Source of the DNA: Patescibacteria group bacterium | GTDB lineage: Bacteria; Patescibacteriota; UBA1384; UBA12157; JAENIV01 | Length of the DNA: 64,000 nt | Assembly: GCA_023485405.1 (NCBI GenBank) | Contig: JAMCZU010000035.1 | Span: 1,519 to 65,518, forward strand | Direction of reading: 5' to 3' | In this document: piece after piece, positions 1-64,000 of the stretch | How the letters are laid out: every line of letters starts with the position of its first letter | How positions within the stretch are numbered: position 1 is the first letter of the stretch | Position numbers and translations under genes: made by a program | The notes under the pieces: generated by a model | Databases searched by the model: none | Told to the model about the DNA's origin: nothing | The model's input: the letters and a program-made list of their open reading frames with translations, nothing else

Positions 1-1882
1 TAGACCTTGGTCAAGGATTACATCACACATTAATTGGTATAACAAAGTGATTTCTGAAATGGCTAAACGTCATAAATTTTCTTTAGACACGCCAGTGGGT
101 GAATTACCACGTAAAATTCGTCAGATTGTTTTATATGGCGATAAAGCTATTGTGGGTGAAGCTGGTTTTGAGGGAGTAATTCCTAATTTAGAGCGTCGTT
201 ATAAAGAAACAGATTCCGATTATTTAAAATCTGAAATTGAAAAATATATGGTTGAACGAATCTGTCCTGATTGTGGCGGTAAACGTCTTCGTAGGGAAGT
301 CCTAAGTATTACGATTGGTGAGAAAAATATTGTTGATATCACTTCAATGAGTATTGAAAAGCTCCATGAATATTTTAATTTGGAATTAGGAAAAGTAAGT
401 CTTTCGGAAAATGAAAAAATTATTGCTTCTAAAATCGTCAATAGTATTTCTGAACGTTTAAAATTTTTGCTTGATGTGGGTCTGGGATATTTAACTTTAG
501 ATCGCAACGCCTCAACTTTAGCGGGTGGGGAAGCCCAACGAATAAGACTCGCAACTCAACTGGGCACCGGGCTAATGGGCGTTATTTATGTTTTAGATGA
601 ACCTTCAATCGGGCTTCATCCGCGGGACCATGAAAAATTACTTAAAACTTTTGATGTTCTAAAAAATTCTGGTAATAGCGTTATCGTAGTGGAACATGAT
701 CCTTTAACAATTGAGAAAGCTGATTGGGTAGTTGATATTGGTCCAGGGGCTGGTGATCATGGTGGTAAAGTGGTGGCTGAAGGAACACTTAAAGATATTA
801 TGAAAAATCCTGATTCTTTAACCGGTCAATATCTTTCCGGTGCTAAGAAAATTGAAATACCTAAAAAAAGACGACCACAGACTAAAGAAGAATTAATTAT
901 CAAAGGTGCCTCAGAATTTAATTTAAAAAATATTGATGTTAGGATTCCTTTAAATAATTTTGTCTGTCTAACCGGTGTTTCGGGTTCAGGTAAATCAACT
1001 TTGATTTTAGATATTTTAGCCAACTCTCTATCGAACAAATTACATCGAGCTAAAAATGAAATTGGCAAACACAAGGCAATTTCTGGCATTAAATTTTTAG
1101 ATAAAGTTGTCTCTGTTGATCAATCACCGATTGGTCGCACGCCGCGTTCTAATTTAACTACCTATACGAATTTATTTACTTATATCAGAGATATTTTTGC
1201 TAATATGCCGGAAGCGCAAGCGAAAAAACTTGATGCTTCAAAGTTCTCTTTCAACCTTCGTGGTGGCAGATGTGAAACTTGTCGAGGCGACGGTGTTTTA
1301 AAAATTGAAATGCATTTCTTGCCTGATGTTTATGTTACTTGTCCGGATTGCAAGGGCAAGCGTTATAATCCAGAAATCTTGGAAATTACTTTTAAAGGTA
1401 AAACGATTGCCGATGTTTTGGAAATGACGGTTGAAGATGCCTTGGTCTTTTTTAAAGATTTTCCGGAAATTTGCGACAAATTAAAAGTTTTAGAATCAGT
1501 TGGCTTAGGTTATATGCATCTGGGTCAGCCGGCTAATACTTTGTCTGGTGGAGAAGCGCAACGGATTAAACTTTCGGCCGAACTTTCACGTCACGATACG
1601 GGTCGGACTTTATATATTTTAGATGAGCCAACCACTGGTCTTCATTTTGAAGATATTAAAAGATTATTGGTGGTTTTGCAAGCCTTGGTGGATAAAGGCA
1701 ATACGGTGGTAGTAATTGAACATAATACTGATGTGATTAAATCAGCTGACTGGATTGTTGATTTGGGTCCGGAAGGAGGAGAAGGGGGTGGTCAAATTGT
1801 TGCTGAAGGAACTCCAGAACAGGTGGCCAAAATCGCCAAATCTTACACCGGTCAATATTTAAAAGAAGTTCTCAAAAATTAA
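1..1882 (+). CDS. uvrA: Excinuclease ABC subunit A, C-terminal ~611 aa (partial; the true start lies upstream of the window)
   Basis: Two ABC ATPase signature regions (LSGGEAQR, twice) and Walker A GVSGSGKST. Zinc-finger Cys pairs CPDCGG and CETCRGDG/CPDCKGKRY. The ORF reading frame is open to the window edge. Confidence 0.9.
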   Translation, partial: RPWSRITSHINWYNKVISEMAKRHKFSLDTPVGELPRKIRQIVLYGDKAIVGEAGFEGVIPNLERRYKETDSDYLKSEIEKYMVERICPDCGGKRLRREVLSITIGEKNIVDITSMSIEKLHEYFNLELGKVSLSENEKIIASKIVNSISERLKFLLDVGLGYLTLDRNASTLAGGEAQRIRLATQLGTGLMGVIYVLDEPSIGLHPRDHEKLLKTFDVLKNSGNSVIVVEHDPLTIEKADWVVDIGPGAGDHGGKVVAEGTLKDIMKNPDSLTGQYLSGAKKIEIPKKRRPQTKEELIIKGASEFNLKNIDVRIPLNNFVCLTGVSGSGKSTLILDILANSLSNKLHRAKNEIGKHKAISGIKFLDKVVSVDQSPIGRTPRSNLTTYTNLFTYIRDIFANMPEAQAKKLDASKFSFNLRGGRCETCRGDGVLKIEMHFLPDVYVTCPDCKGKRYNPEILEITFKGKTIADVLEMTVEDALVFFKDFPEICDKLKVLESVGLGYMHLGQPANTLSGGEAQRIKLSAELSRHDTGRTLYILDEPTTGLHFEDIKRLLVVLQALVDKGNTVVVIEHNTDVIKSADWIVDLGPEGGEGGGQIVAEGTPEQVAKIAKSYTGQYLKEVLKN

Positions 1883-1887
1883 AAAAA

Positions 1888-1914
1888 GCGGATGCTTGGA
1901 GTCTAAGCATCCGC
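1888..1914. terminator. 10-bp GC-rich hairpin gcggatgctt/aagcatccgc. The A7 run on the plus strand gives a T7 run on the minus strand, so it terminates the minus-strand gene at 1928-2221 and may also act on uvrA.
   Basis: Perfect inverted repeat seen directly. The T-run is present only on the minus-strand side. Confidence 0.6.
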
Positions 1915-1927
1915 GAAGAGGGGAGGG

Positions 1928-2221
1928 TTAGTAGCGACTGAAAAAGGGTGAATGGGGCATGCGAAGAATTATCTCCCAGTTGCCGAGAACAAAACTCTCG
2001 GTTGGTTTGGTTGCGGTCCACTTACTATTGGGGCCGACCCATTGTATTCGCCTTCCTTCGTTGTTGTAACCGAAGGATTTACCAGTCAAGATACCATTGC
2101 ATTTTGGACAATACCATTCGGCATGGATAGCGTCGGCTGGCAGATCGGTGATAGTAAGTAGCGTGTTGCAGTGTTCACAGAGACCTAGGGTGCAAAGTAG
2201 AATAATACGTCCTTCTGTCAT
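1928..2221 (-). CDS. Small zinc-ribbon protein (97 aa; CEHC...CPKC), function unknown. The gene is GC-rich relative to its neighbours.
   Basis: AAGGAG RBS 7 nt upstream of an internal ATG (MTEGR...). A minus-strand TTGACA-N17-TAAAAT promoter lies at about 2246-2288. The terminator hairpin is at 1888-1914. CxxC-x24-CxxC arrangement. Confidence 0.5.
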   Translation of the reverse strand: MTEGRIILLCTLGLCEHCNTLLTITDLPADAIHAEWYCPKCNGILTGKSFGYNNEGRRIQWVGPNSKWTATKPTESFVLGNWEIILRMPHSPFFSRY

Positions 2222-2282
2222 GGTCGTGCTCCTTATTTTTGAATTAAGAAACAACAATTAATTTTATACTCAAAAATTCATT

Positions 2283-2978
2283 TTGTCAAGAAGTGCAAAA
2301 ATAATTTTTTGGTATAATAAAACCGTGAAAAAGAGAGGACCAAAATTAAAATTAACGAAAAGATTACGGATTCCCAAAGACAATCATGAAGTAAATCTTA
2401 AAGAGCAAGGCTTTAATTTTATTTGTGGATTAGACGAAGTAGGACGTGGGGCATGGGCCGGGCCGTTGGTCGCGGCGGCTGTGATTTTGGACAGAAGATA
2501 TTATAAACTGCGTGATTCGAAATTATTAACATCAAAAGATAGGGAGAAGCTCTCGAGAAAAATTAAGAAAACCTGCTTTTGGGGGATTGGAGAAGTTAGT
2601 GTTGAAGAAATTGATGAATTAAAATTGACTAAAGCAACGCAGCTTGCTTTTCGGCGAGCGGTAGAAAATCTTAAGGTCAAACCAGATTTTGTTTTATCGG
2701 ATGGTTTTAAATTTGACTCACCTCTCCCCTGTCTTCATTTAATCAAAGGCGATATGAATTGTGTTTCCATTGCCGCTGCTTCAATTATCGCTAAAGTTTA
2801 TCGCGACAAGTTAATGTTACAGTTAGACGAAAAAATAGAAGGATATAGTTTTGGGTTACATAAAGGTTATGGTACTAAATTACATCAGAAAAGACTGGAA
2901 AAATTGGGTCCAAGTGTACATCATAGGAGATGTTGCAAGCCAATTGGTAGATTGACAAATAGAGATTATATGGTATAA
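2283..2978 (+). CDS. rnhB: Ribonuclease HII. The start is uncertain: the ORF track uses TTG 2283, and GTG 2325 is an alternative.
   Basis: GLDEVGRGAWAGPLVAAAV catalytic motif and overall colinearity with RnhB. The stop TAA 2976-2978 sits inside the -10 hexamer of the rnpB promoter. Confidence 0.85.
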   Translation: MSRSAKIIFWYNKTVKKRGPKLKLTKRLRIPKDNHEVNLKEQGFNFICGLDEVGRGAWAGPLVAAAVILDRRYYKLRDSKLLTSKDREKLSRKIKKTCFWGIGEVSVEEIDELKLTKATQLAFRRAVENLKVKPDFVLSDGFKFDSPLPCLHLIKGDMNCVSIAAASIIAKVYRDKLMLQLDEKIEGYSFGLHKGYGTKLHQKRLEKLGPSVHHRRCCKPIGRLTNRDYMV

Positions 2979-2979
2979 T
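2952..2979 (+). promoter_or_regulatory. Sigma-70 promoter of rnpB: TTGACA (2952-2957), 16-nt spacer, extended -10 TGgTATAAT (2971-2979)
   Basis: Near-consensus hexamers. The predicted transcription start at about 2986 coincides with the 5' end of the P1 helix. Confidence 0.65.
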
Positions 2980-2985
2980 ATACTT

Positions 2986-3331
2986 GCCTTAAGTAATCGA
3001 GGCAGTTAGTCCGACGTTACGTCGGACAGGAAAGTCCAGGCACCACAGAGTGTTGTAGTCCGATGTTGAGTCGGACCGTCCGTGAGGATAGGGAAAGTGC
3101 AACAGAAACATACCGCTAACCGTCCGCCAGCTGGCGGATAGGAGTAAGGTTGAAATCGTGTGGTAAGAGCACACGCGTATCTATGGTGACATAGTGCGGG
3201 GCAAACCCTACATGGTGCAAGTCTGGTGGGCTCCATTCATCATCAAGGTCTACTCGACCAGATGTCCGGGAGTCCAGACGCGTTAGATAGATGCTGTCAA
3301 AACAAAACCTGGCTTATCGATTGCTTAGGGC
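2986..3331 (+). ncRNA. rnpB: RNase P RNA, bacterial type A
   Basis: Conserved blocks AGGAAAGTCCAGGC (CR-I/P4), GTGCAACAGAAACATACCGC, GGTTGAAATCGTGTGGTAAGAGCACAC and ACAAAACCTGGCTTATCG (P4 3' strand). The 15-bp P1 helix pairs 2986-3000 (gccttaagtaatcga) with 3317-3331 (tcgattgcttagggc) and is followed by a T6 run. Local GC is well above background. Confidence 0.9.
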
Positions 3332-3377
3332 TTTTTTGTTGAAAAAATATGGTAGAAATGATATCATCAAAATGTAT

Positions 3378-3451
3378 TCCCGGGTCGGCTAATGGTAGGC
3401 CACGACCCTTTGAAGGTCGGTGTCTTGGTTCGAATCCAAGCCCGGGAGCCA
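3378..3451 (+). tRNA. tRNA-Gln (anticodon TTG), 74 nt with an encoded CCA
   Basis: Hand-folded cloverleaf: acceptor tcccggg/cccggga; D stem ggct/ggcc; anticodon stem cgacc/ggtcg with loop cTTTGaa; T arm cttgg-ttcgaat-ccaag; discriminator G plus CCA. Confidence 0.8.
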
Positions 3452-3494
3452 TAAATCAATCAAACAATATTAAATACATAAAAAAAGGAGAATT

Positions 3495-3896
3495 ATGAAG
3501 GGTTTTGTTTCAAACATTGAACAAGACACATTGGAGAATAATAATTTTCGCAAAGTGCTTTACACTGGAAAACACAGCCAATTGGTTTTAATGTCTTTAA
3601 AGCCAAAAGAAGAAATTGGGATGGAAGTTCATGAGGAAAATGATCAATTTTTCCGTTTTGAAAAGGGAGAAGGAAAGTGTATTATTGATGGCAATGAATC
3701 AATGGTGCAAGATGGCTCAGCTGTCGTTGTCCCAGCAGGGGCAGAACATAATATTATTAACACTTCAACCGAAGAAGATCTTAAACTTTACACTATTTAC
3801 TCTCCAGCACATCATAAAGACGGCATTGTTCGAACGACTAAAGCCGAAGCTTTAGCTGACGGTCCAGAATTTGACGGTGTTACCACTGAGTCATGA
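3495..3896 (+). CDS. Cupin-fold protein (cupin_2-like)
   Basis: AAGGAG RBS. Motifs G(M)EVHEH...VVVPAGAEHNIIN are typical of a small cupin barrel. Confidence 0.7.
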   Translation: MKGFVSNIEQDTLENNNFRKVLYTGKHSQLVLMSLKPKEEIGMEVHEENDQFFRFEKGEGKCIIDGNESMVQDGSAVVVPAGAEHNIINTSTEEDLKLYTIYSPAHHKDGIVRTTKAEALADGPEFDGVTTES

Positions 3897-3920
3897 AAAT
3901 AAAATTTTCTAGGAGGTCTA

Positions 3921-4685
3921 ATGAACCAAGAATTTGGCGCTCAACCTGAGGGGCAAGCCGAATGGCATGAGCCAACTAATGAGGTAAAAGAGGAAGAAAA
4001 AGAAGGAGCGATGGGTAAAATATCTCATCTTCTCCAAAAATTACCAGGTGGAAAATTTCTTCTTCCTTCAGCCGCCATTATTTCACTTTGGGGTGGAAGT
4101 ATTGAAGAATCAAGGGCTGATGCCAAAGATTGGTTAAGGTATAAAAATGGTGTTGAAATGACTATGCCATACGTAGCAGCTGATGTATTTAAAGCTGGAG
4201 TAACACGAAAAGCCGATGGCAGCTATAATTATATTGTAGAAGATGAAGAAAAATTTAACCAAGCATCTAGTACTAAAATGGGCGATTTAATTTATCAGTC
4301 AAATGAAGATATTAGTCTGCCTTCAAATCCGGAAAAATTTATTAAAGCTGATCTTGCAGATTTTAAAAATGAATTAGGGAAGAATTGCAAAGACAAAAAA
4401 TTAGTTAGTACTTTGGGAAATGAAATGGACAAATTTGCTAACGAAGTTTTTCCCCAGGGTTTGGGTAAAGATGGGTATGTTAATGTTGGAGATAGACCAA
4501 CTAAAATACAGTTTGCCGAGCTTCAGGCAGCAGAGTTAGAAGTTTCTGAGCATATGGCTAAAACTCAAAAAGAAATTTATACAATTAAAGACAAATCACG
4601 GGTGTCAGTCACTGGTATTGTTTTAACAGAGTATTATGATTTAATTAAAAAAGCAGCGGTGCTTAACATGGCGCGAGATAATTAA
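3921..4685 (+). CDS. Hypothetical protein, 254 aa, acidic N-terminus
   Basis: AGGAGG RBS. No motif recognised. Confidence 0.55.
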   Translation: MNQEFGAQPEGQAEWHEPTNEVKEEEKEGAMGKISHLLQKLPGGKFLLPSAAIISLWGGSIEESRADAKDWLRYKNGVEMTMPYVAADVFKAGVTRKADGSYNYIVEDEEKFNQASSTKMGDLIYQSNEDISLPSNPEKFIKADLADFKNELGKNCKDKKLVSTLGNEMDKFANEVFPQGLGKDGYVNVGDRPTKIQFAELQAAELEVSEHMAKTQKEIYTIKDKSRVSVTGIVLTEYYDLIKKAAVLNMARDN

Positions 4686-4718
4686 AAAAATCAAGGTAAA
4701 AAATTAGAAAGGATAATT

Positions 4719-4808
4719 ATGTCAGAAGATAAAAAATGTTGCGATTGCGAATGTAATGAAGAAAAAGAAAATTGTTGCACTGAAGAACAAGACGAAAAAG
4801 AAGAGTAG
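4719..4808 (+). CDS. 29-aa Cys-rich acidic peptide (MSEDKKCCDCECNEEKENCCTEEQDEKEE), a possible metallothionein-like metal-binding peptide
   Basis: GAAAGGA RBS 8 nt upstream. Six Cys in 29 residues. It lies adjacent to the copper locus. Confidence 0.35.
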   Translation: MSEDKKCCDCECNEEKENCCTEEQDEKEE

Positions 4809-4856
4809 AATTTAGTCTGTCTAGAAAATTAACCCAATTTGTGGTATAATATAGGT

Positions 4857-5219
4857 GCATTAAGAAATATTGAAGAATATACTTTAAAGCCGACACGTTA
4901 AGGTTTTTATCTTTTATCCAAGCCTGGTTGCAGATTATGGGGGAATGGTATTTCCGGCTATCATGTCCGTCCCAAACTATAAAGAGATTTTAGGCGGAAG
5001 AGTATGTTGGAGCCATTCAACTTAAGATCAAATACTAGGTTTTGGAAGATAAAAAAACCTTTCGAAGCGAGCTTTGAAGGAAAGCTGGGAGTAACAACAT
5101 TTTACAATTGGGATCCGGTGTCTCTTAACTCATAACATTGATTTAAGAGCAGGATACCGCCTTAAATAAAAACGCTCAGCAACTTCCCTCGCTTCGGAAG
5201 GGGAATAAGCGGTTTTTTT
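4857..5219 (+). ncRNA. Candidate non-coding RNA of unknown family. The interval is bounded by a promoter and a terminator, and no ORF of 40 aa or more lies between them.
   Basis: Extended -10 gTGgTATAAT at 4841-4850, nearly identical to the rnpB promoter. There are several internal hairpins. The 3' stem cgctt...aagcg is followed directly by T7 at 5213-5219. The neighbouring genes are on the opposite strand and convergent with it. Confidence 0.3.
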
Positions 5220-5796
5220 ATTTTAGAGTAATTTTAATTTTATCAAGAATTTCTTGACTTGTCACTCGCATATCCGGATAATCACTTACCCATTTAATTT
5301 TTTTATCAGTTCCTACTAACACAAAAGTATGTCCCGGACTTTCGCCCGCATGCATTGAAGAAGATAGATCAAGAGTTTCATAGTCTCGAGACATCTTTTT
5401 ATTAAGATCTAAGAGAATCGGTAGCTTCAGATTATTACCTTCAATAATTGGTTTCCAAGAATCAGCCGAGTTTACTCCAATTGTTGCGATCGCGATATTT
5501 TCCGAAAGAAACTTTTCCTGTTCCTTTTGAAGATCAATAATTTGCTGCCAGCAAGGCGCACAACCGGGTCCTTCATTAAAATACAGAAGTAAATTCTTGT
5601 CTTTGTAATCTGACAAAGAAACGATTTTACCGGAATAATCTTTAACGCTAAAATCAGGTGCAGGGGTTCCTACCTTTAATCCTTCAACTGGTCCTTCTCC
5701 TTTAAATTGATCAAATAGTGCTATTCCACCGATTATTAACGCAATTACACCAACTATAGTAAGCGTAGTCAATATTTTACTACTTGCTTTTTTCAT
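5218..5796 (-). CDS. Membrane-anchored thiol:disulfide oxidoreductase, TlpA/ResA-like thioredoxin fold (CAPC active site)
   Basis: N-terminal TM helix. The thioredoxin CxxC motif reads GCAPCW. There is a 17-nt overlap with the upstream ccdA-like gene, which suggests translational coupling. Confidence 0.8.
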   Translation of the reverse strand: MKKASSKILTTLTIVGVIALIIGGIALFDQFKGEGPVEGLKVGTPAPDFSVKDYSGKIVSLSDYKDKNLLLYFNEGPGCAPCWQQIIDLQKEQEKFLSENIAIATIGVNSADSWKPIIEGNNLKLPILLDLNKKMSRDYETLDLSSSMHAGESPGHTFVLVGTDKKIKWVSDYPDMRVTSQEILDKIKITLK

Positions 5797-6655
5797 TATT
5801 CCTCCTGGTAAATTTAATTGTTTGCCAAATTAAGATTACAAAAATTATTATAATCAAAGCTACCCAGATATATTCGGGGATCATTTTGGTTTTAGCGACG
5901 ATTAAGTTAGTTAAATTGTTAAAAGCGGTTGACATTTTCATTTCATATGAGGAACTAATCGACGTTTTACCTAGGAGTGTCAAAACCACAATCAAAATAC
6001 CCATCCCACCAAAAATGATAGCTGAAATAAGATGAGTTGAATGAATGTAGTATTTTTTGCCAAATAATTTCCAGGCATAAATTTTACCTTGGAGTAATTT
6101 CGAACGTGAAAAATCGTAACGATCCCAAAAATAAGACATAAAAACGAGTGGTGAAACCATACCCAAAATATAAGTTAAACTTAAAAGAATTGAATAAAGC
6201 ATTTTTCCAGATAAAGCGCTAACCGTCAACACGCCAATCAGAACCGGTGTGCAACACGAACTGGCCGCGCCGGAAAGCACACCAAGCAGAAAAACTGACA
6301 GTGGATCGCTCTTTTTAAGATTAGGATTATGCGTCTTAAAAGGCATAGGAATAGTTTTACCAAAAATGGCCAGAACTGCCAGAATAATCAAAAACATTCC
6401 ACCAAGTAAAAAGACTTCGTCATGATAATGAGAAATAAGTTTTGCCAAGGCCGTTAGGCCTAAACTTATCGGTACTAAAACCACTGCCAGACCCAAAAAG
6501 AAAATAAAGGTCATTAAAAGAATCTTTGATTTTTGCTTAAAAGCCGAAGCAAAATAAGCTGGAAAAATAAAAGTGACACAACAAGGTGCTAAAAGCGCTA
6601 AAATTCCTCCCAGGAACGATGCGACCACTGATGCCCCCAGTAATGTTGGACTCAT
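5780..6655 (-). CDS. CcdA/DsbD-family membrane thiol-transfer protein (cytochrome c biogenesis-like) with paired Cys motifs (APCC, SSCCTP)
   Basis: Polytopic membrane protein with two cysteine-containing TM motifs positioned as in CcdA/DsbD_2. Encoded in an operon with the TlpA-like gene. Confidence 0.6.
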   Translation of the reverse strand: MSPTLLGASVVASFLGGILALLAPCCVTFIFPAYFASAFKQKSKILLMTFIFFLGLAVVLVPISLGLTALAKLISHYHDEVFLLGGMFLIILAVLAIFGKTIPMPFKTHNPNLKKSDPLSVFLLGVLSGAASSCCTPVLIGVLTVSALSGKMLYSILLSLTYILGMVSPLVFMSYFWDRYDFSRSKLLQGKIYAWKLFGKKYYIHSTHLISAIIFGGMGILIVVLTLLGKTSISSSYEMKMSTAFNNLTNLIVAKTKMIPEYIWVALIIIIFVILIWQTIKFTRRNNEKSK

Positions 6656-6670
6656 TTTTATCCCTCTGTG

Positions 6671-6922
6671 TTAATTCATTTTATTGTATAGCCAGACGAA
6701 AAGCCAAACAATCAGATAGGTGACAATGTCTATTAGGACCAAACCGATGATGGCTGAAGTAAAAGTAATCTCTGGCTTTGACGTGATAGTTCCGAAATGA
6801 ACAAGATAGCCGGCAAAGTTACTGTAAATACTTGGCAGTACAGCGGCAAAGAAGGTACAGATGAGATAAAGAATTGTCATCCAAACGACGGCTACTTTGG
6901 CAATTTTTGTTCCGTTGAGCAT
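6671..6922 (-). CDS. Small membrane protein (83 aa), hypothetical
   Basis: GGAG RBS. Two or three hydrophobic helices. Lies in the operon between copA and the ccdA-like gene. Confidence 0.5.
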   Translation of the reverse strand: MLNGTKIAKVAVVWMTILYLICTFFAAVLPSIYSNFAGYLVHFGTITSKPEITFTSAIIGLVLIDIVTYLIVWLFVWLYNKMN

Positions 6923-6955
6923 TTTTTCTCCTTTCTATTTTTTTAATTAAAACTC

Positions 6956-9376
6956 CTATTTAGTTTCAAGTTGACAAGTAGTTGTTTTGTTACACGATGT
7001 TTTATTAATCATATTTTCTTGCTCGGTCATATTTGAACTTAGCCGGGCAAACTGAAGGAAAAGCAAAACAAAAATGACGATCATGGCATATGGGGCAATT
7101 TTCGAAAAATAATTAATTTTAGCTGGTCTGAAATACTTAATTAAGAGTGAATTACTGACAACCGAAATAGAACTTAGGGCCATTGCTAAACCAGCTAATT
7201 CTGGTCTTAAAACCAAACCAAATTCCATAAAAACCCGAGCAGCAATGGGAATACCAATGACATTATATAAAAGAGCAAAAACCATATTTTGTTTTATTTT
7301 TGAAAATGTTTCTTTGGCTAATTCAATGGCGGTGACAACATCGTTAAGATCATTTTTAATAATCACAATACCGCCGGTTTCCATCGCCACATCAGTGCCA
7401 GAACCCATGGCAATGCCCAAATTGGCTTGAGCCAAAGCGGGGGCGTCGTTAATACCATCGCCGACCATGGCGACAATACGACCATTTTCTTGAAGTTTTT
7501 TAACTTCATTGGCTTTATCTTCGGGTAAAACTTCAGCTAAAACATTAGTGATACCAGCCTCTTTGGCAATCGCTTGAGCAGTTCGGACGTTGTCGCCAGT
7601 AATCATATAAATTTCAATCCCTAGATTTTGAAGTTTTTCAATTGCTTCTTTGGTCGTTTCTTTGATTGTATCAGCCACCGCAATTGCACCTAATAAATCT
7701 TTTTCGGAAGCGATGATCATTACGGTTTTACCCTGTTCCTCAAGCTTAGCCACTTCCTGCTCGATAGAGTTAATTGGCAGATTAACAATATCGGTAATTA
7801 GTTTTCGATTCCCGAAAAAATATTTTTTCTGATTGATTATACCTTCAACGCCGTGACCGGCAATGGCTTTAAAATTTGAAATTGATGAAAGTGTGATATT
7901 TTTTTCTTGGGCAAACCCGTAAATTGCTTCGGCCAGTGGGTGTTCTGAAGATTTTTCTAAACTGGCGGTAATTTTTAAAATTTCATTTTTATTTAAATTG
8001 CCAAAAGTTAAAATATCGGTTACCTGAGGTTTTCCTTTAGTTAAAGTGCCGGTTTTATCAAAAATAATGGTGTTAATGCGGTTGGCGGCTTCTAACGGTT
8101 CGCCACCTTTAATTAAAATACCGTATTCGGCGCCTTTACCCGTACCAACCATAATGGCGGTGGGAGTGGCTAATCCCAAAGCGCAAGGACAAGCAATTAC
8201 AATCACGGCCGTAAAAGTCATTAGTGAAAAAGAAAGTCCGGCGTTAAAACCAATAAACCAAACTAAAAAAGTTAAAATGGCCAAACTAATGACGGCTGGG
8301 ACAAACCAGGCCGAAATTCTATCGGCGAAAGTTTGAATGGGCGCTTTTGATCCTTGAGCTTCTTCGATTAAGCGAATAATTTGGGCTAGGGTAGATTCTT
8401 CACCGACACGTTCGGCTGTAAATTCAAAACTACCTTGTTTATTAATCGTGGCGCCGATCACAGTATCGCCTGGGTTTTTTTCAACCGGAATACTCTCACC
8501 GGTGATCATTGATTCATCAACTGCCGAAGAGCCTTTGGTGATTTTGCCGTCAACGGGAATTTTCTCGCCAGGACGAACTAAAATAGTATCACCAGCGACA
8601 ACTTTATCAATGGGCAAATCCAAAGTTTTACCATTGCGAATTACTCGAGCGGTTTTAGCCTGCAAACCCATTAGTTTTTTAATGGCATCGGAAGTTTTGC
8701 CTTTAGCCTGCATTTCTAAGTATTTGCCCAATAAAACAAAAGTAATCAAAAAAGCGGCAGTTTCAAAGTAGAGATCGGGAATTTTTTGGCTGGCTAGACC
8801 AAGTAGCGAACGATTGGTCAAAGCAAAGTTGGTAAAATTAAATAAGCTATAAAAATAAGCCGCCGAGGTGCCGATGGCAATCAGGCTATCCATATTGAAA
8901 GTCTTCATCTTCAAAGAAGACCACATCCCTTTATAGAAGCCGGCGCCAATAATAAATTGAACCGGGGTGGCTAAGATTAAAGAAATAATACCAAAATAAG
9001 GTGGTAACGACATTCCTCCGGGCAGCCATTTGAAGAAATCCAAGAACATGAAATAAAGCATTGGCAAACTTAAAATTAAGCTAAAAATAAACTTTTTCCG
9101 CATGGCTGAAATTTCAAATTCTTGCTTTTTTCTTTCAAACTCGGCGTCTTTCTCGTTAATAGTTTCCGCTTTGTAGCCAGCTTTTTTAATTGCTTGGATA
9201 ATGTCTTTGGAAGAAGTGGATTTTTCGTCAAATAAAACAATTGCTTTTTCGGCGGCAAAATTGACATTAGCTTGACTAATTCCCGGCAATTTTTTAATCG
9301 AACGTTCAATGATTAAAGCACAAGAAGTGCAATGCATCCCCGAAAGTGAGAGTGAAATTTTTTTAGGACTATTCAT
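6956..9376 (-). CDS. copA: Cu(I)-translocating P1B-type ATPase with an N-terminal HMA domain
   Basis: GMHCTSCA metal-binding domain, CPC transmembrane motif, DKTGTLT phosphorylation site, [10 protein letters not shown] hinge. Confidence 0.9.
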
Positions 9377-9377
9377 T

Positions 9378-9593
9378 TTAACCTTCGTTTAATTCCGCTT
9401 TATAACCGGCTTTTTTAATTGTTTCAATAATTGTTTCAGGAGAAACATTATCTTCAGTTTTGACAAAGCCGCTGCTTGTTTTTGAATCAACCCTTGATTC
9501 TAAGACTCCTTCAGTGTCGTCGAGTTCCATTTGGATTATTTTTTCGCAAGAACCACAGTGCATGCCCGAGATTTTAAATTTTAATTCCTTCAT
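9378..9593 (-). CDS. copZ: Copper chaperone (HMA domain, GMHCGSC)
   Basis: 71-aa ferredoxin-like HMA protein located immediately upstream of copA. Confidence 0.85.
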
Positions 9594-9659
9594 AAATATC
9601 TCCTTTCATTTATTAAACCTACTCCTACGGTATAGGTAATTAGTAATGTTGTCAAGTGT

Positions 9660-11372
9660 TTAATTAACGATAATTCTACCTCTGACGGAACCCATTGAAC
9701 AAGTAATATAATAGGTGCCTTTTTCTTTGGGGGTAAAATCAAAAACAATTGTTTTATCTTTTTCAATAAATTGAGGTCTGTCCACCAGTCCTGGTACGGT
9801 GATAGTACTCATACAACCTCGACCGTCTTCTTTGGCCTCAACTTGAAATCTCACCGGTTTTCCGAATTGCACGGTAAATTCTTTGGGAGAAATATCATCT
9901 TTGGGAGAAATGAAAGTTGTTGTAATCACTTGAGCATCTGGTGGAAGAGGAGGAATTTCGTTGTTACTTTTAGTAGGAGTCGGTGTAGCAGAACTGTTTA
10001 AAGTAATAGTTTTAGGGTCTTCATTTTCTACCACTGTAAATTTTCCGGTGTACATTCCCATAGAGCAAGAAAACTTTATTTCACCGAATTCCGTTGGCGT
10101 AAATGAAATTATGTTTTCACCGGCGGATAAGAATTTTTTTACATTAATTTTAGAAGCGACAATACTAGCGGCGCAAGAACGGGCATCTTCAGAAGTAATA
10201 ACCCATTTAACCGGAATATCTTTTTTGATCGTAAAATTATTGGGGGTGTAACCATAACTATTTTGAGTCATTTTAACAATTTGAACGCCGTTTTCGATTT
10301 TTACATTTGGATCGTCTTTGGCGCTAACAGTACTATTATTAAACGAAATTCCTCTCCAGCCAGTCAGGTTAAACCCGTTGGAAATATTAAGAATGGCTAA
10401 AAAAATTACCAACACACCGGCAAATTTAAAGAATTTTTTCGCAAAAGCGCCTTTGATAACTGAGGTAAGACCTCCGATTCCCAAAAGACCCGGGGCAGTG
10501 CCAAGAGCAAAAACACCCATAATGGCGGCGCCAGACCAAAAATTCCCCGTACTCATGGCGTAAAGTTGCATTGCCTGAGTAAAACCGCAGGGTAAAAAGA
10601 AGGTTAAAGCACCGGTCACAAGAGAATTAGTGTGACTGTATTCTCTTTCATGTCGTTTTTTAATTCCAAAAAGTTTTGCTAACCCAGAAGGTAAAGTAAA
10701 ACCGGTGCTCGAAATACGGGGGAATAATTCGGTTAATTGAATCCCTAAAATCAGCATAAAAATACCAACAATAATAGTTAGCGCTCCAAGCAGTGAGCTG
10801 GAAAGCTGAAAAGCTTTGCCAATAGTCCCAATTAAACCACCAAGAATAAAGTAAGAGAGAATTCTACCTAAATTAAAGAAAAGATGAGGTCGAAATTTTT
10901 GAAAGGCACTTGCTTCGGGGTGTTTTTCCGAGTGACGCGCCGATATGCCTAGGATTAAGCCTCCTACCAACGCCATACAGGTTGAAACACCGGCGGTTAA
11001 ACCCACTAATAATACGACGATTAAACTCGAAGGGTTATTAGTATTACCAAAATTAAGATTGGTAAGATTAAATTTTTTTGCAACCAAATACAAAATCGCC
11101 AAAATCACTAAAGCAATGCCTAAATCTTTGTATTCGGTGGGATTTTTACTAATCCAGCTTTTTTCCTCACGGCCGATTTCATAACCAGCTTCATAAATTG
11201 CGTCAGCAACTTTATTCATAGTAGCTGGATCATTTAAGAAGAATTCCGCTTGTTTCTTTTTATAACTGACAGCAATACCTTTAATTCCGGGGATTTCTTT
11301 TAATTTTCCTTCAATTAAGAGTTCACAAGATCGGCAATGCATTCCTTTGACGGGGACAATGGTTTTTCCCAT
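9660..11372 (-). CDS. Three-part fusion protein: N-terminal HMA domain (GMHCRSC), a polytopic permease with conserved TM cysteines (DsbD_2/MerT-like), and two C-terminal cupredoxin-like beta domains (CSMGMYTG, CSMGSVRG)
   Basis: Domain order read directly from the translation. The C-terminal half is Thr/Pro-linker rich and carries two repeated C-x-M-G motifs. Confidence 0.6.
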   Translation of the reverse strand: MGKTIVPVKGMHCRSCELLIEGKLKEIPGIKGIAVSYKKKQAEFFLNDPATMNKVADAIYEAGYEIGREEKSWISKNPTEYKDLGIALVILAILYLVAKKFNLTNLNFGNTNNPSSLIVVLLVGLTAGVSTCMALVGGLILGISARHSEKHPEASAFQKFRPHLFFNLGRILSYFILGGLIGTIGKAFQLSSSLLGALTIIVGIFMLILGIQLTELFPRISSTGFTLPSGLAKLFGIKKRHEREYSHTNSLVTGALTFFLPCGFTQAMQLYAMSTGNFWSGAAIMGVFALGTAPGLLGIGGLTSVIKGAFAKKFFKFAGVLVIFLAILNISNGFNLTGWRGISFNNSTVSAKDDPNVKIENGVQIVKMTQNSYGYTPNNFTIKKDIPVKWVITSEDARSCAASIVASKINVKKFLSAGENIISFTPTEFGEIKFSCSMGMYTGKFTVVENEDPKTITLNSSATPTPTKSNNEIPPLPPDAQVITTTFISPKDDISPKEFTVQFGKPVRFQVEAKEDGRGCMSTITVPGLVDRPQFIEKDKTIVFDFTPKEKGTYYITCSMGSVRGRIIVN

Positions 11373-11387
11373 AGGTTTTACCCCTCT

Positions 11388-11660
11388 TTATTTATTGGCC
11401 ATTTTAGAGACTTTTAAAATTTCTTGAATCATTTCCTGTTTTCTTTTTTCATTACTAGTTTTCATGGCATTTTTAAAACAGGAATTAAGATGGCTTTCCA
11501 TTAACATTTGATGAGCGGATTTTAGGAGGCCAATCACCGCGAGATTTTGCTGCATAATATCAATACAGTACTCATTGCTTTCAAGCATTTTAATGATTTT
11601 TTCAATGTGACTTTTGGCCTTTTTAAAATTAATTAAAGTTTTTTCATGTTTTGAATTCAT
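11388..11660 (-). CDS. csoR: CsoR/RcnR-family copper-sensing repressor
   Basis: The conserved C...H...C ligand triad is spaced as in CsoR (YC...H-x3-C). It is the first gene of the copper operon and has an AAAGGA RBS. Confidence 0.8.
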   Translation of the reverse strand: MNSKHEKTLINFKKAKSHIEKIIKMLESNEYCIDIMQQNLAVIGLLKSAHQMLMESHLNSCFKNAMKTSNEKRKQEMIQEILKVSKMANK

Positions 11661-11678
11661 CTCGTCCTTTCTTCGACG

Positions 11679-11693
11679 TCTACCATAGGTAGA
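11679..11693. promoter_or_regulatory. Candidate CsoR operator: perfect palindrome tcTACCataGGTAga just downstream of the predicted minus-strand promoter (TTGACA-N18-TATTAT) of the csoR operon
   Basis: 6-3-6 inverted repeat located 19 nt upstream of the csoR start codon. A related copy is at 12780-12793. Confidence 0.5.
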
Positions 11694-11784
11694 GGTGAAT
11701 TTATAATAACAAACCTTTTATATTATTGTCAACAAACATATTACACAATCTTTTTGTGCTATACTATAAGTAGAAGGGACTAAA

Positions 11785-11931
11785 ATGATGGATTATGATT
11801 CCATATCTCAAGGTATGATGGGTGGTAATGTTGGCGTGGCCTCACTTTTTATGTGGCTAAGCTACATTTTAATTATTGTTCTTCTTGTGCTTGGGATTAT
11901 GGCACTTTGGAAATATATTAATAAAAATTAA
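11785..11931 (+). CDS. Small membrane protein (48 aa), hypothetical
   Basis: AAGGGA RBS and an extended -10 TGcTATACT upstream. A single TM helix. Converges with the neighbouring gene, with a 4-nt overlap. Confidence 0.35.
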   Translation: MMDYDSISQGMMGGNVGVASLFMWLSYILIIVLLVLGIMALWKYINKN

Positions 11932-12770
11932 ACCCCACAACTGCCACCGCCAGTGACGAAGGGCAGATCTTTAACTTGCGATCTAATATAGGCAAAGCCT
12001 TGTTGGCTCGAAAAGTTTTTTCCAAGAATAATTTTAGGGTTAAAGCCTACCAAATTTTGACTATTCTCTTTTAAATATTGATCAATTGTTAAATAATCAT
12101 TGGGAAACCAAAAAGTGTTAAGGATTAAAGCATCTTTATAAATTTGTTCTTCATCTAAGTTTTGCGCCGCGGCTAGTTCTAAAAAACCCAGCATGGCCAT
12201 GCCATGATTGCAATCCGGAAAATAAGTGGAGTTGTTGCAACAGGGCCGATAAATATTTTTAGCCATTTCTTCCACCATTTTTTGTTGTCCAGACGTCAGC
12301 GTAATAAAATTATGTTTTGAATAATGATCCATGGCTTGACCTCGAGAGAGAGACCAGCCGCCAGTAGAGGCAAAATTAGCCGTTTTGCCATTTTGGGTCA
12401 TTGGTCCTTTCTCTAGAATTTCATTTTTGTTACTCAAACCAAAAGCCCAAAAGAAATTTAAAAGATAGCTGGCGTTGTCTTTGGTGATAACAATATTAGA
12501 GCCGTTGTCTTTTAGAAGGCGAACCATTCCTTCTTTTGATTCAATTTTTCCTTGGTCAATGACGCCTTCTTTGAGCATCATTTGACCGAGGTTATTTAAT
12601 CTAACGGGAATAATGGTTTCATTTAGAGATAAAACAGTCTTATTTTGCGCAATTAAAGTGAGTTTTTGGCTAATTTTTTGCCAACTATTGGTAGCGTTTC
12701 CAATTAATATAATAGTAGCAATAAGTCCGAAGAGAACAAAAAGAGCAGATTTATTTAAATATTTTTTCAT
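11928..12770 (-). CDS. Secreted or membrane-anchored Cys-rich protein (CC...C.H cluster PCCNNSTYFPDCNHGM; C-terminal GGGSCGV). Possibly CsoR-regulated.
   Basis: N-terminal signal anchor. The second TACC-N3-GGTA box overlaps the -10 region of its TTGACA promoter. Confidence 0.55.
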   Translation of the reverse strand: MKKYLNKSALFVLFGLIATIILIGNATNSWQKISQKLTLIAQNKTVLSLNETIIPVRLNNLGQMMLKEGVIDQGKIESKEGMVRLLKDNGSNIVITKDNASYLLNFFWAFGLSNKNEILEKGPMTQNGKTANFASTGGWSLSRGQAMDHYSKHNFITLTSGQQKMVEEMAKNIYRPCCNNSTYFPDCNHGMAMLGFLELAAAQNLDEEQIYKDALILNTFWFPNDYLTIDQYLKENSQNLVGFNPKIILGKNFSSQQGFAYIRSQVKDLPFVTGGGSCGV

Positions 12771-12779
12771 TAATGACCT

Positions 12780-12793
12780 ATACCAATGGTAAT
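12780..12793. promoter_or_regulatory. Second candidate CsoR operator (aTACCaatGGTAat) in the divergent region between the Cys-rich protein gene and the second Cu-ATPase gene
   Basis: Same TACC-N3-GGTA core as the box at 11679-11693. Confidence 0.45.
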
Positions 12794-12856
12794 GGTCGCT
12801 GTAGTGCTTGTCAATTTTAGTTGGTTGTTCAAAGTTAAATTTGTTAAAATTAATGT

Positions 12857-14899
12857 ATGGAACACGAAATGCATCATGATATGCAAAAAATGAGTCATAT
12901 GGATCATGAGGCAGCTATGACTAATCCGCAAATGGCCAAAGAGATGGAAAAGGATATGCGGCGTCGTTTTTGGATCTCTCTGGTTTTATCGGTGCCAATT
13001 TTTCTTTATTCTCCGGTTGGCGTGAACTTACTAAAAATTCATTTACCAAGTCCTGTTCCGGTTAATTGGTTGCTCTTAATTTTGACCACGCCGATTGTTT
13101 TTTGGACGGGGTCAATTTTTACGGTTGGTGCTTACAGCGCGCTTAAAAACAAGAAACTCGATATGTCGGTTCTGATTGCCACTGGTGTTTTGACTGCTTA
13201 TTTATTTAGTGTCTATCTGACTATTACTTCTAGTAGTGAAACTTTTTACGAAGCAGCCGCCTTGTTGGTCACTTTTGTTTTATTTGGTCATTGGATGGAA
13301 ATGCGTTCAAGAAGGGGAACTTCCGATTCTCTTAGAGCTTTATTTGATCTTGTGCCGCCGCAGGCACATGTTTTAAGAAATGGTAAAGAGGAAATTTTGC
13401 CGAGTGCGGAAATTATTAAAGGAGATATTATAATTGTTCGTCCGGGAGACAAGATTCCGGTAGACGGCGATATTATTGAAGGCGAATCGTCGGTTGATGA
13501 ATCTTTAGTTACTGGTGAATCAATCCCTGTGGCCAAAAAAATTGGCGATAAAGTTATTGGCGGATCGGTTAATCAAACTGGTGAAATTAAATTTCGGGCA
13601 ACCAAAGTTGGTTCAGAAACAGTGTTAGCTCAAATTATTTCGTTGGTTGAAAAAGCTCAAAATTCCAAAGCGCCAGGACAAAGAATTGCCGATAAAGCGG
13701 CGGCTTATCTTGTGGTTTTAGCGATTGGTTCGGGGTTAGTGACTTTTTTTGCTTGGATTTATTTTGGCCAAGCCGACTTAGTGATGGCTTTAACTTTTGC
13801 GGTTTCAGCGGTCGTGATTGCTTGCCCCGATGCTTTGGGGTTGGCCACTCCCACGGCAGTGGCAGTCGGCACGGGGATAGGAGCTAAGCATAATGTTTTG
13901 ATCAAAGATGCAGCTACTTTAGAAAATGCCTCTAAAATTAACGCGATTTTGCTTGATAAAACTGGCACCTTAACTGAAGGAAAACCAAAAGTAACGGATA
14001 TTATTGCTTTTGAAGGTTTTAGCCAGACGGATATTTTAAAGTACGAAGCAGCGGTTGAATCAGGCTCAAATCACCCCTTAGCTAAGTCAATTATCGAAAA
14101 AGCGGTGGCGCAAAAAATAAATATTCCCCAAAAAACAAGTTTTGAATCAATAGCAGGCTTGGGTCTTAAGGCAGTGGTGGATGGAAAAACTATCAATGTG
14201 GGTAAAGAAAAACTGTTGCAAGAAGATAAAGTTGCAACCGATTTAGCCAAAGACGAAATGGAAAAACTAGCAAGTCAAGGTAAAACCTTAAGTTTAATTG
14301 CCATTAATGGCAAATTGGCCGGAATGATTGCTTTAGCCGATACCGTTAAATTGTCAGCTAAAAAAACTATTACTCAATTTAAAAAAATGGGCATTGAACC
14401 AGTCATGATTACGGGTGACAATGACCAAGTGGCCAAAGCAGTGGCGAAAGATTTAGGAATTGAGAGGTTTTTTGCCGAAGTTTTACCGAGCGAAAAAGCA
14501 GATTTTGTTAAAAAATTACAAGATGAAGGAAAATTTGTGGCAATGGTGGGTGATGGTATTAATGATGCGCCGGCGCTGGCTCAAGCAAATATTGGCATTG
14601 CCATTGGGGCAGGCACTGATGTCGCCATTGAAACCGGCAGTATTGTTTTAATGAAGTCCGATCCTTACGACATTATCTTAGCCATCATTTTAAGCAAAGC
14701 AACTGTTGGTAAGATGAAGCAAAATCTTTTTTGGGCTTCAATTTACAATATTTTAGCTATTCCCATTGCCGCCGGTGTTTTTTATAATTCTTTTGGTTTA
14801 ATTTTACGGCCGGAAGTGTCTGCTCTATTGATGTCCGCCTCATCTATAATAGTAGCGACGAATGCCGTTTTACTTAAAAGAATCGAGGCAAAATTATAG
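12857..14899 (+). CDS. P1B-type heavy-metal ATPase of CopB-like architecture. It has a His/Met-rich N-terminus, no HMA domain, and CPD in place of the usual CPC/CPH TM motif.
   Basis: DKTGTLT and [10 protein letters not shown] are present. The N-terminus reads [17 protein letters not shown]. The TM6 motif reads [14 protein letters not shown], read directly from the DNA. Confidence 0.85.
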
Positions 14900-15087
14900 C
14901 TTCAACCTGTGGATATCTTTTAAGATTTAGACCTCTTTTGGGGCTATTTTCAAGGTTTAAAGTCTCATTCTTACCTTAAAATTATGTTTTCCTCTTGACA
15001 AAAGAGAAGCCCCTTCTGATAATGAATATGTAACCTTTGAATAAGGTTAAAAATATCCCCAATCGGGGTAGGAAGGAGGTGATTTAA

Positions 15088-15288
15088 ATGGCTTATTCAG
15101 TCCAGTCAAAAAAATCCGGCGAAACCTACTATCTTCACTCGAAAGATGTGACTTTACGTGGTGGTCGTCAGCAAACTATCTACTTTTTTGCTCGTACCGA
15201 AAAAGAAGGTGCAATGGATGAATTACCAGAAGGCTACGCAGTAATGGAGAACAGCCGAACTGGTCTTCCAATGCTTAAGAAAGCTTAA
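15088..15288 (+). CDS. Small hypothetical protein (66 aa)
   Basis: Strong GGAAGGAGGTG RBS. Followed by the hairpin ctcaagagagccc...gggctttcttgag. Confidence 0.5.
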   Translation: MAYSVQSKKSGETYYLHSKDVTLRGGRQQTIYFFARTEKEGAMDELPEGYAVMENSRTGLPMLKKA

Positions 15289-15415
15289 AGTAGCTTATAT
15301 CGAGGGAAACTCAAGAGAGCCCAAAATGGGCTTTCTTGAGTTATCTCGGATCGAAGGCTTGATTTTTTTCGAGTTTTGTGTTAAACTATAAGTTGAATTT
15401 TTAGATGGAGATGTT

Positions 15416-16819
15416 TTGAAAAGATCTGAGCTTTTTTTTACTTTTTTGCAAATTCCCGTTGATTTGGCAATGATTGTTGCTTCTTTTGTGATAGCTTATA
15501 AATTTAGAACTTTTTTTGAATTTGTACCAGTTGTCTATGTTGAACCATTATTGGATTATTTAAAATTTGTGCTCATGACTTTGCCAATTTGGTTCGCGGT
15601 TTTTGTTTTTGCTGGTCTTTATACTTTAAAGAATTATCAGGGTCGCCTGCAGGAATTGGGTAAAATTTTGGTCGCGGTCTCGGCGGCGATTGCGATTCTT
15701 TTAGCCTGGCTTTTTCTTTCACGGACTTTCTTTTTTTCAAGGTTAATTATCATCTATGTTTGGCTAATTGCCATTGTACTAGTGACTTTTGGTCGAAGCT
15801 TGATCCATTTTATCCAAAGATTTCTTTATCGTTTTAGTATAGGTATTCATCGAGTTATTATTTTAGGCGAAAATTCCTCATCACGTTTTATTATTTCAGA
15901 ACTCAAAAATAACAAAAAACTAGGTTATAAAATTGTCAAAATTATTGACGAACAAGGAATTGAAAATTTAGAAAGAATTTTTGCCAAAAATCCGGCTGAC
16001 GAAATTATTGTGGCTAATCCTCATATTGGTCAGACAAAAATTGCGGAAGTTTTGGAATTTTGTCGGGCTCATCAAATTGGTTTTAAAATGACACCCGATT
16101 TATTCTTAGTTAGATCTTCTCATGTTGATGTCAAAACCCTCGCTGGTGTGCCGATTTTGGAATTTAATCGCACACCATTGGACGGTTGGGGCCGAATTAT
16201 TAAAAGATTGGTGGATATGATCGGATCATTCATCATATTAATAATTCTTTCACCGATAATGTTGCTGGTTGCTCTTGGGGTTAAATTTACCTCCAAGGGT
16301 TCAGTTATTTACCGTCAAAATAGAATTGGTTTTGAAAATAAACTTTTTTCTTTTTGGAAATTTCGTTCAATGAAAGCGGAATATTGTACCGGTGAAAATT
16401 ACGGTGGTAAGGAAGCTCAACAAGTTTGGGAAAAATTGAATAAAAAAAATGAAGCTGATGGTCCAATTTTTAAGATTAAAAATGATCCGAGGCTGACGAC
16501 CTTTGGTAAATTTATTCGCAAAACCAGTCTTGATGAACTACCTCAACTTTTTAATGTTCTAAAAGGACAAATGAGTTTGGTGGGGCCTCGGCCACCTTTG
16601 CCAAACGAAGTGGCTCAATATAATAAATTTCAACGTCGTCGTTTGGGAGTAAAGCCGGGTATGACAGGACTTTGGCAAGTCTCTGGGCGATCGGAGCTGA
16701 ATTTTGATGAATGGGTTAAACTCGATGTTTATTACATTGAACATTGGTCTTTATGGCTCGATTTTCAAATTTTCTTAAGAACTATTTGGGTGGTGATTCG
16801 AGGTCGCGGTGCGTATTAA
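15416..16819 (+). CDS. Polyprenyl-phosphate sugar phosphotransferase (WbaP/EpsE family). TTG start.
   Basis: The C-terminal bacterial sugar-transferase domain includes PRPPLPNEV and GMTGLWQVSGRS. There are N-terminal TM helices. A GGAG RBS precedes the TTG start. Confidence 0.85.
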   Translation: MKRSELFFTFLQIPVDLAMIVASFVIAYKFRTFFEFVPVVYVEPLLDYLKFVLMTLPIWFAVFVFAGLYTLKNYQGRLQELGKILVAVSAAIAILLAWLFLSRTFFFSRLIIIYVWLIAIVLVTFGRSLIHFIQRFLYRFSIGIHRVIILGENSSSRFIISELKNNKKLGYKIVKIIDEQGIENLERIFAKNPADEIIVANPHIGQTKIAEVLEFCRAHQIGFKMTPDLFLVRSSHVDVKTLAGVPILEFNRTPLDGWGRIIKRLVDMIGSFIILIILSPIMLLVALGVKFTSKGSVIYRQNRIGFENKLFSFWKFRSMKAEYCTGENYGGKEAQQVWEKLNKKNEADGPIFKIKNDPRLTTFGKFIRKTSLDELPQLFNVLKGQMSLVGPRPPLPNEVAQYNKFQRRRLGVKPGMTGLWQVSGRSELNFDEWVKLDVYYIEHWSLWLDFQIFLRTIWVVIRGRGAY

Positions 16820-17915
16820 AAATCTCAAAATAGCAATTGTGGTGGAAGAACTGACTCAACTTGGTGGAGCCGAAAGACTTTTGGACTATTTTTTAGAAGA
16901 ACTGCCCAAGGCGCCGGTCTACACGATTGTTTGGGATAAAGAGAAAACCTTGCATCGCTACGACAAATTCGATATTAGAACTTCTTTTATTCAAAAGTTG
17001 CCTTTTGGGATCAAGCATTATAAATGGTATCTAGCTTTAATGCCCAAAGCAGTGGAATCTTTTAAATTAGCCGATTACGATGTTGTGCTCTCAATTACCT
17101 CAGCTTTGGTTAAAGGTGTTAAAACCAATCAAAATCAACTCCATGTTTGTTATTGCAATACGCCGACCCGTTGGCTTTGGACGGACTCAGAAAGTTATCT
17201 AAAATCTGCGCCCATCCCGTTTTTTGCAAGACCTATTATGCCGATCTTAATCTCATATCTAAGAAAATGGGACTTAAAAGCAGCTATTAGGCCAGACTAT
17301 TTTATTGCTAATTCCGAAAATGTACGAAAGCGAATTAAAAAATATTATAATCGCGATTCGGTCTCAATTTTTGTGCCGGTGGATTGTCGAAATTTTTCTT
17401 TATCCAAAGAAAAAGGGAAATATTATTTAATTGTTTCGCGTCTTGAGCCTTACAAAAAAGTGGAAATGGTGATTGAGGCTTTCCAAAAACTAAAATTGCC
17501 TTTAAAAATTGTGGGAACAGGCACAAAATTTGAAAGTTTTAAAAAAAGTGTTGGAAAAAATATCCAATTGGTGGGACGAGTCAGTGACGAAAAATTAGCG
17601 CAACTTTACAAAGATTCGATTGCGACTATTTTTCCTCAAGAGGAAGATGCGGGAATTGTGCCGCTAGAATCAATGGCCGCCGGACGCCCCGTCATTGCTT
17701 TTCGTCAGGGAGGGGCACAAGAGACTGTGATTGAAGGCAAAACCGGTGTGTTTTTTGAAAAACAGACGGTGGAAGACTTAATTTCGGCGATTAAAAAATT
17801 TCAAAAAATGAAGTTTGATCCCCAAATTATAAGATCGCAGGCCGAAAAATTTGATAAAGAGCTTTTCAAGAGCAAAGTTTTCGAGTATATTAATAGTAGA
17901 CTTAAAAAATTTTGA
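16809..17915 (+). CDS. Glycosyltransferase family 4 (GT-B). GTG start overlapping the upstream gene.
   Basis: E-x7-E region GIVPLESMAAGRPVIA...GGAQETV is typical of GT4. Confidence 0.8.
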   Translation: MRIKNLKIAIVVEELTQLGGAERLLDYFLEELPKAPVYTIVWDKEKTLHRYDKFDIRTSFIQKLPFGIKHYKWYLALMPKAVESFKLADYDVVLSITSALVKGVKTNQNQLHVCYCNTPTRWLWTDSESYLKSAPIPFFARPIMPILISYLRKWDLKAAIRPDYFIANSENVRKRIKKYYNRDSVSIFVPVDCRNFSLSKEKGKYYLIVSRLEPYKKVEMVIEAFQKLKLPLKIVGTGTKFESFKKSVGKNIQLVGRVSDEKLAQLYKDSIATIFPQEEDAGIVPLESMAAGRPVIAFRQGGAQETVIEGKTGVFFEKQTVEDLISAIKKFQKMKFDPQIIRSQAEKFDKELFKSKVFEYINSRLKKF

Positions 17916-17997
17916 ATTTCAAATTTCAAATTTCAATTGAATTTTAAATTATTTAATGTTTTAAAATTAAGAATTAAAAATTTAGCCGGAGGTTTTT

Positions 17998-18630
17998 ATG
18001 GAACTGAGAGAATATTTTAAAATCATTGGCAAGTATGGAAAACTTTTTTGGGGCATAGTCATTGTCACGATTATCGCCACTTTTGTTTTTACTAAAATGC
18101 AACCAAAGTCGTATCTTGCGGCCACTACTTTAACCGTTAATAAAACATCGGCGATTAAACAATCTCAGGTTAATTATTATCTTTTTGATAATTACTATAA
18201 TGTTCAGTCGTCCGGTCTTTTCTCACAAATTGTAGTTTCCTGGCTGAGTTCGCCGGCAGTAGTCAAGGACATTTATGCTAAAGCAAATCTGCCTTTGCCG
18301 GATGTCTCGCAGGGAAAATTATCTAAAACTTTTAAAGCGATTCGTGAAGAACCAGCTACCGTCAATGTTTCGATTAATGACAGTAACGCCGATGAAGCCG
18401 AAAAGCTAGTCAACGCCGCTGCCGCTGTTGTTCAAGAAAAAGCCAATGAGTTAGGCAAGTCTGATACGGAAAATATTTACGATATTGTGAAATTCGCCTC
18501 GGTGGTAACAGAGACAACGCCAAATTTATGGTTTAATTTACTTATTGGGGCCATTGCCGGTGTAATTTTAGGTGCAATCTTGGCTTTAGCCGTTGATTAC
18601 TTTAAGGCCGAAGATAAAAAAGGAAATTAA
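17998..18630 (+). CDS. Wzz/YveK-like polysaccharide chain-length determinant (short form)
   Basis: N- and C-terminal TM helices. The C-terminal helix is G-rich (GAIAGVILGAILALAVDY). Lies in EPS-locus context. GGAGG RBS. Confidence 0.65.
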   Translation: MELREYFKIIGKYGKLFWGIVIVTIIATFVFTKMQPKSYLAATTLTVNKTSAIKQSQVNYYLFDNYYNVQSSGLFSQIVVSWLSSPAVVKDIYAKANLPLPDVSQGKLSKTFKAIREEPATVNVSINDSNADEAEKLVNAAAAVVQEKANELGKSDTENIYDIVKFASVVTETTPNLWFNLLIGAIAGVILGAILALAVDYFKAEDKKGN

Positions 18631-18650
18631 ATTTTCTTTAAAGGTAGGGT

Positions 18651-19988
18651 ATGAAACGAACTCGTTTTGTTGATGGAATTTATTTTTGGAAAAAAGAAAA
18701 AAAGAAAAAAAAGCGAAAATACTTAGTTCTACTAATTTTAATACCAATTTTTGTGAGCTTCTTTTTTGTTTCAAAAATTAGCGCGGCCTATATTTTACCG
18801 AATCTCAATCTTTTAACCTTATTTCGAAATGGTAAATTTTTAGTGCTTTTCCAAAATAATTCTGAGCTTCGATCTTCTGGTGGTTTTATTGGTTCATATG
18901 CAGTGGTGGAAGTTAAAGATTTTGAAGTTAAAAATATTACTTTTAATACCAATATTTACGCTTTAGATAACGCGTTTGCGCAGAGGGCTTATGTGGCGCC
19001 GCCGGCTGGGTCAATGCAAAGAATGCTCAACGAAAAAACTTGGGCGCTGCGCGATTCTAATTATGATCCTTCTTTTTCTGATGCCGCCTCTGACGCCACC
19101 TTTTTTTACGAACAAGAAACGGGCGATAAAATTGATGGCGTTGTTGGTATTAATGCTAAATTAATGGTTGATTTATTGAAAATTACAGGGCCAGTAAAAC
19201 TGGAAAAATCTAATGTCACAATTTCAGCTGATAATTTTTATTTTGAGACTCAATCACAAATTGAAAGAGTTTACTATCAAAATCCGGAAAACTGGGTTTT
19301 AAATGAGCCAAAATCATTTTTGAAAGAAATGTATCCAACTATCTTAAGCCAGGCGTTAAAAGATAAAGTGCAACTTTTAAATCTGGTTAAAAATGAACTG
19401 GCGACCAAAGAAATTGTTTTTTATTTTAAAGATTCAGCTAAACAATCATTAGTTCAAAAACATAATTTAGCGGGGACAATTCCTACCAATCAAGAGTTAG
19501 GAAATTCTGATTATCTTTATTTAAATAGTAATAGTTATTCGGGTAATAAATCGTCTCTTTCAATGAAAGAAGATATTGATTATCGTCTAACTACAACCGA
19601 GGATTACGGTCCAAAAATGTATCAAGCCGATCTTAAATTTAGTCGGATTCATAGTGGTTCATACGAATGGCCCGATGGTAAGAATTTAGATTGGTTAAGA
19701 GTTCTAGTGCCTCAAAATGCCCAGTTTTTACAAGCTAAAATTAACGAAAAAGATGTTAGTTCTAAAGTTGAAGTAGGACAAGATTCTGAGAAAAATTATT
19801 TTGGCACAGAAATTACGACCGAGCCGGGACAGGCGAATATTATTGAAATAAGTTATCTTATTCCTTATAACTCGGATTATCATCTTTTGGTTCAAAAACA
19901 ACCGGGTCAAAATGATGAAAATTTAACCGTCACTTTGGACGGTAAAATGCTTTTTGACGGTCTTTTAAACCGAGATCTAAGGATCTAG
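18651..19988 (+). CDS. DUF4012-family protein, a common component of EPS/capsule loci. Contains the oligo-A tract KKEKKKKKRK.
   Basis: Signature LRSSGGFIGSY. N-terminal TM helix. Co-located with the sugar transferase, GT4 and Wzz genes. Confidence 0.6.
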   Translation: MKRTRFVDGIYFWKKEKKKKKRKYLVLLILIPIFVSFFFVSKISAAYILPNLNLLTLFRNGKFLVLFQNNSELRSSGGFIGSYAVVEVKDFEVKNITFNTNIYALDNAFAQRAYVAPPAGSMQRMLNEKTWALRDSNYDPSFSDAASDATFFYEQETGDKIDGVVGINAKLMVDLLKITGPVKLEKSNVTISADNFYFETQSQIERVYYQNPENWVLNEPKSFLKEMYPTILSQALKDKVQLLNLVKNELATKEIVFYFKDSAKQSLVQKHNLAGTIPTNQELGNSDYLYLNSNSYSGNKSSLSMKEDIDYRLTTTEDYGPKMYQADLKFSRIHSGSYEWPDGKNLDWLRVLVPQNAQFLQAKINEKDVSSKVEVGQDSEKNYFGTEITTEPGQANIIEISYLIPYNSDYHLLVQKQPGQNDENLTVTLDGKMLFDGLLNRDLRI

Positions 19989-20087
19989 ATGTTTGCCCAT
20001 CGATTTTTACATTTTACACATCCGATGTGTAAAGGCGTGTGTGTAAGTTCGAGCATTCATCTATGATAATGAGAAGTATAAAAACTT

Positions 20088-20135
20088 TATTCAACTATTC
20101 CCACTGGAGCGTCAAAAGTTGAATAGTTTCAGGTT
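20088..20135. repeat. Direct repeat R1 (attcaactattcccactggagcgtcaaaagttgaatagttt), which is internally hairpin-forming
   Basis: About 85% identical to R2 at 20805-20845. Together they bracket the wHTH/Cas2-fold gene. Confidence 0.6.
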
Positions 20136-20163
20136 TAGTATTTAAAAAGTTTTAAAGTTTAGA

Positions 20164-20760
20164 ATGAATAAAATTAAATTAAAACAAAGTGCGATTGTTG
20201 GACGACAAGTATTATTATATTTTGTTGATTTCTATCGTTACGCGATCCCAATTTTTGATAAAGCAAGAGTGTATCGAATCCCTTTTAAGGAATATGACAA
20301 ATTTAGACTTAAAGACAAAATTAAATTTAGCCAAGAAATATATCGGCTCAAAAGAGCTGGTGTAGTTAAAAAATATATTGATGAGAAAGGAGAGTTTATT
20401 GAAGTGACGCCAAAGGGCCAGAAATGGATTAAAAAATATTTTGTAGATCAACTAGAAATTAAATTGCCTTCTAAATGGGATAAAAAATGGCGAATAGTGA
20501 TTTTTGATATTCCGGATACGAAAAAGAACGAAAGAGATATTTTAAGAGAAAAACTTGAAAGAATTGGTTTTATAAAATTACAAGAAAGTGTCTATGTTTT
20601 TCCGTTTGAGTGTGGTTTGGAAATTGAGGCTTTAAAGGAAATGTATTTTATCAAACCGTATGTTCAATATGTTTTAGCTAATAGAATCGAAACAGAAATT
20701 AATTTATTAGAAGTGTTTTATGACCGAGGGATATTAGATAAAAAATATCTTAGGAATTAA
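20164..20760 (+). CDS. Protein with an N-terminal winged-helix-like domain and a C-terminal Cas2/VapD-fold domain, giving a PaaX-like architecture
   Basis: The C-terminus WRIVIFDIPDTKKNERDILREKLERIGFIKLQESVYVFPFEC matches the Cas2 beta-alpha-beta-beta core (YDI...R..L.k.L.....QySVFe). No cas1 gene or CRISPR array is nearby. Confidence 0.5.
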   Translation: MNKIKLKQSAIVGRQVLLYFVDFYRYAIPIFDKARVYRIPFKEYDKFRLKDKIKFSQEIYRLKRAGVVKKYIDEKGEFIEVTPKGQKWIKKYFVDQLEIKLPSKWDKKWRIVIFDIPDTKKNERDILREKLERIGFIKLQESVYVFPFECGLEIEALKEMYFIKPYVQYVLANRIETEINLLEVFYDRGILDKKYLRN

Positions 20761-20804
20761 GTAACCACTATTCTAATTATTATTCTCAAAATTTTATCTG
20801 TTAA

Positions 20805-20845
20805 TATTCAACTATTACCGCTCCAGCGTCAAAAGTGGAATTTTT
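20805..20845. repeat. Direct repeat R2 (attcaactattaccgctccagcgtcaaaagtggaattttt)
   Basis: Second copy of R1. Its central segment ctccag is the complement of ctggag in R1. Confidence 0.6.
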
Positions 20846-20925
20846 ACTGGTATGGATTTTATGTTTTATTGTATTTTGATAGAAAAATTAATAGGAAGTA
20901 AGAAACTTAATAAGTAAATAAAAAA

Positions 20926-20959
20926 CCCGCTCGAGTTCGAAAGGAACTATTTGAGCGGG
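20926..20959. terminator. Intrinsic terminator: nested hairpin cccgctcg...gagcggg that is T-rich on the minus-strand side
   Basis: 7-bp GC stem with an inner agttc/gaact stem. A T6 run follows on the minus strand. Confidence 0.6.
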
Positions 20960-20977
20960 GGAGAAAAACGAATGGGT

Positions 20978-21418
20978 CTACTTGATGAGGTGTACAAGGA
21001 GAGATTCAGTATAGAAGTCGTTATTGAGACGACTCCAGTATGGGTGCCATCCTGTTTTGCGATAATACAAGCACAAGACGTGAAGATTGTCGTCCAGATC
21101 ACACCAAATGGTGCCAGCGAATATTAAATAGAATTTTCGCCACAAGTGAGGGATGGTTTCTTGTTGTTCAAGCATTTGTTCAGCGTGGCGTTGTCCAGCA
21201 CGGCTACCCATTTCCTTGGCACGCTCGAGCATTGCATGTCCATTTATATGGAACTCGCTTTCATGAAGAAAGGTGTTTAGTGTAAGAAGGTTAGAGTCGC
21301 CCTCAAAATAAACATTATCGGCGAGTTTCCATCCATCTTCGAATTTATCAAGCCGGAAGCCAGAGGGAAGCTGTCTAAGAACCATCATTGGAAGATCAAG
21401 TGTTAATTTGGTGCTCAT
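20978..21418 (-). CDS. Hypothetical protein (146 aa) encoded by a GC-rich gene and probably foreign
   Basis: Strong AAGGAGG RBS at the internal ATG (MSTKL...). GC is clearly above the surrounding 30-35%. A terminator is present. Confidence 0.5.
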   Translation of the reverse strand: MSTKLTLDLPMMVLRQLPSGFRLDKFEDGWKLADNVYFEGDSNLLTLNTFLHESEFHINGHAMLERAKEMGSRAGQRHAEQMLEQQETIPHLWRKFYLIFAGTIWCDLDDNLHVLCLYYRKTGWHPYWSRLNNDFYTESLLVHLIK

Positions 21419-21577
21419 AATGAGATACCTCCTTTTCAGAATCCAAAATTGCACGGATAAAATTTTCAAGTTACATTATATTTTATCTTAAAAAACAATA
21501 AACTGTCAAGGTTTAGATATGGTTTGCGAGGGGTTTTACTTTAAATATTTTTTTGATATAGTAGATTTGTAAGATAA

Positions 21578-23569
<1,992 letters not shown>

Positions 23570-23646
23570 TGATTAATTTCAAATTTAAAATTTTAAATCA
23601 ATTTAAAAATTCATTGAAAATTAAAAATTGAAAATTTGGAGATATT

Positions 23647-23823
23647 ATGTCTAAAAAAGATCAAGATCAAAATTTGAATAGTTTTTTAGAAACGCAGAAA
23701 GAACATAAGAAATGGTATGAGGTAAGTGGTATGGGAAAGCAGCGAGGGAAACCCAGAGCCGTGCCGTCAAATGTAAAAAAACCGGGGGGAATTAAAAAAC
23801 ATAGCTTGAGGAAGGAAAAGTAG
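23647..23823 (+). CDS. Small basic protein (58 aa) encoded between gyrB and gyrA. Its stop overlaps the gyrA GTG start (taGTG).
   Basis: GGAG RBS 7 nt upstream of the ATG. The 58-codon frame ends exactly at the gyrA start. Confidence 0.4.
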   Translation: MSKKDQDQNLNSFLETQKEHKKWYEVSGMGKQRGKPRAVPSNVKKPGGIKKHSLRKEK

Positions 23824-26708
23824 TGGATCAAAACGAAGAAATAAAAGAAGAAATAACAGATTTAAACCCTGAAGAAGTGGCTAAAGCAGAGTCGGCTTTT
23901 GAATTTATCAAAACCAAAACAAAAGATGAAAAAACCGAATTTGGCTTAGTTCGTGGTCGCGTTTTGGAAGAGGAAATGCAAGAGTCTTACTTGGACTATG
24001 CGATGTCAGTTATTATTGCACGCGCTTTACCGGATGTTCGTGACGGTCTAAAGCCGGTTCACCGTCGTGTGCTTTATGCGATGTGGGAGACGGGGCTCAG
24101 ATCAAATGTCAAATATCGAAAATGTGCGGCCGTAGTCGGTGAGGTTTTAAAATCCTATCATCCGCACGGTGATATTGCCGTTTACGATACCTTAGTGCGA
24201 ATGGCTCAAGATTTTAATATGCGCGCGCCGCTGATTGATGGCCAAGGTAACTTTGGTTCAATGGACGGAGATTCCGCCGCGGCCATGCGTTATACCGAAG
24301 CGCGGATGAGCCAAGTTTCCGAAGAGCTTTTATTTGATATTGAAAAAGAAACAGTTGATTTTGTGCCCAACTACGATGGCACCAAAAAAGAGCCAAAAGT
24401 TTTACCCGCGAAACTACCCAATCTTTTAATTAATGGTTCGATGGGTATTGCGGTGGGAATGGCCACCAATATTCCCCCACATAATTTGGGTGAAATTTGT
24501 TCAGCCGTGATTTACTTAGCTGACAACCCGGATTGCACGATTGAAGATTTGATGGAATTTGTCAAAGGTCCCGATTTTCCTACCGGCGCCGAAATTTATG
24601 GCATCGAACAAATTAAAGCCGCTTATGCGGGTGGTAAAGGCGCAATTTTAATGCGGGCCGTGGCCAACATTGAAGAAACAAAGAGAGGGTATCGTATTAT
24701 TGTTTCTGAAATTCCTTATCAAGTCAACAAAGCGGAGTTAATCTCTAAAATTGCCGATTTAGTTAAAGAAAAAAAGATTGAAGGCATCAGTGATCTTCGC
24801 GATGAGTCGGATCGGAAAGAAAAAGTTCGAATTGTTGTAGAACTAAAATCAAATGCTTATCCGAAAAAAATCTTAAATCGTTTGTATGAATTAACACTGA
24901 TGCAGACTTCTTTTTATGCTAATATGCTGGCATTAGTTGATGGGATTCAACCGCGCGTTTTGACGCTTAAAAATATCTTAGAAGAATATTTAAAACACCG
25001 AAAAATAGTTGTCCGTCATCGGACTGAATTTGATTTGGCCCGCGCCAAAGAACGAGCCCATGTTTTGGAAGGTTTGCGCATTGCCCTAAAATCAATTGAT
25101 GAAGTCATTGCCACCATTCGCAAATCGGCTGATCGAGACGAGGCTTGTAAATCACTGCAAACTAAATTTAAATTAACTGAAATCCAAGCCAATGCTATTT
25201 TGGATATGAGACTCTCAGCTTTAGCGGCATTGGAAAGAGAAAAAATTGAAGCGGAGTATCAAGAAAAATTAAAATTAATTAAAGAGTTAGAAGCAATTCT
25301 TGCCTCCGAAAAAAGAATTTTAGAAATTATTAAAAAAGAATTAGAAGATTTAAAGACCAAATACCCCAGTCCGCGTCGAACCAAAATTTATGCGGAATCT
25401 TTGGGTCGGTTTTCGGCCGAAGATTTAATTCCGTCAGAGCAAGTGATTATTCTACTTACTCGTGGTAATTACATTAAACGGATGCCGGTTTCGGCCTACC
25501 GCAGCCAAGTTCGTGGTGGTAAGGGCGTGATGGGAATGGAAACTAAAGAAGAAGATATGATTGAACATTTGGTCGTGGCTAATACTCATGATGATATTTA
25601 TTTCTTCACTGATCGTGGCCGGATTTTCCACACTAAAGTTTACGAATTACCGGCCGTCTCACGCATTTCCAAAGGTCAAGCGATTGTCAATCTCCTTCAA
25701 ATTTCACCGGAAGAAAAAGTAACGGCGATGATTACTGTTTCGCCCAAAGAAATTGAAAAGTACAAATATATCTTGCTCGCCACTTCCAAAGGCAATGTCA
25801 AAAAAACGGCTTTGGAGCTTTATTCGAAAGTTCGAAAAACTGGGATTGTAGCGATTAAATTAAAATCCGATGATCGTTTGCGTTGGGTTAAACTCACCAC
25901 TGGCAATGATATGATTTTCCAAGTTTCGGCTAAAGGTCAATCCATTCTATATAAAGAAAGTGATATTCGCTCAATGGGCCGAACCGCGGCTGGCGTGCGC
26001 GGAATTCAACTTCGAGCTAATGATTATGCGGTGGCGACCGACGTTCTACCACCAGGAATGGAAGAGAAATACGATGCCTTGATTGTTTTAGAAAAAGGTT
26101 TTGGCAAGCGCACACCTTTGAGTTTCTTTAAAACGCAACTTCGTGGTGGGATGGGAATGCGGGTGGCTAATGTCACTGACAGAACCGGGATGATTGTAGG
26201 AATGCGTTTAACTCAAGGTGACGATAGTGATTTAATTTTAGCTTCTTCTAAAGGTCAAATGATTCGGATTGCTTTAGCATCGGTTAAAAAACTTCAACGC
26301 GATACTCAAGGTGTGATTTTAGTGCGGATGGGAGCAGGGGATAAAGTTACTTCAGTGACGATTATGTCGAAAGATAAAGAAGAAAAATTAAATCAACCCG
26401 AGCCGGAATCTAAAGAAGAAGTCGAAACCATAGTCGAAGAAGCAAAAGTGGAAGAGAAAATTGAAGAGGCCGAAGAAAAGCTTGAAGAAGCGGCTGAACC
26501 TGGGAGTATCCCGGAATGGGCGAAGGCTCATCGTGATGAAAGAAGAGTAGTAGAAAAAGTTGAAACCGAAACTCCTAAAAATATTAAAGTTCATGATTAT
26601 AAAGAAGAAAAAAAAGAAATAAAAAAAGATAAACCAGAAGAACCTGTTTTGCCAAAAAAATCGTCAAAAAATGACGAAGCTAACTATTGGGGTAAAAGAT
26701 TGGGGTAG
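23823..26708 (+). CDS. gyrA: DNA gyrase subunit A with a long charged C-terminal extension of about 130 aa
   Basis: Active-site region AAMRYTEARM. QRDR-like segment HPHGDIAVYDTLVRMAQ. C-terminal beta-pinwheel repeats, then an E/K-rich tail. Confidence 0.9.
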   Translation: MDQNEEIKEEITDLNPEEVAKAESAFEFIKTKTKDEKTEFGLVRGRVLEEEMQESYLDYAMSVIIARALPDVRDGLKPVHRRVLYAMWETGLRSNVKYRKCAAVVGEVLKSYHPHGDIAVYDTLVRMAQDFNMRAPLIDGQGNFGSMDGDSAAAMRYTEARMSQVSEELLFDIEKETVDFVPNYDGTKKEPKVLPAKLPNLLINGSMGIAVGMATNIPPHNLGEICSAVIYLADNPDCTIEDLMEFVKGPDFPTGAEIYGIEQIKAAYAGGKGAILMRAVANIEETKRGYRIIVSEIPYQVNKAELISKIADLVKEKKIEGISDLRDESDRKEKVRIVVELKSNAYPKKILNRLYELTLMQTSFYANMLALVDGIQPRVLTLKNILEEYLKHRKIVVRHRTEFDLARAKERAHVLEGLRIALKSIDEVIATIRKSADRDEACKSLQTKFKLTEIQANAILDMRLSALAALEREKIEAEYQEKLKLIKELEAILASEKRILEIIKKELEDLKTKYPSPRRTKIYAESLGRFSAEDLIPSEQVIILLTRGNYIKRMPVSAYRSQVRGGKGVMGMETKEEDMIEHLVVANTHDDIYFFTDRGRIFHTKVYELPAVSRISKGQAIVNLLQISPEEKVTAMITVSPKEIEKYKYILLATSKGNVKKTALELYSKVRKTGIVAIKLKSDDRLRWVKLTTGNDMIFQVSAKGQSILYKESDIRSMGRTAAGVRGIQLRANDYAVATDVLPPGMEEKYDALIVLEKGFGKRTPLSFFKTQLRGGMGMRVANVTDRTGMIVGMRLTQGDDSDLILASSKGQMIRIALASVKKLQRDTQGVILVRMGAGDKVTSVTIMSKDKEEKLNQPEPESKEEVETIVEEAKVEEKIEEAEEKLEEAAEPGSIPEWAKAHRDERRVVEKVETETPKNIKVHDYKEEKKEIKKDKPEEPVLPKKSSKNDEANYWGKRLG

Positions 26709-26741
26709 AAATCTGCCAGCTGGCGGAAAATAAGAGGGGAC

Positions 26742-27956
26742 ATGATAGACGAAGAAAAACCGAAGAAAAAATCCAAAAAATGGTGGTGTTTGGGTTGTTT
26801 AGGTGTACTTGTTGCAATAGTAATTATGGTGATAATTATTCAGCGCCAGGCGGGATCATCGGGGAGCGATGAACCAAAAATGTCGGCGGCCAAAAACTAT
26901 CCATATCACGAGCCATCGGCCGAGGCCAAAAATCGCAATTTGGATTGCAAAAAAACAGTTCTTTATGTTCGTAGCCCGGCTAAACAAAATTATAATATTT
27001 TATGCGAAAATATTTATCAGATTTCGCCGGAAGATCTGGCGGCGAAAATTTCAGCCCAAAAATATGATCGCATTATGCTCTATGGTGAAAATGTTATCTT
27101 TGATGCTAACCCGAGCATTGCCGGCGCTCAAAATTTTAGTCAAAATTTTTACAATACTGTTAAATTCACTGATCAGTATATGCTACCTAAAATGTTGGCG
27201 TTTTACGGTCTAGCAGATTTAAGTTATATTAGTAAAGATTTTTCGCCGTATCCGGCTTTGTTTTACGAATTAGAGCCAAAAGATGAAGTTCACCGAATTT
27301 GTAAAACGAATTCGGCCAGTGGTTGCGCTCAAATGCACATGTGGGCCACTTTGGATGAAGAAATTTTAACCAGACATATTTGGACGAATCGTGAATTTTT
27401 GTCTAAAGACAACATGGATTCCGTTTCTTGGGACACGCATTGGCCAGCCGATTGTTATACTGATTTTGTTTTAGAGCACGAAACAGCCCATTTATTAGTG
27501 GGTGCTCATGCTTTGAAAGTAGTGGGGATGTCTATTAATACTTGGTATTATATTCCAAGTTGGTTTAACGAGCAGCAGGCCGGTTTGGCGGAAATTTTGG
27601 GTCAAAATTTAGTTTGTGGCGAAGGCACGCGCGTTAATATTAAAACAATAGTTAACGGTAAAGAGGAGCCGAAAGACATTACTTATTTTAATAGTCTTTA
27701 CCCGGCGATTTCACTGTCACAAACATATCCTCGAGATAACCCGTGTGAGTTGGGAATGCTTTCCTCGTTTTATCGTTATTTGGATAAAGGCGATATCAAT
27801 ACCACTTACCCGGCCTTTATGACCTCCTTTCGTCAAGCGATGGAAAAAAACAATGATTTTCGCGATGACCAAACTTTTCTAAATTTTCTTAAAGATCTTC
27901 ACAACAACGATCCAGCTGAAATGGACTTTTTACGTTCTCATCAGTGTTCGGTTTAA
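26742..27956 (+). CDS. Membrane-anchored hypothetical protein with an HExxH motif (LEHETAHLL), a possible zinc metallopeptidase
   Basis: N-terminal TM helix. Single HExxH. No family recognised. Confidence 0.5.
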   Translation: MIDEEKPKKKSKKWWCLGCLGVLVAIVIMVIIIQRQAGSSGSDEPKMSAAKNYPYHEPSAEAKNRNLDCKKTVLYVRSPAKQNYNILCENIYQISPEDLAAKISAQKYDRIMLYGENVIFDANPSIAGAQNFSQNFYNTVKFTDQYMLPKMLAFYGLADLSYISKDFSPYPALFYELEPKDEVHRICKTNSASGCAQMHMWATLDEEILTRHIWTNREFLSKDNMDSVSWDTHWPADCYTDFVLEHETAHLLVGAHALKVVGMSINTWYYIPSWFNEQQAGLAEILGQNLVCGEGTRVNIKTIVNGKEEPKDITYFNSLYPAISLSQTYPRDNPCELGMLSSFYRYLDKGDINTTYPAFMTSFRQAMEKNNDFRDDQTFLNFLKDLHNNDPAEMDFLRSHQCSV

Positions 27957-27971
27957 TTGTTTTTCAAAAAG

Positions 27972-27996
27972 AAAACCCCGATTTCTCGGGGTTATT
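27972..27996. terminator. Bidirectional intrinsic terminator ccccgagaaatcgggg flanked by A and T runs
   Basis: Hairpin ccccga-tttc-tcgggg followed by a T-rich tract. The minus-strand ORF at 27992-28177 ends inside it. Confidence 0.65.
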
Positions 27997-28177
27997 GGTT
28001 TGGGGATTTTACAATCAGCCAGACAATTAGTCCAACGCCGGCTATTATTAACAGAATTCCCGGCACAAGCACAGCATCCCACCATTTAACTGATGGTGGC
28101 GGTCCGATTGGTCTACTTGGTCCACTCTGGCCGTCCTGGTTTTCGTTGTAGTTATTGGGATTACCAAAGTCTTTCAT
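27992..28177 (-). CDS. Small protein (61 aa) with a C-terminal TM anchor
   Basis: AAGGAGG RBS. Probably co-transcribed with the PEP-CTERM gene, with which it has a 4-nt overlap. Confidence 0.5.
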   Translation of the reverse strand: MKDFGNPNNYNENQDGQSGPSRPIGPPPSVKWWDAVLVPGILLIIAGVGLIVWLIVKSPNQ

Positions 28178-29103
28178 CTTGATTTCCTCCTTTTCAAAAA
28201 TCCAAGCGTGGCGATGCCGGAAATAAGGGCAAGTAAGCTGGACGGTTCGGGGACGGGAACAAGATTGATCAAAGCATTCTGTCCAATTTGAAATTGGCTA
28301 TTGATTGTGTTGCCGTTTGCAAGCGTGCCAGAAAGTATTCTGTATGGTTCAGAGTCATAAGTTTTCCCGAAGATGCTTTTGATTTCTCTGAAACCAACAG
28401 GGTTTCCGTCAACAGTAAAATTGGAACCGCTGAGAGTTATTCGACTATTGTTTGCAGCGGCCAAAAGTATATCTATTAAGCCGCCACTGATGGTTATTTG
28501 ACTGTTATCGCGAGCAATTACGTAACCCAGAAGTCCATCGTTAATTATAGTGTGACTTAGGTCAGTTGTGTGGAAAGAATATGACGACCATCCGCCATTA
28601 ATTATTATGTTGCTGTTACCACTTATAGTTGTGTATAACGTTCCTCCGCTTGTTAGTATCGCAAAGCTGTTGCCGCTACTCACAAAGGAGTTGTATATGC
28701 GTCCTCCTTTCATTGCGAGACGACTATTAGCACTGATGCTTAAGTTATCCATAGTTCCATTATTTATTAATACCTGGCTATTGTCGGTAGCGTTTAAAGA
28801 GCCTACGTAACCGTTATTAATCGTTGCGTAGCTATTGTCGAGAATATCCAAGTAATTAATCCAATAGCCATATATACTTATCTTGCTGTTGTTATACCCT
28901 CGAAGAGTAAAAGGGATATATGCGTAATTTACTAAACTGATGGTGGTTTGTGCGTTTGGTGTTTGATAATCTATCCATACATCGTCGTCGATTTTGTAAT
29001 CAACAACATGTGTTTCTCCGTCTCTAAACTCAGTCAGAGCTATTGAGGCAGAAGACATGAATAAGCAAACTGTTGCCATTACGACATGTGTCAGTATTTT
29101 CAT
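28174..29103 (-). CDS. Secreted repeat (beta-helix-like) protein with a C-terminal PEP-CTERM sorting signal
   Basis: N-terminal signal peptide. Repeated NNS..TISGG units. The C-terminus VPVPEPSSLLALISGIATLGFLKRRKSR matches the PEP-CTERM pattern of PEP, a hydrophobic helix and Arg-rich residues. Confidence 0.65.
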   Translation of the reverse strand: MKILTHVVMATVCLFMSSASIALTEFRDGETHVVDYKIDDDVWIDYQTPNAQTTISLVNYAYIPFTLRGYNNSKISIYGYWINYLDILDNSYATINNGYVGSLNATDNSQVLINNGTMDNLSISANSRLAMKGGRIYNSFVSSGNSFAILTSGGTLYTTISGNSNIIINGGWSSYSFHTTDLSHTIINDGLLGYVIARDNSQITISGGLIDILLAAANNSRITLSGSNFTVDGNPVGFREIKSIFGKTYDSEPYRILSGTLANGNTINSQFQIGQNALINLVPVPEPSSLLALISGIATLGFLKRRKSR

Positions 29104-29388
29104 CTTTCCAGCCCTCTCCGCCGCAGCGGACCCGCGTCTAGCGGGCTTTCAAATTGTTCAGGAACATTCCCCAAAACTGCCTAAAGTATACCAGGCAATA
29201 AACCATTTGTCTACTATTTTTAATATTTATCTCGAACAAAAACCGAAAGTTATCCACACTTCCATTTAATTACAAAAAATATGATAATGTATTTGTGGTT
29301 CAAATAAATGATTATTTAATCATTAAATTCATTACTGAAGATACATATTTTTTAGGTAAAATGATCGCTAATTTAGGAAAGAGGTAAA

Positions 29389-30324
29389 ATGCATCCATTT
29401 GAAAAAATGTTAAGTGTTTCTAGCGAAAGCATTAATTATATTTTGTCAGGTTTTTCAGAAATTGAATGGTCTGAGTTTTTATTGAATCCTAGAAGATTGC
29501 GTGGAAGTGATTTTTTAATGAGATGGTCTCAAGGTGTGTGGAGTGAACACCGTCTTATGGATGGTATAAATTCCTCTAATGATTTTTATGCGATTCCATA
29601 TGGTCCAAGCGGGACTGCACCTCACGACGATGTTAGGGCTTTTGAACTATATTTTGAAAGATTAGAAGCCGCAGGGTTAGGTAATATAAAAAGACCCGAT
29701 CTTTTAATATTTAAGAAACAAGATAAATTAGAAGTAGAAAAAATTATTGAGAGGTATAATGGCTTAGCAGAATTACCTTTTATCAAGGAAGAGAGTCTTA
29801 AACCTCTGCTGTCCAAGGCTATTATTGGTGTTGAATGTGAAAATAGTTTATGGAAAGCAGAAAAAATGCCTGATTTTAATACAGCACTTAGACCTCAAAA
29901 GCGTCTCGAAGGAAAACTTGGTTTGGCGAAAAATGCAGTATTACCAACAATTATAATTAAAGAGGAAGATAGGGAGCCACTAAAAAAATGGCAAGAAATG
30001 AATAAATTACCAATTCATATTTGGCATGTTTTTTATGACCGTGCATATGGAATTTCTTTAAATGAAGCCGAGCGATTAATAAAAGAGAGAGTAGTTTTAC
30101 CTACTATACAAATATTTCAAGCACCGGGAGGAGCAACTACTCAAAAGGCAATTTATAAACTCTACTACCATTATGGTTATCCTCTAGGTAAAGCGACTCA
30201 AGAGCCACAACTGCTTTCGGCTTACGTAGAAGATAAAAATGGACACATTCTTCCATATGTAAAATTCGATGGTGGTAGTTTGAAAATTTCTGAGGAATGC
30301 TTAAATGTATTACATAAGTTTTAA
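29389..30324 (+). CDS. Putative type II restriction endonuclease, assigned by genomic context
   Basis: 311-aa ORF immediately upstream of the MTase (2-nt gap, same strand) in a very AT-rich block. No conserved motif could be assigned by eye. Confidence 0.4.
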   Translation: MHPFEKMLSVSSESINYILSGFSEIEWSEFLLNPRRLRGSDFLMRWSQGVWSEHRLMDGINSSNDFYAIPYGPSGTAPHDDVRAFELYFERLEAAGLGNIKRPDLLIFKKQDKLEVEKIIERYNGLAELPFIKEESLKPLLSKAIIGVECENSLWKAEKMPDFNTALRPQKRLEGKLGLAKNAVLPTIIIKEEDREPLKKWQEMNKLPIHIWHVFYDRAYGISLNEAERLIKERVVLPTIQIFQAPGGATTQKAIYKLYYHYGYPLGKATQEPQLLSAYVEDKNGHILPYVKFDGGSLKISEECLNVLHKF

Positions 30325-30326
30325 CT

Positions 30327-31826
30327 ATGAGTAACAAAAATCGAGAAGAATTAAGAAATTTGGGCCAATTTTGGACACCAGGATGGATTGCCAAAGTCAT
30401 GGTGGCTTATTTTCTTGATGGCAAACAAAAAGAGATTTTTGATCCTGCGGTTGGAACAGGTGCTTTTTATACAGCATTGAAAGAGCTGGATAAAAAAAGA
30501 CAAATCAAATTTTACGGTACTGATATTGATAAAAATGTGATAAAAGATGCTTTTAACCATAAAATTTTTGATAATAAAAGTGTAGTAGAAGTAAGAGATT
30601 TTATTAAGGAACCACCAACAAAAAAAATTTCTGCAATTATTGCTAATCCTCCCTATATTAGACATCATCGTTTATCGGCAGACACAAAGAAATTGTTAAA
30701 ACAAATTAGCTATAAGTACACAGGCTACGATATAGATGGGAGAGCAGGAATTCATATTTATTTCCTAATTCAATCATTGGGTTTATTGAAAAATGGCGGA
30801 AAACTATCTTTTATAATGCCTTCAGATACCTGTGAAGGTGTATTTGCAAAAAAATTATGGAACTGGATAGGAAATAATTACTGTATTGAAAAAGTTATTA
30901 CTTTTGAAAGTGAAGCTACACCTTTTCCGAATATTGATACCAATGCTATAATATTTTTTATTTCGAAAAATCCTAAACAATCAGTTTTTGAATGGGTTAG
31001 AGTTAAAAAAGAGTCAGGTCAATTATTGAATTATTTATTAAACAAAAATTGTGATTTTTCTGATTTAGAAATAATTAAGAGAGATACTGAAGAAGCTTTA
31101 TTCACGGGAATGTCAAGAAGACCAACGGAAAGAAGCCAATACAAATATAGATTAAGTGATTTTGCAAAAGTAATAAGAGGTATTGCATCAGGGGCTAATG
31201 ATTATTTTTTCATTACGAAGCAAAAAGCCGAAGAGTTAGGGATTCCAGGTAGGTATTTAAAGTCAGCATTAGGTAGGACAAGAGATATGGAAGGAAGTGT
31301 TATTACGCTTAATGATTTAAAAAAATTAGAAGAAAAAGGTCGTCCTACTTTATTATTATCACTTGATAATCAACGAAAAGAAGATTTACCAAAGTCATTA
31401 AGAAATTATATTGAAATAGGAGAAAAAAATAATTTACAGTATAAAGCTCTTATTTCAACAAGAAATCCTTGGTATAAAATGGAAAAAAGAAAACCTCCAA
31501 AATTTCTTTTTGCTTATCTTGGTAGAAGAAACGCAAGGTTTGTAATGAACCAAGCTGGTGTAATACCTTTAACAAGTTTTCTTTGTGTATATCCGTTATT
31601 TGATGATAAAAAGTATGTTAATAAATTATGGCAGATTTTAAACAATCCTAAAACAATCAATAATTTGAAACTTGTTGGAAAATCTTATGGTTCTGGTGCA
31701 GTTAAGGTAGAACCAAGATCACTGGCTAATTTACCGATTCCTGAAGAAGTCGTAAGGCGGGTAGGTATTGAACCAATGTATACAAAAGAACAACAAAAAA
31801 CATTATTCGAATTTGCGTATTCTTAA
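30327..31826 (+). CDS. N6-adenine DNA methyltransferase, gamma class (TaqI/Eco57I-like)
   Basis: Motif X GQFWTP, motif I FDPAVGTGAF, motif IV NPPY (IIANPPYIRHH). Confidence 0.8.
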   Translation: MSNKNREELRNLGQFWTPGWIAKVMVAYFLDGKQKEIFDPAVGTGAFYTALKELDKKRQIKFYGTDIDKNVIKDAFNHKIFDNKSVVEVRDFIKEPPTKKISAIIANPPYIRHHRLSADTKKLLKQISYKYTGYDIDGRAGIHIYFLIQSLGLLKNGGKLSFIMPSDTCEGVFAKKLWNWIGNNYCIEKVITFESEATPFPNIDTNAIIFFISKNPKQSVFEWVRVKKESGQLLNYLLNKNCDFSDLEIIKRDTEEALFTGMSRRPTERSQYKYRLSDFAKVIRGIASGANDYFFITKQKAEELGIPGRYLKSALGRTRDMEGSVITLNDLKKLEEKGRPTLLLSLDNQRKEDLPKSLRNYIEIGEKNNLQYKALISTRNPWYKMEKRKPPKFLFAYLGRRNARFVMNQAGVIPLTSFLCVYPLFDDKKYVNKLWQILNNPKTINNLKLVGKSYGSGAVKVEPRSLANLPIPEEVVRRVGIEPMYTKEQQKTLFEFAYS

Positions 31827-31884
31827 AATAAGAATTTACGAAAAGAAAAATCGAGAAAATTATTAAAGAAGGCGGTGAGTAAAA

Positions 31885-32127
31885 ATGTCTGAGTTGAAAG
31901 AATATATTGAAGATGTATTATTACAGATCGAGAAGGGGAAAGGAAATCATGATGTTTGGGGATCTGTGTATTTTGATATTGCAACAGTAAAAGAAAAGAA
32001 AGGGGGAGGAAAGATCGGAGTAAGTGTTCTTGGACTTGCAGGAGGTATAAAAAATGAGTCGGTATCTAGAATCCAATTTAAAATAAAAATGCAAGGAGCC
32101 CATGGTGGACCAGACGCATTTAAATAA
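31885..32127 (+). CDS. Small hypothetical protein (80 aa, Gly-rich), first gene of the TIR cassette
   Basis: AAGAAGG RBS. No family recognised. Confidence 0.45.
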   Translation: MSELKEYIEDVLLQIEKGKGNHDVWGSVYFDIATVKEKKGGGKIGVSVLGLAGGIKNESVSRIQFKIKMQGAHGGPDAFK

Positions 32128-32224
32128 AAATTGTTAAGGAATTAGTAAAAAGGTAGATGCAGACGTTTAATGTTTGGTTAAACACTGTCTTAAACTCAAG
32201 TAAAGAAGTAATGAAAGGATTATT

Positions 32225-32644
32225 GTGAAAAAAGTATTTGTTAGCTTTGACTACGAAAACGATAAACAATACAAGTATCTGCTTGAAGCATGGGATGCTA
32301 ATGACAAATTTGAATTCAAATTTTATGATTTGACACCTAATGAAATTCGAAGTGAAGATATTGGTAGAATTAAGGCTGGTCTCACAGCTAAAATAAAGCA
32401 AGCGACACATACTTTAGTGATTGTTGGAAAAGAAGCAAATAGATTACATCTTTCTTCAGAAGAAATCGGATTTAGAAATTGGATAAATTTTGAGGTTCGT
32501 CAAAGCATTAATGAGGGAAATAAAATTGCCATCATAAAGCTCTCGAGTAATTGTGCTTTACCGGAAGAATTATCTGGCGAACATTACTGGTATATAACTG
32601 GTTTTTCCGAAAAAAATGTAGCAAAAGTGCTTGAGGCCGAATAA
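32225..32644 (+). CDS. TIR-like domain protein (MTH538/DUF1863 type, ThsB-like). GTG start.
   Basis: N-terminal KVFVSFDYEND and W-x3-E (RNWINFEV) motifs characteristic of TIR/TIR-like NADase folds. AAAGGA RBS. Confidence 0.6.
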   Translation: MKKVFVSFDYENDKQYKYLLEAWDANDKFEFKFYDLTPNEIRSEDIGRIKAGLTAKIKQATHTLVIVGKEANRLHLSSEEIGFRNWINFEVRQSINEGNKIAIIKLSSNCALPEELSGEHYWYITGFSEKNVAKVLEAE

Positions 32645-32645
32645 A

Positions 32646-33266
32646 ATGAAAGAAATAGTATGCCAGATATTATTTGAGCACTACAATGATTCTTATCAAA
32701 TAAATCAAGCTAAAATTAAGCAAAGGGATAGGTTATTTGCTTATCTTTTGGTTGTTTTAGTCTTATTGCTTTTTGAAATTTATTCTCCTGAAAATGCTTC
32801 CGCAATTTTGTTGCAAACTATTTCTATTAAACTCGGGTTAAATACTCCTATTGATTTTGCTTTTTTAGGTACTATTATATGGTTTCTTTTACTATGTTTA
32901 CTCATCAGATATTTACAAACTGTTGTAGCAATAGAAAGAGGTTATTCTTACATTCACGATCTTGAAAACGAAATCTCAAATTTTATAAATCAAAAGAAGT
33001 TTTGTCGAGAAGGATATGCTTATCTTGACGATTATCCATTATTCTTAAATTGGGCTTCAAGTTTATTTAAAATAGTTTTTCCAGTAATTCTTTTATTCAT
33101 CGCTTCATATAAGATTTATATTGAAATTTCTAGTTTTAAAAAGAGTGTAACTTTTCTAGCTATTTTAGATTTTATTTTTTACTTAGCTATAGTTATCTCT
33201 TTAATAATTTGCTTTATATTTTCTAAGAAAAATAAAGAAATAAAAAATCATCGAGGGTTAAAATGA
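32646..33266 (+). CDS. Polytopic membrane protein (4-5 TM helices), hypothetical. TTG 32631 is an alternative start.
   Basis: Hydrophobic helices. Lies immediately downstream of the TIR-like gene and overlaps it. Confidence 0.5.
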   Translation: MKEIVCQILFEHYNDSYQINQAKIKQRDRLFAYLLVVLVLLLFEIYSPENASAILLQTISIKLGLNTPIDFAFLGTIIWFLLLCLLIRYLQTVVAIERGYSYIHDLENEISNFINQKKFCREGYAYLDDYPLFLNWASSLFKIVFPVILLFIASYKIYIEISSFKKSVTFLAILDFIFYLAIVISLIICFIFSKKNKEIKNHRGLK

Positions 33267-33502
33267 AACGGTTAATATTAAATATCTTTACTCTAATTTC
33301 TTTGCTGGTTGCGTTATTTTCCGGTTTTGCTTTAATTGCTTCCTTGAAAAAAGATGTATATTTAGGGCTTGCAACTCATTTTTGGCTTGACATCCATGTT
33401 GTATTTGGTTCAGCCATTATTATTCTTTTAATCCTACAAATAATTTTAAACCGAGCATGGATATTTAAAATGTTTAAAAAAATTAGGGAGGAGAAAAAAT
33501 GA
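33263..33502 (+). CDS. Small 2-TM membrane protein (79 aa)
   Basis: ATGA overlap with the upstream gene. Two hydrophobic helices. Confidence 0.5.
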   Translation: MKRLILNIFTLISLLVALFSGFALIASLKKDVYLGLATHFWLDIHVVFGSAIIILLILQIILNRAWIFKMFKKIREEKK

Positions 33503-33671
33503 ACAAGAAAATTGACAAAGAAAAATGGGCTAAACTATTAGCCAGTAAAACACCCGAAACTCATGCTGCCGTGATGCAAAAATTGGGCATTACGCCAGAA
33601 GAAGACAGAAGATGGCACGAAGAAAATGGTGGCGAATCTGCCGACTTTAGCAAGTTAAAATCAAATTCCTA
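33498..33671 (+). CDS. Small soluble protein (57 aa)
   Basis: Strong GGGAGGAG RBS. ATGA overlap with the upstream gene. Followed by the palindrome P2. Confidence 0.45.
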
Positions 33672-33718
33672 ACCTCTCGCTTACACTTCCGAAGTGTAAG
33701 TGGTAGAAAAATCAAGGA

Positions 33719-34066
33719 ATGAAAAATAATCGAACAATTGATATTATTAAAGACATTTATTATCGTCTAAGTGTCTTGCCGCTGATGTTTTCGTTTTGGA
33801 TTTTAATTATTATTTGGCGGTATCGAATTGAAAAAAATAAAAATCGGTTGTTTGAAAATCGCCAGAAACTTGATCGCATTTGGTATCTTAGTGGTTATTT
33901 AAAAGGTGTTAAGTATCGTCGAGAACAAGCTAAATTAAAAAAAATTGAAAAGATTTTTTTGCGTCTTGAAGAAAGTGCGAAAAAAGACGAAGGGCGTTAT
34001 GAAAAGCAAAAAGAACTTTTCGACAAATATTTTAGTAAGGTTTTTGATCCAAGCATTGGTAAATAA
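33719..34066 (+). CDS. Membrane-anchored hypothetical protein (115 aa)
   Basis: AAGGA RBS. N-terminal TM helix followed by a charged coiled region. Confidence 0.5.
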   Translation: MKNNRTIDIIKDIYYRLSVLPLMFSFWILIIIWRYRIEKNKNRLFENRQKLDRIWYLSGYLKGVKYRREQAKLKKIEKIFLRLEESAKKDEGRYEKQKELFDKYFSKVFDPSIGK

Positions 34067-34219
34067 TCTAACATCTGCCACCTATGAAGTGGAATATGGT
34101 AAAATAGAAATAAAGTAAAGTCATTATAGAAAAGTGATAGTAAAGCGTGAATATGATGATAAAAATAGCTATATTCACGATATATTGACAAGTATCCGTG
34201 AATATGATAAAATTTAGGT

Positions 34220-35092
34220 ATGGTAAACAATGATATTAAACAAAGAATTAATAATTTAAAAAAGCAATATGATTCTTTAAAGATTGGCAAAGGATCTCTT
34301 TTGGATATACTATCGGAAGCGGAGATTCCGGAGTCAGTCTATAACTCAAATGCTATTGAAAACTCAACCCTAACTATAGAGGAAACGGAAAAAATTCTTT
34401 TAGAACTTGAAGTTATGCGTAAGGTGTCTGTTCGAGAAGTTTTTGAAGCCAAGAATTTAGCTAGAGTTTTTGAATATATTAAAGATAAAATCCTAAGTAA
34501 AGATTTAGATAAGGAACTAATTTTATTTCTACACAAAATGTTGATTAGTGGTATAAATGATGATTATGCTGGTAGATTTCGAAAGTCAGGTGAATATGTC
34601 AGAGTCGGGACACATATTGCTCCCGCTCCAGAACGCGTATTATTAATGATTAAATCGGCTCTATTGGATTATTCGAGTGATCATACTTCATATTTTATTG
34701 AAAAAATTGCAAAATTTCATTTAAAATTTGAACATATTCATCCATTTTGTGATGGTAATGGTAGAATTGGCAGAGTCTTAATAAACTATTCGCTGATGCA
34801 GCTTGGATTTCCGCCGGTTATTATTCGTGATAAAGAAAAGCATCTTTACTATAAAACTTTTAAAGAATTTAAAGATTATAAGAAAACAGCAGGGATGGAA
34901 AGTATTTTATATCTTGCTCTTTTAGAATCGTTAAATAAAAGGATTGCTTATCTGCAAGGTAATAAGATTATCGCATTATCTGAATATGCCAAAAATACAG
35001 ATCAACCTTTGAATATTTTATTAAATAAAGCAAAGCGTCAAACCACAGCTGCTTTTCGAGAAAAAGGCATTTGGAAAATAGGGCAGAAATAA
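34220..35092 (+). CDS. Fic/Doc-family protein (AMPylation-type toxin fold)
   Basis: Canonical Fic motif HPFCDGNGRIGR. Confidence 0.8.
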   Translation: MVNNDIKQRINNLKKQYDSLKIGKGSLLDILSEAEIPESVYNSNAIENSTLTIEETEKILLELEVMRKVSVREVFEAKNLARVFEYIKDKILSKDLDKELILFLHKMLISGINDDYAGRFRKSGEYVRVGTHIAPAPERVLLMIKSALLDYSSDHTSYFIEKIAKFHLKFEHIHPFCDGNGRIGRVLINYSLMQLGFPPVIIRDKEKHLYYKTFKEFKDYKKTAGMESILYLALLESLNKRIAYLQGNKIIALSEYAKNTDQPLNILLNKAKRQTTAAFREKGIWKIGQK

Positions 35093-35172
35093 AAAAAATT
35101 TGTGGGACAACTCTCTCTTGCTCTCAAAATTTGCTAAAATAATATTAAGCAAAAAAAATATCGAGGAGAATT

Positions 35173-35832
35173 ATGTATAAACTATCACCATCGGATTTTG
35201 CTTATTTATATGAAGAATGCAAGCTTTGTTATTGTCTAAAGGTTAAAGAGAATATTTACCAACCAAGCATGCCAATGCCTGGTGTTTTTTCGGCGATCAA
35301 TACTCGTTTGCAAGGTAATTTAGTTGGTAAAAATTTAAGAACTTTGTCTCGCAATTTACCGGAGGGAGTTGTGGTAACTCAAGAAGGCTGGGTCGAGTCA
35401 GTAGTTGTGCCAGGAACCAATGTTTTTATCAAAGGTAAATACGATCTTTTGGTGAAAAATAGTGATGGTACGCATACTTTAGTTGATCTAAAAATTAGTC
35501 AGCCGGTCGAAGATAAAATTGAAAAATACAAAACACAATTAGGCGCTTATAAATTTGCACTGGAAAATCCCGCCAGTGGTGAAAAGATTAAGATTTCTAG
35601 ATTGGGACTTTTGATTTTTTACCCAGATACTGTCACTTTTGAAAATGGAGTTGCACGGCTCGATTTTCCGCCAAAGTGGCTAGAAATTGCTTGTGACGAT
35701 ACGAATTTTACTAATTTCATTAAAGATGTTGATAAACTTCTAACTGGGCCATTACCGGACGAAGATCAAAATTGCAAATGGTGCGCTTATCGTCATACTG
35801 GAGAAAATATAATTCATAAGGAGGAAAAATGA
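35173..35832 (+). CDS. Cas4-like PD-(D/E)xK nuclease (DUF83/RecB-family fold with Fe-S-type cysteines). No CRISPR array or cas1/cas2 genes are present.
   Basis: Core GKYDLLV...DLKIS (D...E/DxK). N-terminal CKLCYC and C-terminal CKWC cysteines resemble the Cas4 4Fe-4S cluster arrangement. Confidence 0.5.
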   Translation: MYKLSPSDFAYLYEECKLCYCLKVKENIYQPSMPMPGVFSAINTRLQGNLVGKNLRTLSRNLPEGVVVTQEGWVESVVVPGTNVFIKGKYDLLVKNSDGTHTLVDLKISQPVEDKIEKYKTQLGAYKFALENPASGEKIKISRLGLLIFYPDTVTFENGVARLDFPPKWLEIACDDTNFTNFIKDVDKLLTGPLPDEDQNCKWCAYRHTGENIIHKEEK

Positions 35833-36005
35833 AAAACATTCATCATGGTGGATCGAATGCGGTCTATGGACTGGGTTTTATTGGCGCCGCTGTTTATTTT
35901 ATCAGTCAGGCAACCACATTTTGGCTCGGCGTACTCGGGTTTCTAAAAGCCATTGTCTGGCCCGCCTTTTTAGTCTACGAAGCCCTCAAATTTTTAGGCA
36001 AATAG
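35829..36005 (+). CDS. Small 2-TM membrane protein (58 aa)
   Basis: AAGGAGG RBS. ATGA overlap with the Cas4-like gene. Confidence 0.45.
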   Translation: MKNIHHGGSNAVYGLGFIGAAVYFISQATTFWLGVLGFLKAIVWPAFLVYEALKFLGK

Positions 36006-36045
36006 ACAAGTAAAAAAATCTCAAAACTAATAATCTTTAACCGAT

Positions 36046-36075
36046 ACACATCCCACTTCCAAGGTGGACCTTTTT
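36046..36075 (+). terminator. Intrinsic terminator cccacttccaaggtgg plus T6. The same core sequence recurs at 56144-56170.
   Basis: Hairpin followed by a T-run. Marks the end of the island operon. Confidence 0.6.
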
Positions 36076-36239
36076 TCAGGTTAGATGTTAGAAAAAATAG
36101 TATGCTATAGCTTGTTATTTAGGATACCTTACTTATAGTCGAAGCATGTTATTTTTAAATTAAAAAAATATTATTGAGGAATAAGTGATAAAAAATAAGC
36201 TTTGAACAAAAATATCCAAAGCTTATATGGTACCCCGCT

Positions 36240-36755
36240 TCATGCGGGACCGTCTAAAGATGCTCTTCCTGATGCCAGACCTATATATGAAGGGCGCTTA
36301 CTACCCAGGTCTCGACTCCATATATAACCACAATTGGCACACTTTCTTGTCTCGACATAGGTCACATTTTCATCTGGTACTTGATCATAGTACTCAATCA
36401 CTTCCACCCTTCGACTCGCATCACAAAGTATTTCCCGTCCATCGCATTTTTGGCAATGGAGATAGTCCTGATAAAAAATGTTCGAAAATGATTTTCCTAA
36501 TTCATCAAAGAGAATTCCCAGAGCCAAACAAGGACTTGCTATCGTCCATATAAGACACAAAAGCCAGACTATTAGGTTGTCTTCTTCAAACTTATTGTTG
36601 AAAAGATGTGCTAACGCTAGTTTGAATGTCCACGCCAAAAATAGTAAGCCAAGAGGCCAAAGCACACTACCTACAATACCCACTCTTCTTCTACACTTGG
36701 AGTACTTTGTTACCTGATCAATCTCCTCTTCAGATACGATAATCTTCAGTGACAT
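36240..36755 (-). CDS. Membrane protein with a C-terminal zinc-ribbon (HCQKCDG...CANCG), hypothetical
   Basis: AGGGAGG RBS at the internal ATG (MSLKII). Two TM helices. Hairpin terminator at 36199-36226 followed by a T-run. Confidence 0.45.
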   Translation of the reverse strand: MSLKIIVSEEEIDQVTKYSKCRRRVGIVGSVLWPLGLLFLAWTFKLALAHLFNNKFEEDNLIVWLLCLIWTIASPCLALGILFDELGKSFSNIFYQDYLHCQKCDGREILCDASRRVEVIEYYDQVPDENVTYVETRKCANCGYIWSRDLGSKRPSYIGLASGRASLDGPA

Positions 36756-37037
36756 CAGAATTTTCCTCCCTTTACTCATCAGTAAGCTACATCATAAACG
36801 ACGGCTTCGATGGCAGATTTGTCCTTTGATTAACTCAGGACGAAATTGTCAAAGAACAGCCTTGATTATAGTTCGGTTATAGTAAAAAGTCAATCGGTTG
36901 TACTCATCAAAAGCATTATTTAAGTTCAAACTTCCTATAAATAAAAACAGTCTGTAAATGTAGTATAGTTTCATATTAAGCACTCTATGTGATAATATAG
37001 ATATTAAATAAAAGAATTAATTAAAAAAGGAGTGATT

Positions 37038-37202
37038 ATGTCAATTGTATCGGAATCGGAATTCAAGGGAAATCCAATGATTGTGATTAAGCTTGATGAG
37101 GAAGATAAATTTCCTTTTCAATTCGGGGTCAAAAAAGCTAAATTAGTTTTAGAAAATATTGAAGAAATAAAAAAGTTTGTCGAAAGACACGACCGATCGT
37201 AA
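37038..37202 (+). CDS. Small hypothetical protein (54 aa)
   Basis: Strong AAGGAG RBS. Lies upstream of the CDGSH protein gene. Confidence 0.45.
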   Translation: MSIVSESEFKGNPMIVIKLDEEDKFPFQFGVKKAKLVLENIEEIKKFVERHDRS

Positions 37203-37232
37203 GTAGCGACTCTATTTCTAAAAAGAAATCAG

Positions 37233-37910
37233 ATGGACCAAATTAAGCAAGTACGTAAAATTAAAATTACGGAAAATGGACCGTATACGGTTTCCGGCAG
37301 TGTGCCGCTTTCGGAGGAAAAAATTGTCAATGATGCCGATGGATTCCCCTTAAAATGGGAGAAAATCAAAGAGCATCATTGCAAAGAAGAATATTCTCTT
37401 TGTCGTTGTGGCCATTCCAAAAACAAACCATTTTGTGATAAAAACCATAAAGAGATTAATTTTAATGGTGAAGAGACTGCCAGCAATGTACCTTTTGAAA
37501 AACAAGCAGAAACAATTGTTGGACCTGAATTAATTCTTAAAGATTCACCTCCACTTTGCGTTCACGCTCGTTTTTGTGATCGCGCTGGTGGAATTTGGGA
37601 CTTAGTTCAAAAATCAGATGAAAAAAAATCTAAAAAAATTGCGATCGAAGAGGCTTTTAATTGTCCGTCCGGTCGGTTAGTTGTCAAAGATAAAAAAACA
37701 GGGCAAGCCATTGAGCCAGAATTTGAGCAATCAATTTCGGCAACTGAAGATGCGGAAGGAATCGCTGGTCCTTTGTGGGTTAAGGATGGTATTCCAATTG
37801 AATCGGCCCAGGGCCAAACTTACGAAGTCAGAAATCGTATCACTCTTTGTCGTTGTGGCCATTCGAAAAACAAACCATTTTGTGATGGCTCACATTATTT
37901 AATTTCATAA
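37233..37910 (+). CDS. CDGSH-type iron-sulfur domain protein with two CDGSH-like motifs
   Basis: CRCGHSKNKPFCDKNH and CRCGHSKNKPFCDGSH. Confidence 0.8.
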   Translation: MDQIKQVRKIKITENGPYTVSGSVPLSEEKIVNDADGFPLKWEKIKEHHCKEEYSLCRCGHSKNKPFCDKNHKEINFNGEETASNVPFEKQAETIVGPELILKDSPPLCVHARFCDRAGGIWDLVQKSDEKKSKKIAIEEAFNCPSGRLVVKDKKTGQAIEPEFEQSISATEDAEGIAGPLWVKDGIPIESAQGQTYEVRNRITLCRCGHSKNKPFCDGSHYLIS

Positions 37911-37958
37911 AGTTCTCTTCCTTGCTAATTTCTCCTGATAGTGCTAATATTGGAGCTA

Positions 37959-39830
37959 ATGGCAAGAAAAAAAGTCCGAAAATTAAGTAAAAAAGAAGCG
38001 AAAGCGGAAAAAAAGACGACTGACAGTCGAGCAGAGTTTTTTGAAGAAAAAAAAGTTGAAACCGCTAAAACTCAAGAGCGCGAGGTTGTTGAAATTCCCT
38101 CTGTTTTGTCGGTGCGTGAATTTGCCGAAGCTCTTAAAATGCCCGTAACTCAAGTTATTTCCAAGTTAGTTAAAAACGGCGTCATGGCGACAATTAATGA
38201 ACTAATTGATTTTGATACGATGTCTATTATCGCCGATGAACTTGGTGTTGACTTAAAACAAGAAGAAGAAAAAAAGCAAACTTTTGAATCACCCAAACAA
38301 ACGAAAAAAAATCTTCAAACTCGTCCACCGGTAGTCACAATTATGGGTCATGTTGACCACGGTAAAACTCAGCTTTTAGACGCCATTCGTCACACCGATG
38401 TCATTGCCACTGAATCAGGTGGAATTACTCAACACATTGGTGCTTATCAAGTAAATGTAGGACAAAAAGACAAAAAGACCGAGAGACAAAGAGTAATCAC
38501 CTTTTTAGATACGCCTGGTCATGAAGCTTTCTCAGCGATGCGAGCTCACGGGGCTAATATTACTGATGTCGTGGTTTTGGTGGTCGCGGCCAACGATGGT
38601 GTCAAGCCCCAAACTCAAGAAGCTTATTCTCATGCTAAAGAAGCTAAAGTGCCAATCGTTGTGGCGATCAATAAAATTGATTTACCGGACGCCGATGTGG
38701 AAAAAACCAAAAGACAGTTAGCCGACATTGGACTTTTGCCGGAAGGCTGGGGTGGTAAAACGCCAATGGTGGAAGTTTCAGCCAAAATGCATCAAAATAT
38801 TGATAAACTTTTGGAAATGATTATTTTAGTGGCCGATTTAGAAGATCTCAAAGCCGACCCGACACTTGCAGCCGCGGGCGTCGTGATCGAATCGCATATG
38901 CAAGCCGGGATGGGTCCGATTGCCACTATTTTAGTTCAAGAAGGCACCTTGCATTTGGGTGACCCAATTGTCATTGGTCAAACCTATGGCAAGATCAGAA
39001 TTATGGAAAATTATTTGGGCAAAAAGATTAAAGAAGCGTTACCTGCGACACCCGTCAGAGTGGCTGGATTGCAAGATTTGCCAGATTTTGGTGACCGATT
39101 TTTAGCCGTTGAAAACGATAAAATTGCCAAAGAATTAGTTAAAACTAAAACCATCAAGCGAAAAGTTTTGTCTATTGGCGAACTTTCCCGTGATATTAGA
39201 GAAGGTAAAGTTAAAGAATTAAAAATAGTTCTCAAAGCTGATGTGGCTGGATCATTGGAAGCAATTAAAAATTCACTTAAAAATATTTCCACATCAGAGG
39301 TAAAAATTAATGTTATTCATGAAGGAGTGGGTGATGTGACTGAGTCAGATGTGAATATGGCGGTCGCTTCCGAAGCCTTAGTGATTGGTTTTCGGATTAA
39401 AGCTCAAGCCGAAGTGATGAATTTGGCTAATCGTGAAAAAATTAAAATTTCAATTTATGATATTATTTATCAACTATTGGATGATCTCGCCGCCGCTTTG
39501 TCGGGGCTTTTGGAGCCGGAAATTATTGAAACGGAAGTTGGTCGCTTGCAAGTTTTGGCGGTTTTTAAAATTTCTAAAAATGAAAAAATTATTGGTGGTA
39601 AAGTGACTACTGGCAAAATTGAAAATGGTGCCGAGGTCAGAATTGTTCGTGATCGCGACAATGTTGGCACTGGTAAAATTACTAATTTACAACAAAACAA
39701 AAAGGATATGAGCGAAGTTTTGGAAGGTTTTGAAGCTGGTTTGAAAGTGGAGACATCAACAAAAATCCAAGTGGGCGATTCTCTTGAGTGTTTCCGAAAG
39801 GAAGAACGAATTCGTAAATTGGGGGAGTAA
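37959..39830 (+). CDS. infB: Translation initiation factor IF-2, short form lacking the long N-terminal region. GTG 37941 is an alternative start.
   Basis: G domain [26 protein letters not shown]-terminal beta-barrel domains. Confidence 0.9.
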   Translation: MARKKVRKLSKKEAKAEKKTTDSRAEFFEEKKVETAKTQEREVVEIPSVLSVREFAEALKMPVTQVISKLVKNGVMATINELIDFDTMSIIADELGVDLKQEEEKKQTFESPKQTKKNLQTRPPVVTIMGHVDHGKTQLLDAIRHTDVIATESGGITQHIGAYQVNVGQKDKKTERQRVITFLDTPGHEAFSAMRAHGANITDVVVLVVAANDGVKPQTQEAYSHAKEAKVPIVVAINKIDLPDADVEKTKRQLADIGLLPEGWGGKTPMVEVSAKMHQNIDKLLEMIILVADLEDLKADPTLAAAGVVIESHMQAGMGPIATILVQEGTLHLGDPIVIGQTYGKIRIMENYLGKKIKEALPATPVRVAGLQDLPDFGDRFLAVENDKIAKELVKTKTIKRKVLSIGELSRDIREGKVKELKIVLKADVAGSLEAIKNSLKNISTSEVKINVIHEGVGDVTESDVNMAVASEALVIGFRIKAQAEVMNLANREKIKISIYDIIYQLLDDLAAALSGLLEPEIIETEVGRLQVLAVFKISKNEKIIGGKVTTGKIENGAEVRIVRDRDNVGTGKITNLQQNKKDMSEVLEGFEAGLKVETSTKIQVGDSLECFRKEERIRKLGE

Positions 39831-39845
39831 TTTACAAATTTTAAA

Positions 39846-40706
39846 GTGAAAGGGGTGAAGTACGTGAATGATTCTGATTGTGATAAAGAATTGTCTTGCA
39901 GTATAGATTGGTATCTTTCTCAGAAAGCTAACACACATGGATTGCTGACAGCCGAAGAAGAAATCACTTTAGCTAAGAGAAAGGAAGCCGGTGACGAAGA
40001 GGCAAGACGGATTTTGATTGAAAGTAATATGGGTTTAGTTGTTGCTCGTGCTGCGCGGTGTCGAAATTGTGGTGTACCACTATCTGATCTTGTTCAAGAA
40101 GGTAATATTGGCTTAATTATGGCGGCAGAGAATTTTGATTATCGTAAAAAATGTCGTTTTAGTACTTATGCCGACCCTTGGATTAGAGATAGAATTGCAC
40201 TTGAGATCAGACGACGAGAGAGAATTATCTCTTTGCCAGATAATATTGCCCGGCAATTAATAGCTCTTGACAGAATTTTTGATTATTTTTCACAGAATTT
40301 CGGTCGAACACCGACCTTTAGTGAGTTGGTGGCCGAAATGGCATTGGATGAAGAAAGGATTGAAGAATTGGTACAATATCGTGCCAATTTAATAGACATA
40401 TTATCTTTGGAAGAAGATTGCAGACAACTAGTTGATAGCTTAGGAGATCCAGGATCACCCGATCCTTGTCAGACGGCTATTGCCGAAGACAATCGAAGGC
40501 AAATAATTGAAACGTTTTCGACTGTTTTAACCGTAAAGGAATTATTTGTGATCATAAAACGTTTTGGTCTTTATGATAACATTCCTCAAAATCTTAAAAC
40601 CATAGGGCAAAGACTTAAGATTACGCGGGAGGCTGTTCGTCAGTTAGAAGTAAGAGCAATTAAAAAGATCAGAGAAAAAGTGGCTTTTGTGCTTTTAGAT
40701 TATTAG
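39846..40706 (+). CDS. Sigma-70 family RNA polymerase sigma factor (short, 286 aa). The start is uncertain: GTG 39846 or GTG 39864.
   Basis: Region 2 (TYADPWIRDRIALEI) and region 4.2 HTH (LKTIGQRLKITREAVRQLEVRAIKKIR). Confidence 0.75.
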   Translation: MKGVKYVNDSDCDKELSCSIDWYLSQKANTHGLLTAEEEITLAKRKEAGDEEARRILIESNMGLVVARAARCRNCGVPLSDLVQEGNIGLIMAAENFDYRKKCRFSTYADPWIRDRIALEIRRRERIISLPDNIARQLIALDRIFDYFSQNFGRTPTFSELVAEMALDEERIEELVQYRANLIDILSLEEDCRQLVDSLGDPGSPDPCQTAIAEDNRRQIIETFSTVLTVKELFVIIKRFGLYDNIPQNLKTIGQRLKITREAVRQLEVRAIKKIREKVAFVLLDY

Positions 40707-40709
40707 TTC

Positions 40710-40735
40710 CCCGATGTAAAAATCGGGGTTTTTGA
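40710..40735 (+). terminator. Intrinsic terminator ccccgatgtaaaaatcgggg plus T5, immediately followed by the extended -10 TGaTATAAT of cdaA
   Basis: Hairpin plus T-run, seen directly. Confidence 0.65.
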
Positions 40736-40749
40736 TATAATAAATATAT

Positions 40750-41601
40750 ATGAACTCGACTGAAATTGGTTCGCAGGCATTTCAAAAAGTTCTAGGGGCA
40801 TCAGACAAAGCCCATTATTTTTTGGGTCAATTTAATTTAAAAAGTCAGCCTTTTGAAATTTTAGATATTCTACTGGTGGCTATTCTAATTTATTGGGTCT
40901 ATTTAATTCTTCATGAAACGCGGGCAATGCGGATTCTTTACGGCATTGTGGTTTTGGTCATTATTATGGTTTTAGGCCGACTTTTGCAATTACAAGCCTT
41001 AAATTTTATTTTAACCTATGTTTTAGCAGCATTAGTGGTGGCTATTCCAGTGGTTTTTCAGCCCGAGCTTCGAGCGGCGTTAGAGCGGCTTGGTCGGACT
41101 AAATTTGTGGGTGAATTTGGCGGGTTAAAAAAAGACAAACTTGACGACATTGTATCCGAAATTCTTTCAGCCATTGACTTTTTTGCCGAAAATAAACGAG
41201 GGGCAATTATTGTTTTAACTCGTCAAACGGGACTCCGCGATATTGTTTCGTCTGGTGTGCGCTTGGACGCCGAAATTTCAAAACAACTTTTAATTACGAT
41301 TTTTTCGCCTAAGACACCATTGCATGACGGCGCGGTAATTATTTCTGGTGATAAAATTATCGCCGCTAATTGTTGGTTACCACTAATCGAACAAGAATTT
41401 AAATACGATCTTGGCACGCGTCATCGGGCGGCTTCGGGAATTACAACCGATACAGACGCGATTGTTTTAGTTGTCTCCGAAGAAACAGGAAAAATTTCTT
41501 TAGCGGTGGGTGGTAATTTGACCACCGATTTAAAAACAGGACAGTTAAAAGATTTCTTAACGAAAATGTTGCAACACAAGATTGAAGGGGTGGCTTCATG
41601 A
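40750..41601 (+). CDS. cdaA: Diadenylate cyclase CdaA (DisA_N/DAC domain) with N-terminal TM helices
   Basis: DAC motifs GAIIVL, HDGAVIISG and GTRHRAASGIT. Confidence 0.85.
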   Translation: MNSTEIGSQAFQKVLGASDKAHYFLGQFNLKSQPFEILDILLVAILIYWVYLILHETRAMRILYGIVVLVIIMVLGRLLQLQALNFILTYVLAALVVAIPVVFQPELRAALERLGRTKFVGEFGGLKKDKLDDIVSEILSAIDFFAENKRGAIIVLTRQTGLRDIVSSGVRLDAEISKQLLITIFSPKTPLHDGAVIISGDKIIAANCWLPLIEQEFKYDLGTRHRAASGITTDTDAIVLVVSEETGKISLAVGGNLTTDLKTGQLKDFLTKMLQHKIEGVAS

Positions 41602-42815
41602 ATATTTTCCAAAAAATATTTCAGAATTTTCCCGCCAAAATTGGTAGTATTTTAATTGCCATTTTAATTTGGGTTTATGTTGGTTCGGGCCTGGCTCAAA
41701 TTGATACTTTTCCGGGTAAAATTCCAATTGATTTTAAAAATATACCCCAAGGATTAGTGCCAGTCTCTGACATTGATAGTGTTTCAGTGAAAGTTGCAGC
41801 GGCATCTGCTCTTTGGAAAAATTTAAATACTGATTCTTTTTCTGCTGTCATTGATCTTGCTGGCTTTACGGAAGGAACTTATGAATTACCGGTTAAAATA
41901 AACTCTAATGTGCCTGATGTCCAAATTGTGGAAGTCAGTCCTGCTAAAGTCTTAGTACGTTTAGAAAAAATTACCGATAAAGAAGTACCCGTTGTTTTGC
42001 AAGTTGAAGGTAAAGCGGCCGATGGTTTTGTCGTCGGCGATTGGAAACTGAAACCTGACCGAGTGAAAGTTTCGGGGGCTAATTCGGAAATAGCCAAAAT
42101 TATTGAAGCCACAGCCAAAATTACACTCGCTGGTGAGAAAGACAATATCCAAAGAATTCTAAAAGTGGTGGCCTTAGACTCAGCTGGTAACGAAATAAGG
42201 AATTTAAGTTTTTCGCCGGCGGAAGTTGTGGCTCAAGTACCTTTAGTTCAAGCTTCATCGGCCAAAACAGTCGGCATTAAAGTTGTTACTTCCGGTCAGC
42301 CAGCAGATGGTTTTTGGATGTCAGGCATTGAAACGGAACCGGCACAAGTAGCCATTACGGCTTCGGCTTCCTTAATCAATGAAATTAGTTTTATCGAGAC
42401 TAAGGAAATTAATATTACGGGTATTGCCGTAACCAAAGAATTTACGACAACTTTGAAACCGGCAGTCGGGGTGACAGTGCTTGATAATGTTCCTTTAGTT
42501 AAAGCTAAAATTGTGATTTCACCCATTGGTTCAACGCGTCAATTTCAAGTGGGCTTTAATTGGAAAAATTTAAATCCTGGTTTAAAAGTGGCTTCCGTTG
42601 ATCCGCAAACTGTAACTTTGGTTTTAACCGGCTCAACTTACGATTTGTCTCAACTTAACACCAAAGATGTTGCTATCAATGTTGATCTTAGTTCCCACCC
42701 TCAATCAGGCACTTACTCGGTTGATATAACACGTAGCAATATCTCTTTGCCCAATGGTATTTCTTTCTCTTCGGTTGTGCCCTCGGCCATTAATGTGAGG
42801 CTGGAAAATCTTTAA
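41598..42815 (+). CDS. cdaR: CdaR/YbbR-domain regulator of CdaA
   Basis: ATGA overlap with cdaA. N-terminal TM helix. Repeated YbbR-like beta domains. Confidence 0.75.
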   Translation: MNIFQKIFQNFPAKIGSILIAILIWVYVGSGLAQIDTFPGKIPIDFKNIPQGLVPVSDIDSVSVKVAAASALWKNLNTDSFSAVIDLAGFTEGTYELPVKINSNVPDVQIVEVSPAKVLVRLEKITDKEVPVVLQVEGKAADGFVVGDWKLKPDRVKVSGANSEIAKIIEATAKITLAGEKDNIQRILKVVALDSAGNEIRNLSFSPAEVVAQVPLVQASSAKTVGIKVVTSGQPADGFWMSGIETEPAQVAITASASLINEISFIETKEINITGIAVTKEFTTTLKPAVGVTVLDNVPLVKAKIVISPIGSTRQFQVGFNWKNLNPGLKVASVDPQTVTLVLTGSTYDLSQLNTKDVAINVDLSSHPQSGTYSVDITRSNISLPNGISFSSVVPSAINVRLENL

Positions 42816-42862
42816 AATGATCTTGAATTTGACTTAAGTGTTAACTTTGGCTAAACTTAAAA

Positions 42863-44891
<2,029 letters not shown>

Positions 44892-44911
44892 GAACTAGAA
44901 TTTAATAACTT

Positions 44912-45409
44912 ATGGCTAGTGTAATTATTGTAGATCAAAACGATCAAGTAATTGATTCAAAGGAACGAAATATAGTTGATCATAGTAAAGATATTTGTCG
45001 GATATCAGTTCTTTGGATTACCAATTCCAAGAATCAAATTCTTTTAGCTCAAAGAAAACTGACTAAGAAATATAATCCAGGCAAGTGGGGACCAGCAGTT
45101 GGTGGAACGAATGAAGAGGGTGAAACGTATGAGAGTAATATTTATAAAGAAGCTTCGGAAGAAATTGGTCTTAAAGGTTACGATTTTCAAAAAGGATTAA
45201 AATTTTTTGTCGCTCAGCCTAATAAAAAATTTTGCCAGACTTTTTACTTGAATATTAATTGGCAGTTGGAACAATTTAATATTCAAAAAGAAGAAGTCGA
45301 ACAAGTGAGATGGTTTGATCAAGAAGAACTCTTAGAAGAACTCAAAAATGACCCCGACAGTTACACTGAGGTGGTTCATTTAATAATGAGAAGCACTAAA
45401 TCTAAATAA
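44912..45409 (+). CDS. Nudix hydrolase
   Basis: Nudix box GGTNEEGETYESNIYKEASEEIGL. Confidence 0.7.
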   Translation: MASVIIVDQNDQVIDSKERNIVDHSKDICRISVLWITNSKNQILLAQRKLTKKYNPGKWGPAVGGTNEEGETYESNIYKEASEEIGLKGYDFQKGLKFFVAQPNKKFCQTFYLNINWQLEQFNIQKEEVEQVRWFDQEELLEELKNDPDSYTEVVHLIMRSTKSK

Positions 45410-45412
45410 TAA

Positions 45413-46099
45413 CTAGAATTTAAAATGCATAATTTTGTCAAATGAGCACTCACAAGGGGATTTCTTGCAGACATGGCAATTATTTTTAAAAACTATTGAA
45501 AGTTTAGTAGCTAAATCGCTTTTAAGTGAATTAAAAACACCAATATAACAAGAAAAGAGATCAGCTGCTTCAAGGGTAACTTGTTTAAAATCATCATCTT
45601 TATGACTGCCACGATAATTTAAAACAGTCTCTGATAGTTCTCCTATTTCTTCGGCTAAATGAATTCCTGCGTGTTCCAGTGTACGAGTAGTGGAAGGATA
45701 TATTTTTTCAAACATTATTTGAAATTCTTTTAAAGTTTTTGGCCTGAGCTTATTATCGATCGTAATTTTTTGTCTTTTTTTAACCTTTTTACTTTTGCAG
45801 GAACAAGGTAGATCGCCACAATAAGAACAAACATAAGGAAAACGATGCCAAACATTTTCTTCAAGATTAATATGAAGTTGATTCATCAAAGACATATACC
45901 AACTCAAAGAGATAATGAGATTAAGCTCAATTTTTTCTTGATCTTCTTTTCGGATACCTTTTAATCCTCTCATTAAAAAACGTTCAACATTGGTCAACAT
46001 GTCCCAAGCGTTAAAATAGCGATCATTAGAAACACCATAGACTTCTTGAGTAAAAGCTTGAAGTCCGTGAATGGTTGTATTGGATTTAATAGAAGGCAT
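45413..46099 (-). CDS. MazG-like NTP pyrophosphohydrolase-fold protein with two Cys clusters (CSYCGDLPCSC, CHVCKKSPCEC)
   Basis: EEIGELSE-type MazG helix motif. GAGGT RBS. Confidence 0.45.
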   Translation of the reverse strand: MPSIKSNTTIHGLQAFTQEVYGVSNDRYFNAWDMLTNVERFLMRGLKGIRKEDQEKIELNLIISLSWYMSLMNQLHINLEENVWHRFPYVCSYCGDLPCSCKSKKVKKRQKITIDNKLRPKTLKEFQIMFEKIYPSTTRTLEHAGIHLAEEIGELSETVLNYRGSHKDDDFKQVTLEAADLFSCYIGVFNSLKSDLATKLSIVFKNNCHVCKKSPCECSFDKIMHFKF

Positions 46100-46167
46100 T
46101 TTTACCTCGTCTTTAAATTAATCTTTTTATTATCTTTTTGTCAAACCCTTTATATTTAACCAGTCAG

Positions 46168-46917
46168 AACCCACCCCAGGGGTGGGTTCTAGAAGGTTAG
46201 AAATTTGTGTATAATAAGCTTATGAAACGAAAAATACCATTAGTAACAGGTGAAGTTTATCATATTTTAAGTCGGAGTATCGCTGGATATGAGATTTTTA
46301 ATAATCAAGGCGATTATGTGAGGATGCAACGATTATTGAAATATTATCAATTCGATTTCGATTGGAAGTTTTCCGATTTTATTAATCTAGATATCGTTGG
46401 AAAAAATGGATTTGACCAATCTTTAAATATATTTTCAGTTGATAAAGAAAAACAAGTACAAATTATTGCGTATTGTTTAATGCCCACACATGTTCATTTG
46501 ATTCTTAAGCAATTAAAGGATGATGGGATTTCAAAATATTTTGGTAATACTTTAAATAGTTATACTCGTCATTTTAATAATAAGCATAAAAGAAAAGGTC
46601 CTCTTTGGGAAGAGAAGTTTAAAAATATTTTAATAGTTAACGATAACCAGCTGCTGCATTTAACAAGATATATTCATCTTAATCCAGTAACTGCATTATT
46701 GGCGAATAAGCCAGAGGGGTGGTTGTTTTCATCTTATAGGGAATATTTGAATATCAAAGATCAGTCAATAATGTGCAATTACCAGGATATTTTAGATATC
46801 CAACCTAAATCATATCGTAAATTTGTTAATGATAGAATTTCTTACCAAAAAGAGCTCGCTAAAATAAAAGCATTACTACTTGATTGAACCATTTAAAACC
46901 CACCCCTGGGGTGGGTT
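46168..46917 (+). mobile_element. RAYT/IS200-like element: a Y1 (HUH) transposase gene flanked by inverted copies of a 21-nt REP-like hairpin
   Basis: Left hairpin aacccaccccaggggtgggtt at 46168-46188. Right hairpin at 46897-46917 is its exact reverse complement (loop cag versus ctg). Confidence 0.65.
46207..46887 (+). CDS. REP-associated tyrosine transposase (RAYT) / IS200-IS605 TnpA-like HUH transposase
   Basis: HUH motif MPTHVHLIL. Catalytic Tyr region NSYTRHFN. Also PLWE and IHLNP motifs. TGTGTATAAT promoter upstream. Confidence 0.75.
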   Translation: MYNKLMKRKIPLVTGEVYHILSRSIAGYEIFNNQGDYVRMQRLLKYYQFDFDWKFSDFINLDIVGKNGFDQSLNIFSVDKEKQVQIIAYCLMPTHVHLILKQLKDDGISKYFGNTLNSYTRHFNNKHKRKGPLWEEKFKNILIVNDNQLLHLTRYIHLNPVTALLANKPEGWLFSSYREYLNIKDQSIMCNYQDILDIQPKSYRKFVNDRISYQKELAKIKALLLD

Positions 46918-46998
46918 ATAGGTTGACAAAAGACTATTTTTTAGATAAAAAGAAAATGTCTTCCAATCTAAAAATGGGAGCAGAGGGGGAAGAATACG

Positions 46999-47388
46999 GT
47001 GGAACTAAGACAATTTGTGACGGCGGACGATATTTTAGTTGCTTTTGGTCATTTTCTCTCTGAAGAGAATATTCATAGTTTTGATTCGTCTCCTGAAAAA
47101 ATGCATCGTTGGTTCTTTAACCATCGTGGAGAGTTATCTTGTGAGCTGCATTTTAGCAATCGAGGCTTTGGCCCGGATAGTGAAGAATTACATCAAGCTC
47201 TTTCTAATCTGTCAACGTGTAGAATCACATATTGGAAAAGCAATGAGGGCAGTAGTAGGTTGTATTTTGAACCGGTTGTCAGTCAGTTATATCAAGAGGA
47301 CAAAAAAGATCTTCTTGAAAAACATGGTTTGGGCGAAGAAAAACTCAAGCTTTTAGCAAAATCATTCGCCGAAAGTTGCTCTGTCTAG
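46999..47388 (+). CDS. Hypothetical protein (129 aa), GTG start
   Basis: GAGGGGGAAG RBS. Followed by the terminator gcgggttaacccccgc plus T7 at 47386-47410. Confidence 0.5.
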   Translation: MELRQFVTADDILVAFGHFLSEENIHSFDSSPEKMHRWFFNHRGELSCELHFSNRGFGPDSEELHQALSNLSTCRITYWKSNEGSSRLYFEPVVSQLYQEDKKDLLEKHGLGEEKLKLLAKSFAESCSV

Positions 47389-47516
47389 CGGGTTAACCCC
47401 CGCTTTTTTTCTGCCAAACCCTTGATCCTGCTAGAACTCCTTTCTCAAAAACGGACTATGTCCTGTTATTTGAGAAGCGTCGTCTACAGGATCTGCGGGC
47501 CGACATGACGTCGGCC

Positions 47517-47551
47517 CTTGACAAAAAAGTGATGTTATTGTATACTCGATT
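47517..47551 (+). promoter_or_regulatory. rpoBC promoter: consensus TTGACA-N17-TATACT, preceded by an 8-bp GC hairpin gggccgac...gtcggccc
   Basis: Perfect -35 hexamer with 17-nt spacing to the -10. The hairpin at 47494-47514 directly abuts the -35. Confidence 0.6.
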
Positions 47552-47660
47552 TAGAGAATAAAATAAGGAAGAAAAGGGTGGAAAGAATTTATTATATATA
47601 AGTGATTTCTCTGCCTTTAAGCAGCAGTTATTGCTGTATGTTTGTTTGGAGATTTTTTTA

Positions 47661-50600
47661 GTGTCAAGAATACAACTTGGTCAACAAAAAAGAATATCTC
47701 TCCCAGTTAGAGACTTAATCGAAGTCCAGATAAACTCTTATAATTGGTTTTTCCGTGAGGGAATTAAAGAACTATTAGAAGAAATTAGTCCCGTTGAAGA
47801 TTTCACCGGGAAACTTTTGCAACTCGAATTTTTAGATGTTTCAATGGATCAACCGCGTTATGGCGAAGAAGCAACTCGTGATAAAAATTTAACTTTTGAG
47901 GCGCCACTTCGCTGTCAGGTCAGACTGACAAATAAAATTACTGGTCGCACTAAAGAAGCAACTGTCTTTCTAGGTGATTTTCCTTTAATGACTGATCGTG
48001 GTACTTTTATTGTTAATGGTATTGAAAGAGTCGTGGTTTCACAGATCGTTCGTTCATACGGTGTTCTTTTTGTTTCAGAAGAAGTTGCGGGCCGAAAGTT
48101 TTTTGGCGCTAAAATTATTCCTTCAAGAGGGGCTTGGCTGGAATTTGAAACCTCACTTCGTGATGTTATTTCCGTTAAAGTTGATCGCAAAAGAAAAATT
48201 TTAGTGACTACTTTCTTGCGCGCTTTGGGAATGACGACTGAACAAATTATTCATGCTTTTGAAGGTGTCAGTGATGATAAAGATCATAATTATATTAAAG
48301 CCACTTTAGCTCGTGACAATGCCAAAACTTATGAAGAAGCTTTAGTTGAAGTTTACAAAAGAATTCGACCAGGTGATTTAGCCACTCCGGAAACGGCTAA
48401 AACTTTTATCGAAGCAATGTTCTTTAATCGCAAACGCTATGATCTTGGTAAAGTTGGCCGATACAAAATGAACCAACGATTAGGAATGAATGCTTCTTTT
48501 GATGTTAAAAATCGAGTGCTACGGCTTGAAGATGTTATTGATACAATTAAAGAAATTATTCGACTTAATAATGATCCAATGGCCGAGCAAGACGATATTG
48601 ACCATTTGAAAAATCGTCGTGTTCGCGCGGTGGGAGAATTAATTCAAGGCAAAGTTCGAGTCGGAATGCTTCGAATGGAAAGAATTATTAAAGATCGAAT
48701 GTCCGTACTTGACTCTGATACCGTCACGCCAAGTCAATTAATTAATGCTCGTCCGGTGATGGCTGTCTTGCAAGAATTTTTTGCTTCATCACAGCTTTCA
48801 CAATTTATGAATCAAACTAATCCTTTAGCTGAATTGGAACACAAAAGATGTCTTTCAGCCATTGGGCCAGGTGGTCTTTCGCGAGAACGTGCTGGTTTTG
48901 AAGTTCGTGATGTTCACTCATCTCACTACGGCCGAATTTGTCCGATTGAAACACCCGAAGGTCCAAATATTGGTTTGGTTGGCTATATGGCCACTTATGC
49001 TAAGGTCAATGAATACGGTTTTATTGAAACACCGTATCTTGTGGTGGAACAAAAAGACAAAAAACCTCAAGTTACCAGCAAAGTGGTTTATTTGGATGCC
49101 GATGAAGAAGAAAAAGCCATTATCGTGCCAATTTCGGCTAAAGTTGATAAAGATGGTTATTTGACTGAATCAAAAACAATTGTTCGTAAATATGGTGAAC
49201 CAGTGTTAGAGCGAACTTCCAAAATTCAATATATGGATGTTTCGCCTCGTCAAATTGTTTCTATTTCAACGGCTTTAATTCCGTTTGTGGAGCACGACGA
49301 TGCGACCAGAGCTTCGATGGGTTCAAACATGGAACGTCAAGCTGTACCATTAATTCGTCCTGAATCACCAATTGTTGGTACGGGCATGGAACAAGATGCC
49401 GCCCGTGACTCCGGCCAATGTTTATTTGCCGATACCGCTGGTGTGGTAACCGAAGCTTCGGGTTCGGAAATTATCTTAGAGACAAAAAATGGTAATAAAA
49501 AATATTTACTGAAAAAATTTCAACGTTCAAACCAAGCCACTTGTCTTAACCAACGACCAATGGTCAGCATTGGCGACAAGATAAAAATCGGCGATTTATT
49601 AGCTGACTCTTCAGCCACTGATAATTGCGAATTGGCTTTGGGTAAAAATGTGCTCGTCGCTTTTATGTCTTTTAAAGGTGCTAACTTTGAAGATGCCATT
49701 ATTATTTCGGAAAAATTAGTCCGTGAAGATGTTTATACTTCAATTCATATTGAAAAGTATCCGATTGAAGTACGCGATACTAAACTTGGACCGGAATTAT
49801 TAACGCGCGATATTCCCAATGTTTCCGAAGAAGCGTTAGCTAATTTGGATGAACAAGGAATTATTCGAATTGGGGCCGAAGTGGCCGCGGGTGATATTTT
49901 GGTGGGTAAGATTTCGCCTAAAGGTGAAACTGAACTTTCAGCCGAAGAAAAATTACTGCGCGCGATTTTTGGTGAAAAAGCTAAAGATGTGAAAGATACT
50001 TCACTTCGACTGCCTCATGGTGAATATGGTCGCATTGTCGGCATTAAAATCTTTTCAAAAGAAAAAGGCGACGAATTAGCGGCTGGTGTTTATCAAATCG
50101 TCGAAATTTCGGTGGCCCAACAGCGAAAAGTGCAAATTGGTGATAAATTAGCTGGTCGTCATGGTAATAAAGGGGTTATTTCCACTATTTTACCAGAAGC
50201 GGAAATGCCTTATTTAGCTGATGGGACGCCGGTTGATATTGTTCTTAATCCTTTAGGTGTTATTTCTCGTATGAATTTGGGTCAAATTTTAGAAACTCAT
50301 TTAGGTTGGGCGGCTAAAGCAAAAAATATCAAAGTCGCCACACCAGTCTTTGAAGCAATTGATTTTCCAAAAATTCAAGAAATGTTAAGAGAAGTTAATT
50401 TACCAGAAGACGGTAAAATTCAGCTTTACGATGGTCGTACCGGTGAGCCGTTTGACCAAAAAACCACCGTTGGGATTATTTATGTAATGAAACTTTGTCA
50501 TTTGGTTGATGATAAAATGCATGCTCGTTCCACTGGTCCATATTCAATGGTGACTCAACAGCCGCTGGGTGGAAAAGCGCAATTTGGTGGTCAACGTTTT

Positions 50601-51005
50601 GGAGAAATGGAAGTTTGGGCTTTGGAAGCCTATGGTGCAGCCCATTCGTTGCAAGAAATGTTAACGATTAAGTCAGATGATGTGGTTGGCCGATCAAAAG
50701 CTTACGAGGCAATTATTAAAGGTGAAGAGATTCAAAAACCCCAAATTCCAGCAAGCTTTTATGTTTTAGTCAAAGAATTACAATCGTTAGGCCTTAATGT
50801 TGAAATGCTAAGTTCGAATGATCTTTCAAGACGAAAAGCTGCGGCCGCGCCAAGTGTCTCGACCGAAAAAAATGAGCAAGATTTAAAAATAGAAACACCG
50901 GAAGAAAATATTGCTGAAGAAAAAGATGCCGAAGTGACAGAGTTAGATGTGCCTGAACCGGAAATGGTCGAAGAATCTGTTGATAAGGGAAAAGACCTAC
51001 TTTAA
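47661..51005 (+). CDS. rpoB: DNA-directed RNA polymerase subunit beta. GTG start with a GGAG RBS; the ORF track starts at 47631.
   Basis: Colinear with RpoB throughout. The rifampicin-cluster region reads [30 protein letters not shown]. Confidence 0.95.
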
Positions 51006-51020
51006 ATTGAGGAAAATTAA

Positions 51021-54000
51021 ATGGCAAATCCCAAAAGAATGAATTTAAACGCAATCAAAGAAAAAAATAAAGTAATTGATTTTGATGCTTTAAAAATTTC
51101 CATTGCCTCCCCGGACCAAATTTTAGATTGGTCTTATGGCGAGGTTTTAAAGCCAGAAACAATCAACTATCGGACTCAAAAACCGGAAAGAGACGGTCTT
51201 TTTGATGAAAGAATTTTCGGACCAACCAAAGATTGGGAATGTTATTGCGGTAAATATAAAAAAATTCGTTACAAAGGTGTTATTTGTGATAAATGTGGGG
51301 TGGAAGTAACGCGCAGCGCCGTCAGGCGCGAAAGAATGGGCCACATTGATTTGTCAGTGCCGGTCACTCATATTTGGTATGTCCATGGTGTGCCTAGCAT
51401 TTTGGGCTTAGTTTTGGATTTATCAACTTCAGAACTGGAAAGAGTGATTTACTTTGCTGGTTTTATGGTTTTGGAAATTAATGAAGATATTCGAAAGAGC
51501 GTCTTAGATCAATTGGAAAAAGAATATAGCGAAGCTAAAGGGAAAGCAGCTGACAATAACATGGATTTAGCTAAAATTGAAGTGGCTTATAAAGCCACCC
51601 GTCAAGAAATCCTTTCGCTAGTACCAAAAATGATTTTAACCGAAAGTAAATATCAAGATCTATCTTTACGTTACGGTCAAATTGTTAAAGTGGGCATTGG
51701 CGCCGAAGCGATTTATGAATATCTAAAAAAGATTGATCTTGCCGAGCTCCATGAAAGTCTTAATAAAGAATTAGAACAAGCCACCTCCGTTAATACCCGA
51801 AAGATTTTAAGACGATTAAAACTTTTAGCGGAAATGAAAAATGCCGGTATTAGACCGGAATGGTTAATTATGACTAGATTACCAGTCTTGCCACCAGATC
51901 TTCGACCAATGGTCCAGCTTGATGGTGGTCGTTTTGCGGCCTCCGACTTAAATGATCTTTATCGTCGAGTGATTAACCGCAATAATCGTTTAAAAAGACT
52001 GCTTTCTTCGGGTGCGCCGGAAGTAATTTGTCGCAACGAAAAAAGAATGTTGCAAGAAGCTGTTGACTCTTTGGTTGATAATTCCGCTCGTCGTGGTCGC
52101 GCGGTTTCCGCCGGGGCAGCTGCTCGAAAACTACGTTCTCTTTCAGATATGCTTCGGGGTAAGCAAGGCCGTTTTCGCCAAAACTTATTGGGTAAACGGG
52201 TAGATTATTCTGGTCGTTCAGTTATTGTCGTTGGACCAAACTTGAAATTAAATCAATGTGGTTTACCTAAAATTATGGCTTTGGAACTTTTTAAACCTTT
52301 TGTGATTTCACGACTGATTAATGAAGGTCATGTTCATAATGTTAAAAATGCAACTCGTTTAATTGAACGAGGTGAAGCCATTGTTTGGGATATTTTGGAA
52401 AAAATTACCAGCAATTATTATGTCATGCTTAACCGTGCTCCTACTTTGCACCGCTTAGGTATTCAAGGTTTTCAACCGGTTTTAATTGAAGGTAAAGCGA
52501 TTCAAGTTCATCCGTTAGTCTGTTATGCTTTTAACGCTGATTTTGATGGTGACCAAATGGCCGTTCATGTACCTTTATCGGTCCAGGCTAAAGAAGAAAC
52601 CAGCCAAATTATGCGTTCTTCGCACAATATCTTAAAACCAGCTTCTGGTGAACCAGTGGTTACTCCTCGTTTGGATATTGTTTTTGGCGCTTATTATTTA
52701 ACAACTCTGCAAGAAGGTGCTTTGGGTGAAGATAAAATTTTTGCTTCTAAAAATGAAGCCATTTTAGCTTATCATCAAGGTTTTGTTCATGTTAGAGCCA
52801 AAATCAAAGTTTATTTTAGAGAAAAAAATGGTCAAGGTCAGTTAATGGAAACTTCTATTGGTAGAATTTTATTTAATAACATTTTACCTGATGGAGTTTC
52901 TTATCAAAATGTGGCCATGGATTCTAAAACTTTGAAAAAATTAATTACAGGTGTATTTGATCGTTTTGGTACGGATGTCACAGCAGAATTAGTGGATAAA
53001 ATTAAAAAAATTGGTTTTGATTATGCCGGTCTTTCTGGTATGACCATTTCAGTAGCAGATATTATTATTCCTTCTTCTAAAGATGGTATTTTGAAAGCCG
53101 GTGATAAAGTTTTAGATGAAATTGATAATCAATATTTAAGAGGTTTAATTACCGATAACGAAAAAGAAATTAAAACCATTGAGCTTTGGAATGGCATTCG
53201 TTCCGAGCTTGAAGGTGAAATGCTTAAAGAATTTGGTCTTAATAACCCAGTTTATTTAATGATTACTTCTGGGGCACGAGGTTCAGTGGCGCAGTTGACG
53301 CAAATGGGTGGAATGAAAGGTCTAGTGGTCAACCCAGCCGGTGAAATTATTCAAGTTCCAATTCGTTCAAACTATAAAGAAGGTTTATCGGTGATTGAGT
53401 ACTTTATTTCGACTCACGGTGCTCGTAAAGGTAAATCAGATACTTCTCTTCGAACTTCTGATGCTGGTTATTTAACCCGTCGTTTGGTTGATGTCGCTCA
53501 TGATATGGTCATCACCACTCATGATTGTGGCACCACTACTGGTTTTGAGCTTAATCGTGAAGAATCTGAATCTTTGGGTGAAAAGCTTAGTACCAGGTTG
53601 GTTGGCCGAATTTCTTTAGAAGATATCAAAGACAAAAATAAAATCATTGTCAAAAAGGGTGAAGAAATTAATGAAGAAAAAGCCGTTTTAATTGAAAACA
53701 GTGGCATTGAAAAAGTCATTGTTCGATCGGTTTTGGAGTGTCGGGCTGAAAGAGGTCTATGCCAAAATTGTTATGGCCGAGATTTGGCCACGGGTAAACT
53801 GGTGGAAATGGGTACCGTCGCGGGTATTATTGCCGCTCAAGCGATTGGTGAACCGGGCACCCAGTTGACAATGAAAACCTTCCATATGGGTGGTATTTCC
53901 GGTGAAGATATTACTTCCGGTTTGCCTCGGGTTGAAGAACTATTTGAGGCACGCACCCCGCGAGTACCAGGAATTTTATCAGAAATTAGCGGTATTGTCA

Positions 54001-54773
54001 GAATTGTTCAAGAAAAAGACAATCAGCATATTGTGGTGACTTCACCAGAATCTCAAGCAGAAGTTCATGATCTAATTGAGGATTATGAACCAACAGTTAA
54101 AAGTGGTGATATTGTAAAATTCCGTCAAGCAATTGCCATTGCGCCAGAGAAAAAAGCCATTAGGGCCGGTCTCGTGGGCAAAGTTAAAATTTCTAAAAAT
54201 AAAATTACCATTGAGTCAACCGAAAAAGTCTCCATTAAATACTCCGTTGCGGCCAGAACAATTATTAAAGTTGAAGATGGTCAAGAAGTGACAAAAGGTC
54301 AAGAATTAACTGAAGGTCATTTGGATTTAGCGGCATCACTTCGACTGCGGGGCAAAGTTCAGACGCAAAAATATATTATTAGAAGTATTCAAGAAATTTA
54401 TGCTTCTCAAGGGCAGGCTATTTCTGATAAACATATTGAAATTATTATTAAAGAAATGTTTTCGAAGATTAAAATTAAGGAATCGGGTGATTCAGAATTC
54501 TTTGCTGGTCAGATTGTGGATGTTTTAGAATTCGATAAGGTTGTTGACGACTTAAAGAAAAAGAATAAAAGACCACCAATCGTCGAAGATCAAGTAATTG
54601 GTATTACCCGCGTGGCTTTAAAGACCGAAAGCTTTTTGTCGGCGGCTTCCTTCCAAGAAACAACCAGCGTTTTAATTGACGCCGCCACCCGTGGCGCGGT
54701 TGATCACTTGCGAGGGCTAAAAGAAAATGTTATAATTGGTAGGCTCATTCCAGCTGGAACGGGTTTAAAGTGA
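51021..54773 (+). CDS. rpoC: DNA-directed RNA polymerase subunit beta'
   Basis: Zinc-binding CYCGKYKKIRYKGVICDKCGV. Catalytic NADFDGDQM. Confidence 0.95.
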   Translation: MANPKRMNLNAIKEKNKVIDFDALKISIASPDQILDWSYGEVLKPETINYRTQKPERDGLFDERIFGPTKDWECYCGKYKKIRYKGVICDKCGVEVTRSAVRRERMGHIDLSVPVTHIWYVHGVPSILGLVLDLSTSELERVIYFAGFMVLEINEDIRKSVLDQLEKEYSEAKGKAADNNMDLAKIEVAYKATRQEILSLVPKMILTESKYQDLSLRYGQIVKVGIGAEAIYEYLKKIDLAELHESLNKELEQATSVNTRKILRRLKLLAEMKNAGIRPEWLIMTRLPVLPPDLRPMVQLDGGRFAASDLNDLYRRVINRNNRLKRLLSSGAPEVICRNEKRMLQEAVDSLVDNSARRGRAVSAGAAARKLRSLSDMLRGKQGRFRQNLLGKRVDYSGRSVIVVGPNLKLNQCGLPKIMALELFKPFVISRLINEGHVHNVKNATRLIERGEAIVWDILEKITSNYYVMLNRAPTLHRLGIQGFQPVLIEGKAIQVHPLVCYAFNADFDGDQMAVHVPLSVQAKEETSQIMRSSHNILKPASGEPVVTPRLDIVFGAYYLTTLQEGALGEDKIFASKNEAILAYHQGFVHVRAKIKVYFREKNGQGQLMETSIGRILFNNILPDGVSYQNVAMDSKTLKKLITGVFDRFGTDVTAELVDKIKKIGFDYAGLSGMTISVADIIIPSSKDGILKAGDKVLDEIDNQYLRGLITDNEKEIKTIELWNGIRSELEGEMLKEFGLNNPVYLMITSGARGSVAQLTQMGGMKGLVVNPAGEIIQVPIRSNYKEGLSVIEYFISTHGARKGKSDTSLRTSDAGYLTRRLVDVAHDMVITTHDCGTTTGFELNREESESLGEKLSTRLVGRISLEDIKDKNKIIVKKGEEINEEKAVLIENSGIEKVIVRSVLECRAERGLCQNCYGRDLATGKLVEMGTVAGIIAAQAIGEPGTQLTMKTFHMGGISGEDITSGLPRVEELFEARTPRVPGILSEISGIVRIVQEKDNQHIVVTSPESQAEVHDLIEDYEPTVKSGDIVKFRQAIAIAPEKKAIRAGLVGKVKISKNKITIESTEKVSIKYSVAARTIIKVEDGQEVTKGQELTEGHLDLAASLRLRGKVQTQKYIIRSIQEIYASQGQAISDKHIEIIIKEMFSKIKIKESGDSEFFAGQIVDVLEFDKVVDDLKKKNKRPPIVEDQVIGITRVALKTESFLSAASFQETTSVLIDAATRGAVDHLRGLKENVIIGRLIPAGTGLK

Positions 54774-54869
54774 ATTTCAAATTAAAAATTTCAAATTTCA
54801 AATCAATTTTAAAATTCGAATTTCGAAATTCATTGAAAATTTAAAATTAAAAATTTAAAATTAAAAAAA

Positions 54870-55286
54870 ATGCCTACAATATCACAACTTTTAAAATATG
54901 GACGCAAGTCTAAACCTAAGAAAACCAAAACCCCCGCTTTGCGGCGCGGTTTTAATTTCTTAAAAAATAAACCGGTGGAATTTGAATGCGGTCGTCCGTT
55001 TATGCGTGGTGTTTGTGTTAAAGTAACGACGGTCACACCAAAAAAACCAAACTCGGCGCTTAGAAAAATTGCGAGAGTGCGTTTGACTTCCGGTCAAGAA
55101 GTAACGGCCTATATTCCAGGTGAAGGCCATAATTTGCAGGAGCACTCAGTGGTTTTAATTCGAGGTGGTCGAGTTAAGGATTTGCCTGGTGTTAGATATC
55201 ATGTGATTCGTGGCAAGTTTGATACCGGTGGCGTCGAAAATCGTAAACAAGGCCGATCTAAATATGGTTCAAAGAAAGGGAAGTAA
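54870..55286 (+). CDS. rpsL: 30S ribosomal protein S12, with an insertion of about 12 aa near the N-terminus
   Basis: [10 protein letters not shown]...[25 protein letters not shown]. Confidence 0.9.
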
Positions 55287-55756
55287 TGCGCGGAAAAAGA
55301 GCAACTAAAAGAAAATTAAAAGGTGATCCAAAATATCAATCAGTTACGGTTGAAAAGTTTATTAATAAAATCATGCTTCGGGGTCAAAAAGAAACAGCCC
55401 GGAATCTGGTTTACCATGCTTTTGATATTTTAAAAGATAAAACTCAAAAAGAACCATTAGAAGTTTTTGAAGCCTCTCTAAAAAATACATCACCTTTATT
55501 GGAAGTAAGACCTAAACGAATTGGAGGAGCAACTTATCAAGTACCAATGGAAGTGGCACCTTCTAGACGCGAAACTTTAGCGATGCGTTGGATTATTAAT
55601 GCAGCGCGCAAACGTTCAGGTGCCGCTTTTGATAAAATTATTGCCGAAGAACTCTTTGCCGCTTATGAAAATACCGGTGTCGCAATTAAACAAAAAGAAA
55701 ATATGCATAAAATGGCCGAAGCCAACAAGGCCTTTGCTCATTACGCCAGGTTCTAA
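55286..55756 (+). CDS. rpsG: 30S ribosomal protein S7
   Basis: taATG overlap with rpsL. S7 signature regions present. Confidence 0.9.
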   Translation: MRGKRATKRKLKGDPKYQSVTVEKFINKIMLRGQKETARNLVYHAFDILKDKTQKEPLEVFEASLKNTSPLLEVRPKRIGGATYQVPMEVAPSRRETLAMRWIINAARKRSGAAFDKIIAEELFAAYENTGVAIKQKENMHKMAEANKAFAHYARF

Positions 55757-55847
55757 AGTTCTAAAATTTTATTTGACAAAAAAATAGTATTTTGAAATAC
55801 TATAATTAGTTAAAAAATCCCGACTAAGTCGGATTTAAGGAGGTCGA

Positions 55848-56117
55848 ATGGACTACACTATTACACCTAATGCAGCCGATGTCGCCGCAGGCACAGCAGC
55901 TGTTGGTTTGGGGATTGGTATGATTCTTTTTTGGGTGTTGTTTGTTGGTGTTGGCGCCGTCATCTGGATTTGGGCATTGGTTGACGTGATTCGTCGTCAA
56001 TTTACCAATTCAAACGACAAGACTTTGTGGCTGATTATTGTCATTCTGCTTGGTTGGATCGGTGGCATTGTTTATCTTCTGGTTGGTCGCAAAAAAGGCA
56101 CCATTCCTGGTAAGTAA
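55848..56117 (+). CDS. Small membrane protein with a PLD-nuclease N-terminal (PLDc_N) domain, inserted in the str operon
   Basis: AAGGAGG RBS. DVIRR...WLIIVILLGWIGGIVYLLVGRK is typical of the cardiolipin-synthase N-terminal domain. Confidence 0.55.
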   Translation: MDYTITPNAADVAAGTAAVGLGIGMILFWVLFVGVGAVIWIWALVDVIRRQFTNSNDKTLWLIIVILLGWIGGIVYLLVGRKKGTIPGK

Positions 56118-56143
56118 ACATTTTTGTGTACACAAAAACCAAA

Positions 56144-56170
56144 AATCCCACTTCCAAGGTGGGATTTTTT
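56144..56170 (+). terminator. Intrinsic terminator atcccacttccaaggtgggat plus T6
   Basis: 7-bp stem followed by a T-run. Confidence 0.7.
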
Positions 56171-56246
56171 GGCAATTAGTATTGACAGTAATTTATTTTT
56201 TTTGCTATAATACTTTGTAAATACTTCAAAAGGAGGTAGTCAACCA

Positions 56247-56639
56247 TTGGCCATCATTCAGCTAGATACAAAAAATCAAAAAACCTATGCAGTATTTAAT
56301 ATTCCAAAAGGGTATAGGTATAACCTTGATGAGTTAACTCATTTAAAAGGACGAATTATCCTTTCTTCCAAACCAGACGTGATGATTGGGGATGGAATTT
56401 GTGTTATTAGCGGCGCCATGAAGTTTGTTCTTGACAATATGGCTGAAGGCAACAGTGTATTCGAAGTTGATGTTGTCGAGAGCAATAGAAGGCAAACTGA
56501 AGATGATCCATATTGGTTCTGTCCCAAAGTCACCCTTCCGCTGGTAGTCTCAACTGATAATGCCGAGATTCGTGCCTCGGTTAGAGCGAAGCTCGAGGTA
56601 ATTGAGCAGCAGGCTAGATCTGCTCGTGAGCTGATCTAG
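56247..56639 (+). CDS. Hypothetical protein (130 aa), TTG start
   Basis: GGAGG RBS. TGcTATAAT promoter at 56196-56204. Followed by the terminator at 56655-56690. Confidence 0.5.
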   Translation: MAIIQLDTKNQKTYAVFNIPKGYRYNLDELTHLKGRIILSSKPDVMIGDGICVISGAMKFVLDNMAEGNSVFEVDVVESNRRQTEDDPYWFCPKVTLPLVVSTDNAEIRASVRAKLEVIEQQARSARELI

Positions 56640-56654
56640 CCGATCTTTAACAAG

Positions 56655-56690
56655 ACGTCCTGGCGTATATCAGGACGTCTTTTTTATAGG
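56655..56690 (+). terminator. Intrinsic terminator gacgtcctg...caggacgtc plus T6
   Basis: 9-bp stem followed by a T-run. Confidence 0.7.
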
Positions 56691-56710
56691 GTGTCTCCTA
56701 ACCTTAAAAA

Positions 56711-56729
56711 TTGAACCCCAGGGGTTCAA
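56711..56729. repeat. REP-like palindrome ttgaaccccaggggttcaa, sharing the CCCCAGGGG core with the RAYT-flanking hairpins
   Basis: Perfect 8-bp inverted repeat around cag. Confidence 0.5.
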
Positions 56730-56808
56730 TTTGGGTTCTGTGCTGGTTAAAAAAATCCCCGTAGCTTTTGAGACTACGGGGCATGAATTCAGAAAGGGTT
56801 ATTTGCAT

Positions 56809-57024
56809 TTAACCAACCCCGGGAATGCGAATGGGTGCGAAGGGATTGCGTGGTGGGTCTCCTCTTTTTCTGAAATGTCGAGCATGAGCTTGCCAAGTGT
56901 GATCGCATAGCTTGCAAGTAATGACAAACTCATTTTCCTTTTTTGCTGGCTTAATCTCGGCTTCTTCTAGACCAATGTCTTTTTTGCATTTCGGACACAT
57001 AATTACATTTGGACTTTCATTCAT
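56809..57024 (-). CDS. Small zinc-ribbon protein (71 aa; CPKC...CKLC), GC-rich
   Basis: AAAGGAGGTG RBS at the internal ATG (MNESP). Terminator hairpin ccccgtag...ctacgggg plus T7 on the minus strand at 56757-56790. Confidence 0.5.
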   Translation of the reverse strand: MNESPNVIMCPKCKKDIGLEEAEIKPAKKENEFVITCKLCDHTWQAHARHFRKRGDPPRNPFAPIRIPGVG

Positions 57025-57302
57025 TTTCGTCACCTCCTTTAGATGGATTATATCAGAATAATATAAAAACTTCCACCTCGTAGGTGGCGGAGGGTTAAGG
57101 TCTCTTGAAAACCGTAAATATTTTGTTATAATCAATTTTGAGGGGATTTATTTTTTTAGTATTACGATAATTTAATGATAGGATTTAAAAATGGCACGAG
57201 AGTATTCTTTAGACCCAACCTACACTCTTACTGAAAAAGGGACTACGTCCTCTACTTTCAGTGCGAGTTTCGGCGGGCAAGAAAAACTAATTGGAGGTTG
57301 CT

Positions 57303-59399
57303 GTGGCGCGTGAGTATAGCTTGGAAAAGACTCGTAACTTCGGTATTATTGCCCACATTGACGCCGGTAAAACCACGGTCAGTGAGCGGATTTTGTTTTA
57401 TACCGGAAAAACTTATAAAATTGGTGAGGTTCACGAAGGTGAAGCAGTAATGGACTGGATGGAGCAAGAACAAGAACGGGGCATTACTATCACTTCCGCC
57501 GCGACTACTTGTTTTTGGGCTACTCGTGATAATCCAAATGAAAAATTTAGATTTAATATTATTGATACTCCAGGCCACATTGATTTTACGGCCGAAGTCC
57601 AGCGATCTCTGAGAGTGCTCGATGGCGCCGTTGTGGTTTTTGATGGTGTCGCGGGTGTTGAACCACAATCGGAAACAGTTTGGCACCAAGCGGATAAATT
57701 TGAAGTACCACGGATTTGTTTTATTAATAAGCTTGATCGAATGGGCGCTGATTTTGACAAAGCTTTTGCTTCAATTAAAGATCGTTTAACCGACAACGCC
57801 GTGGCAATGCAAATTCCTAATGGGAGCGAAGATCAACTGACAGAAGTAATTGATCTTTTGAAAATGAAATCTTATGAATTTTTGGGTGATAAAGGTCAGG
57901 AAGTAAAAGAAAAAGAAATTCCGGCTGAATTTAAAGAAAAAGCCGAAAAATTGCACCAAGTTTTAGTTGAAAGAATTAGTGAACAAGACGATGCGCTTTT
58001 AGAAAAATATCTTGAAGGAACTAAGCCGGAAGTTGAAGAACTAAAAATGGCGCTGCGAAAAGCTACTATTGCTAATAAATTAGTGCCGGTTTTTTGTGGC
58101 ACCGCTTTAAAAAATAAAGGGGTCCAACCGATGCTTGATGCGGTGATTGATTATTTACCTTCACCTTTGGACATTCCGCCGGTGAGTGGTATTAAACCTG
58201 GTACCGAAGAGGTAATTGAAAGAAAAACCGATGATAATGAACCGTTTGCCGCTTTGGCTTTTAAAGTCGCCGCTGATCCATTTGTAGGTACCTTAACCTT
58301 CTTTCGAGTTTATTCAGGAACCTTAAAATCTGGTTCATATGTTTTAAATTCAAGTAAAGATAAAAAAGAAAGAATTGGCCGAATCATGAGGCTTCATGCC
58401 AATCACCGCGAAGAAGTGCCAGAAGTTTATGCTGGAGAAATTGCGGCCGCCGTTGGCCTAAAAGATACTTTTACCAGTGATACTTTATGTGACGAAAAAA
58501 ATCCAATTATATTAGAAACGATCTCTTTTCCAGATCCGGTTATTTCGGTGGCGATTGAGCCAAAAACTAAATCTGACCAGGAAAAAATGGGTATTGCCCT
58601 TAATCGTTTAGCTCAAGAAGACCCCACTTTTCAAATTAGTAGCAATCATGAAACTGGTCAAACAATTATTGCGGGCATGGGTGAACTTCATTTGGAAATT
58701 ATTGTTGATCGAATGAAGCGAGAATTTAAGGTAGAAGCTAATGTCGGTGCGCCGCAAGTGGCTTATAAAGAAACGATTAAATCAGCGGTTAAGCAAGAAG
58801 GAAAATATATTCGTCAAACCGGTGGTCGGGGACAGTATGGTCATGTTTGGATTGAAATCCAACCACGTGAGCCCGGTGAAGGTTTTGAATTTATTGATAA
58901 AATTGTTGGTGGCACCATTCCTAAAGAATTTATCCCGGCCGTGGAAAAAGGAATTAAAGAGGCTTTGGGTAAAGGGGTGATTGCGGGTTATCCGTTAGTA
59001 GATTTATCAGCCACTCTTTACGATGGCTCTTTTCACGATGTTGATTCTTCAGAACTTGCTTTCCAAATTGCTGGTTCAATGGCGTTACAAGATGGGGTTA
59101 AAAAAGCAAATCCGGTTTTACTGGAACCAATTATGAAAGTGGAAGTGGTTACTCCTGAAGAATTTATGGGTGATGTTTTGGGGGATTTGAATTCAAAACG
59201 ATGCCATATTGAAAAATTGTCCGAGCGAGCCAAATCAAAAGTCATTGACGCCATGGTCCCATTGGCAGAAATGTTTGGTTATTCGACCAGTCTTCGGTCT
59301 CTGACTCAAGGACGTGCTTCTTACACGATGGAATTTGATCATTATAATGAAGTACCTTCTCATATTGCGCAAAAATTAATTGAAGGCAAAACAAAATAA
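57303..59399 (+). CDS. fusA: Elongation factor G. GTG start with a GGAGG RBS; the ORF track starts at TTG 57291.
   Basis: G domain [24 protein letters not shown] domains II to V. Confidence 0.95.
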
Positions 59400-59428
59400 G
59401 CGTATACTAAAGTTGAGGAAGGTGGAAA

Positions 59429-60319
59429 ATGGACTATTTTAAAATTCTTAAAAAGGCTTTGGCAATTTCGCTTAAAAATCGGTATCTTTGGATTTTTGGA
59501 ATCCTGATTGGTGGAGCCGGTGGTAGTTTTGGTAGCTCTTTTTCCAATTCAAGTAGTTATTCTGATAAATGGGATCAATATTTTAATCAAGTTTCTTGGA
59601 ATAATTTTTGGTCTATTTATGGTAGTATTATTCTTTTAATTCTTGGTATCATTCTAGTTTTAGGTTTCTTTTGGGCAATTCTTTCAGTGGTTGCTCAAGG
59701 AGCAATTTTGGGGTCAGTGGAAAAAATTGAAAAAGGCCAAAAACACAATTTTTGGGAAGGTTTACGTTTTGGTTGGCACAAGTTTTGGCGTGTTTTTGGG
59801 GTTGGTTTGTCCTTATTTTTAATTGTTTTACTTTCTGTTATTGTTTTAGTTTTACCAATTATTATTTTTGCCGTCGCCAAAATTTATGTACTGGCAGTAA
59901 TTTATGGTATTTTCGTCTTTTTACTCGACTTAGTCTTATGGTTATTCTTAGGTGTGGTGGCGCCTTATATTCAACGATTAGCCGTTTTAGGCGACATTGG
60001 TGCTTTAGAAGCAATTTTTTCTTCATGGGAATTTTTCCGTAAAAATTGGAAAGATATATTAGTAGTTTACTTGCTTTTGATGGCCACTGGTATCGCTGCT
60101 AGCCTTGCTTTAATCTTAGTTGTTCTAATTATTGGTGGCTTACTTTTTGCGATTGGTTTTGGTCTGTATTTGGCTTCAATGGCTATTTTCTGGATGTATA
60201 TTGCTGTTTTTGGCTTTGCTTTTATTGTTTTAATGCTAATTTTAGGTGGGGTAATTAAAACCTTTACTTCTTCAGTTTTAACCTTAACATACCTAGAATT
60301 AACCAAAAAAGCTGCTTAA
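59429..60319 (+). CDS. Polytopic membrane protein (296 aa, Gly/Ser-rich N-terminal segment), hypothetical, inserted between fusA and tuf
   Basis: GAGGAAGGTGG RBS. Six or more hydrophobic helices. Confidence 0.55.
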   Translation: MDYFKILKKALAISLKNRYLWIFGILIGGAGGSFGSSFSNSSSYSDKWDQYFNQVSWNNFWSIYGSIILLILGIILVLGFFWAILSVVAQGAILGSVEKIEKGQKHNFWEGLRFGWHKFWRVFGVGLSLFLIVLLSVIVLVLPIIIFAVAKIYVLAVIYGIFVFLLDLVLWLFLGVVAPYIQRLAVLGDIGALEAIFSSWEFFRKNWKDILVVYLLLMATGIAASLALILVVLIIGGLLFAIGFGLYLASMAIFWMYIAVFGFAFIVLMLILGGVIKTFTSSVLTLTYLELTKKAA

Positions 60320-60466
60320 GATCTTGACGGATAAGATATCTTTTGCTAATATAAAGGCCGAGGGAATTTTTTTAAGTTTCCTCAAAAATTGTTGACTTAT
60401 CTTAATTATTAAGGTACAATAATAGAGTAAATTAAACAAAATTAAATTTATTAAAAGAGGTACAAA

Positions 60467-61648
60467 ATGGCAGACAAATTTGAGCGCACAAAACCCCATG
60501 TTAATGTGGGTACTATTGGTCACGTTGACCACGGTAAAACAACTTTAACCGCGGCTATTTTAAAAGTTCAGGCAAAAAAGGGTTTAGCCCAACAGCGATC
60601 AGTTGACCAGATTGATAACGCACCTGAAGAAAAAGAACGCGGGATTACCATTGCAACCTGTCACGTTGAATACGAGACCGAAAAAAGACATTACGCTCAT
60701 GTTGACTGTCCGGGTCACGCTGACTATGTGAAAAATATGATTACTGGTGCAGCTCAAATGGATGGCGCCATCTTAGTTGTTTCGGCTGCCGATGGCCCAA
60801 TGCCTCAAACCAGAGAGCATATTCTTTTAGCTCATCAAGTTGGTGTGCCAAATATTGTCGTTTATTTAAATAAAGTTGACCAAGTCTCTGATAAAGAGCT
60901 TTTGGATCTAGTCGAAATGGAAGTTCGTGATCTTTTGAAGAAATATGAATTTCCAGGTGATGAAGTACCGATTATCAAAGGTTCAGCCTTGAAAGTGATG
61001 GAAGGTGATGCTGAAGCAGAAAAATCAATTGACGAATTAATGGATGCTTTGGATTCTTATATTCCTGAACCAAAAAGAGAGATTGAAAAACCATTCTTAC
61101 TGGCAGTTGAAGATGTTTTCTCGATTAAAGGACGCGGCACTGTCGCGACTGGCCGAATTGAACGTGGTAAGGTAAAAGTCAACGAAGAAGTGGAAATTGT
61201 CGGGCTAAAACCAACCAAGAAAGTTATTGTGACTGGTGTCGAGATGTTTAAAAAACAACTTGATGAAGGTCTTGCTGGTGACAATGTTGGAGTCCTGCTT
61301 CGTGGCGTTGAACGTGAAGATATCGAACGTGGTCAAGTGATTGTTAAACCTGGTTCAATTACTCCTCATACCGAATTTGAAAGTGAAGTTTATATTTTAA
61401 CCAAAGAGGAAGGTGGTCGTCATACGCCATTTTTCAAAGGTTACAAACCACAATTCTATATTCGAACAACCGATGTTACTGGTGAAGTAGAATTACCAGC
61501 TGATACCGAAATGGTGATGCCAGGCGATACGATTAAGTTTAAAGTCAAATTACTCCAACAAGTAGCGATGGAAGAAGGGATGCGTTTTGCGATTCGTGAA
61601 GGTGGCAAAACTGTTGGCGCGGGTATTGTGACTAAAATTGACAAATAA
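60467..61648 (+). CDS. tuf: Elongation factor Tu
   Basis: [25 protein letters not shown]. Full-length EF-Tu. Confidence 0.95.
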
Positions 61649-61672
61649 AAATAACATTAAACGTTAGTAAAA

Positions 61673-61990
61673 ATGCAGAAGAAAAATTCTCAAAAGATAA
61701 GGATTAGACTGAAAGCTTACGACCATCGGATTATTGATAAATCTTCAGCGAAGATTATTGAAACAGCCGAAAGAACTGGTGCCGTTGTTTCTGGGCCAAT
61801 TCCACTACCCACCGAAAAAAGTAAGGTCACGGTTTTAAAGTCACCATTTGTTCATAAAGATAGTCGTGAACAATTCGAAATGAGAATTCACAAACGTTTA
61901 ATTGATGTGATGGATCCTTCACCAAAGACGATTGATTCACTAATGAGTCTTGATTTACCAGCTGGTGTGGATATCGAAATCAAGACTTAA
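61673..61990 (+). CDS. rpsJ: 30S ribosomal protein S10
   Basis: [14 protein letters not shown]...SGPIPLPT. Confidence 0.9.
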
Positions 61991-62080
61991 ATATATTAGA
62001 CAAATTTATTTTTTCAAGATCAAAGTTTCAAGTCAGGATAATACCTGCTATCCGCAGATGTTTCCGGACTAGAGGTTTCA

Positions 62081-62698
62081 ATGAAAGCAATTTTAGCAAG
62101 AAAAATTTTAATGACCAGGATTTTCGATGAAGATGGTATGCAGATACCCGTTACTTTAGTGAAACTGGAAAATAACATTGTTACCCAAATCAAAAATCTC
62201 CAGAAAGATGGCTACGAAGCAATCCAAATTGGTGCCGGTGAAAAAAAGAGACTTAATAAGGCCGAAGCGGGCCACATTAAAAAAGCTGATATCAAAATTA
62301 AACCTAAAGTATTGTATGAAATTAAAAATAAAGGTGATAATTACGAGTTGGGTCAGGCCTTAACTTCAGAGCAGTTCAAAGAAGAAGAAATAGTCAATGT
62401 GACCGGTGTGAGTAAAGGTAAAGGTTTTGCGGGGACAGTCAAACGTCATAATTTCCACTTAGGACCTAAAACACACGGTTCGCATAATTATCGTCAACCT
62501 GGTTCAATTGGGGCGACTTATCCTGAAAGAGTCATTAAGGGTCGCAGGATGGCGGGACATATGGGAAACGCGCGAGTGACGGTTAAAAATTTAGAAATTA
62601 TTAAAATTAATCAAGAAACAAACGAAATGATGCTTCGAGGAGCCATTCCGGGTCCTAAAAATACATCGGTTTTGATTTGGAGTCATAATGAAAATTAA
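62081..62698 (+). CDS. rplC: 50S ribosomal protein L3
   Basis: L3 signature FAGTVKRHNFHLGPKTHGS. Confidence 0.9.
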   Translation: MKAILARKILMTRIFDEDGMQIPVTLVKLENNIVTQIKNLQKDGYEAIQIGAGEKKRLNKAEAGHIKKADIKIKPKVLYEIKNKGDNYELGQALTSEQFKEEEIVNVTGVSKGKGFAGTVKRHNFHLGPKTHGSHNYRQPGSIGATYPERVIKGRRMAGHMGNARVTVKNLEIIKINQETNEMMLRGAIPGPKNTSVLIWSHNEN

Positions 62699-63323
62699 AG
62701 TTATTTCTGATAAGAAAATTGAAAAAAATATTGATCTTGCGTCAGAAATTTTTGCCGTGACTTTAAACCAAAATCTTTTAGCTCAAGTGGTTCAGACACA
62801 AATGGCTAATCGCCGACGTGCAATTGCTCATACCAAAACTCGAGGGGAAGTCTCCGGTGGTGGGCGCAAGCCTTTTCGACAAAAAGGCACAGGCAATGCC
62901 CGAGCTGGTTCCACTCGTTCGCCTCTTTGGGTTGGTGGGGGTATCACTTTTGGTCCTAGAAATGTGAGAAATTTCAGTAAACGTTTACCTCAAAAAATGT
63001 TGCAAAAAGCAATTTTTATGGCTTTTTCGGAGAAGATTAAAAATAATAAATTCATTGTCACAGAAAACTTAGAATTAGCTAAAATTGGCACCAAAGAAGT
63101 TCAATCTTTTTTGGAAAAATTACCGATTGAAGAAGGTAAAATTCTAGTTATCTTAGCTAAAACCAATATTAATTTTGAACTTTCCTCCGCTAATTTACCT
63201 TTTTTGAAAGTAATTCAAGCTCAAAATATTAACATTTTAGATATTTTAAAATTTGATTATATCTTAACTGATATTGCGGGAATTGAAGCGTTGCAAAAAA
63301 TATTTGGGAGGAAAAATGGTTGA
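62688..63323 (+). CDS. rplD: 50S ribosomal protein L4
   Basis: [19 protein letters not shown]. Confidence 0.9.
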
Positions 63324-63597
63324 AGCCTTAATTGCCCCCATTATTACGGAAAAAGCAATTTCTAAAATTGAAACTGGCACTTATACTTTTAAGGTTGCTA
63401 CCAGAGCCAATAAAATTCAAATTGCCAGAGCGATTACTGATTTATATAAAGTTGAAGTGACTAAAGTTAATATTATTAATAAAAAAAGTGAAGAAGTTGT
63501 AATAAAAGGTAGATTTACCGGTCGCAAAAAAGCTTGGAAAAAAGCGATTATTACCTTAAAAAAAGGTCAAAAAATACCAGGATTCGAAGAAAAGTAA
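63316..63597 (+). CDS. rplW: 50S ribosomal protein L23. Starts at ATG 63316 with a GGGAGG RBS; the ORF track starts at 63274.
   Basis: [14 protein letters not shown]... L23 fold. Confidence 0.85.
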   Translation: MVEALIAPIITEKAISKIETGTYTFKVATRANKIQIARAITDLYKVEVTKVNIINKKSEEVVIKGRFTGRKKAWKKAIITLKKGQKIPGFEEK

Positions 63598-63598
63598 A

Positions 63599-64000
63599 AT
63601 GATTAAGCATTATAAACCGACAACTTCAGGCAGACGCAAAATGACAGTCACCGACTATTCAGTTTTGACGACTAGAAAACCGGTTAAAAAATTAACCCGC
63701 GCTTTGCCAAAATCTTCTGGTCGGGATCAAACTGGACAAATTAGCGTTCGTCATCAAGGTGGTGGGGCCAAAAGAAAATACCGAGTTTTAATTTCTTTAG
63801 ATCAAAAGTTAAATATGCCAGCCAAAATTGAAACACTAGAATATGATCCAAACCGTAGTGCTTTTATTAATTTAGTGACTTTTGAAGATAAAACTAAGGC
63901 CTATATTTTAGCGCCGGAAGGGCTAAAAGTAGGGGATGTGATTACTTCTGGCGAAGCGGAAATTTTAAAAGGTAACCGCTTACCACTTGGTAAAATTCCG
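63599..64000 (+). CDS. rplB: 50S ribosomal protein L2, 5' part; continues beyond the window
   Basis: MIKHYKPTTSGRRKMTV...RHQGGGAKRKYRV. Confidence 0.9.
   Translation, partial: MIKHYKPTTSGRRKMTVTDYSVLTTRKPVKKLTRALPKSSGRDQTGQISVRHQGGGAKRKYRVLISLDQKLNMPAKIETLEYDPNRSAFINLVTFEDKTKAYILAPEGLKVGDVITSGEAEILKGNRLPLGKIP

Follow-up and report, generated by a model that had tools for sequence, protein, structure and literature searches.

Cu(I)-sensing CsoR repressors of Mycobacterium tuberculosis, Bacillus subtilis and Streptomyces lividans belong to the PF02583 family and carry an x-C-H-C ligand triad together with a second shell of Tyr and Glu residues. In the M. tuberculosis protein (MtCsoR) the second-shell residues are Tyr35 and Glu81, and their role is allosteric. 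The operators characterised for such copper sensors, whether of type 1 or type 2, contain G/C tracts flanked by TAC...GTA and span 15 bp (TAC-X9-GTA), as exemplified by ATATACCCCTNAGGGGTATAT; csoR is autoregulated, separate operators precede csoR and copZA, and the repressor site overlaps the core promoter. In the W-X-Y-Z notation the x-C-H-C pattern is a Cu(I) signature, and the ligand pattern does not fully fix the effector of a CsoR-family protein, as InrS, with H-C-H-C, senses Ni (PMC8643695). DNA is contacted through an RLxR motif on helix alpha1, and S. lividans CsoR acts at three operators (PMC3902906). A further family member, TTHA1953 of Thermus thermophilus, is a two-Cys redox sensor controlling sulfur oxidation, and its operator TACNNTACNNNNGTANNGTA, made up of TAC and GTA repeats, two of each in tandem, is bound as an octamer (PMC10318464).

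Here we describe three 21-bp sites in a 64-kb window, the whole stretch of patescibacterial DNA that was analysed, which are probably the operators of a CsoR encoded at 11388-11660, with release by Cu(I) inducing copper genes and a Cys-rich protein. The Patescibacteria (CPR) are uncultivated, and to our knowledge almost nothing is known about the regulation of transcription in this group; the present locus offers a concrete pair of cis-element and regulator, conserved in many classes of the CPR.

Results

The csoR gene (11388..11660, minus strand) specifies a 90-aa repressor of the CsoR/RcnR family, here called CsoR1, which matches PF02583 (Trns_repr_metal/DUF156) with an E-value of 1.1e-16 and a score of 61.4 bits (cut-off 22.8), and for which MtCsoR (2hh7, E = 7.5e-12) is the best sequence match in the PDB. 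Residues Y31, C32, H57, C61 and E80 align with Y35, C36, H61, C65 and E81 of MtCsoR and are conserved in 22/22 aligned CsoR1 orthologs, with C32, H57 and C61 forming the Cu(I)-type x-C-H-C pattern. On helix alpha1 the RLxR motif is replaced by N11-F-K-K14, the surrounding LINFKKA being found in all 22 of the 22 orthologs, while aligned paralogs and CsoRs of the PDB have RLKR or RLxR at this position. None of the solved CsoR-family structures that CsoR1 matches in the PDB is described as a DNA complex.

The gene context is likewise that of a CsoR, as csoR lies upstream of copZ and copA and has an operator before its own coding sequence. A 570-aa membrane protein (9660..11372, minus strand), composed of an HMA domain, a DsbD_2 (CcdA-like) domain and two cupredoxin-like domains, is encoded in a predicted operon with csoR, and its gene comes after csoR in most of 80 orthologous loci. 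It is followed by copZ (9378..9593, minus strand), encoding a 71-aa HMA copper chaperone, and copA (6956..9376, minus strand), encoding a Cu(I)-exporting ATPase of the CPC-type P1B-1 class with an N-terminal HMA domain. On the other side of csoR lie the gene for a membrane-anchored Cys-rich protein of 280 aa (11928..12770, minus strand) and that for a second P1B ATPase (12857..14899, plus strand), whose N-terminus is rich in His and Met and whose TM4 has CPD instead of CPC/CPH.

The preliminary description of this DNA had drawn attention to two TACC-N3-GGTA palindromes, and TACCATAGGTA at 11681-11691 and TACCAATGGTA at 12781-12791 are indeed the sole matches to this pattern in the 64-kb window. 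The first lies within tcTACCataGGTAga (11679-11693), which was confirmed as a perfect 6-3-6 inverted repeat, and the second is contained in aTACCaatGGTAat (12780-12793) and can also be read as a 5-1-5 palindrome. It had also been asked whether such a palindrome would be frequent by chance; the scan of the window returned only the two known matches, though the enrichment of the short pattern alone is marginal (2 seen against 0.36 expected, with at least 2 in 6/100 dinucleotide shuffles). Each short palindrome proved to be the core of a 21-bp unit, ACC-N3-ACC-N3-GGT-N3-GGT, so that the core first recognised is real while its outer ACC/GGT triplets had been missed. With at most one mismatch this 21-bp motif occurs at 9617-9637, 11676-11696 and 12776-12796, that is in three copies against 0.01 expected, a number which 0/100 shuffles reached, and all three copies are located in promoter regions of copper-related genes. 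Elsewhere in the window the motif is represented only by 10/12 near-matches at 19590 and 43649, both inside long ORFs and at chance level (0.8 expected).

Operator 1 (11676..11696, minus strand), in the csoR promoter, reads ACCTCTACCTATGGTAGACGT on the minus strand and matches at 11/12 positions, the mismatch being CGT for GGT in the promoter-distal outer triplet. Operator 2 (12776..12796, minus strand; ACCATTACCATTGGTATAGGT), in the promoter of the Cys-rich gene, is a 12/12 match and includes the second palindrome, whereas operator 3 (9617..9637, minus strand; ACCTATACCGTAGGAGTAGGT), in the internal copZ-copA promoter, is again an 11/12 match. The operator consensus is tACC-TAT-ACC-tat-GGT-nnn-GGTa (tACCTATACCtatGGTnnnGGTa).

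The three operators are placed in two recurring layouts. For csoR and the 570-aa gene a sigma-70 promoter is predicted at 11703..11732 on the minus strand (TTGACA-18-TATTAT, with a TG ahead of the -10; 11/12 match), and operator 1 lies 6 nt beyond the -10 hexamer; the 15-bp palindrome would thus lie at about +4 to +18, so that its earlier placement was roughly right, if not precisely at +2 to +16. The operator follows the -10 by 1-14 nt (mode 3) in most of the orthologous csoR loci. In the second layout a TACCnT sequence of the operator itself occupies the -10 position. Thus in the predicted copZ promoter (9627..9655, minus strand) TTGACA (9655..9650) is followed after 12 nt by operator 3, and the inner TACCGT (9632..9627) takes the place of the -10 after a spacer of 17 nt. 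Similarly, in the predicted promoter of the Cys-rich gene (12786..12814, minus strand; TTGACA-17-TACCAT, 10/12 match) the inner half of operator 2 doubles as the -10, which bears out the overlap already claimed for the second palindrome. Of the 13 sites found elsewhere than in front of csoR, 10 have TTGACA exactly 12 nt upstream, despite diverged spacer sequences.

Conservation was assessed in 80 genomes, taken at species level, whose CsoR is 69-91% identical to CsoR1; 79 of the loci were usable. Within 200 bp upstream of csoR the motif is present with at least 11/12 positions in 72/79 Patescibacteria species and with 12/12 in 63/79, counts drawn from loci that may not be independent, because the high CsoR identity across many CPR classes suggests horizontal spread of the cassette. 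Perfect 21-bp matches number 72 over all 572 kb of these loci against 0.05 expected and nearly all occupy the same promoter position; the exact TACC-N3-GGTA form is retained at just 34/79 of the orthologous sites, and the conserved unit is the one of 21 bp. An equivalent of operator 3, between the DsbD-cupredoxin gene and copZ, was found in L001, L002, L007, L010, L018, L021 and L031. A second set, retrieved by way of the Cys-rich protein, comprised 80 independent metagenome loci (465 kb) rich in copA, copB and CsoR-paralog genes; only 2 of them carry the motif, and these are the only ones in which the upstream region of a close CsoR ortholog (74% and 78% identity) is present on the contig. 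The proposal that the palindromes define a CsoR regulon is strongly supported by the 72/79 species, by the co-occurrence with CsoR1, by the fixed positions in promoters and by the Cu(I) ligand set of the regulator, and the regulon has to be extended from two sites to three.

The Cys-rich protein has invariant residues C177, C178, C187, H189, M191, M193 and C278, the last in a C-terminal GGGSCGV, and belongs to a family of more than 5,600 members; it matches no Pfam family. Part of its structural model resembles the CcmH fold, while a Foldseek search with the model gave no significant match in the PDB. A sequence relationship to CcmH, the thiol reductase of System I cytochrome c maturation, is not detectable, and the protein falls outside the CcmH family, having RPCCxNSTYFPDCNHGM where CcmH has LRCxxC and differing further in its length of 280 aa, its extra domains and its C-terminal GGGSCGV.

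The Cys-rich gene can credibly be assigned to the CsoR1 regulon, as had been proposed, given its perfect operator in the window, a 12/12 site in the closest relative (L001) at a position identical to that of operator 2, 5 nt before the ATG and with identical promoter geometry, and its location downstream of csoR in L057, L088 and L110. Among the 80 metagenome loci an operon-internal Cys-rich gene, without the 21-bp motif, is the rule, and in most other CPR lineages it adjoins a different CsoR paralog, not the motif. The absence in the metagenome loci rules out the motif as a general upstream feature of Cys-rich homologs, and membership in the regulon would therefore be lineage-specific and not family-wide.

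Discussion

In its family, its ligand triad and its second shell, CsoR1 is like the known Cu(I) sensors, and the arrangement is also alike in the predicted autoregulation of csoR, in the separate operators before csoR and copZ-copA, in the overlap of repressor site and core promoter and, as in S. lividans, in the number of three operators. The operator itself differs from those characterised for Cu-CsoRs in that it is without a G/C tract and instead presents four ACC/GGT triplets phased every 6 bp, which form the nested dyads TAC-X5-GTA and TAC-X17-GTA or, read as interleaved dyads, two of TAC-X11-GTA. The likeness to known CsoR boxes put forward in the preliminary description was accordingly abandoned, both for the missing G/C tract and for the different spacing. 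The consensus lies outside the type 1/type 2 scheme, which concerns known operators and not the protein family, and this lowers the case for a classical CsoR box and not the case for CsoR. A literature search for the motif string returned only unrelated primer sequences. The regulator is an ordinary one, and the DNA site is an undescribed variant of the CsoR operator.

Among described operators that of TTHA1953 is alike in having no continuous G/C stretch and in being readable as two interleaved dyads; it differs in the phasing of the repeats (5 bp as against 6 bp here), in total length (20 bp as against 23 bp) and in its interleaved units (TAC-X9-GTA as against TAC-X11-GTA). The proteins differ as well, TTHA1953 being the two-Cys sensor introduced above and CsoR1 a C-H-C protein encoded next to copZ and copA. 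Within Patescibacteria, the genes of CsoR paralogs whose helix is of the classical RLxR type are preceded by TACCCCCnGGGGGTA operators, likewise classical, and the NFKK change in alpha1 therefore goes with the change of operator. The paralog called CsoR2 here belongs to the same family and is found in other Patescibacteria, often beside the Cys-rich gene and an ATPase of the CPH-/CPD-type. CsoR2 shares 25-43% identity with the CsoR of the window, has the classical RRLKIxEGQxRG in alpha1 and in most copies x-C-H-H (HLSTHV), and its operator, the classical TATACCCCCnGGGGGTATA, is embedded between -35 and -10. No CsoR2-type paralog is present near the copper genes of the window, whose Cys-rich gene has a CsoR1-type operator instead.

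We propose that in the absence of copper the repressor would occupy each operator, most likely as two tetramers like other CsoRs, and block RNA polymerase. At the csoR promoter the bound repressor would cover the predicted transcription start, while at the copZ-copA and Cys-rich promoters repressor and sigma factor would compete for the same bases, as TACCnT is at once part of the operator and the -10. Cu(I) bound at C32, H57 and C61 would then, by coupling via Y31 and E80, release the repressor, and csoR with the HMA-DsbD-cupredoxin gene would be induced, as would copZ-copA and the Cys-rich protein. With neither a G/C tract nor TAC-X9-GTA in the operator, and with NFKK for RLxR in the protein, the binding mode is not simply transferable from known CsoRs.

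That these sites are CsoR1 operators with an effector other than copper, such as Ni/Co, persulfide or another thiol-reactive species, appears unlikely, even though the nearest architecture in the literature (tandem TAC/GTA, no G tract) belongs to the redox- and sulfur-related TTHA1953 and not to a copper sensor, InrS senses Ni despite its C-H-C core, and proteins of thiol-redox type (the DsbD_2 fusion and the CcmH-like Cys-rich protein) are part of the regulon. Copper is favoured by the invariant His57, which is missing from CstR-type persulfide sensors (x-C-x-C, with sulfide-detoxification genes as neighbours), by the second-shell Tyr and Glu of Cu-CsoRs and by the nature of the regulated genes, namely copZ, a CPC-type copA and genes for HMA-domain proteins. 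Moreover, CsoR1 has neither the H-C-H-H or H-C-H-C pattern of RcnR/InrS nor their conserved N-terminal His at the W position, and no sulfurtransferase, persulfide dioxygenase or Ni/Co exporter is encoded near the copper genes. It would be quite surprising if the motif were the target of another transcription factor whose gene lies elsewhere in the genome, with csoR co-regulated and not autoregulated: the operator is unlike known CsoR boxes and the genome was viewed over 64 kb, but the motif accompanies CsoR1 in 72/79 loci and, among the 80 loci fetched with the Cys-rich protein, occurs only on the two contigs that include the start of a close CsoR1 ortholog, the alpha1 change goes with the operator change, and across the 80 csoR ortholog loci no other regulator gene is conserved. 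A CopY regulon in particular was rejected, as no CopY-type cop box is found near the copper genes; TACAnnTGTA occurs once in the window, at 52946, far from these genes and at chance level.

The palindromes might alternatively act as RNA hairpins in 5' leaders, affecting stability, attenuation or termination, and sites 1 and 2 can in fact fold (-11.1 and -9.3 kcal/mol; z = -3.7 for site 2). This we consider highly improbable, since the spacer triplets are fully complementary in only 15/84 sites and not at all in 25/84, the fixed ACC/GGT letters being a pattern of protein recognition and not of pairing, folding of site 3 is no better than that of shuffled sequence, and no Rfam match was obtained between 6000 and 16000. 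At the copZ and Cys-rich promoters, moreover, the operator overlaps the -10, and its 5' half would therefore not be transcribed. As for chance matches in AT-rich DNA, the modest excess of the short pattern leaves them some room, yet the counts of the 21-bp motif, both in the window and at a fixed promoter position in related loci, refute such an origin, whose probability we put at next to nil. Copper-responsive operators of CsoR1 are the reading retained below.

The regulon differs from known CsoR regulons by the addition of the HMA-DsbD-cupredoxin fusion and of the CPR-specific Cys-rich protein. We tentatively put forward a more specific model, doubtful as it is, in which CsoR1 reads the 6-bp-periodic array of four ACC/GGT triplets by way of its NFKK alpha1, a mode undescribed for copper sensors, the operator supplies the -10 at 2/3 promoters, and the regulon couples copper efflux to a CPR-specific thiol-redox pair of the envelope (the HMA-DsbD_2-cupredoxin protein with the CcmH-like Cys-rich one), whose task would be to prevent thiol damage catalysed by copper or to repair it. 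The Scs/DsbD systems of Proteobacteria offer a likeness for such a function. The assignment would provide a first functional handle on the Cys-rich family as copper-linked, extracytoplasmic and probably engaged in thiol-redox chemistry. CsoR1 departs from known CsoRs both in its DNA-contact motif (NFKK for RLxR) and in its operator (a phased ACC/GGT array for the G-tract box), and such a naturally occurring joint change could help to resolve how CsoR tetramers read DNA; the 21-bp pattern is specific enough for the annotation of copper regulons in CPR metagenome bins.

The second ATPase gene, which adjoins operator 2, had also been placed under the control of this site. This part of the proposal was not upheld, as the orientation and spacing of operator 2 suit the minus-strand promoter, and on the plus strand it is overlapped by no credible promoter. 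Upstream of the ATPase gene there is neither a plus-strand promoter at the scan threshold nor a classical CsoR box. The best plus-strand candidate found by hand, TTGGTT-18-TAAAAT, would yield a leaderless mRNA, with operator 2 at about -60 to -80.

Results and Discussion

The window derives from a Patescibacteria (CPR) metagenome-assembled genome and carries on its minus strand a csoR-family gene of 90 aa (11660..11388; PF02583), a gene for a 570-aa protein with HMA, DsbD_2 and two cupredoxin-like domains (11372..9660), copZ (9593..9378) and a CPC-type copA (9376..6956), and on the other side of csoR a 48-aa membrane ORF (11785..11931, plus strand), a gene for a Cys-rich 280-aa protein (12770..11928, minus strand) and a second P1B ATPase gene (12857..14899, plus strand). 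The two TACC-N3-GGTA palindromes from which the preliminary description had proposed a CsoR regulon were confirmed in position and are the only matches to this string in the 64-kb window, against 0.36 expected; at least two matches were reached in 6 of 100 shuffles, so that the string is weak evidence by itself. Alignment of both sites established that their similarity extends past this core, as ACC-N3-ACC-N3-GGT-N3-GGT describes both. When up to one mismatch is allowed, this 21-bp pattern occurs three times in the window (0.01 expected; three matches in none of the shuffles), at the csoR promoter (operator 1, 11676-11696), upstream of the Cys-rich gene (operator 2, 12776-12796) and in the 66 bp that separate the 570-aa gene from copZ (operator 3, 9617-9637). 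The two reported sites thus stand, their total of two does not, the third having been overlooked. Two further matches to 10 of the 12 ACC/GGT letters lie within long ORFs, a frequency equal to chance.

A scan with one genome per species yielded 80 loci with a close ortholog of the window's CsoR (69-91% identical; hereafter CsoR1), spanning Berkelbacteria, Saccharibacteria-labelled bins, Falkowbacteria, Nealsonbacteria, Dojkabacteria, WWE3, Wirthbacteria and others; a few bins with CsoR1 are labelled Gammaproteobacteria, Altiarchaeales or Didemnitutus, probably through mis-binning. All 12 core letters were present no more than 200 bp upstream of csoR in 63 of the 79 usable loci, and 72 perfect matches were counted in all 572 kb of these loci as compared to 0.05 expected. 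The exact TACC-N3-GGTA string of the preliminary description occurs in only 34/79 loci, and it is the 21-bp unit, with at least 11 of 12 letters in 72/79, that is conserved; the T and A flanking the inner triplets vary more than the outer ACC/GGT triplets. The counts of 63/79 and 72/79 loci and of 72 perfect matches, together with the three sites in the window, are unbiased, whereas the core columns of our frequency table are inflated because sites were chosen on the core. As in the window, seven loci carry an additional site in the interval from the DsbD-cupredoxin gene to copZ. That the regulator is so similar in different CPR classes suggests horizontal spread of the copper cassette within CPR communities, and the 80 loci are therefore not fully independent; despite this likely spread, the 12 core letters remained unchanged where flanks and spacers diverged.

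Two promoter arrangements were distinguished, with transcription start sites inferred from sequence. In type A, found at csoR promoters, TTGACA is followed by a 17- or 18-nt spacer, a TATAAT-like -10 and the operator 1-14 nt (mode 3) further downstream, which would cover the start site; in the window, the promoter TTGACA-18-TATTAT spans 11732..11703 and the operator 11696..11676. In type B, found at copZ and Cys-rich gene promoters, the operator begins exactly 12 nt after TTGACA in 10/13 sites, the 12-nt sequence itself being variable, and at this distance the inner TACCnT coincides with the -10 position, the spacer being 17 nt, as in TTGACA-17-TACCAT (12814..12786) before the Cys-rich gene and TTGACA-17-TACCGT (9655..9627) before copZ. 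The three -10 positions that are best conserved in sigma-70 promoters are retained in TAnnnT. Being palindromic, the sites are able to fold, but a reading as RNA hairpins was rejected: the ACC/GGT letters are fixed but the spacer triplets, which would need to pair, are fully complementary in only 15/84 sites and not at all in 25/84, type B sites overlap the -10 and would be transcribed only by half, and Rfam returned no match.

Co-occurrence of the DNA motif with CsoR1 was evident in a further 80 metagenome loci (465 kb), an independent set retrieved by means of the Cys-rich protein family. This set is rich in copA- and copB-type ATPases and CsoR-family paralogs, and the motif occurs in only two loci, which are the only ones with a close CsoR1 ortholog (74% and 78% identity) and its upstream region on the contig. 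In the remaining loci the CsoR paralogs are 25-43% identical to the window's CsoR and their promoters carry the classical G-tract box, e.g. TATACCCCCAGGGGGTATA. Helix alpha1 reads RRLKIxEGQxRG in the paralogs versus LINFKKA(K/R)SHI in 22/22 aligned CsoR1 orthologs, and the RLxR motif is needed for DNA binding in S. lividans (PMC3902906). That contact helix and operator changed together argues that the window-type CsoR itself recognises the 21-bp motif. Alignment to M. tuberculosis CsoR (2hh7) equates Y31-C32 with Y35-C36, H57 with H61, C61 with C65 and E80 with E81, all conserved in aligned CsoR1 orthologs, which yields x-C-H-C, the pattern for Cu(I). The His present here as H57 is, by contrast, lacking in CstR-type persulfide sensors, and the N-terminal His needed by RcnR and InrS (PMC8643695) is not conserved in CsoR1. 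From this ligand pattern and the associated copZ, copA and HMA domains, copper is most likely the effector.

The Cu-CsoR sites characterised so far are bound by two tetramers and consist of a G/C-tract pseudopalindrome, TAC-X9-GTA (PMC3902906; type 1 and type 2 operators are defined in PMC12724321), whereas the present motif, with flanks TACCTATACCTATGGTATAGGTA, has no G/C tract. It can be read as nested dyads (TAC-X5-GTA and TAC-X17-GTA) or as a pair of interleaved TAC-X11-GTA dyads, the second shifted by 6 bp. Among published operators, only that of T. thermophilus TTHA1953, TACNNTACNNNNGTANNGTA, is built in a similar way; it likewise lacks a G tract and is equivalent to two interleaved TAC-X9-GTA units with a 5-bp offset. 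TTHA1953 is a redox sensor with two Cys that belongs to the sulfur-oxidation pathway (PMC10318464). In L006, L014, L068 and L075 (at 3931, 3913, 3935 and 3948, respectively) a single ACC-N9-GGT with a central C/G tract, e.g. ACCTACCCCATAGGT, replaces the double motif at the csoR promoter; this fits the interleaved reading without proving it, and such a site could be an intermediate between the classical CsoR box and the phased motif. A literature search found the motif string in none of the searchable papers. On comparative evidence and predicted operators, the observation in the preliminary description is real and its interpretation essentially right: the predicted copper regulon, of the CsoR type, follows ordinary logic, and what is new is an apparently undescribed operator architecture, the third site and an uncharacterised Cys-rich envelope protein that was putatively recruited in a lineage-specific way.

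Membership of the Cys-rich gene, also proposed initially, is supported by its own perfect type B operator in the window and L001 and by its position downstream of csoR in L057, L088 and L110. No Pfam or NCBIfam family matches the protein. Its homologs number more than 5,600 (E ≤ 0.001), almost all of them unnamed CPR proteins, and one (P0066) has a precomputed VKOR-domain hit (PF07884). C177, C178, C187, H189, M191 and M193 within IYRPCCxNSTYFPDCNHGMAMLG are invariant, as is C278 in the C-terminal GGGSCGV. At other CPR loci, the gene is accompanied by genes for, among others, thioredoxin-like CxxC proteins with a membrane anchor, DsbD/CcdA-type membrane proteins, DUF1573 proteins and the DsbD_2-cupredoxin fusion. 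Our inference, of low to moderate confidence, is that the protein acts outside the cytoplasm as a partner of the DsbD_2 protein, in thiol-redox reactions or copper binding. The 570-aa HMA-DsbD_2/CcdA-like-cupredoxin fusion lies directly 3′ of csoR in the window and most of the 80 orthologous loci, and may serve in electron transfer across the membrane that is linked to copper. Many Cys-rich genes (L113, L118, L121, L125, L127, L136 and others) are preceded by a gene for a small multi-pass membrane protein ending in (K/E)NCC or DCC (no Pfam match for the L118 copy), which may be a further conserved partner in the copper/thiol module. The 48-aa ORF, divergent from csoR, has an extended -10 (TGcTATACT, 11757-11765), and its product is a membrane peptide with a single pass (MMDYDSISQGMMGGNVG...). 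The stop codon of this ORF overlaps that of the Cys-rich gene, with which it converges, and L009 has a homolog of the ORF upstream of csoR.

The second ATPase has, like its orthologs, a His/Met-rich N-terminus, and retains YN and MSASS in TM5/TM6. In TM4 (13805-13852), where P1B ATPases usually have CPC or CPH, it has CPD, as do all five orthologs with TM4 recovered (L091, L118, L127, L146, L159); we know of no described CPD subtype. Its gene and the Cys-rich gene are divergent; the placement of operator 2 suits the promoter on the minus strand, and no convincing promoter on the plus strand overlaps it, so that control of the ATPase gene by operator 2 is at most a possibility. No Shine-Dalgarno sequence precedes its first ATG (12857), at which a weak TTGGTT-18-TAAAAT in the upstream 12797-12856 would start transcription, and the mRNA is possibly leaderless; a strong GAGG-N5-ATG lies 60 nt into the ORF, at Met21. 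Elsewhere this ATPase type is usually grouped with the Cys-rich gene and a diverged CsoR-family paralog (CsoR2). CsoR2 genes (25-43% identity; L082, L084, L090-L092, L094, L117, L119, L120, L125, L134, L138, L143, L147, L153 and L159) adjoin the Cys-rich gene and CPH- or CPD-type ATPases in other Patescibacteria. In most copies His stands in for the second Cu-ligand Cys (YCID...ENHLSTHV); their pattern is x-C-H-H, and the N-terminal His of RcnR is missing. The CsoR2 operator is the classical TATACCCCCnGGGGGTATA, located between -35 and -10.

Follow-up and report, generated by a model that had tools for sequence, protein, structure and literature searches.

A predicted small PaaX-type DNA-binding protein of Patescibacteria, labelled Cas2 in databases, and the palindromic sites that bracket its gene

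Background

The closest described relative of the protein analysed here is PaaX of Escherichia coli, which represses its own promoter Px and whose operator reads TGATTC-N27-GAATCA (PMC9493321). In E. coli and Pseudomonas alike, PaaX is a repressor that responds to phenylacetyl-CoA. PaaX (PDB 8a39; approximately 316 aa) has a winged helix-turn-helix (wHTH) at its N terminus, followed by a central Cas2-like domain, and also carries a PaaX_C effector domain. Cas2, which is linked to cas1 and an array, has the same ferredoxin-like β-α-β-β-α-β fold as that central domain. In genetic arrangement, there is a likeness to the RAYT genes with their REPs, where short palindromes stand to either side of one small gene, and to the lambda CI repressor, which has palindromic operators (OR and OL) on both sides of its gene, one of them over its promoter, and is autoregulated by looping.

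The locus described here lies in a 64-kb window, i.e. the whole stretch of Patescibacteria DNA that was analysed. The original prediction had assigned to it a gene for a 198-aa protein with a wHTH and a Cas2-like segment, flanked by two repeats, and had offered either a small mobile or recombination module or a PaaX-like regulator with flanking operators as its nature.

Results

Domain content and fold of the 198-aa protein

The open reading frame at 20164-20760 (plus strand), which we refer to as the mini-PaaX gene, encodes 198 aa including the segment WRIVIFDIPD...QESVYVF. Residues 103-177 (20470-20694, plus strand) align with profile positions 2-76 of 83 of the Pfam family PaaX_M (PF20803), with a score of 74.7 bits where the cutoff is 24 (E 6e-21), and PF20803 is present in 120 of 120 homologs among the matches listed. 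The AlphaFold2 model (pLDDT 81.9) has a wHTH and then a β-α-β-β-α-β arrangement at residues 109-172. The wHTH region of the model, residues 41-95, runs helix, helix, β-hairpin wing, helix; its coding part, for approximately residues 38-95 (20275-20448, plus strand), was placed from this secondary structure, from weak profile matches of the N-terminal part to the wHTH proteins AspA, TubR, MarR and PadR, and from the comparison of orthologs with operator arms given below. In Foldseek, E. coli PaaX 8a39 ranked best (E 1e-4, over an alignment of 137 columns), Rv0674 next, and then many Cas2 structures with probabilities of 0.9-1.0 and target-normalised TM scores of up to 0.64. The wHTH and the C-terminal Cas2-like segment that had been proposed are thus both borne out by profile, model and structure search. 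Of the comparisons suggested with Cas2, VapD and PaaX_C, those with PaaX and Cas2 held at the level of the fold, but VapD 6zi1 gave only weak Foldseek matches behind PaaX and Cas2 (E about 0.1, probability 0.63-0.82) and VapD gave no sequence-family match in Pfam or NCBIfam, while PaaX_C had no match in the Pfam search at E values up to 1. The chain continues for only some 20 residues beyond the PaaX_M domain, so that the protein, unlike PaaX, is without the effector domain. It also has no match to the Pfam PaaX N-terminal model, and its score of 29 bits against the PaaX equivalog TIGR02277 is below the 264.55-bit cutoff.

The product name given by NCBI is 'CRISPR-associated endonuclease Cas2', which would be explained by TIGR01573 (Cas2), where the protein scores 28.5 bits against a cutoff of 24.5; this match covers approximately 38 residues, profile positions 2-40 of 96. 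The Pfam Cas2 family PF09827, at 21.2, stays under its gathering score of 23.8. Across homologs, the invariants of the Cas2-like domain are a WDKKWR motif, D115 and Q140-x-S142-V143, with R124 also in the domain. We take D115 and the Q-x-S-V to be the counterparts of the conserved Cas2 motifs, the Asp that ends β1 (FDIP) presumably corresponding to that of the Cas2 YDI. Given this invariance the domain may have a catalytic role. Pfam shows no known recombinase or HUH domain in the protein, and neither Pfam nor NCBIfam gives a match to an HUH-Y1 (IS200/IS605-type) transposase. Going by these profile and model comparisons, it is a predicted small PaaX-type DNA-binding protein that is mislabelled as Cas2 in databases.

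In contrast to Cas2 that is linked to cas1 and an array, the Cas2-like domain is here fused to a wHTH, and the family is widespread in Patescibacteria. The remoteness from cas genes stood up to scrutiny: k-mer spacing revealed no CRISPR-like array in the 64-kb window, no Cas1 or other Cas protein was found among the best 25 of 60 matching PADLOC families for the 54 window ORFs, and no cas families occur in the neighbourhoods of those related loci whose genes were listed. Patescibacteria are otherwise poor in CRISPR-Cas.

Genomic neighbourhood

Unlike PaaX, the mini-PaaX gene has no paa genes among the adjacent ORFs or among the best 25 of 82 matching Pfam families for the 54 window ORFs; the gene order is instead glycosyltransferase, Wzz, DUF4012, mini-PaaX and, further along, gyrB, with gyrA also near. 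The gene is present at the same site in relatives, as synteny is kept in four related genomes, and its identity among relatives (77-84%) can be set beside that of DUF4012 (52-77%) and GyrB (81-92%). Since the gene is syntenic and conserved like its housekeeping neighbours, it appears to be vertically inherited in close relatives and is not a recently mobile element. We also rejected a phage or other mobile origin, as the protein has no PHROG match and no relatives were found on IMG/VR viral contigs. The idea of a small mobile module is therefore not supported for this locus. A small ORF after the downstream repeat, MDFMFYCILIEKLIGSKKLNK, was dropped, as it is by inspection unconserved in the related locus L005.

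The two repeats are quasi-palindromes

The upstream repeat, R1 (20088-20125, no strand assigned), is a 38-bp quasi-palindrome of the form TATTCAACT-N20-AGTTGAATA, with perfect inverted arms of 9 bp that are 20 nt apart, and ends 39 nt ahead of the start codon, where it is a candidate operator beside the promoter. Its half-sites are TTCAAC (20090-20095) and GTTGAA (20118-20123), and its core is CACTGGAGCG (20102-20111). The downstream copy, R2 (20805-20842, no strand assigned), begins 44 nt past the stop codon, between convergent genes, and is a candidate second binding site; its core, CGCTCCAGCG (20819-20828), has its centre flipped relative to R1, and its right arm is degenerate (AGTGGAATT). 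CGCTGGAGCG is the core sequence of the repeat palindrome. The two copies agree at 32 of 38 positions over the core (84%) and at 34 of 41 over the first 41 nt (83%), much as had been estimated, and in the alignment of the repeat finder, which is 57 nt long, 20088-20144 and 20805-20861 are 77% identical. The central hexamers, CTGGAG in R1 and CTCCAG in R2, are indeed reverse complements of each other; this "inverted hexamer" follows from a near-palindrome having its centre flipped. The description as direct repeats is accurate in so far as there are two 84%-identical copies, but a quasi-palindrome present in two copies is the more fitting description of R1 and R2.

A 32-nt degenerate pattern of the repeat occurs exactly twice in the window, against an expectation of 0 from shuffles, and TTCAAC-N20-24-GTTGAA has no further site in the 64 kb beyond the R1/R2 region. 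A generic genome-wide REP, for which further copies would be expected, is thus rejected for this window, and 407 kb of related loci added only five extra copies. The window also holds another, unrelated palindrome family. Two Logan contigs that come from the same strain are 99.96-100% identical to the window; a single one of them stops at 20103, within R1.

Bracketing across the family

For each gene, the bracketing was measured by the 30-nt stretch in which its upstream and downstream flanks match best, with flanks of different loci paired as the control. A match of at least 22/30 was present at 70 of 78 Patescibacteria loci, as against 4 of 78 for the mismatched-locus control. The matched flank sequences are 36-bp palindromes that are specific to each lineage, with symmetric outer arms around a common GCnn|nnGC core. 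From the centre outward, pair symmetry is 0.72, 0.85, 1.0 and 0.93, then 0.73-0.79, then 0.87-0.98, and most sites are palindromic in the centre itself (e.g., GCGATCGC, GCTATAGC and CGATCG). Symmetry that runs through the centre agrees with binding of duplex DNA by a two-fold symmetric dimer and does not agree with a hairpin whose loop is free. The median distance is 28 nt from upstream site to start codon and 23 nt from stop codon to downstream site; the centres of paired sites are a median 673 bp apart, with no clear signal of helical phasing in their spacing. In the literature we found no description of a PaaX-like Patescibacteria family or of such an arrangement, and the family-wide bracketing is apparently new.

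The 407 kb in which the five extra copies noted above were found comprise 58 loci. Third copies occupy neighbouring intergenic regions. Two of these precede co-directional genes, dut-tmk in one case and what is probably a methyltransferase in the other, both identified by sequence only, and in some genomes there are orphan copies away from any PaaX-like gene. In one metagenome set an identical 36-bp palindrome occurs at six or more intergenic places, while a contig of 788 kb has just one exact match to the pattern that was scanned. The metagenome pattern scan showed orphan sites in other organisms and missed the very locus that supplied its pattern, so it is unusable as a count of sites per genome. 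The third and orphan copies fit a DNA-binding protein acting in trans.

Orphan copies would also be expected if the palindromes bound a different protein, such as a nucleoid or partition protein or some other regulator, with the PaaX-like gene as just one of its targets, and the unrelated palindrome family of the window can be read in the same direction. However, the lineage-specific palindromes are attached to this gene family in varied neighbourhoods, their geometry resembles that of PaaX operators, and their arms co-vary with recognition-helix residues of the gene's own product: among close orthologs, changes at Q57 and K63, which lie in the putative recognition helix, go along with changes in the operator arms, residue 57 being Q with TTCAAC arms and H or R with AT(A)CC-type arms. 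We regard a different binding protein as very improbable.

Promoters, terminators and the possibility of RNA elements

An extended -10 (TGnTAnnnT) rightward of the centre of the upstream site was found at 14 of 48 loci, compared with 2-4 of 48 for the three control orientations and a background of 4%; downstream sites of the family loci showed no enrichment of promoter elements. In this window, the sigma-70 scan gave no convincing plus-strand promoter at R1 and the terminator scan no terminator at R2, the counts being at chance level in both, so the promoter argument is valid at the family level only. Downstream neighbours lie on the minus strand in 38 cases and on the plus strand in 35. With about half of them convergent and without promoter enrichment, the downstream site is usually not an operator for the next gene, and R2 as such an operator was rejected as a general rule. 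An intrinsic terminator was likewise rejected, because downstream sites lack T-tract enrichment: the 10 nt after them contain 3.8 T against a base rate of 3.2, with 6 or more T in 7 of 39.

The original prediction noted that R1 can fold into a hairpin. The 9-bp inverted arms for this are there, but the fold is weak (ssDNA -5.4 kcal/mol, z -2.5; RNA -8.5 kcal/mol), and that of R2 is weaker still (RNA -5.8 kcal/mol; ssDNA z -1.7). R1 and R2 could nevertheless be elements at the RNA level, either transcript hairpins in the 5' UTR and at the 3' end or protein-independent bidirectional terminators or insulators, with their likeness to each other being incidental or due to duplication. If they were part of a transcript, the family palindromes would fold into stable RNA hairpins, at a mean of about -18.7 kcal/mol; their position is at gene boundaries, and across loci their outer arms differ and yet stay complementary. 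Against this, palindromy reaches the very centre, where a hairpin loop is under no such constraint, and upstream sites often overlap a -10 and so would not be fully transcribed. The weak hairpins of the window and the missing T-tracts also count against it, and Rfam 15 has no gathering-score match in 19900-21700, where the E-value matches are at chance level only. The pairing of each gene with its own palindromes would also be left unexplained, and we consider RNA elements rather improbable.

Concerted evolution of the paired sites

Of 36 positions, 27-35 agree between two sites of the same genome, whereas in 19 of 21 pairs of orthologous sites from different genomes the agreement is 16-26 positions, i.e. 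the two sites of a genome evolve in concert. Asymmetric positions are copied exactly between paired sites, in inverted orientation at 27 pair positions and in direct orientation at 24; by locus, 9 are inverted, 12 direct and 4 mosaic, and at L029 the two sites are identical at 36 of 36 positions in inverted orientation. Such exact copying would not be expected from selection by a symmetric dimer and suggests copying or recombination between sites. Furthermore, the related locus L001 has a 2.2-kb block, consisting of a LOOT RNA and three genes, that is missing from the window; the block is bounded by two near-identical copies of approximately 55 nt which contain the palindrome, and the site equivalent to R2 precedes it.

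These observations bear on the recombination part of the original prediction, where the palindromes would be recombination or cleavage sites of the wHTH-Cas2-like protein, its Cas2-like domain being catalytic, and the gene with its flanking sites would form a cassette that maintains itself, in the manner of a RAYT with REPs or a cassette bounded by attC-like sites. The exact copying at asymmetric positions, with full identity at L029, the greater identity within a genome than between orthologs, the block delimited by palindromes and the repeated palindrome of the metagenome set all point that way, as do the invariance of D115 and the several paralogs per genome, each with its own palindrome where the sites of both paralogs are resolved. 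The paralog-specific palindromes and the copies dispersed in some genomes are also a likeness to REP/RAYT systems. On the other hand, REP/RAYT palindromes are hairpins with a GTAG-type flank served by an HUH/Y1 transposase, whereas the sites here are symmetric through the centre, fit for duplex recognition, and belong to a protein lacking known recombinase and HUH domains. Cas2 nuclease activity is not known to bring about recombination alone. Copy number is very low, at two in 64 kb here, few in the related loci and a single exact match in the 788-kb contig, and the synteny in four relatives, the neighbour-like conservation and the absence of IMG/VR relatives and PHROG matches speak against mobility at this locus. 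We retain this reading in part, as an unlikely one.

Discussion

The geometry of the sites resembles that of PaaX operators, the arrangement is family-wide, the paired sites evolve in concert and upstream sites overlap promoter elements, and for these reasons the interpretation best supported is the second one originally offered, a regulator with flanking operators: the locus probably encodes an autoregulated mini-PaaX for which R1 and R2 are the cognate palindromic binding sites. R1 and R2 would be palindromes with a long spacing, each wHTH of a dimer reading one outer arm, where TTCAAC and GTTGAA stand 22 bp apart around the family-conserved GC-rich core CGCT-SS-AGCG. In this respect TTCAAC-N22-GTTGAA of R1, a predicted site, is analogous to TGATTC-N27-GAATCA of PaaX, the differences being that two sites bracket the mini-PaaX gene and that they have the conserved GCnnnnGC core. 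We infer that the protein would dimerise through its Cas2-like domain and bind both sites, and that the promoter of its own gene would be repressed by binding at R1, upstream of the start codon. The protein would have its second site in R2, past the stop codon, which would most likely cooperate with R1 by looping, or else act as a protein roadblock or boundary. Autoregulation by looping would make the function similar to that of lambda CI, although the protein families are unrelated and the loop would here enclose only a gene of roughly 600 bp. In this genome, R2 may also partly be what remains of an operator whose downstream operon survives in a sister lineage.

It can further be envisioned that the palindrome pair is more than a pair of operators, with the wHTH-Cas2-like protein maintaining, inverting or spreading the repeats of approximately 36 bp. 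The exact transfer of asymmetric positions, the concerted sites and the indel block between near-identical copies suggest active copying or recombination of this kind; as a role of the protein itself we hold it to be a long shot.

As regards annotation, the family comprises 3151 clusters at 50% identity (E up to 1e-3), and minimal PaaX-type DNA-binding proteins would be a more apt description of the thousands of small Patescibacteria proteins named "CRISPR-associated endonuclease Cas2". Each gene brings along its own candidate pair of sites, which would provide testable pairs of protein and DNA specificity in a large lineage that is uncultured, as well as a natural data set on wHTH specificity and the co-evolution of operators. 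It is uncommon for a regulator gene to be bracketed in a conserved manner by two candidate sites, even where no promoter is expected, and this raises the mechanistic question of looping, roadblock or insulation, or recombination. Cas2-like motifs beside palindromic repeats also bear on the relationship between Cas2 and PaaX-type regulators. If the Asp115 domain does take part, the locus would represent an unrecognised REP/RAYT-like or 'repeat-insert-repeat' module built on a Cas2 homolog, with a possible bearing on how Cas2 came to act with palindromic repeats.

Paired palindromes flank the gene in the window

The ORF at 20164-20760 (+), encoding 198 aa, lies between two copies of a 38-nt core element, R1 upstream (20088-20125) and R2 downstream (20805-20842), with 32 of 38 positions identical; a repeat search extended the resemblance to 20088-20144 and 20805-20861, at 77% identity across 57 nt. 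The flanking repeats of the original prediction are thus confirmed, as is the inversion of their central hexamers, CTGGAG in R1 and CTCCAG in R2 being mutually reverse complementary. Built from the two copies, a degenerate 32-nt pattern has exactly two hits in the 64 kb, where zero are expected, and a pattern search of the window found no further TTCAAC-N20-24-GTTGAA site elsewhere; the window holds R1 and R2 alone, and paired copies are also present at related loci. The suggestion that R1 (TTCAAC-N22-GTTGAA) folds into a hairpin holds in part: its inverted arms are perfect over 9 bp, but single-strand folding is weak (ssDNA, R1 -5.4 kcal/mol, z -2.5, and R2 -4.2 kcal/mol, z -1.7; RNA, -8.5 and -5.8 kcal/mol). 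R2 sits between convergent genes and its right arm is degenerate.

The window is a housekeeping region, with RNA polymerase subunits, ribosomal proteins, elongation factors and gyrase. The gene does appear remote from CRISPR loci, as had been proposed, with no CRISPR-like array found in the 64-kb window and no Cas family among the PADLOC matches listed for 54 window ORFs. Among the PADLOC models that match window ORFs are those for a type II methyltransferase (best E 7e-58), for a type II restriction enzyme (2e-15) and for type IIG enzymes. CTGGAG, the core of R1, belongs to the recognition sequences of type IIS/IIG enzymes. Exact 20-mers at 37396-37440 and 37843-37887, 447 nt apart within ORF 37233-37907, suggest an internal duplication there. 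A second palindromic motif, TTACAC(A/T)TCCGA(T/A)GTGTAA, unrelated to R1/R2, occurs at 20014-20032, between the DUF4012 stop codon and R1, and at 33681-33699 (zero expected), with a compensatory A/T stem change between the copies; at the related, syntenic locus L001 it lies ~25 nt upstream of gyrB (7652-7670). It may form a small hairpin or serve a different regulator as its site. Finally, the hairpin CCCGCTC...GAGCGGG at 20926-20959, 89% identical at L001 6931-6974, has an A-run before it on the plus strand and so resembles a terminator of ORF 20978-21469, which is on the minus strand.

The pair is a family-wide feature

In the orthologous loci L001, L005 and L007 (70-84% identity), two copies of a ~38-bp element again flank the gene; the outer arms vary by lineage while staying inverted repeats, and the core CGCT[GG/CC]AGCG is kept. 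For a wider comparison, 80 loci were fetched from GTDB species representatives and the 200 nt upstream of each gene compared with the 200 nt downstream, a match being the best ungapped 30-nt alignment in either orientation with at least 22/30 identities. Such a match joined the two flanks in 70/78 loci, as against 4/78 when flanks were paired across different loci. What the two flanks share is a near-perfect 36-bp palindrome whose sequence is specific to the lineage, and the gene-bracketing pair is a feature of the family as a whole. From the centre outward, mean pair symmetry over 82 strong sites runs 0.72, 0.85, 1.0, 0.93, 0.73-0.79 and 0.87-0.98, that is, a conserved GCnn|nnGC core (GCGATCGC, GCTATAGC, GCGGTCGC, GCAATTGC and GCTGGAGC, among others), a 4-bp spacer of lower symmetry and outer arms of 10 bp whose symmetry is strong. 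Between the end of the upstream site and the start codon the median distance is 28 nt; the downstream site, in many loci the better palindrome of the pair, begins a median of 23 nt after the stop (10 nt or less in 17/55); the centres are 567-795 bp apart, a spacing with no clear signal of helical phasing. No description of this mini-PaaX family or of the bracketing arrangement was found in the searchable literature.

A PaaX_M-domain protein with a Cas2 fold

Pfam PaaX_M ("PaaX central Cas2-like domain") matches residues 103-177 of the protein at 74.7 bits, while the Pfam Cas2 match falls under threshold. NCBIfam TIGR01573 (cas2) passes its cutoff of 24.5 with 28.5, though over only ~38 residues, which would account for the NCBI name "Cas2". 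An AF2 model from 44 homologs (pLDDT 81.9) begins with a long N-terminal helix, followed by a winged helix-turn-helix (wHTH) at ~41-95 and a β-α-β-β-α-β domain at 109-172. Foldseek against the PDB placed E. coli PaaX (8a39) at the top, then PaaX-like Rv0674 and then many Cas2 structures, which bears out the Cas2-like fold proposed from sequence; of the two other relatives then proposed, VapD gave a weak match and the PaaX_C domain is absent. The family profile also weakly matches the wHTH proteins AspA, TubR, MarR and PadR. Invariant residues include W105, D106, W109, R110, D115, R124, Q140, S142 and V143, and we take D115 and the Q-x-S-V motif to resemble conserved motifs of Cas2. At 50% identity the family comprises 3151 clusters (E up to 1e-3) or 1652 (E up to 1e-10), is confined to Patescibacteria within the samples drawn, and has no relatives in IMG/VR or PHROGs.

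The protein is a member of the PaaX_M-domain family and not a PaaX ortholog, since it scores 29 against the TIGR02277 (PaaX) equivalog cutoff of 264.55, lacks the effector domain and has no paa gene beside it or among the Pfam families listed for the window ORFs. Similarly, it has the Cas2 fold and yet is not a CRISPR Cas2, because no cas1 was found among the listed PADLOC matches and no array in the window, the model match is partial and the fold is fused to a wHTH. The arrangement also resembles RAYT genes flanked by REPs, from which it differs in having no HUH domain and very few copies.

Mobility, recombination and the L001 block

The original prediction of a small mobile module at this locus is counted against by the order GT-Wzz-DUF4012-gene-...-gyrB, conserved in the window, L001, L005 and L009, where the gene keeps its position and its product is 77-84% identical, comparable to its neighbours. 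Two same-strain Logan contigs match the window at 99.96-100% identity. One of these two, L109 (window 17517-20103), an independent assembly, ends at 20103, immediately before R1's central CTGGAG; this single case may be due to thin coverage there or to variation in the middle of the palindrome.

Since each site is a quasi-palindrome with an asymmetric GG or CC centre, a flip reads as CTGGAG versus CTCCAG. The paired centres are opposite in 4/4 syntenic relatives (GG then CC in the window and L005, CC then GG in L001 and L009). Family-wide, the asymmetric pair positions are direct in 24 cases and exactly inverted in 27, with 9 loci wholly inverted, 12 direct and 4 mosaic, the window among the last; in one locus, L029, the sites agree at 36/36 in inverted orientation. 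Selection from a symmetric dimer does not predict that asymmetric bases are carried over so exactly, whether direct or inverted; this points to gene conversion or to template switching, between palindromes or inside them. It is mainly for this that we keep the recombination reading of the pair, improbable as we consider it.

In the sister lineage L001, near-identical ~55-nt direct repeats (~4625-4680 and 6796-6851), each of which includes the palindrome and 17 nt to its left, bound a 2.2-kb block that the window does not have, so that the indel boundaries coincide with palindrome copies. The order is the R2 counterpart, an extended -10-like TGTTAGAAT (found by eye), a LOOT RNA (4769-4889; Rfam RF03000 at 69.1 bits, gathering score 46.4), three membrane-protein genes (two for Zn-ribbon membrane proteins, one for a protein of 216 aa) and the third near-identical repeat copy. 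R2 may therefore be partly a leftover of an L001-type arrangement; the block may have been lost in the window or gained in L001.

Putative autoregulatory operators

Of the readings first proposed, a PaaX-like regulator with flanking operators is the best supported, and we think it somewhat probable that the palindromes are binding sites of the encoded protein, given their operator-like geometry, central symmetry, within-genome likeness and upstream -10 enrichment. PaaX of E. coli has TGATTC-N27-GAATCA as its binding site and acts as a repressor of its own promoter (phenylacetate pathway review, PMC9493321), and with R1 the same domain architecture is again accompanied by an unusual long-spaced palindrome. 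The symmetry of most sites runs through their exact centre, which would fit duplex DNA bound by a dimer of two-fold symmetry; a hairpin is disfavoured, because its loop would carry no constraint. Identity within one genome's pair is 27-35/36, whereas orthologous sites across genomes share 16-26/36 in 19/21 pairs, so both sites track something locally encoded. In the putative recognition helix, FSQE around residue 57 accompanies TTCAAC arms (window, L005), and FSHE or FSRE accompanies AT(A)CC-type arms (L001, L009, L010, L007), a suggestive, small-sample indication that arm type may follow residue 57 among close orthologs. At 14/48 loci an extended -10 motif stands immediately to the right of the centre of the upstream site (2-4/48 in three control orientations; background 4%), the layout that would be expected for an autorepressor operator.

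Some genes have a third, intergenic site copy nearby, upstream of a putative dut-tmk in L021 and of a methyltransferase-like ORF in L070 (both named from the ORF alone). When metagenomes were scanned with one lineage's pattern, an identical perfect palindrome turned up at no fewer than 6 different intergenic places with no adjoining PaaX-like gene, and in a related contig a PaaX-like gene is flanked by a near-identical site. These orphan copies would most simply be explained by a trans-acting DNA-binding protein. The orphans, all identical copies of the perfect palindrome TTTACCTAACTCTGACGGTCGTCAGAGTTAGGTAAA from one metagenome set, lie at L094 2735-2770, L096 9499-9534, L097 14670-14705, L098 4800-4835, L100 11733-11768 and L101 2530-2565; two are on one 119-kb contig, and four share a ~170-nt flanking repeat rich in CCCGAC...GTCGGG hairpins. 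A 20-kb marine Patescibacteria locus, L088, carries many other near-perfect 36-bp intergenic palindromes (3070-3105; also 1262, 3022, 17451-17734 and 19046), one with the family-typical core ACTACACTTTACTCACGGTCGTGAGTTTAGTGTAGT and no adjoining PaaX-like gene.

As a general rule, the downstream site is ruled out as the next gene's operator: the neighbour is a minus-strand gene in 38 loci and a plus-strand one in 35, with at least 18 convergent cases having ORFs of at least 150 aa, and downstream sites have no promoter enrichment in either direction. Nor was the T-tract typical of intrinsic terminators found there. The role that we infer, and favour, for the downstream site is that of a second, cooperative one, which would work either by looping or by forming a roadblock or insulator; the R1/R2 arrangement recalls lambda CI, a looping repressor with flanking operators.

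Follow-up and report, generated by a model that had tools for sequence, protein, structure and literature searches.

Chromosomal defence hotspots are reportedly located between core genes, as in the E. coli pan-genome and in the core defence hotspots of Pseudomonas aeruginosa. The region described here lies between gyrA and infB in a 64,000-nucleotide stretch of Patescibacteria DNA (the window, to which all coordinates refer). It resembles the known hotspots in being a fixed slot with core-gene flanks, which has little or no content in some genomes and differing defence cargo in close relatives; like them it is mosaic, AT-rich and without a dedicated recombinase. It differs from them in its host, a member of the reduced-genome Patescibacteria, in its flanks, gyrA and infB, and in that several of its passengers are not defence genes.

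For one of the modules the closest description is recent. The pairing of a TIR protein with a four-helix protein constitutes the predicted "4TM" Thoeris type of a 2025 preprint (bioRxiv 10.64898/2025.12.03.692087, Table S1). The plain 4TM type is absent from the tested systems listed in Table S2 of the same preprint; several related Thoeris types, combining a ThsB-type TIR with a membrane effector, were defensive in experiment.

Extent and content of the gyrA-infB slot

The borders of the slot were located by blastn and tblastn comparison with 12 related loci. Homology was lost at the 3' end of gyrA, which ends at 26708, and was regained 23-25 bp before infB, at about 37916. The sequence-only reading had confined the island to 28174-36075. 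Its placement in the gyrA-infB gap held, but the limits were too narrow, as synteny gives 26709 to about 37915. The gap measures 11.2 kb in the window and between 61 bp and 4.9 kb in 11 of the 12 related loci; the twelfth, L032, was left out of this range, as its contig stops 1.6 kb beyond gyrA, before infB. L005 has the shortest gap, 61 bp; L003 and L009/L030 have about 450-470 bp, L028/L029/L033 have 1.1-2.0 kb, L002 has 1.9 kb, and L001/L027 have the longest, 4.9 kb.

The same block at the same place in relatives would have spoken for an ancestral origin. It was found between gyrA and infB in none of the 12 related Patescibacteria loci, and tblastn detected no pseudogene remnants of it in the relatives' gaps. 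The slot of the two closest relatives contains defence cargo other than that of the window. L001/L027 carry another type II R-M system (PADLOC MTase 8e-115, REase 1e-72) and a sigma factor, the cargo of L002 is a SLATT-like protein (6e-7) together with a trypsin-like protease (PDC-M35A 2e-9) and a 152-aa protein, and a further clade has a NUDIX and a membrane protein. The comparators are all metagenome-assembled and number only about a dozen. Since the nearest of them is only ~81% identical to the window at nucleotide level, the insertions cannot be dated and the exact junctions cannot be defined.

Family searches recovered the gene content and order of the sequence-only reading (PEP-CTERM protein, R-M pair, TIR, Fic protein, nuclease), and the small membrane protein it had placed last corresponds to a 58-aa ORF. 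The features are the following:

26709-37915, no strand: whole variable slot
26742-27956, plus: 404-aa membrane-anchored protein with HETAH (HExxH) motif
27974-27993, no strand: bidirectional terminator hairpin (8-bp stem, 5 GC pairs; -16.2 kcal/mol, z = -2.8)
27992-28177, minus: 61-aa membrane ORF overlapping the PEP-CTERM gene
28174-29103, minus: PEP-CTERM repeat protein (TIGR02595; C-terminus VPEPSSLL...KRRKSR)
29270-35100, plus: compositionally deviant core (R-M pair, 80-aa ORF, TIR-4TM operon, small ORFs, Fic)
29389-30324, plus: type II REase, AccI family (PF09545 1.2e-16; PADLOC REase_II 2e-15)
30327-31826, plus: gamma-class N6-adenine DNA MTase, Eco57I-type, with M_Eco57I_C domain (PF07669, PF02384, PF22837; PADLOC MTase_II 7e-58)
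31885-32127, plus: 80-aa ORF, no assigned family (sub-threshold matches only: NA-iREase1 0.011, Trypco2 0.053)
32225-32644, plus: ThsB-type TIR, 139 aa (PF08937 1.2e-10; PADLOC ThsB 4.7e-13)
32631-33266, plus: four-helix membrane protein, ~200 aa, overlapping the TIR stop codon
33263-33502, plus: 79-aa DUF4405-like membrane protein (DUF4405 match 1e-5, just below cutoff)
33499-33672, plus: 57-aa ORF
33719-34066, plus: 115-aa ORF
34220-35092, plus: Fic-domain protein, class II, autoinhibited AMP-transferase type (PF02661 2e-20; PADLOC PDC-S04 5e-38; SoFic 1.9e-24)
35173-35832, plus: PD-(D/E)XK nuclease with Cys clusters (PF12705 1e-10)
35829-36005, plus: 58-aa hydrophobic ORF overlapping the nuclease stop codon
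36053-36075, plus: weak terminator-like hairpin with T-run
36195-36226, minus: strong terminator of the 179-aa gene (-15.6 kcal/mol, z = -6.5)
36240-36779, minus: 179-aa membrane protein with C-terminal CxxC pairs
37032-37202, plus: 56-aa gene
37233-37910, plus: CDGSH iron-sulfur protein
from about 37916: conserved infB leader and gene, right flank of the slot

Composition and ancestry of the modules

The block had been described as lower in GC than its surroundings. This was true of 29270-35100, where GC is 0.309 vs a mean of 0.378 (sd 0.012, minimum 0.346) in non-overlapping windows of the same length elsewhere. No other 5.8-kb stretch of the window is as low in GC; the value lies about 5.8 sd under the other stretches, a dip far beyond chance, and the tetranucleotide distance has its maximum at 29-34 kb. 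The description did not fit either end of the interval, where the PEP-CTERM gene (0.401), the nuclease gene (0.362) and the 58-aa ORF (0.446) are not low in GC. Since further low-GC patches occur at 20.2-20.8 kb and 44.9-46.9 kb of the window, low GC by itself is not diagnostic.

The R-M pair has relatives in other genomes. Compared with the window at protein level, REase and MTase are 92% and 90% identical in L050-52 (89% at nucleotide level), 86% and 85% in L053, and 74% and 78% in L054/55. The core proteins of L050 are far less similar to those of the window, UvrA being only 51% and RNase HII only 45% identical. This difference shows directly that the pair was transferred horizontally, and recently. 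The copies elsewhere stand in three unrelated contexts with nucleotide homology confined to the two ORFs, and in all three the GC of the cassette is lower than that of the host (0.340 vs 0.376, 0.368 vs 0.422 and 0.353 vs 0.470). The 80-aa ORF was not found beside the R-M pair or the TIR pair in other sampled loci. Composition, the absence of the block from 12 relatives and the transfer of the R-M pair thus support the earlier idea of a horizontally acquired defence island.

Other genes of the slot have a different history. The nuclease is 86% identical in L001/L027, in the same slot, and the 56-aa protein is 91% identical in L001, where its gene is located directly upstream of the nuclease gene. 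Since these identities with the nearest relative are those of core genes, the two genes are, judged by conservation, older residents of the slot. Being conserved in the nearest relative, where it adjoins the 56-aa gene, the nuclease gene probably belongs to the lineage rather than to the island cargo. The 58-aa ORF had no family match in searches and is missing from L001. The strong terminator said to close the block proved to be a weak 6-bp hairpin (-6.5 kcal/mol, z = -0.39 vs shuffles). The gene of the 404-aa protein, for which no Pfam or PADLOC match was found, has normal GC (0.391); in the Berkelbacteria locus L004 the gene immediately after gyrA encodes a homologue with 40% identity, and the gene of the window is probably an older neighbour of gyrA and not recent cargo.

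The terminator hairpin at 27974-27993 separates the 404-aa gene from a convergent minus-strand operon, the PEP-CTERM gene and the 61-aa ORF (27992-29103). This pair has the worst codon-usage fit in the window (-1.41 vs -0.99±0.08) and only four homologues, all distant. The PEP-CTERM assignment rests on 23.6 bits vs a cutoff of 16 in NCBIfam; the Pfam score, 19.8, is just below the cutoff of 20.7. Codon usage of the 179-aa gene is also atypical (-1.31); its product had no family match, and it is missing from every relative's locus. The CDGSH gene was not found in any relative's gyrA-infB locus. About half of the slot ORFs (PEP-CTERM, CDGSH, 404-aa and 179-aa proteins, small ORFs) are without defence annotation, and the PEP-CTERM surface protein, the small membrane ORFs and the CDGSH protein are counted as non-defence passengers.

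The whole block could also be ancestral, the gyrA-infB gap of the ancestor having held the genes and the relatives having lost them in genome reduction. Genomes of Patescibacteria are reduced, the nuclease and 56-aa genes are shared with the same slot of L001/L027, and the 404-aa homologue follows gyrA in the more distant L004. However, the core with the R-M, TIR-4TM and Fic genes deviates in composition, and the R-M pair is 90-92% identical in a distant genome whose core proteins are not. The closest relatives carry other cargo and not block remnants, and an R-M gene history at odds with the gyrA/infB tree was already indicated. Differential loss of an ancestral block is quite unlikely.

Predicted functions of the modules

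As in AccI-type R-M systems, the REase and MTase genes are adjacent and co-oriented. The REase matches RE_AccI over two stretches, but the match is partial (Pfam profile positions 35-143, PADLOC 238-351 of 366). The MTase has N6_Mtase, Eco57I and M_Eco57I_C domains, with motif I (DPAVGTG) at residue 39 followed by NPPY at 107. The predicted methylase would mark host DNA and the predicted endonuclease would cut unmethylated incoming DNA. Depletion of the AccI site GTMKAC was not seen in the window (16 found vs 19.6±4.3 expected).

Identity between the TIR and the TIRs listed under "4TM" in the preprint's Table S1 is 42-63%, and they cluster together; Glu90 of the NW.N.E motif is invariant in nine family members. 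Its neighbour, which starts at 32646 in the database gene call and then has 206 aa, belongs to a family with 666 representatives, for none of which Pfam or PADLOC gave a match. A TIR gene was directly upstream of the 4TM gene in five of six contexts sampled from this family. The AF2 model of the 4TM protein is all-helical (pLDDT 93.7) and had no structural match in the PDB. The two-gene operon, a ~140-aa ThsB-type TIR followed by a ~200-aa multi-pass membrane protein, corresponds to the "4TM" configuration. Set against the validated types with a membrane effector (II, V and VII), the predicted effector is distinct in that Pfam and PADLOC detect no Macro, DUF2270, DUF6650, SLATT or SLOG domain in it. 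Unlike in other "4TM" loci, two more small genes (79 and 57 aa) are translationally coupled downstream, each with a 4-bp start/stop overlap with the preceding gene; neither these nor the 115-aa ORF were found beside the TIR-4TM pair elsewhere. The TIR may sense infection and make an NAD-derived signal, which would switch on the four-helix protein and lead to membrane breach (abortive infection).

The Fic protein shares with class II (SoFic-like) proteins and with the PADLOC single-gene candidate PDC-S04 the Fic motif HPFCDGNGRIGR (at 174) and an N-terminal inhibitory motif, SNAIEN (at 43). It differs from SoFic in its NCBIfam equivalog score, 33 bits vs a cutoff of 550. A promoter-like site precedes the gene at 34185-34213 (11/12 positions match). 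PDC-S04 is a candidate defence family, and the protein may act by autoinhibited AMPylation of a target. We infer an anti-phage function for both the TIR-4TM and the Fic module.

The nuclease had been called Cas4-like. It is a PD-(D/E)XK nuclease with the traits of Cas4/RecB-like Fe-S enzymes: a PDDEXK_1 domain, the D...D-x-K motif (D91, D105-x-K107) and N- and C-terminal cysteine clusters (Cys16/19/21/201/204). The PADLOC match behind the Cas4 part of the label is weak (only 2e-5), and neither cas genes nor a CRISPR array were found in the window.

R-M systems and Fic/Doc toxins can be post-segregational killers. The R-M, Fic and TIR-4TM genes might accordingly be kept as selfish modules of the toxin-antitoxin kind that have no net role against phages, an idea that agrees with the predicted or candidate status of the 4TM type and PDC-S04 and with the undepleted AccI site. 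On the other hand, the same slot gathers defence-type cargo in relatives too, related ThsB-TIR/membrane-effector Thoeris types are defensive in experiment (bioRxiv 10.64898/2025.12.03.692087), and the Fic protein has an inhibitory motif of its own and lacks a separate antitoxin gene. A collection of addiction modules is unlikely.

Mode of entry and nature of the slot

The genes at 29.4-36.0 kb all share the plus strand and lie close together, and low GC is fairly uniform over 29.3-35.1 kb, as if a single integrative element or degraded prophage had delivered 28.2-36.1 kb at once. But neither integrase remnants nor flanking direct repeats, both of which had been proposed as worth seeking, were found, and no tRNA flanks the region and no transposase was found in it. 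At nucleotide level the block resembles no phage, its only similarity to plasmids is a ~65-bp stretch around the conserved motif in the Fic gene, and no Fic relatives were found in viral contigs. Other loci have the R-M pair or the TIR-4TM pair by itself, with none of the other modules, and the nuclease gene at the 3' end belongs to the older residents. Delivery by one element is very improbable.

Since the source is a metagenome-assembled genome and near-identical R-M cassettes occur in other Patescibacteria, foreign low-GC DNA might have been joined artificially through a cassette common to community members. A second assembly of run SRR10267473 breaks within the REase gene, at 29508-35, near the start of the shared cassette. 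Its two Logan contigs match 26606-29535 and 29508-35948 at 100% identity and overlap by 28 nt, also at 100% identity. The left piece contains gyrA, the 404-aa gene, the PEP-CTERM gene and the 5' end of the REase gene; the right piece begins in the REase gene and continues past Fic into the nuclease gene, the orthologue of the gene in the L001/L027 gyrA-infB slot, so both belong to the same slot. A chimera of assembly or binning is hardly credible.

Of the proposed inserted island the acquired modules remain, and the single inserted element gives way to a mosaic slot with older residents. Since the searches turned up neither mobility genes nor tRNAs nor flanking repeats, the route can only be deduced: the cassettes may have entered by homologous recombination at the conserved flanks, without a site-specific recombinase. 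The mosaic defence hotspot is real and of a known kind, not a new type of system. The gyrA-infB slot is very likely a chromosomal hotspot for the gain, loss and reshuffling of accessory cassettes, most of them anti-phage, and it is occupied here by an 11.2-kb mosaic of independent modules.

Genes between gyrA and infB

In this Patescibacteria (CPR) genome fragment (a MAG with a GC content of about 37%), gyrB (21632-23569) and gyrA (23823-26708) are followed by infB (37941-39830), whose start lies 11.2 kb past gyrA. The sequence-only reading had described a defence island in this interval, and its gene list and gene order were correct, as family searches matched each gene that it named.

Genes of the variable interval (coordinates, strand, product, evidence)
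26742-27956, plus, membrane-anchored protein of 404 aa; HETAH motif, no family match
27992-29103, minus, 61-aa ORF and PEP-CTERM repeat protein; TIGR02595 above cutoff, Pfam just below
29389-30324, plus, AccI-family restriction endonuclease; PF09545 1.2e-16, PADLOC REase_II 2e-15
30327-31826, plus, gamma-class N6-adenine methylase; PADLOC MTase_II 7e-58, DPAVGTG precedes NPPY
31885-32127, plus, 80-aa ORF; sub-threshold matches only
32225-32644, plus, ThsB-type TIR protein; PF08937 1.2e-10
32631-33266, plus, four-helix membrane protein (4TM protein); start overlaps the TIR stop codon
33263-33502, plus, 79-aa DUF4405-like protein; overlaps the preceding gene by 4 bp
33499-33672, plus, 57-aa ORF; overlaps the preceding gene by 4 bp
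33719-34066, plus, 115-aa ORF; no family match
34220-35092, plus, Fic protein; PF02661 2e-20, PDC-S04 5e-38, HPFCDGNGRIGR and inhibitory SNAIEN
35173-35832, plus, PD-(D/E)XK nuclease with Cys clusters; PF12705 1e-10, Cas4 model only 2e-5
35829-36005, plus, 58-aa hydrophobic ORF; no family match
36240-36779, minus, 179-aa membrane protein with CxxC pairs; no family match
37032-37202, plus, 56-aa gene; copy in the nearest relative 91% identical
37233-37910, plus, CDGSH iron-sulfur protein; PF09360 2.6e-37

The 404-aa protein has a HExxH motif and many cysteines and belongs to no Pfam family; its family may be a candidate for an uncharacterised surface metalloprotease. The 80-aa ORF, located between the restriction-modification (R-M) and TIR modules, could not be assigned to NA-iREase1 or Trypco2, two conflict-system domains, since the matches were below threshold (0.011 and 0.053). 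Exact-sequence lookup of the CDGSH protein found no identical sequence on record. Outside the interval, the assignment of 15416-17915 to DnaA and DnaN was wrong: this stretch encodes a sugar transferase together with a GT4 glycosyltransferase, and therefore no claim is made on closeness to the origin.

The interval in related genomes

To collect relatives, the C-terminal half of GyrA was used as a query against species-representative genomes and JGI metagenomes. Twelve related loci were recovered, with GyrA 68-88% identical.

Distance and content between gyrA and infB in the window and in related loci
L005: 61 bp; none
L003, L009/L030: 447-473 bp; at most one short ORF
L028, L029: about 1.1 kb; NUDIX hydrolase and membrane protein
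L033: 2.0 kb; NUDIX hydrolase and membrane protein
L032: at least 1.6 kb, contig stops short of infB; NUDIX hydrolase, membrane protein, Maf-like gene
L002: 1.9 kb; SLATT-like protein, trypsin-like protease, 152-aa protein
L001/L027 (nearest, about 81% nucleotide identity): 4.9 kb; sigma factor, 56-aa gene, PD-(D/E)XK nuclease, different type II R-M
L004 (Berkelbacteria MAG): contig ends; homologue of the 404-aa protein (6784-8025, 40% identical) directly after gyrA
Window: 11.2 kb; genes listed in the preceding table

The two core genes are thus nearly adjacent in some relatives (61 bp or 447-473 bp, compared with 11.2 kb in the window), and close relatives (L001/L027, L002 and the NUDIX clade) carry different cargo. 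The R-M, TIR, Fic, PEP-CTERM and CDGSH genes of the window were found in none of the 12 loci; the same block in the same place, which would have pointed to an ancestral and not a mobile segment, was not encountered. By synteny the variable stretch (hereafter the slot) extends from 26709 to about 37915, so the limits 28174-36075 originally assigned to the island were too narrow.

Some of the relatives' cargo also resembles defence genes. The R-M system of L001/L027 differs from that of the window (PADLOC MTase 8e-115, REase 1e-72). The slot of L002 (11794-13345) is filled by a compact cassette with a GC content of 0.289 (0.358 for the locus), which encodes three products: a membrane protein of SLATT-like type, a trypsin-like protease with matches to the PDC-M35A and RT-protease models of PADLOC, and a membrane-anchored 152-aa protein. 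The PADLOC matches are RTasSLATT (6e-7) and PDC-M35A (2e-9). This three-gene cassette is a candidate defence system.

Two genes of the slot are shared with the nearest relatives: the nuclease is 86% and the 56-aa gene 91% identical to the L001/L027 copies. In L001 the 56-aa gene is directly upstream of the nuclease gene, whereas in the window it is 1.2 kb downstream. Judged by these alignments, the two genes are older residents of the slot whose order was rearranged. When window segments 35164-35822 and 36998-37202 were aligned with L001 12590-13457, the order was swapped with a breakpoint exactly at the gene junction; in the window the 58-aa ORF and the minus-strand 179-aa gene lie between the two.

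Other differences were seen near the slot. A sigma-70 family gene (39846-40706, with a normal GC content of 0.384) forms a precise 915-bp insertion (39834-40748) between infB and cdaA; in L001 and L002 cdaA directly follows infB without this insertion, and L001 has another sigma-70 gene (35% identical) directly after gyrA. The C-terminal extension of GyrA (26300-26708 in the window, and its counterparts in the relatives) is long, highly charged and rich in Lys and Glu, the whole protein comprising 961-1013 aa. It diverges fast across genomes, and nucleotide homology with L001 stops at 26581. In L033 (5186-8257) a stretch of about 1.1 kb without a match interrupts the gyrB matches; it may represent an intein or some other insertion.

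Composition, mobility and origin of the cargo

The foreign appearance ascribed to the island was confirmed for its core. Block 29270-35100 (5.8 kb) has a GC content of 0.309, the minimum in the window at that length and about 5.8 sd under the rest (stretches of the same length elsewhere: mean 0.378, sd 0.012, minimum 0.346), and tetranucleotide composition departs furthest from that of the remaining sequence at the same block. GC values of the individual genes from the R-M pair to Fic are mostly 0.26-0.34, as compared with 0.375±0.034 for genes outside the slot; the exceptions in this stretch are the 80-aa and 57-aa ORFs (0.36-0.40). Low GC does not extend to the ends of the proposed island. 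The GC content of the PEP-CTERM gene is ordinary (0.401), yet its synonymous codons fit the window most poorly of all genes. The strong terminator proposed as the end of the island (36053-36075) did not hold up: its fold reaches just -6.5 kcal/mol (z = -0.39). The strong hairpins in the vicinity lie at 27974-27993, as a bidirectional terminator, and at 36195-36226, as the terminator of the 179-aa gene on the minus strand. A second low-GC patch (0.29-0.33) at 44912-46887 contains a NUDIX gene and an unannotated minus-strand gene, with an IS200-like Y1 transposase-domain protein (PF01797 3e-8) encoded at 46207-46887; this patch may be a further accessory spot.

The search for integrase remnants and direct repeats, suggested as a check of the island, was negative for the slot and its surroundings: neither an integrase or transposase gene nor a tRNA or flanking repeat was found. 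Integrase or recombinase Pfam domains were absent from all ORFs of 26.7-37.9 kb, the sole tRNA found is at 3378, and there were no flanking repeats longer than expected by chance. In lacking a recombinase, a tRNA/att target and direct repeats, the slot differs from an integrative mobile element (a genomic island, strictly speaking). At the nucleotide level nothing resembled phages or plasmids except a stretch of roughly 65 bp around the conserved motif of Fic, matching Clostridium plasmids, and viral contigs contained no Fic relatives.

The slot sequence was also checked for being an assembly chimera. Logan contigs of run SRR10267473 reproduced 26606-29535 and 29508-35948 at 100% identity, joining gyrA to the endonuclease gene and the endonuclease gene to the resident nuclease. 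The Logan assembly breaks within the endonuclease gene (29508-29535, contig overlap 28 nt). A chimera is unlikely because both sides of this break belong to one slot; the break fits an assembly-graph branch created by an R-M cassette common to several genomes of the community.

The endonuclease and methylase genes are 2 bp apart and were found together in all four contexts. As neighbouring genes for an endonuclease (RE_AccI 1.2e-16, REase_II 2e-15) and a methylase of the cognate class (MTase_II 7e-58) they have the gene make-up of a type II R-M system. Homologues of the methylase, 78-90% identical, occur in three other contexts, each time with the same AccI-like endonuclease gene upstream.

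Other contexts of the R-M pair
L050-52 (three Patescibacteria MAGs): DUF2130/RNase HII on one side, holin-like/CofD/SecG genes on the other
L053 (Berkelbacteria MAG): between glycosyltransferase genes and a Cu-oxidase_4 gene
L054/55 (47%-GC genome): adjoins CheB

Nucleotide homology is confined to the two R-M ORFs (29386/96 to 31827/37), and in each context the GC content of the cassette is under that of the host. The two R-M proteins of L050 share 92% and 90% identity with those of the window, compared with 51% for UvrA and 45% for RNase HII. This difference in identity is a clear signature of recent transfer of the two-gene R-M cassette. The AccI site GTMKAC is not depleted in the window (16 found, 19.6±4.3 expected), and its avoidance was dropped as a clue to specificity. 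The DnaB gene adjoining the pair in L053 has an intein domain. A Fic gene and a 219-aa gene near the pair in L050 were considered as a counterpart of the Fic-nuclease pair of the window and were rejected, there being no detectable similarity.

The Fic protein is of class II, carrying its own inhibitory motif. It matches PADLOC single-gene candidate PDC-S04, which makes it a candidate for a defence role. The neighbouring nuclease had been called Cas4-like. It has a PDDEXK_1 match (1e-10), the D...D-x-K motif and 5-6 Cys of a possible Fe-S cluster, but the Cas4 model scores just 2e-5. The gene has no cas or CRISPR association, its neighbours being Fic and the 58-aa ORF, and the 64-kb window contains no tandem or CRISPR array. 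It is conserved in the lineage and is treated as a resident gene.

The C-terminus of the PEP-CTERM protein, VPEPSSLLALISGIATLGFLKRRKSR, comprises the PEP motif, a TM helix and a basic tail (TIGR02595, 23.6 bits, cutoff 16). Only four homologues were found, all distant (29-39% identity), two of them with VPEP-motif ends; they appear to be from non-CPR organisms, and the context of one is unlike CPR genomes. The gene appears to have been acquired from a diderm bacterium. No exosortase was detected among the scanned ORFs of at least 120 aa at 3.5-47 kb of the 64-kb window.

Taken together, the nearly adjacent core genes, the differing cargo, the low GC, the R-M identities (90-92%, core 45-51%) and the clustering of a type II R-M system, a TIR protein with a membrane partner and Fic/PDC-S04 within 5.8 kb support horizontally acquired defence genes at this locus. 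The notion of a single inserted element has to be replaced by that of a mosaic, hotspot-type region with corrected boundaries.

The TIR-4TM cassette and the significance of the slot

The TIR protein is of the ThsB type (PF08937 1.2e-10, PADLOC ThsB 4.7e-13). Glu90 is invariant among nine aligned members and by analogy would be catalytic. For the adjacent 4TM protein, a word-index search returned a single relative (56% identical), preceded by a TIR gene whose product is 72% identical to that of the window; exhaustive HMM search extended the family to 666 representatives of about 200 aa. In five of six sampled family contexts a ThsB-type TIR gene for roughly 140 aa is directly upstream of the 4TM gene. 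The 79-aa and 57-aa downstream genes are not conserved partners of TIR-4TM elsewhere. The AlphaFold model of the 4TM protein is all-helical (pLDDT 93.7, pTM 0.88). Membership in a known family was rejected, since none of 85 family members matched a Pfam or PADLOC model and Foldseek gave no PDB match to the 4TM model below E = 0.88.

With Thoeris systems the cassette shares a ThsB-type TIR with the conserved glutamate and an adjacent effector gene in one operon, but its effector is outside the validated classes (SIR2-SLOG, Macro-TM, DUF2270, DUF6650, SLATT and others). A preprint of December 2025 catalogued 29 putative Thoeris types, including a "4TM" category in its Table S1; the plain 4TM type is not among the tested systems of its Table S2 (bioRxiv 10.64898/2025.12.03.692087). 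The window TIR is 42-63% identical to the TIRs of that category. The cassette is therefore best placed in a Thoeris configuration that is predicted but not validated, the likeness to the preprint category being one of TIR similarity only. In such a system infection would trigger the TIR protein to produce an NAD-derived signal, which would activate the 4TM membrane protein, and the membrane would be breached.

Each component of the slot falls in a known or already predicted class, and it is well established that defence islands occur at hotspots. Modestly new are the recognition of gyrA-infB as a hotspot for defence genes in one lineage of Patescibacteria and a natural example of the as yet unvalidated TIR + 4TM Thoeris type. 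A more far-reaching reading, which we regard as rather improbable, is that gyrA-infB serves across the lineage as a recombinase-free exchange site for defence cassettes, and that one cargo is a functional Thoeris type whose four-helix effector lacks relatives in Pfam, PADLOC and the PDB as well as any ligand-binding domain that could be recognised, extended here by the translationally coupled 79-aa and 57-aa genes. If true, it would represent a new route coupling a TIR signal to membrane disruption, in an episymbiotic bacterium.

Patescibacteria are usually described as CRISPR-poor and host-dependent, and nothing directly relevant was found in the literature on their defence systems. Here a reduced genome devotes about 6 kb, right beside essential genes, to defence modules that are stacked and were exchanged recently. 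The locus offers a natural example and a high-confidence predicted structure for the TIR + 4TM configuration. Because relatives hold other defence cargo in the same slot, gyrA-infB is a useful landmark, and a practical place for mining defence genes in these uncultured lineages.

Follow-up and report, generated by a model that had tools for sequence, protein, structure and literature searches.

The genes for a Fic protein, a Cas4-like nuclease and a small membrane protein (hereafter the mini-protein), which adjoin in a stretch of 64,000 nucleotides (64 kb; hereafter the window) from a bacterium belonging to the candidate phyla radiation (CPR), are in our estimate (probability about 0.72) functionally independent accessory genes that have become neighbours between gyrA and infB, at the right-hand edge of a stretch that is hypervariable and low in GC, and do not constitute a conserved system. 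We regard the three as mere neighbours, and not as a three-part toxin or defence system, because each gene travels alone in other genomes. The host chromosome would be that of a Berkelbacteria-like member of the Patescibacteria.

The three open reading frames described in the initial annotation, and the 80-nt gap that it reported between the first two, are present on the plus strand and truly adjoin (Table 1). Their placement in an island also holds, as the gyrA–infB interval that contains them is variable and low in GC and carries, upstream of the trio, a ThsB-like TIR gene and a restriction-modification pair (AccI-like enzyme, Eco57I-like methylase). The island genes, Fic included, have GC contents of 26–34%, compared with 37.2% for the whole window, and the mini-protein gene reaches 44.6%. 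The immediate upstream neighbour of Fic, orf115, encodes a protein of the membrane and coiled-coil type. A promoter and terminator scan of the Fic–nuclease spacer revealed no terminator and no promoter scoring at least 9/12. Further, as had been claimed, there is no CRISPR-like array anywhere in the window, and none of the approximately 20 open reading frames scanned around the locus has a Cas1 or Cas2 domain.

Table 1. Positions in the window of the genes, motifs and predicted signals at the Fic–nuclease–mini-protein locus.
Feature	Position	Strand	Remarks
Inverted hairpin copy	34078..34092	-	2 mismatches; between orf115 stop and Fic promoter
Fic promoter and putative operator	34146..34213	+	TTGACA-17-TAAAAT at 34185-34213, TG extension; promoter scan 11/12
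Fic gene	34220..35092	+	290-aa class II FICD-like AMP-transferase (predicted); Pfam Fic 2e-20
Inhibitory-helix motif SNAIEN	34346..34363	+	residues 43-48, fits [ST]xxxE[GN]; regular-expression match
Fic active-site motif HPFCDGNGRIGR	34739..34774	+	residues 174-185
Fic–nuclease spacer	35093..35172	+	80 nt; boundary of composition and homology: GC 30.8% before (Fic), 36.2% after (nuclease); L007 homology begins at 35164
Solo Cas4-like PD-(D/E)xK nuclease	35173..35832	+	219 aa
N-terminal CxxC (C16, C19)	35218..35229	+	half of putative metal or Fe-S staple
Nuclease catalytic core	35434..35550	+	GKYD (88-91), DLK (105-107), QLGAY (122-126)
C-terminal CxxC (C201, C204)	35773..35784	+	at least 90% conserved
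Membrane mini-protein	35829..36005	+	58 aa; two helices read by eye
Terminator-like hairpin CCACTTCCAAGGTGG, then T-run	36053..36076	+	downstream of mini-protein gene

The Fic gene had been called canonical, and its product indeed belongs to the Fic/Fido AMP-transferases: it carries the HxFx(D/E)GNGRxxR motif and matches Pfam Fic (PF02661), the family proposed for checking, with 73.8 bits against a gathering cut-off of 24. The initial annotation had also suggested looking for an intramolecular inhibitory helix, and one is found, as SNAIEN aligns residue for residue with TVAIEG of human FICD (HYPE), the motif that holds the inhibitory Glu. FICD is the closest solved homologue (E 7.5e-23, residues 15–214), and both motifs are common to FICD, to bacterial class II Fic proteins and to the protein described here. 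Because the inhibitory helix is intramolecular, we assign the protein to class II and not to class I with a separate antitoxin; judged by its sequence, it is a self-inhibited, FICD-like AMP-transferase. A classification that covers class II Fic AMP-transferases is said to have been set out by Engel et al. in 2012. In class I toxin–antitoxin pairs (FicT/FicA, VbhT/VbhA type), the helix is supplied by a separate small adjoining antitoxin gene, and we rejected this assignment: the motif is internal, the neighbouring genes are orf115 and the nuclease, and the 80-nt gap 3' of Fic holds no small partner open reading frame. Unlike FICD, the protein has neither a TPR domain nor a membrane anchor; it is bacterial, lies in an island, has a putative operator of its own and ends in a short C-terminal extension.

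Homologues of the Fic protein (67–85% identity) are spread across the Patescibacteria. Like SoFic and PDC-S04, which are single-gene Fic proteins from defence contexts, it is matched by PADLOC profiles (PDC-S04, 5e-38, through PDLC04836 at profile positions 30–217 of 244; SoFic, 2e-24), PDC-S04 being a computational single-gene defence candidate only. SoFic is a class II Fic protein that is nonetheless toxic and phage-protective, and a small antitoxin is encoded downstream of it (PMC12249575). Unlike SoFic, the protein gives no match to the Fic_N domain (PF13784), is about 80 amino acids shorter and scores far below the cut-off of the NCBIfam SoFic equivalog NF046030 (33.1 bits versus 550), and the gap 3' of its gene leaves no room for a counterpart of the 47-amino-acid AS1-like gene of SoFic. 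Glu47 would be expected to block productive ATP binding until the block is relieved, whereupon the enzyme may, like SoFic in abortive infection, AMPylate some target in the cell. The C-terminal region, helix-turn-helix-like in appearance, may act on the conserved CGTGAAT operator and so autoregulate the gene.

For the nuclease, the Cas4/RecB-like core reported earlier is borne out by an alignment of 61 sequences reaching down to approximately 30% identity, in which the RecB-type motifs GxxD, (D/E)xK and QxxxY (here GKYD, DLK and QLGAY) are all conserved. The initial annotation had allowed that core residues might prove absent on alignment; Gly-88 and Lys-107 are invariant, and Asp-91, Asp-105, Gln-122 and Tyr-126 are at least 90% conserved. 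The RecB-type Mg/Mn catalytic core is complete, and the fold is that of Cas4, AdnAB, DNA2 and EXO5, with structural similarity to solved Cas4, AddB, DNA2 and EXO5 domains; compared with the nuclease domains of AddB/AdnAB, DNA2, EXO5 and MGME1, the protein has no helicase partner or domain and is very short. It matches Pfam PDDEXK_1 (PF12705) with 42.4 bits against a cut-off of 22, as do 60 of the 61 aligned family members. The Cas4 family itself (PF01930/COG1468, Cas_Cas4), which had been proposed as a check, is missed (15.6 bits versus 22.7) and is matched by just 11 of the 61, even at E values up to 1. The claim of four cluster-type cysteines stands as to number and not as to layout. Four of the six cysteines (16, 19, 21, 174, 201 and 204) are conserved, namely Cys-16 (at least 90% of the 61 sequences), Cys-19 (invariant), Cys-201 and Cys-204, and they are arranged 2+2 (CxxC…CxxC), not 1+3 as in the C…CxxC-x5-C pattern of Cas4, there being no cysteine 5–6 residues past Cys-204. 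The C-terminal CxxC was aligned weakly, below significance (score −2.0), to a CxxC of the Cas4 protein SSO0001 (PDB 4ic1). By analogy, the four cysteines sit like the Fe-S staple of Cas4, and the CxxC…CxxC arrangement could equally bind Zn.

The nuclease gene is accessory and stands alone. That it has no CRISPR link, as proposed earlier, agrees with the window holding no array, with neighbouring open reading frames devoid of Cas domains and with the absence of Cas families among the recurrent neighbours of 39 related nuclease loci. Solo Cas4-family genes are over-represented in CRISPR-less CPR bacteria, and PF12705 branches have no CRISPR association (PMC5704561). Compared with the solo-Cas4 and PF12705 enzymes treated by Hudaiberdiev et al. 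(2017, PMC5704561) and with M. mazei Solo-Cas4 (PMC12501428), the nuclease described here lies below the PF01930 threshold, has the 2+2 in place of the 1+3 cysteine layout and belongs to a CPR clade that, on weak tree evidence, was apparently exchanged between classes and not passed on strictly vertically. A phage origin was considered and rejected: IMG/VR contains no relative, and BFVD yields only distant fold matches (at most 20% identity).

Could the nuclease instead be a vertically inherited CPR housekeeping enzyme of DNA repair or recombination, comparable with archaeal solo-Cas4, so that its adjacency to Fic is irrelevant? We consider this unlikely, although it fares best among the alternatives. 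The protein is very highly conserved (58–86% identity) across Woese-, Roizman-, Levy-, Gottesman-, Berkel- and Nealsonbacteria, occupies the corresponding interval in the closest relative, L007, has a Limnocylindrales homologue that lies among metabolic genes and counts ftsZ, aminoacyl-tRNA synthetases, gyrA and queA among its neighbours; solo-cas4 genes, moreover, are under ordinary purifying selection (PMC5704561). Against this, conserved synteny is wholly missing. The initial annotation had named conserved core-genome synteny as a sign of a housekeeping role, and we found no neighbour cluster recurring beyond a few loci across 45 nuclease loci; in 39 of these, the genes within two positions on either side fall into 129 Pfam families, each seen at most three times, and methylases, Bro-N, RhuM and ResIII are frequent neighbours. 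The nuclease also forms only approximately 900 clusters at 90% identity, compared with more than 8000 for Fic, which suggests that a minority of CPR genomes carry it. Further, a neighbour-joining tree, which is weak evidence as it has no support values, mixes the CPR classes and places Woesebacteria in at least six positions, and the clade thus appears to have been exchanged between classes rather than inherited strictly vertically.

A more tentative proposal, to which we give somewhat less credence, is that the nuclease represents a distinct, uncharacterised Cas4-like clade (approximately 220 amino acids, partnerless, with the cysteine layout and exchange among CPR classes described above and an unusually high identity for such exchange), possibly acting as a single-gene system against incoming DNA or processing the DNA that its nucleotide-auxotrophic hosts take up. 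Under this proposal, some lineages may show preferential insertion of Fic cassettes upstream of the nuclease. As a distinct matter, the same reading places the mini-protein in a very large, cross-phylum family.

The mini-protein had been described as translationally coupled and as spanning the membrane twice. The coupling is seen in the ATGA overlap between the nuclease stop and its own start, with an AGGAGG ribosome-binding site approximately 8 nt upstream; the two helices were read by eye from a hydrophobic segment, spanning roughly residues 10–53, that a short polar stretch around residues 26–30 interrupts. We take the gene to be real because it has matches at 74–90% identity in more than 6600 database clusters. 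None of these is matched by Pfam, NCBIfam or PHROG, and the family, very large and unannotated, occurs in both Patescibacteria and Bacteroidales. Its surroundings elsewhere are unrelated, being a ribosomal operon in one lineage, flavodoxin/TrkH in a second and DUF5723 in a third. In L046, a gene of 217 amino acids lies upstream of it; this was considered as a hidden nuclease homologue and dismissed, as tblastn gives no match.

Within the window, the trio is probably read as one transcript, a prediction based on a single strong promoter ahead of Fic and a terminator only after the mini-protein gene, none being detected in between. The promoter region contains three CGTGAAT half-sites, two of which make an inverted repeat (CGTGAAT…ATTCACG). 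Because the −10 element stops 6 nt before the ATG, the Fic transcript may be leaderless; the nuclease and mini-protein genes each have a strong ribosome-binding site of their own. It is most likely that this co-transcription is an accident of insertion.

The initial annotation had treated the locus as a module, and one may ask whether Fic and the nuclease, with or without the mini-protein, are an interdependent toxin or abortive-infection unit in which, for instance, Fic senses or arms the system and the nuclease is the effector, or one of them serves as antitoxin to the other. The bracketing of the trio by one promoter and one terminator, the defence-island look of the setting, with its restriction-modification pair and ThsB-like TIR gene upstream, and the SoFic precedent of a small downstream antitoxin (PMC12249575) would fit such a unit. 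Further, one other lineage, L057–59 (approximately 75% nucleotide identity), repeats the order and orientation of Fic and nuclease with a spacer of 21 nt, and in L057 the promoter and operator architecture is kept despite diverged spacers. There, an orf115 homologue accompanies the pair, in the order Fic–nuclease–orf115 versus orf115–Fic–nuclease in the window; L057 was also considered as a small circular element and this was rejected, as L057–59 show no terminal overlap. L035 has another Fic, not the same one but SoFic-like, at a distance of two genes upstream from its nuclease. Because the pair recurs in L057–59 and another Fic is close by in L035, some functional or insertional affinity between Fic and the nuclease is possible.

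Conserved co-occurrence and gene order across lineages, in contrast, are lacking, and we consider the module improbable. The loci compared were retrieved with peptide patterns from single sequences and represent close relatives rather than an unbiased census; among them, adjacency is confined to the window and L057–59, that is, two of about six lineages with a Fic at least 79% identical and roughly 1 in 43 Fic loci overall. Counted here were 33 metagenome loci together with L060–63 and L099–101; only L057–59 carry the nuclease, leaving about 40 without it. Conversely, of the 45 nuclease loci, 2 have a Fic beside or close to the nuclease; tblastn over these detected a nearby Fic only in L035 and the mini-protein nowhere, and the mini-protein adjoins neither gene in any other locus examined. 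A crude comparison of the top 120 Fic with the top 120 nuclease matches gave as common contigs only the window's own (77176) and one of 2582 nt. By our rough estimate, one or two chance co-locations with Fic would be expected per 40 windows of 12 kb, Fic being common in CPR variable regions. The earlier claim of a conserved three-gene module is thus not sustained.

Nearest relatives speak against the module as well, since each gene is found without the other: the nuclease in L007, and Fic in L060 and L099–101. L007 is 80–84% identical to the window in nucleotide sequence over gyrB, gyrA and infB and has the nuclease, but neither Fic nor the mini-protein, between gyrA and infB, where a sigma factor and orf56 lie on its upstream side and a TaqI-like methylase follows downstream; DNA homology around the nuclease is confined to 35164–35822. 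GC content and homology thus both break in the spacer, and the Fic protein has its own inhibitory helix. We also considered orf56 (37032–37202 in the window) as the true partner of the nuclease. It directly precedes the nuclease in two loci (L007, L010) and is close by in two more (L011, L013), and was rejected as it is confined to a Berkelbacteria-like subset, the small upstream open reading frames elsewhere being unrelated; a PC4-like guess for orf56 found no support in Pfam.

Finally, it is very improbable that the 2-kb trio forms a mobile cassette with inverted hairpins at its ends (34067–34092 and 36053–36092): a hairpin CCACTTC..AGGTGG does occur, inverted, at both ends, each followed by CAG…ATGTTAGA, in three copies in the window against 0.03 expected, with related hairpins just upstream of the L011 nuclease and at the end of contig L057, but the third copy (a recurrence of a 15-mer of the downstream hairpin at 56148) acts as an ordinary bidirectional terminator among ribosomal-protein and elongation-factor genes, the cassette contains no gene for a transposase or integrase, L007 shares the nuclease alone, GC is internally heterogeneous, and the arms are short and gapped and their pairing was spotted post hoc. 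The downstream hairpin resembles a tRNA-Trp anticodon arm; a tRNA or attachment site at 36053 was nevertheless rejected, as neither ARAGORN nor Rfam reports a tRNA there and the hairpin is terminator-like.

We therefore return to three independent accessory genes. The nuclease would be the older resident of the gyrA–infB interval, and the mini-protein gene a later insertion at its 3' end. The nuclease may work as a stand-alone exonuclease that threads and degrades DNA ends, directed at foreign or damaged DNA and independent of CRISPR and of any fixed partner.

If the module existed, a new Fic-plus-nuclease abortive-infection system would follow; because the evidence speaks against it, the trio does not belong on a list of new defence modules. 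The locus instead cleanly exemplifies how, in a variable region of a CPR genome, genes that adjoin and are translationally coupled can mimic an operon-encoded system. That CPR bacteria have solo nucleases of the Cas4 family is already on record, and the clade described here shows a shifted set of cysteine ligands (2+2) that is open to biochemical testing. Further, the locus points to a large unannotated family of small membrane proteins, cross-phylum and highly conserved, that is missing from family databases.

The Fic gene, the nuclease gene and the gene for a 58-aa protein (the mini-protein) follow one another on the same strand, and their positions match exactly those of the initial annotation. 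A spacer of 80 nt separates the Fic and nuclease genes, and the nuclease stop overlaps the mini-protein start in ATGA, with AGGAGG ~8 nt upstream. The three genes lie between a single promoter and a single terminator-like hairpin, with no terminator detected from one gene to the next, and from these signals they are predicted to be probably co-transcribed in this genome. The translational coupling of the nuclease to the mini-protein is specific to this locus. The window contains three copies of the hairpin CCACTTCCAAGGTGG, where 0.03 would be expected. Two copies flank the three genes in inverted orientation, each followed by CAG…ATGTTAGA, and the third is an 18-nt-identical terminator in a ribosomal-protein and elongation-factor region. 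Related hairpins are found just upstream of the nuclease in a homologous locus (L011, 5827-5841 and 5901-5915) and where contig L057 ends. The element is possibly a terminator particular to this lineage, or REP-like.

Features of the three-gene locus and copies of the associated hairpin (positions in the window)
Feature	Position	Strand	Detail
Hairpin CCACTTCCAAGGTGG	34078-34092	-	
Fic promoter	34185-34213	+	TTGACA-17-TAAAAT, strong; -10 ends 6 nt ahead of ATG
Fic gene	34220-35092	+	290 aa
Nuclease gene	35173-35832	+	219 aa
Mini-protein gene	35829-36005	+	58 aa
Hairpin CCACTTCCAAGGTGG	36053-36067	+	
Terminator-like hairpin	36053-36076	+	3' bracket of the three genes
Hairpin CCACTTCCAAGGTGG	56148-56162	+	

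The Fic protein carries the Fic motif HPFCDGNGRIGR at residues 174-185, scores 73.8 bits against the Pfam Fic model and has human FICD as its closest solved homologue (E 7.5e-23). The intramolecular inhibitory helix that the initial annotation had proposed to look for is present: SNAIEN (residues 43-48) aligns on TVAIEG of the FICD inhibitory helix, which assigns the protein, by alignment, to class II with a predicted intramolecular inhibitory glutamate. Among PADLOC models it matches the candidate PDC-S04 (5e-38) and SoFic (2e-24), yet its 33 bits fall short of the cut-off of 550 set for the NCBIfam SoFic equivalog, and it lacks the Fic_N domain. SoFic is a class II Fic able to serve as a toxic abortive-infection effector (PMC12249575). 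Three CGTGAAT half-sites lie around the Fic promoter (34146-34213), as an inverted pair and one site overlapping the -10 element, an arrangement kept in the homologous locus L057 (120-197) despite diverged spacers. This conservation, together with the closeness of the -10 element to the ATG, suggests that the Fic gene may be autoregulated and possibly leaderless. Close homologues (67-85% identity) are plentiful throughout Patescibacteria, with AbiEii and a diversity-generating retroelement as neighbours at L060-63, Bro-N plus GmrSD at L099, an aminoglycoside-phosphotransferase-like (APH) gene at L100 and type I HsdR plus an HD protein at L101; this distribution of neighbourhoods is consistent with an accessory or defence gene that is self-contained. 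In L060-L063 (3050-9420), the closest Berkelbacteria homologue lies between a DUF6922-AbiEii pair and the retroelement (bAvd plus reverse transcriptase). A Replic_Relax gene lies nearby, joined in one copy by a serine recombinase; the region suggests a mobile island.

The Cas4/RecB-like core ascribed to the nuclease held up. The protein contains the motifs GKYD (88-91), DLK (105-107) and QLGAY (122-126), passes PF12705 with 42.4 bits and, in an alignment of 61 sequences reaching down to ~30% identity, shows conservation of Gly-88, Asp-91, Asp-105, Lys-107, Tyr-119, Gln-122 and Tyr-126. PF01930, which had been proposed as a check, was not passed (15.6 bits against a cut-off of 22.7). The AlphaFold2 model has a pLDDT of 94.5; a profile search of PDB sequences matched Cas4 SSO0001 (5e-4), with whose CxxC the C-terminal CxxC of the nuclease aligns weakly (score -2.0). 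We conclude that the fold and chemistry are Cas4/RecB-like. As for the four cluster-type cysteines noted initially, four are indeed conserved in the same alignment (Cys-16 and Cys-19, Cys-201 and Cys-204, each pair a CxxC; Cys-21 and Cys-174 are not), but their arrangement is 2+2 rather than the 1+3 of canonical Cas4, and their ligand, Fe-S or Zn, is putative. The absence of a CRISPR link was confirmed, with no CRISPR-like array within the 64-kb window and no Cas1 or Cas2 match among ~20 neighbouring ORFs scanned. Solo Cas4-family genes are enriched in CRISPR-less genomes of CPR and DPANN, and the PF12705 branches are not CRISPR-associated, their function being given as unknown, "defence or repair" (PMC5704561). 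One archaeal Solo-Cas4 has been characterised, as a DNA nuclease with a [4Fe-4S] cluster and Mn/Mg dependence (PMC12501428).

Relatives of the nuclease with 58-86% identity occur in Woese-, Roizman-, Levy-, Gottesman-, Beckwith-, Berkel- and Nealsonbacteria; because ~900 clusters (90% identity) were found for it versus >8000 for Fic, the distribution suggests that it is not universal among CPR bacteria. Its neighbour-joining tree, weak evidence for want of support values, intermixes CPR classes. Genes often found beside it include methylases, Bro-N, RhuM and ResIII, and a Limnocylindrales homologue (37% identity) lies among metabolic genes. No close viral relatives were found in IMG/VR or BFVD. 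The nuclease has no conserved synteny, so that the refuting outcome named initially, a housekeeping gene with core-genome synteny, did not materialise either.

The mini-protein is a real, widespread and uncharacterised two-helix protein. It matches >6600 clusters (90% identity clustering) with members 74-90% identical, from Patescibacteria but also from Bacteroidales and Paludibacteraceae, and is covered by none of the Pfam, NCBIfam or PHROG models. Its contexts elsewhere are mutually unrelated (next to a ribosomal-protein operon; between a flavodoxin-like gene and trkH; 3' of a DUF5723 gene), and the family has no conserved neighbours.

The window comes from a Patescibacteria (CPR) chromosome, with gyrB, gyrA, infB and a sigma factor identified by domain scans and large ORFs that are rpoB/rpoC-sized by length alone. 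An AT-rich tandem repeat (54773-54871; periods 7, 14, 25 and 32 nt) fills the gap between a 1250-aa ORF ending at 54773, rpoC-sized by length alone, and the next ORF. A stretch at ~29.4-35.1 kb has a GC content of 26-34%, against 37.2% for the whole window, and encodes an AccI-like restriction enzyme together with an Eco57I-like methylase, as well as Fic, a ThsB-like TIR protein and several small membrane proteins; the gyrA-infB interval is therefore a variable, island-like region. The gene for the ThsB-like protein (139 aa; PADLOC ThsB 4.7e-13) shares 14 nt with that of a 211-aa multi-pass membrane protein without family match (32225-33266), no ThsA is present, and the two proteins may form a TIR plus membrane-effector pair.

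The locus of the closest relative (L007) shares 80-84% nucleotide identity over gyrB, gyrA and infB, with IF2 90% identical at the protein level. Its gyrA-infB interval runs sigma factor, orf56 (a small gene), nuclease and TaqI-like methylase and lacks Fic, mini-protein, restriction-modification and TIR genes. DNA homology around the nuclease is restricted to 35164-35822, and GC content steps from 30.8% in Fic to 36.2% in the nuclease and 44.6% in the mini-protein gene, the last well above its surroundings. Taken together with the neighbourhood data below, this comparison and these steps indicate that the nuclease is the older resident, that the low-GC island including Fic abuts it upstream and that an insertion at the 3' end of the nuclease gene brought in the mini-protein gene. 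The interval is hypervariable between these two genomes of ~82% nucleotide identity (window 26709-37940; L007 4643-9586). In the window (~11 kb) it contains a 404-aa ORF, a PEP-CTERM protein, the restriction enzyme and methylase, the TIR and 211-aa genes, DUF4405, the three genes and a CDGSH protein; in L007 (~5 kb) a 244-aa ORF completes it. The CDGSH and Fer4_19 gene (37233-37910) contains a 44-nt direct repeat (37396-37439 and 37843-37886) corresponding to its two CDGSH domains; the copies are 98% identical as DNA, an unusual degree for domains duplicated within one gene. The conserved 54-56-aa orf56 (MSIVSESEFKGN…FGVKKAKL…), without family match and confined to a Berkelbacteria-like subset, lies 1.2 kb downstream of the nuclease in the window (37032-37202), directly upstream of it in L007 (5827-5991) and L010 (171-338) and within 0.6-1.2 kb in L011 and L013. 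A 179-aa ORF without family match (36240-36779, minus strand) separates the mini-protein gene from orf56; it has hydrophobic stretches that may span the membrane and, at its C terminus, a zinc-ribbon-like motif, CxxC…CxxC.

Neighbourhood comparison did not bear out the proposal that the three genes form a module. Across 45 nuclease loci, no neighbour cluster recurred beyond a handful of loci; the two genes on each side in 39 loci comprised 129 different Pfam families, the most frequent, DNA methylase, appearing three times. By tblastn, the mini-protein was nowhere beside the nuclease in these loci. The main rival, that Fic and the nuclease are a true pair, retains some probability: they adjoin in L057-59, a lineage with ~75% nucleotide identity to the window (Fic, a 21-nt spacer, nuclease, an orf115 homologue), and by tblastn a Fic lies near the nuclease in one further locus, L035. 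The L035 gene encodes another kind of Fic, SoFic-like and 394 aa long, with an oppositely oriented DUF433 gene between it and the nuclease. L057-59 is the sole exception among the Fic loci, the nuclease being absent from 33 metagenome loci, L060-63 and L099-101. As a rough estimate, however, the adjacency seen in ~2 of the 45 nuclease loci and in ~1 of the 43 Fic loci comes near to chance co-location for two common CPR accessory genes. The row in L035 (1945-5056) comprises the SoFic-like gene (Fic_N, Fic and winged helix), DUF433, the nuclease homologue and another PDDEXK_1 nuclease (293 aa). The orf115 homologue, of membrane and coiled-coil type (L057 1788-2153; window 33719-34066; 48% identity), is 3' of the nuclease in L057 and 5' of Fic in the window, a circularly permuted order; we found no evidence that the L057 contig is circular.

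We conclude that each of the three genes belongs to an already known kind and that a Fic-nuclease-mini-protein module is not supported. The initial interpretation is partly supported, in the nuclease's lack of a CRISPR link, the island-like context and a plausible Fic toxin. Fic would work by itself, by analogy with FICD and SoFic, as an auto-inhibited AMP-transferase freed by some trigger, and the nuclease, judging from fold and motifs, would likewise work by itself, as a metal-cluster-stapled, Mg/Mn-dependent exonuclease on DNA ends. Separate follow-up may be justified for two findings: that a highly conserved clade of CPR nucleases has a 2+2 cysteine set, and that the mini-protein belongs to a large family lacking annotation.
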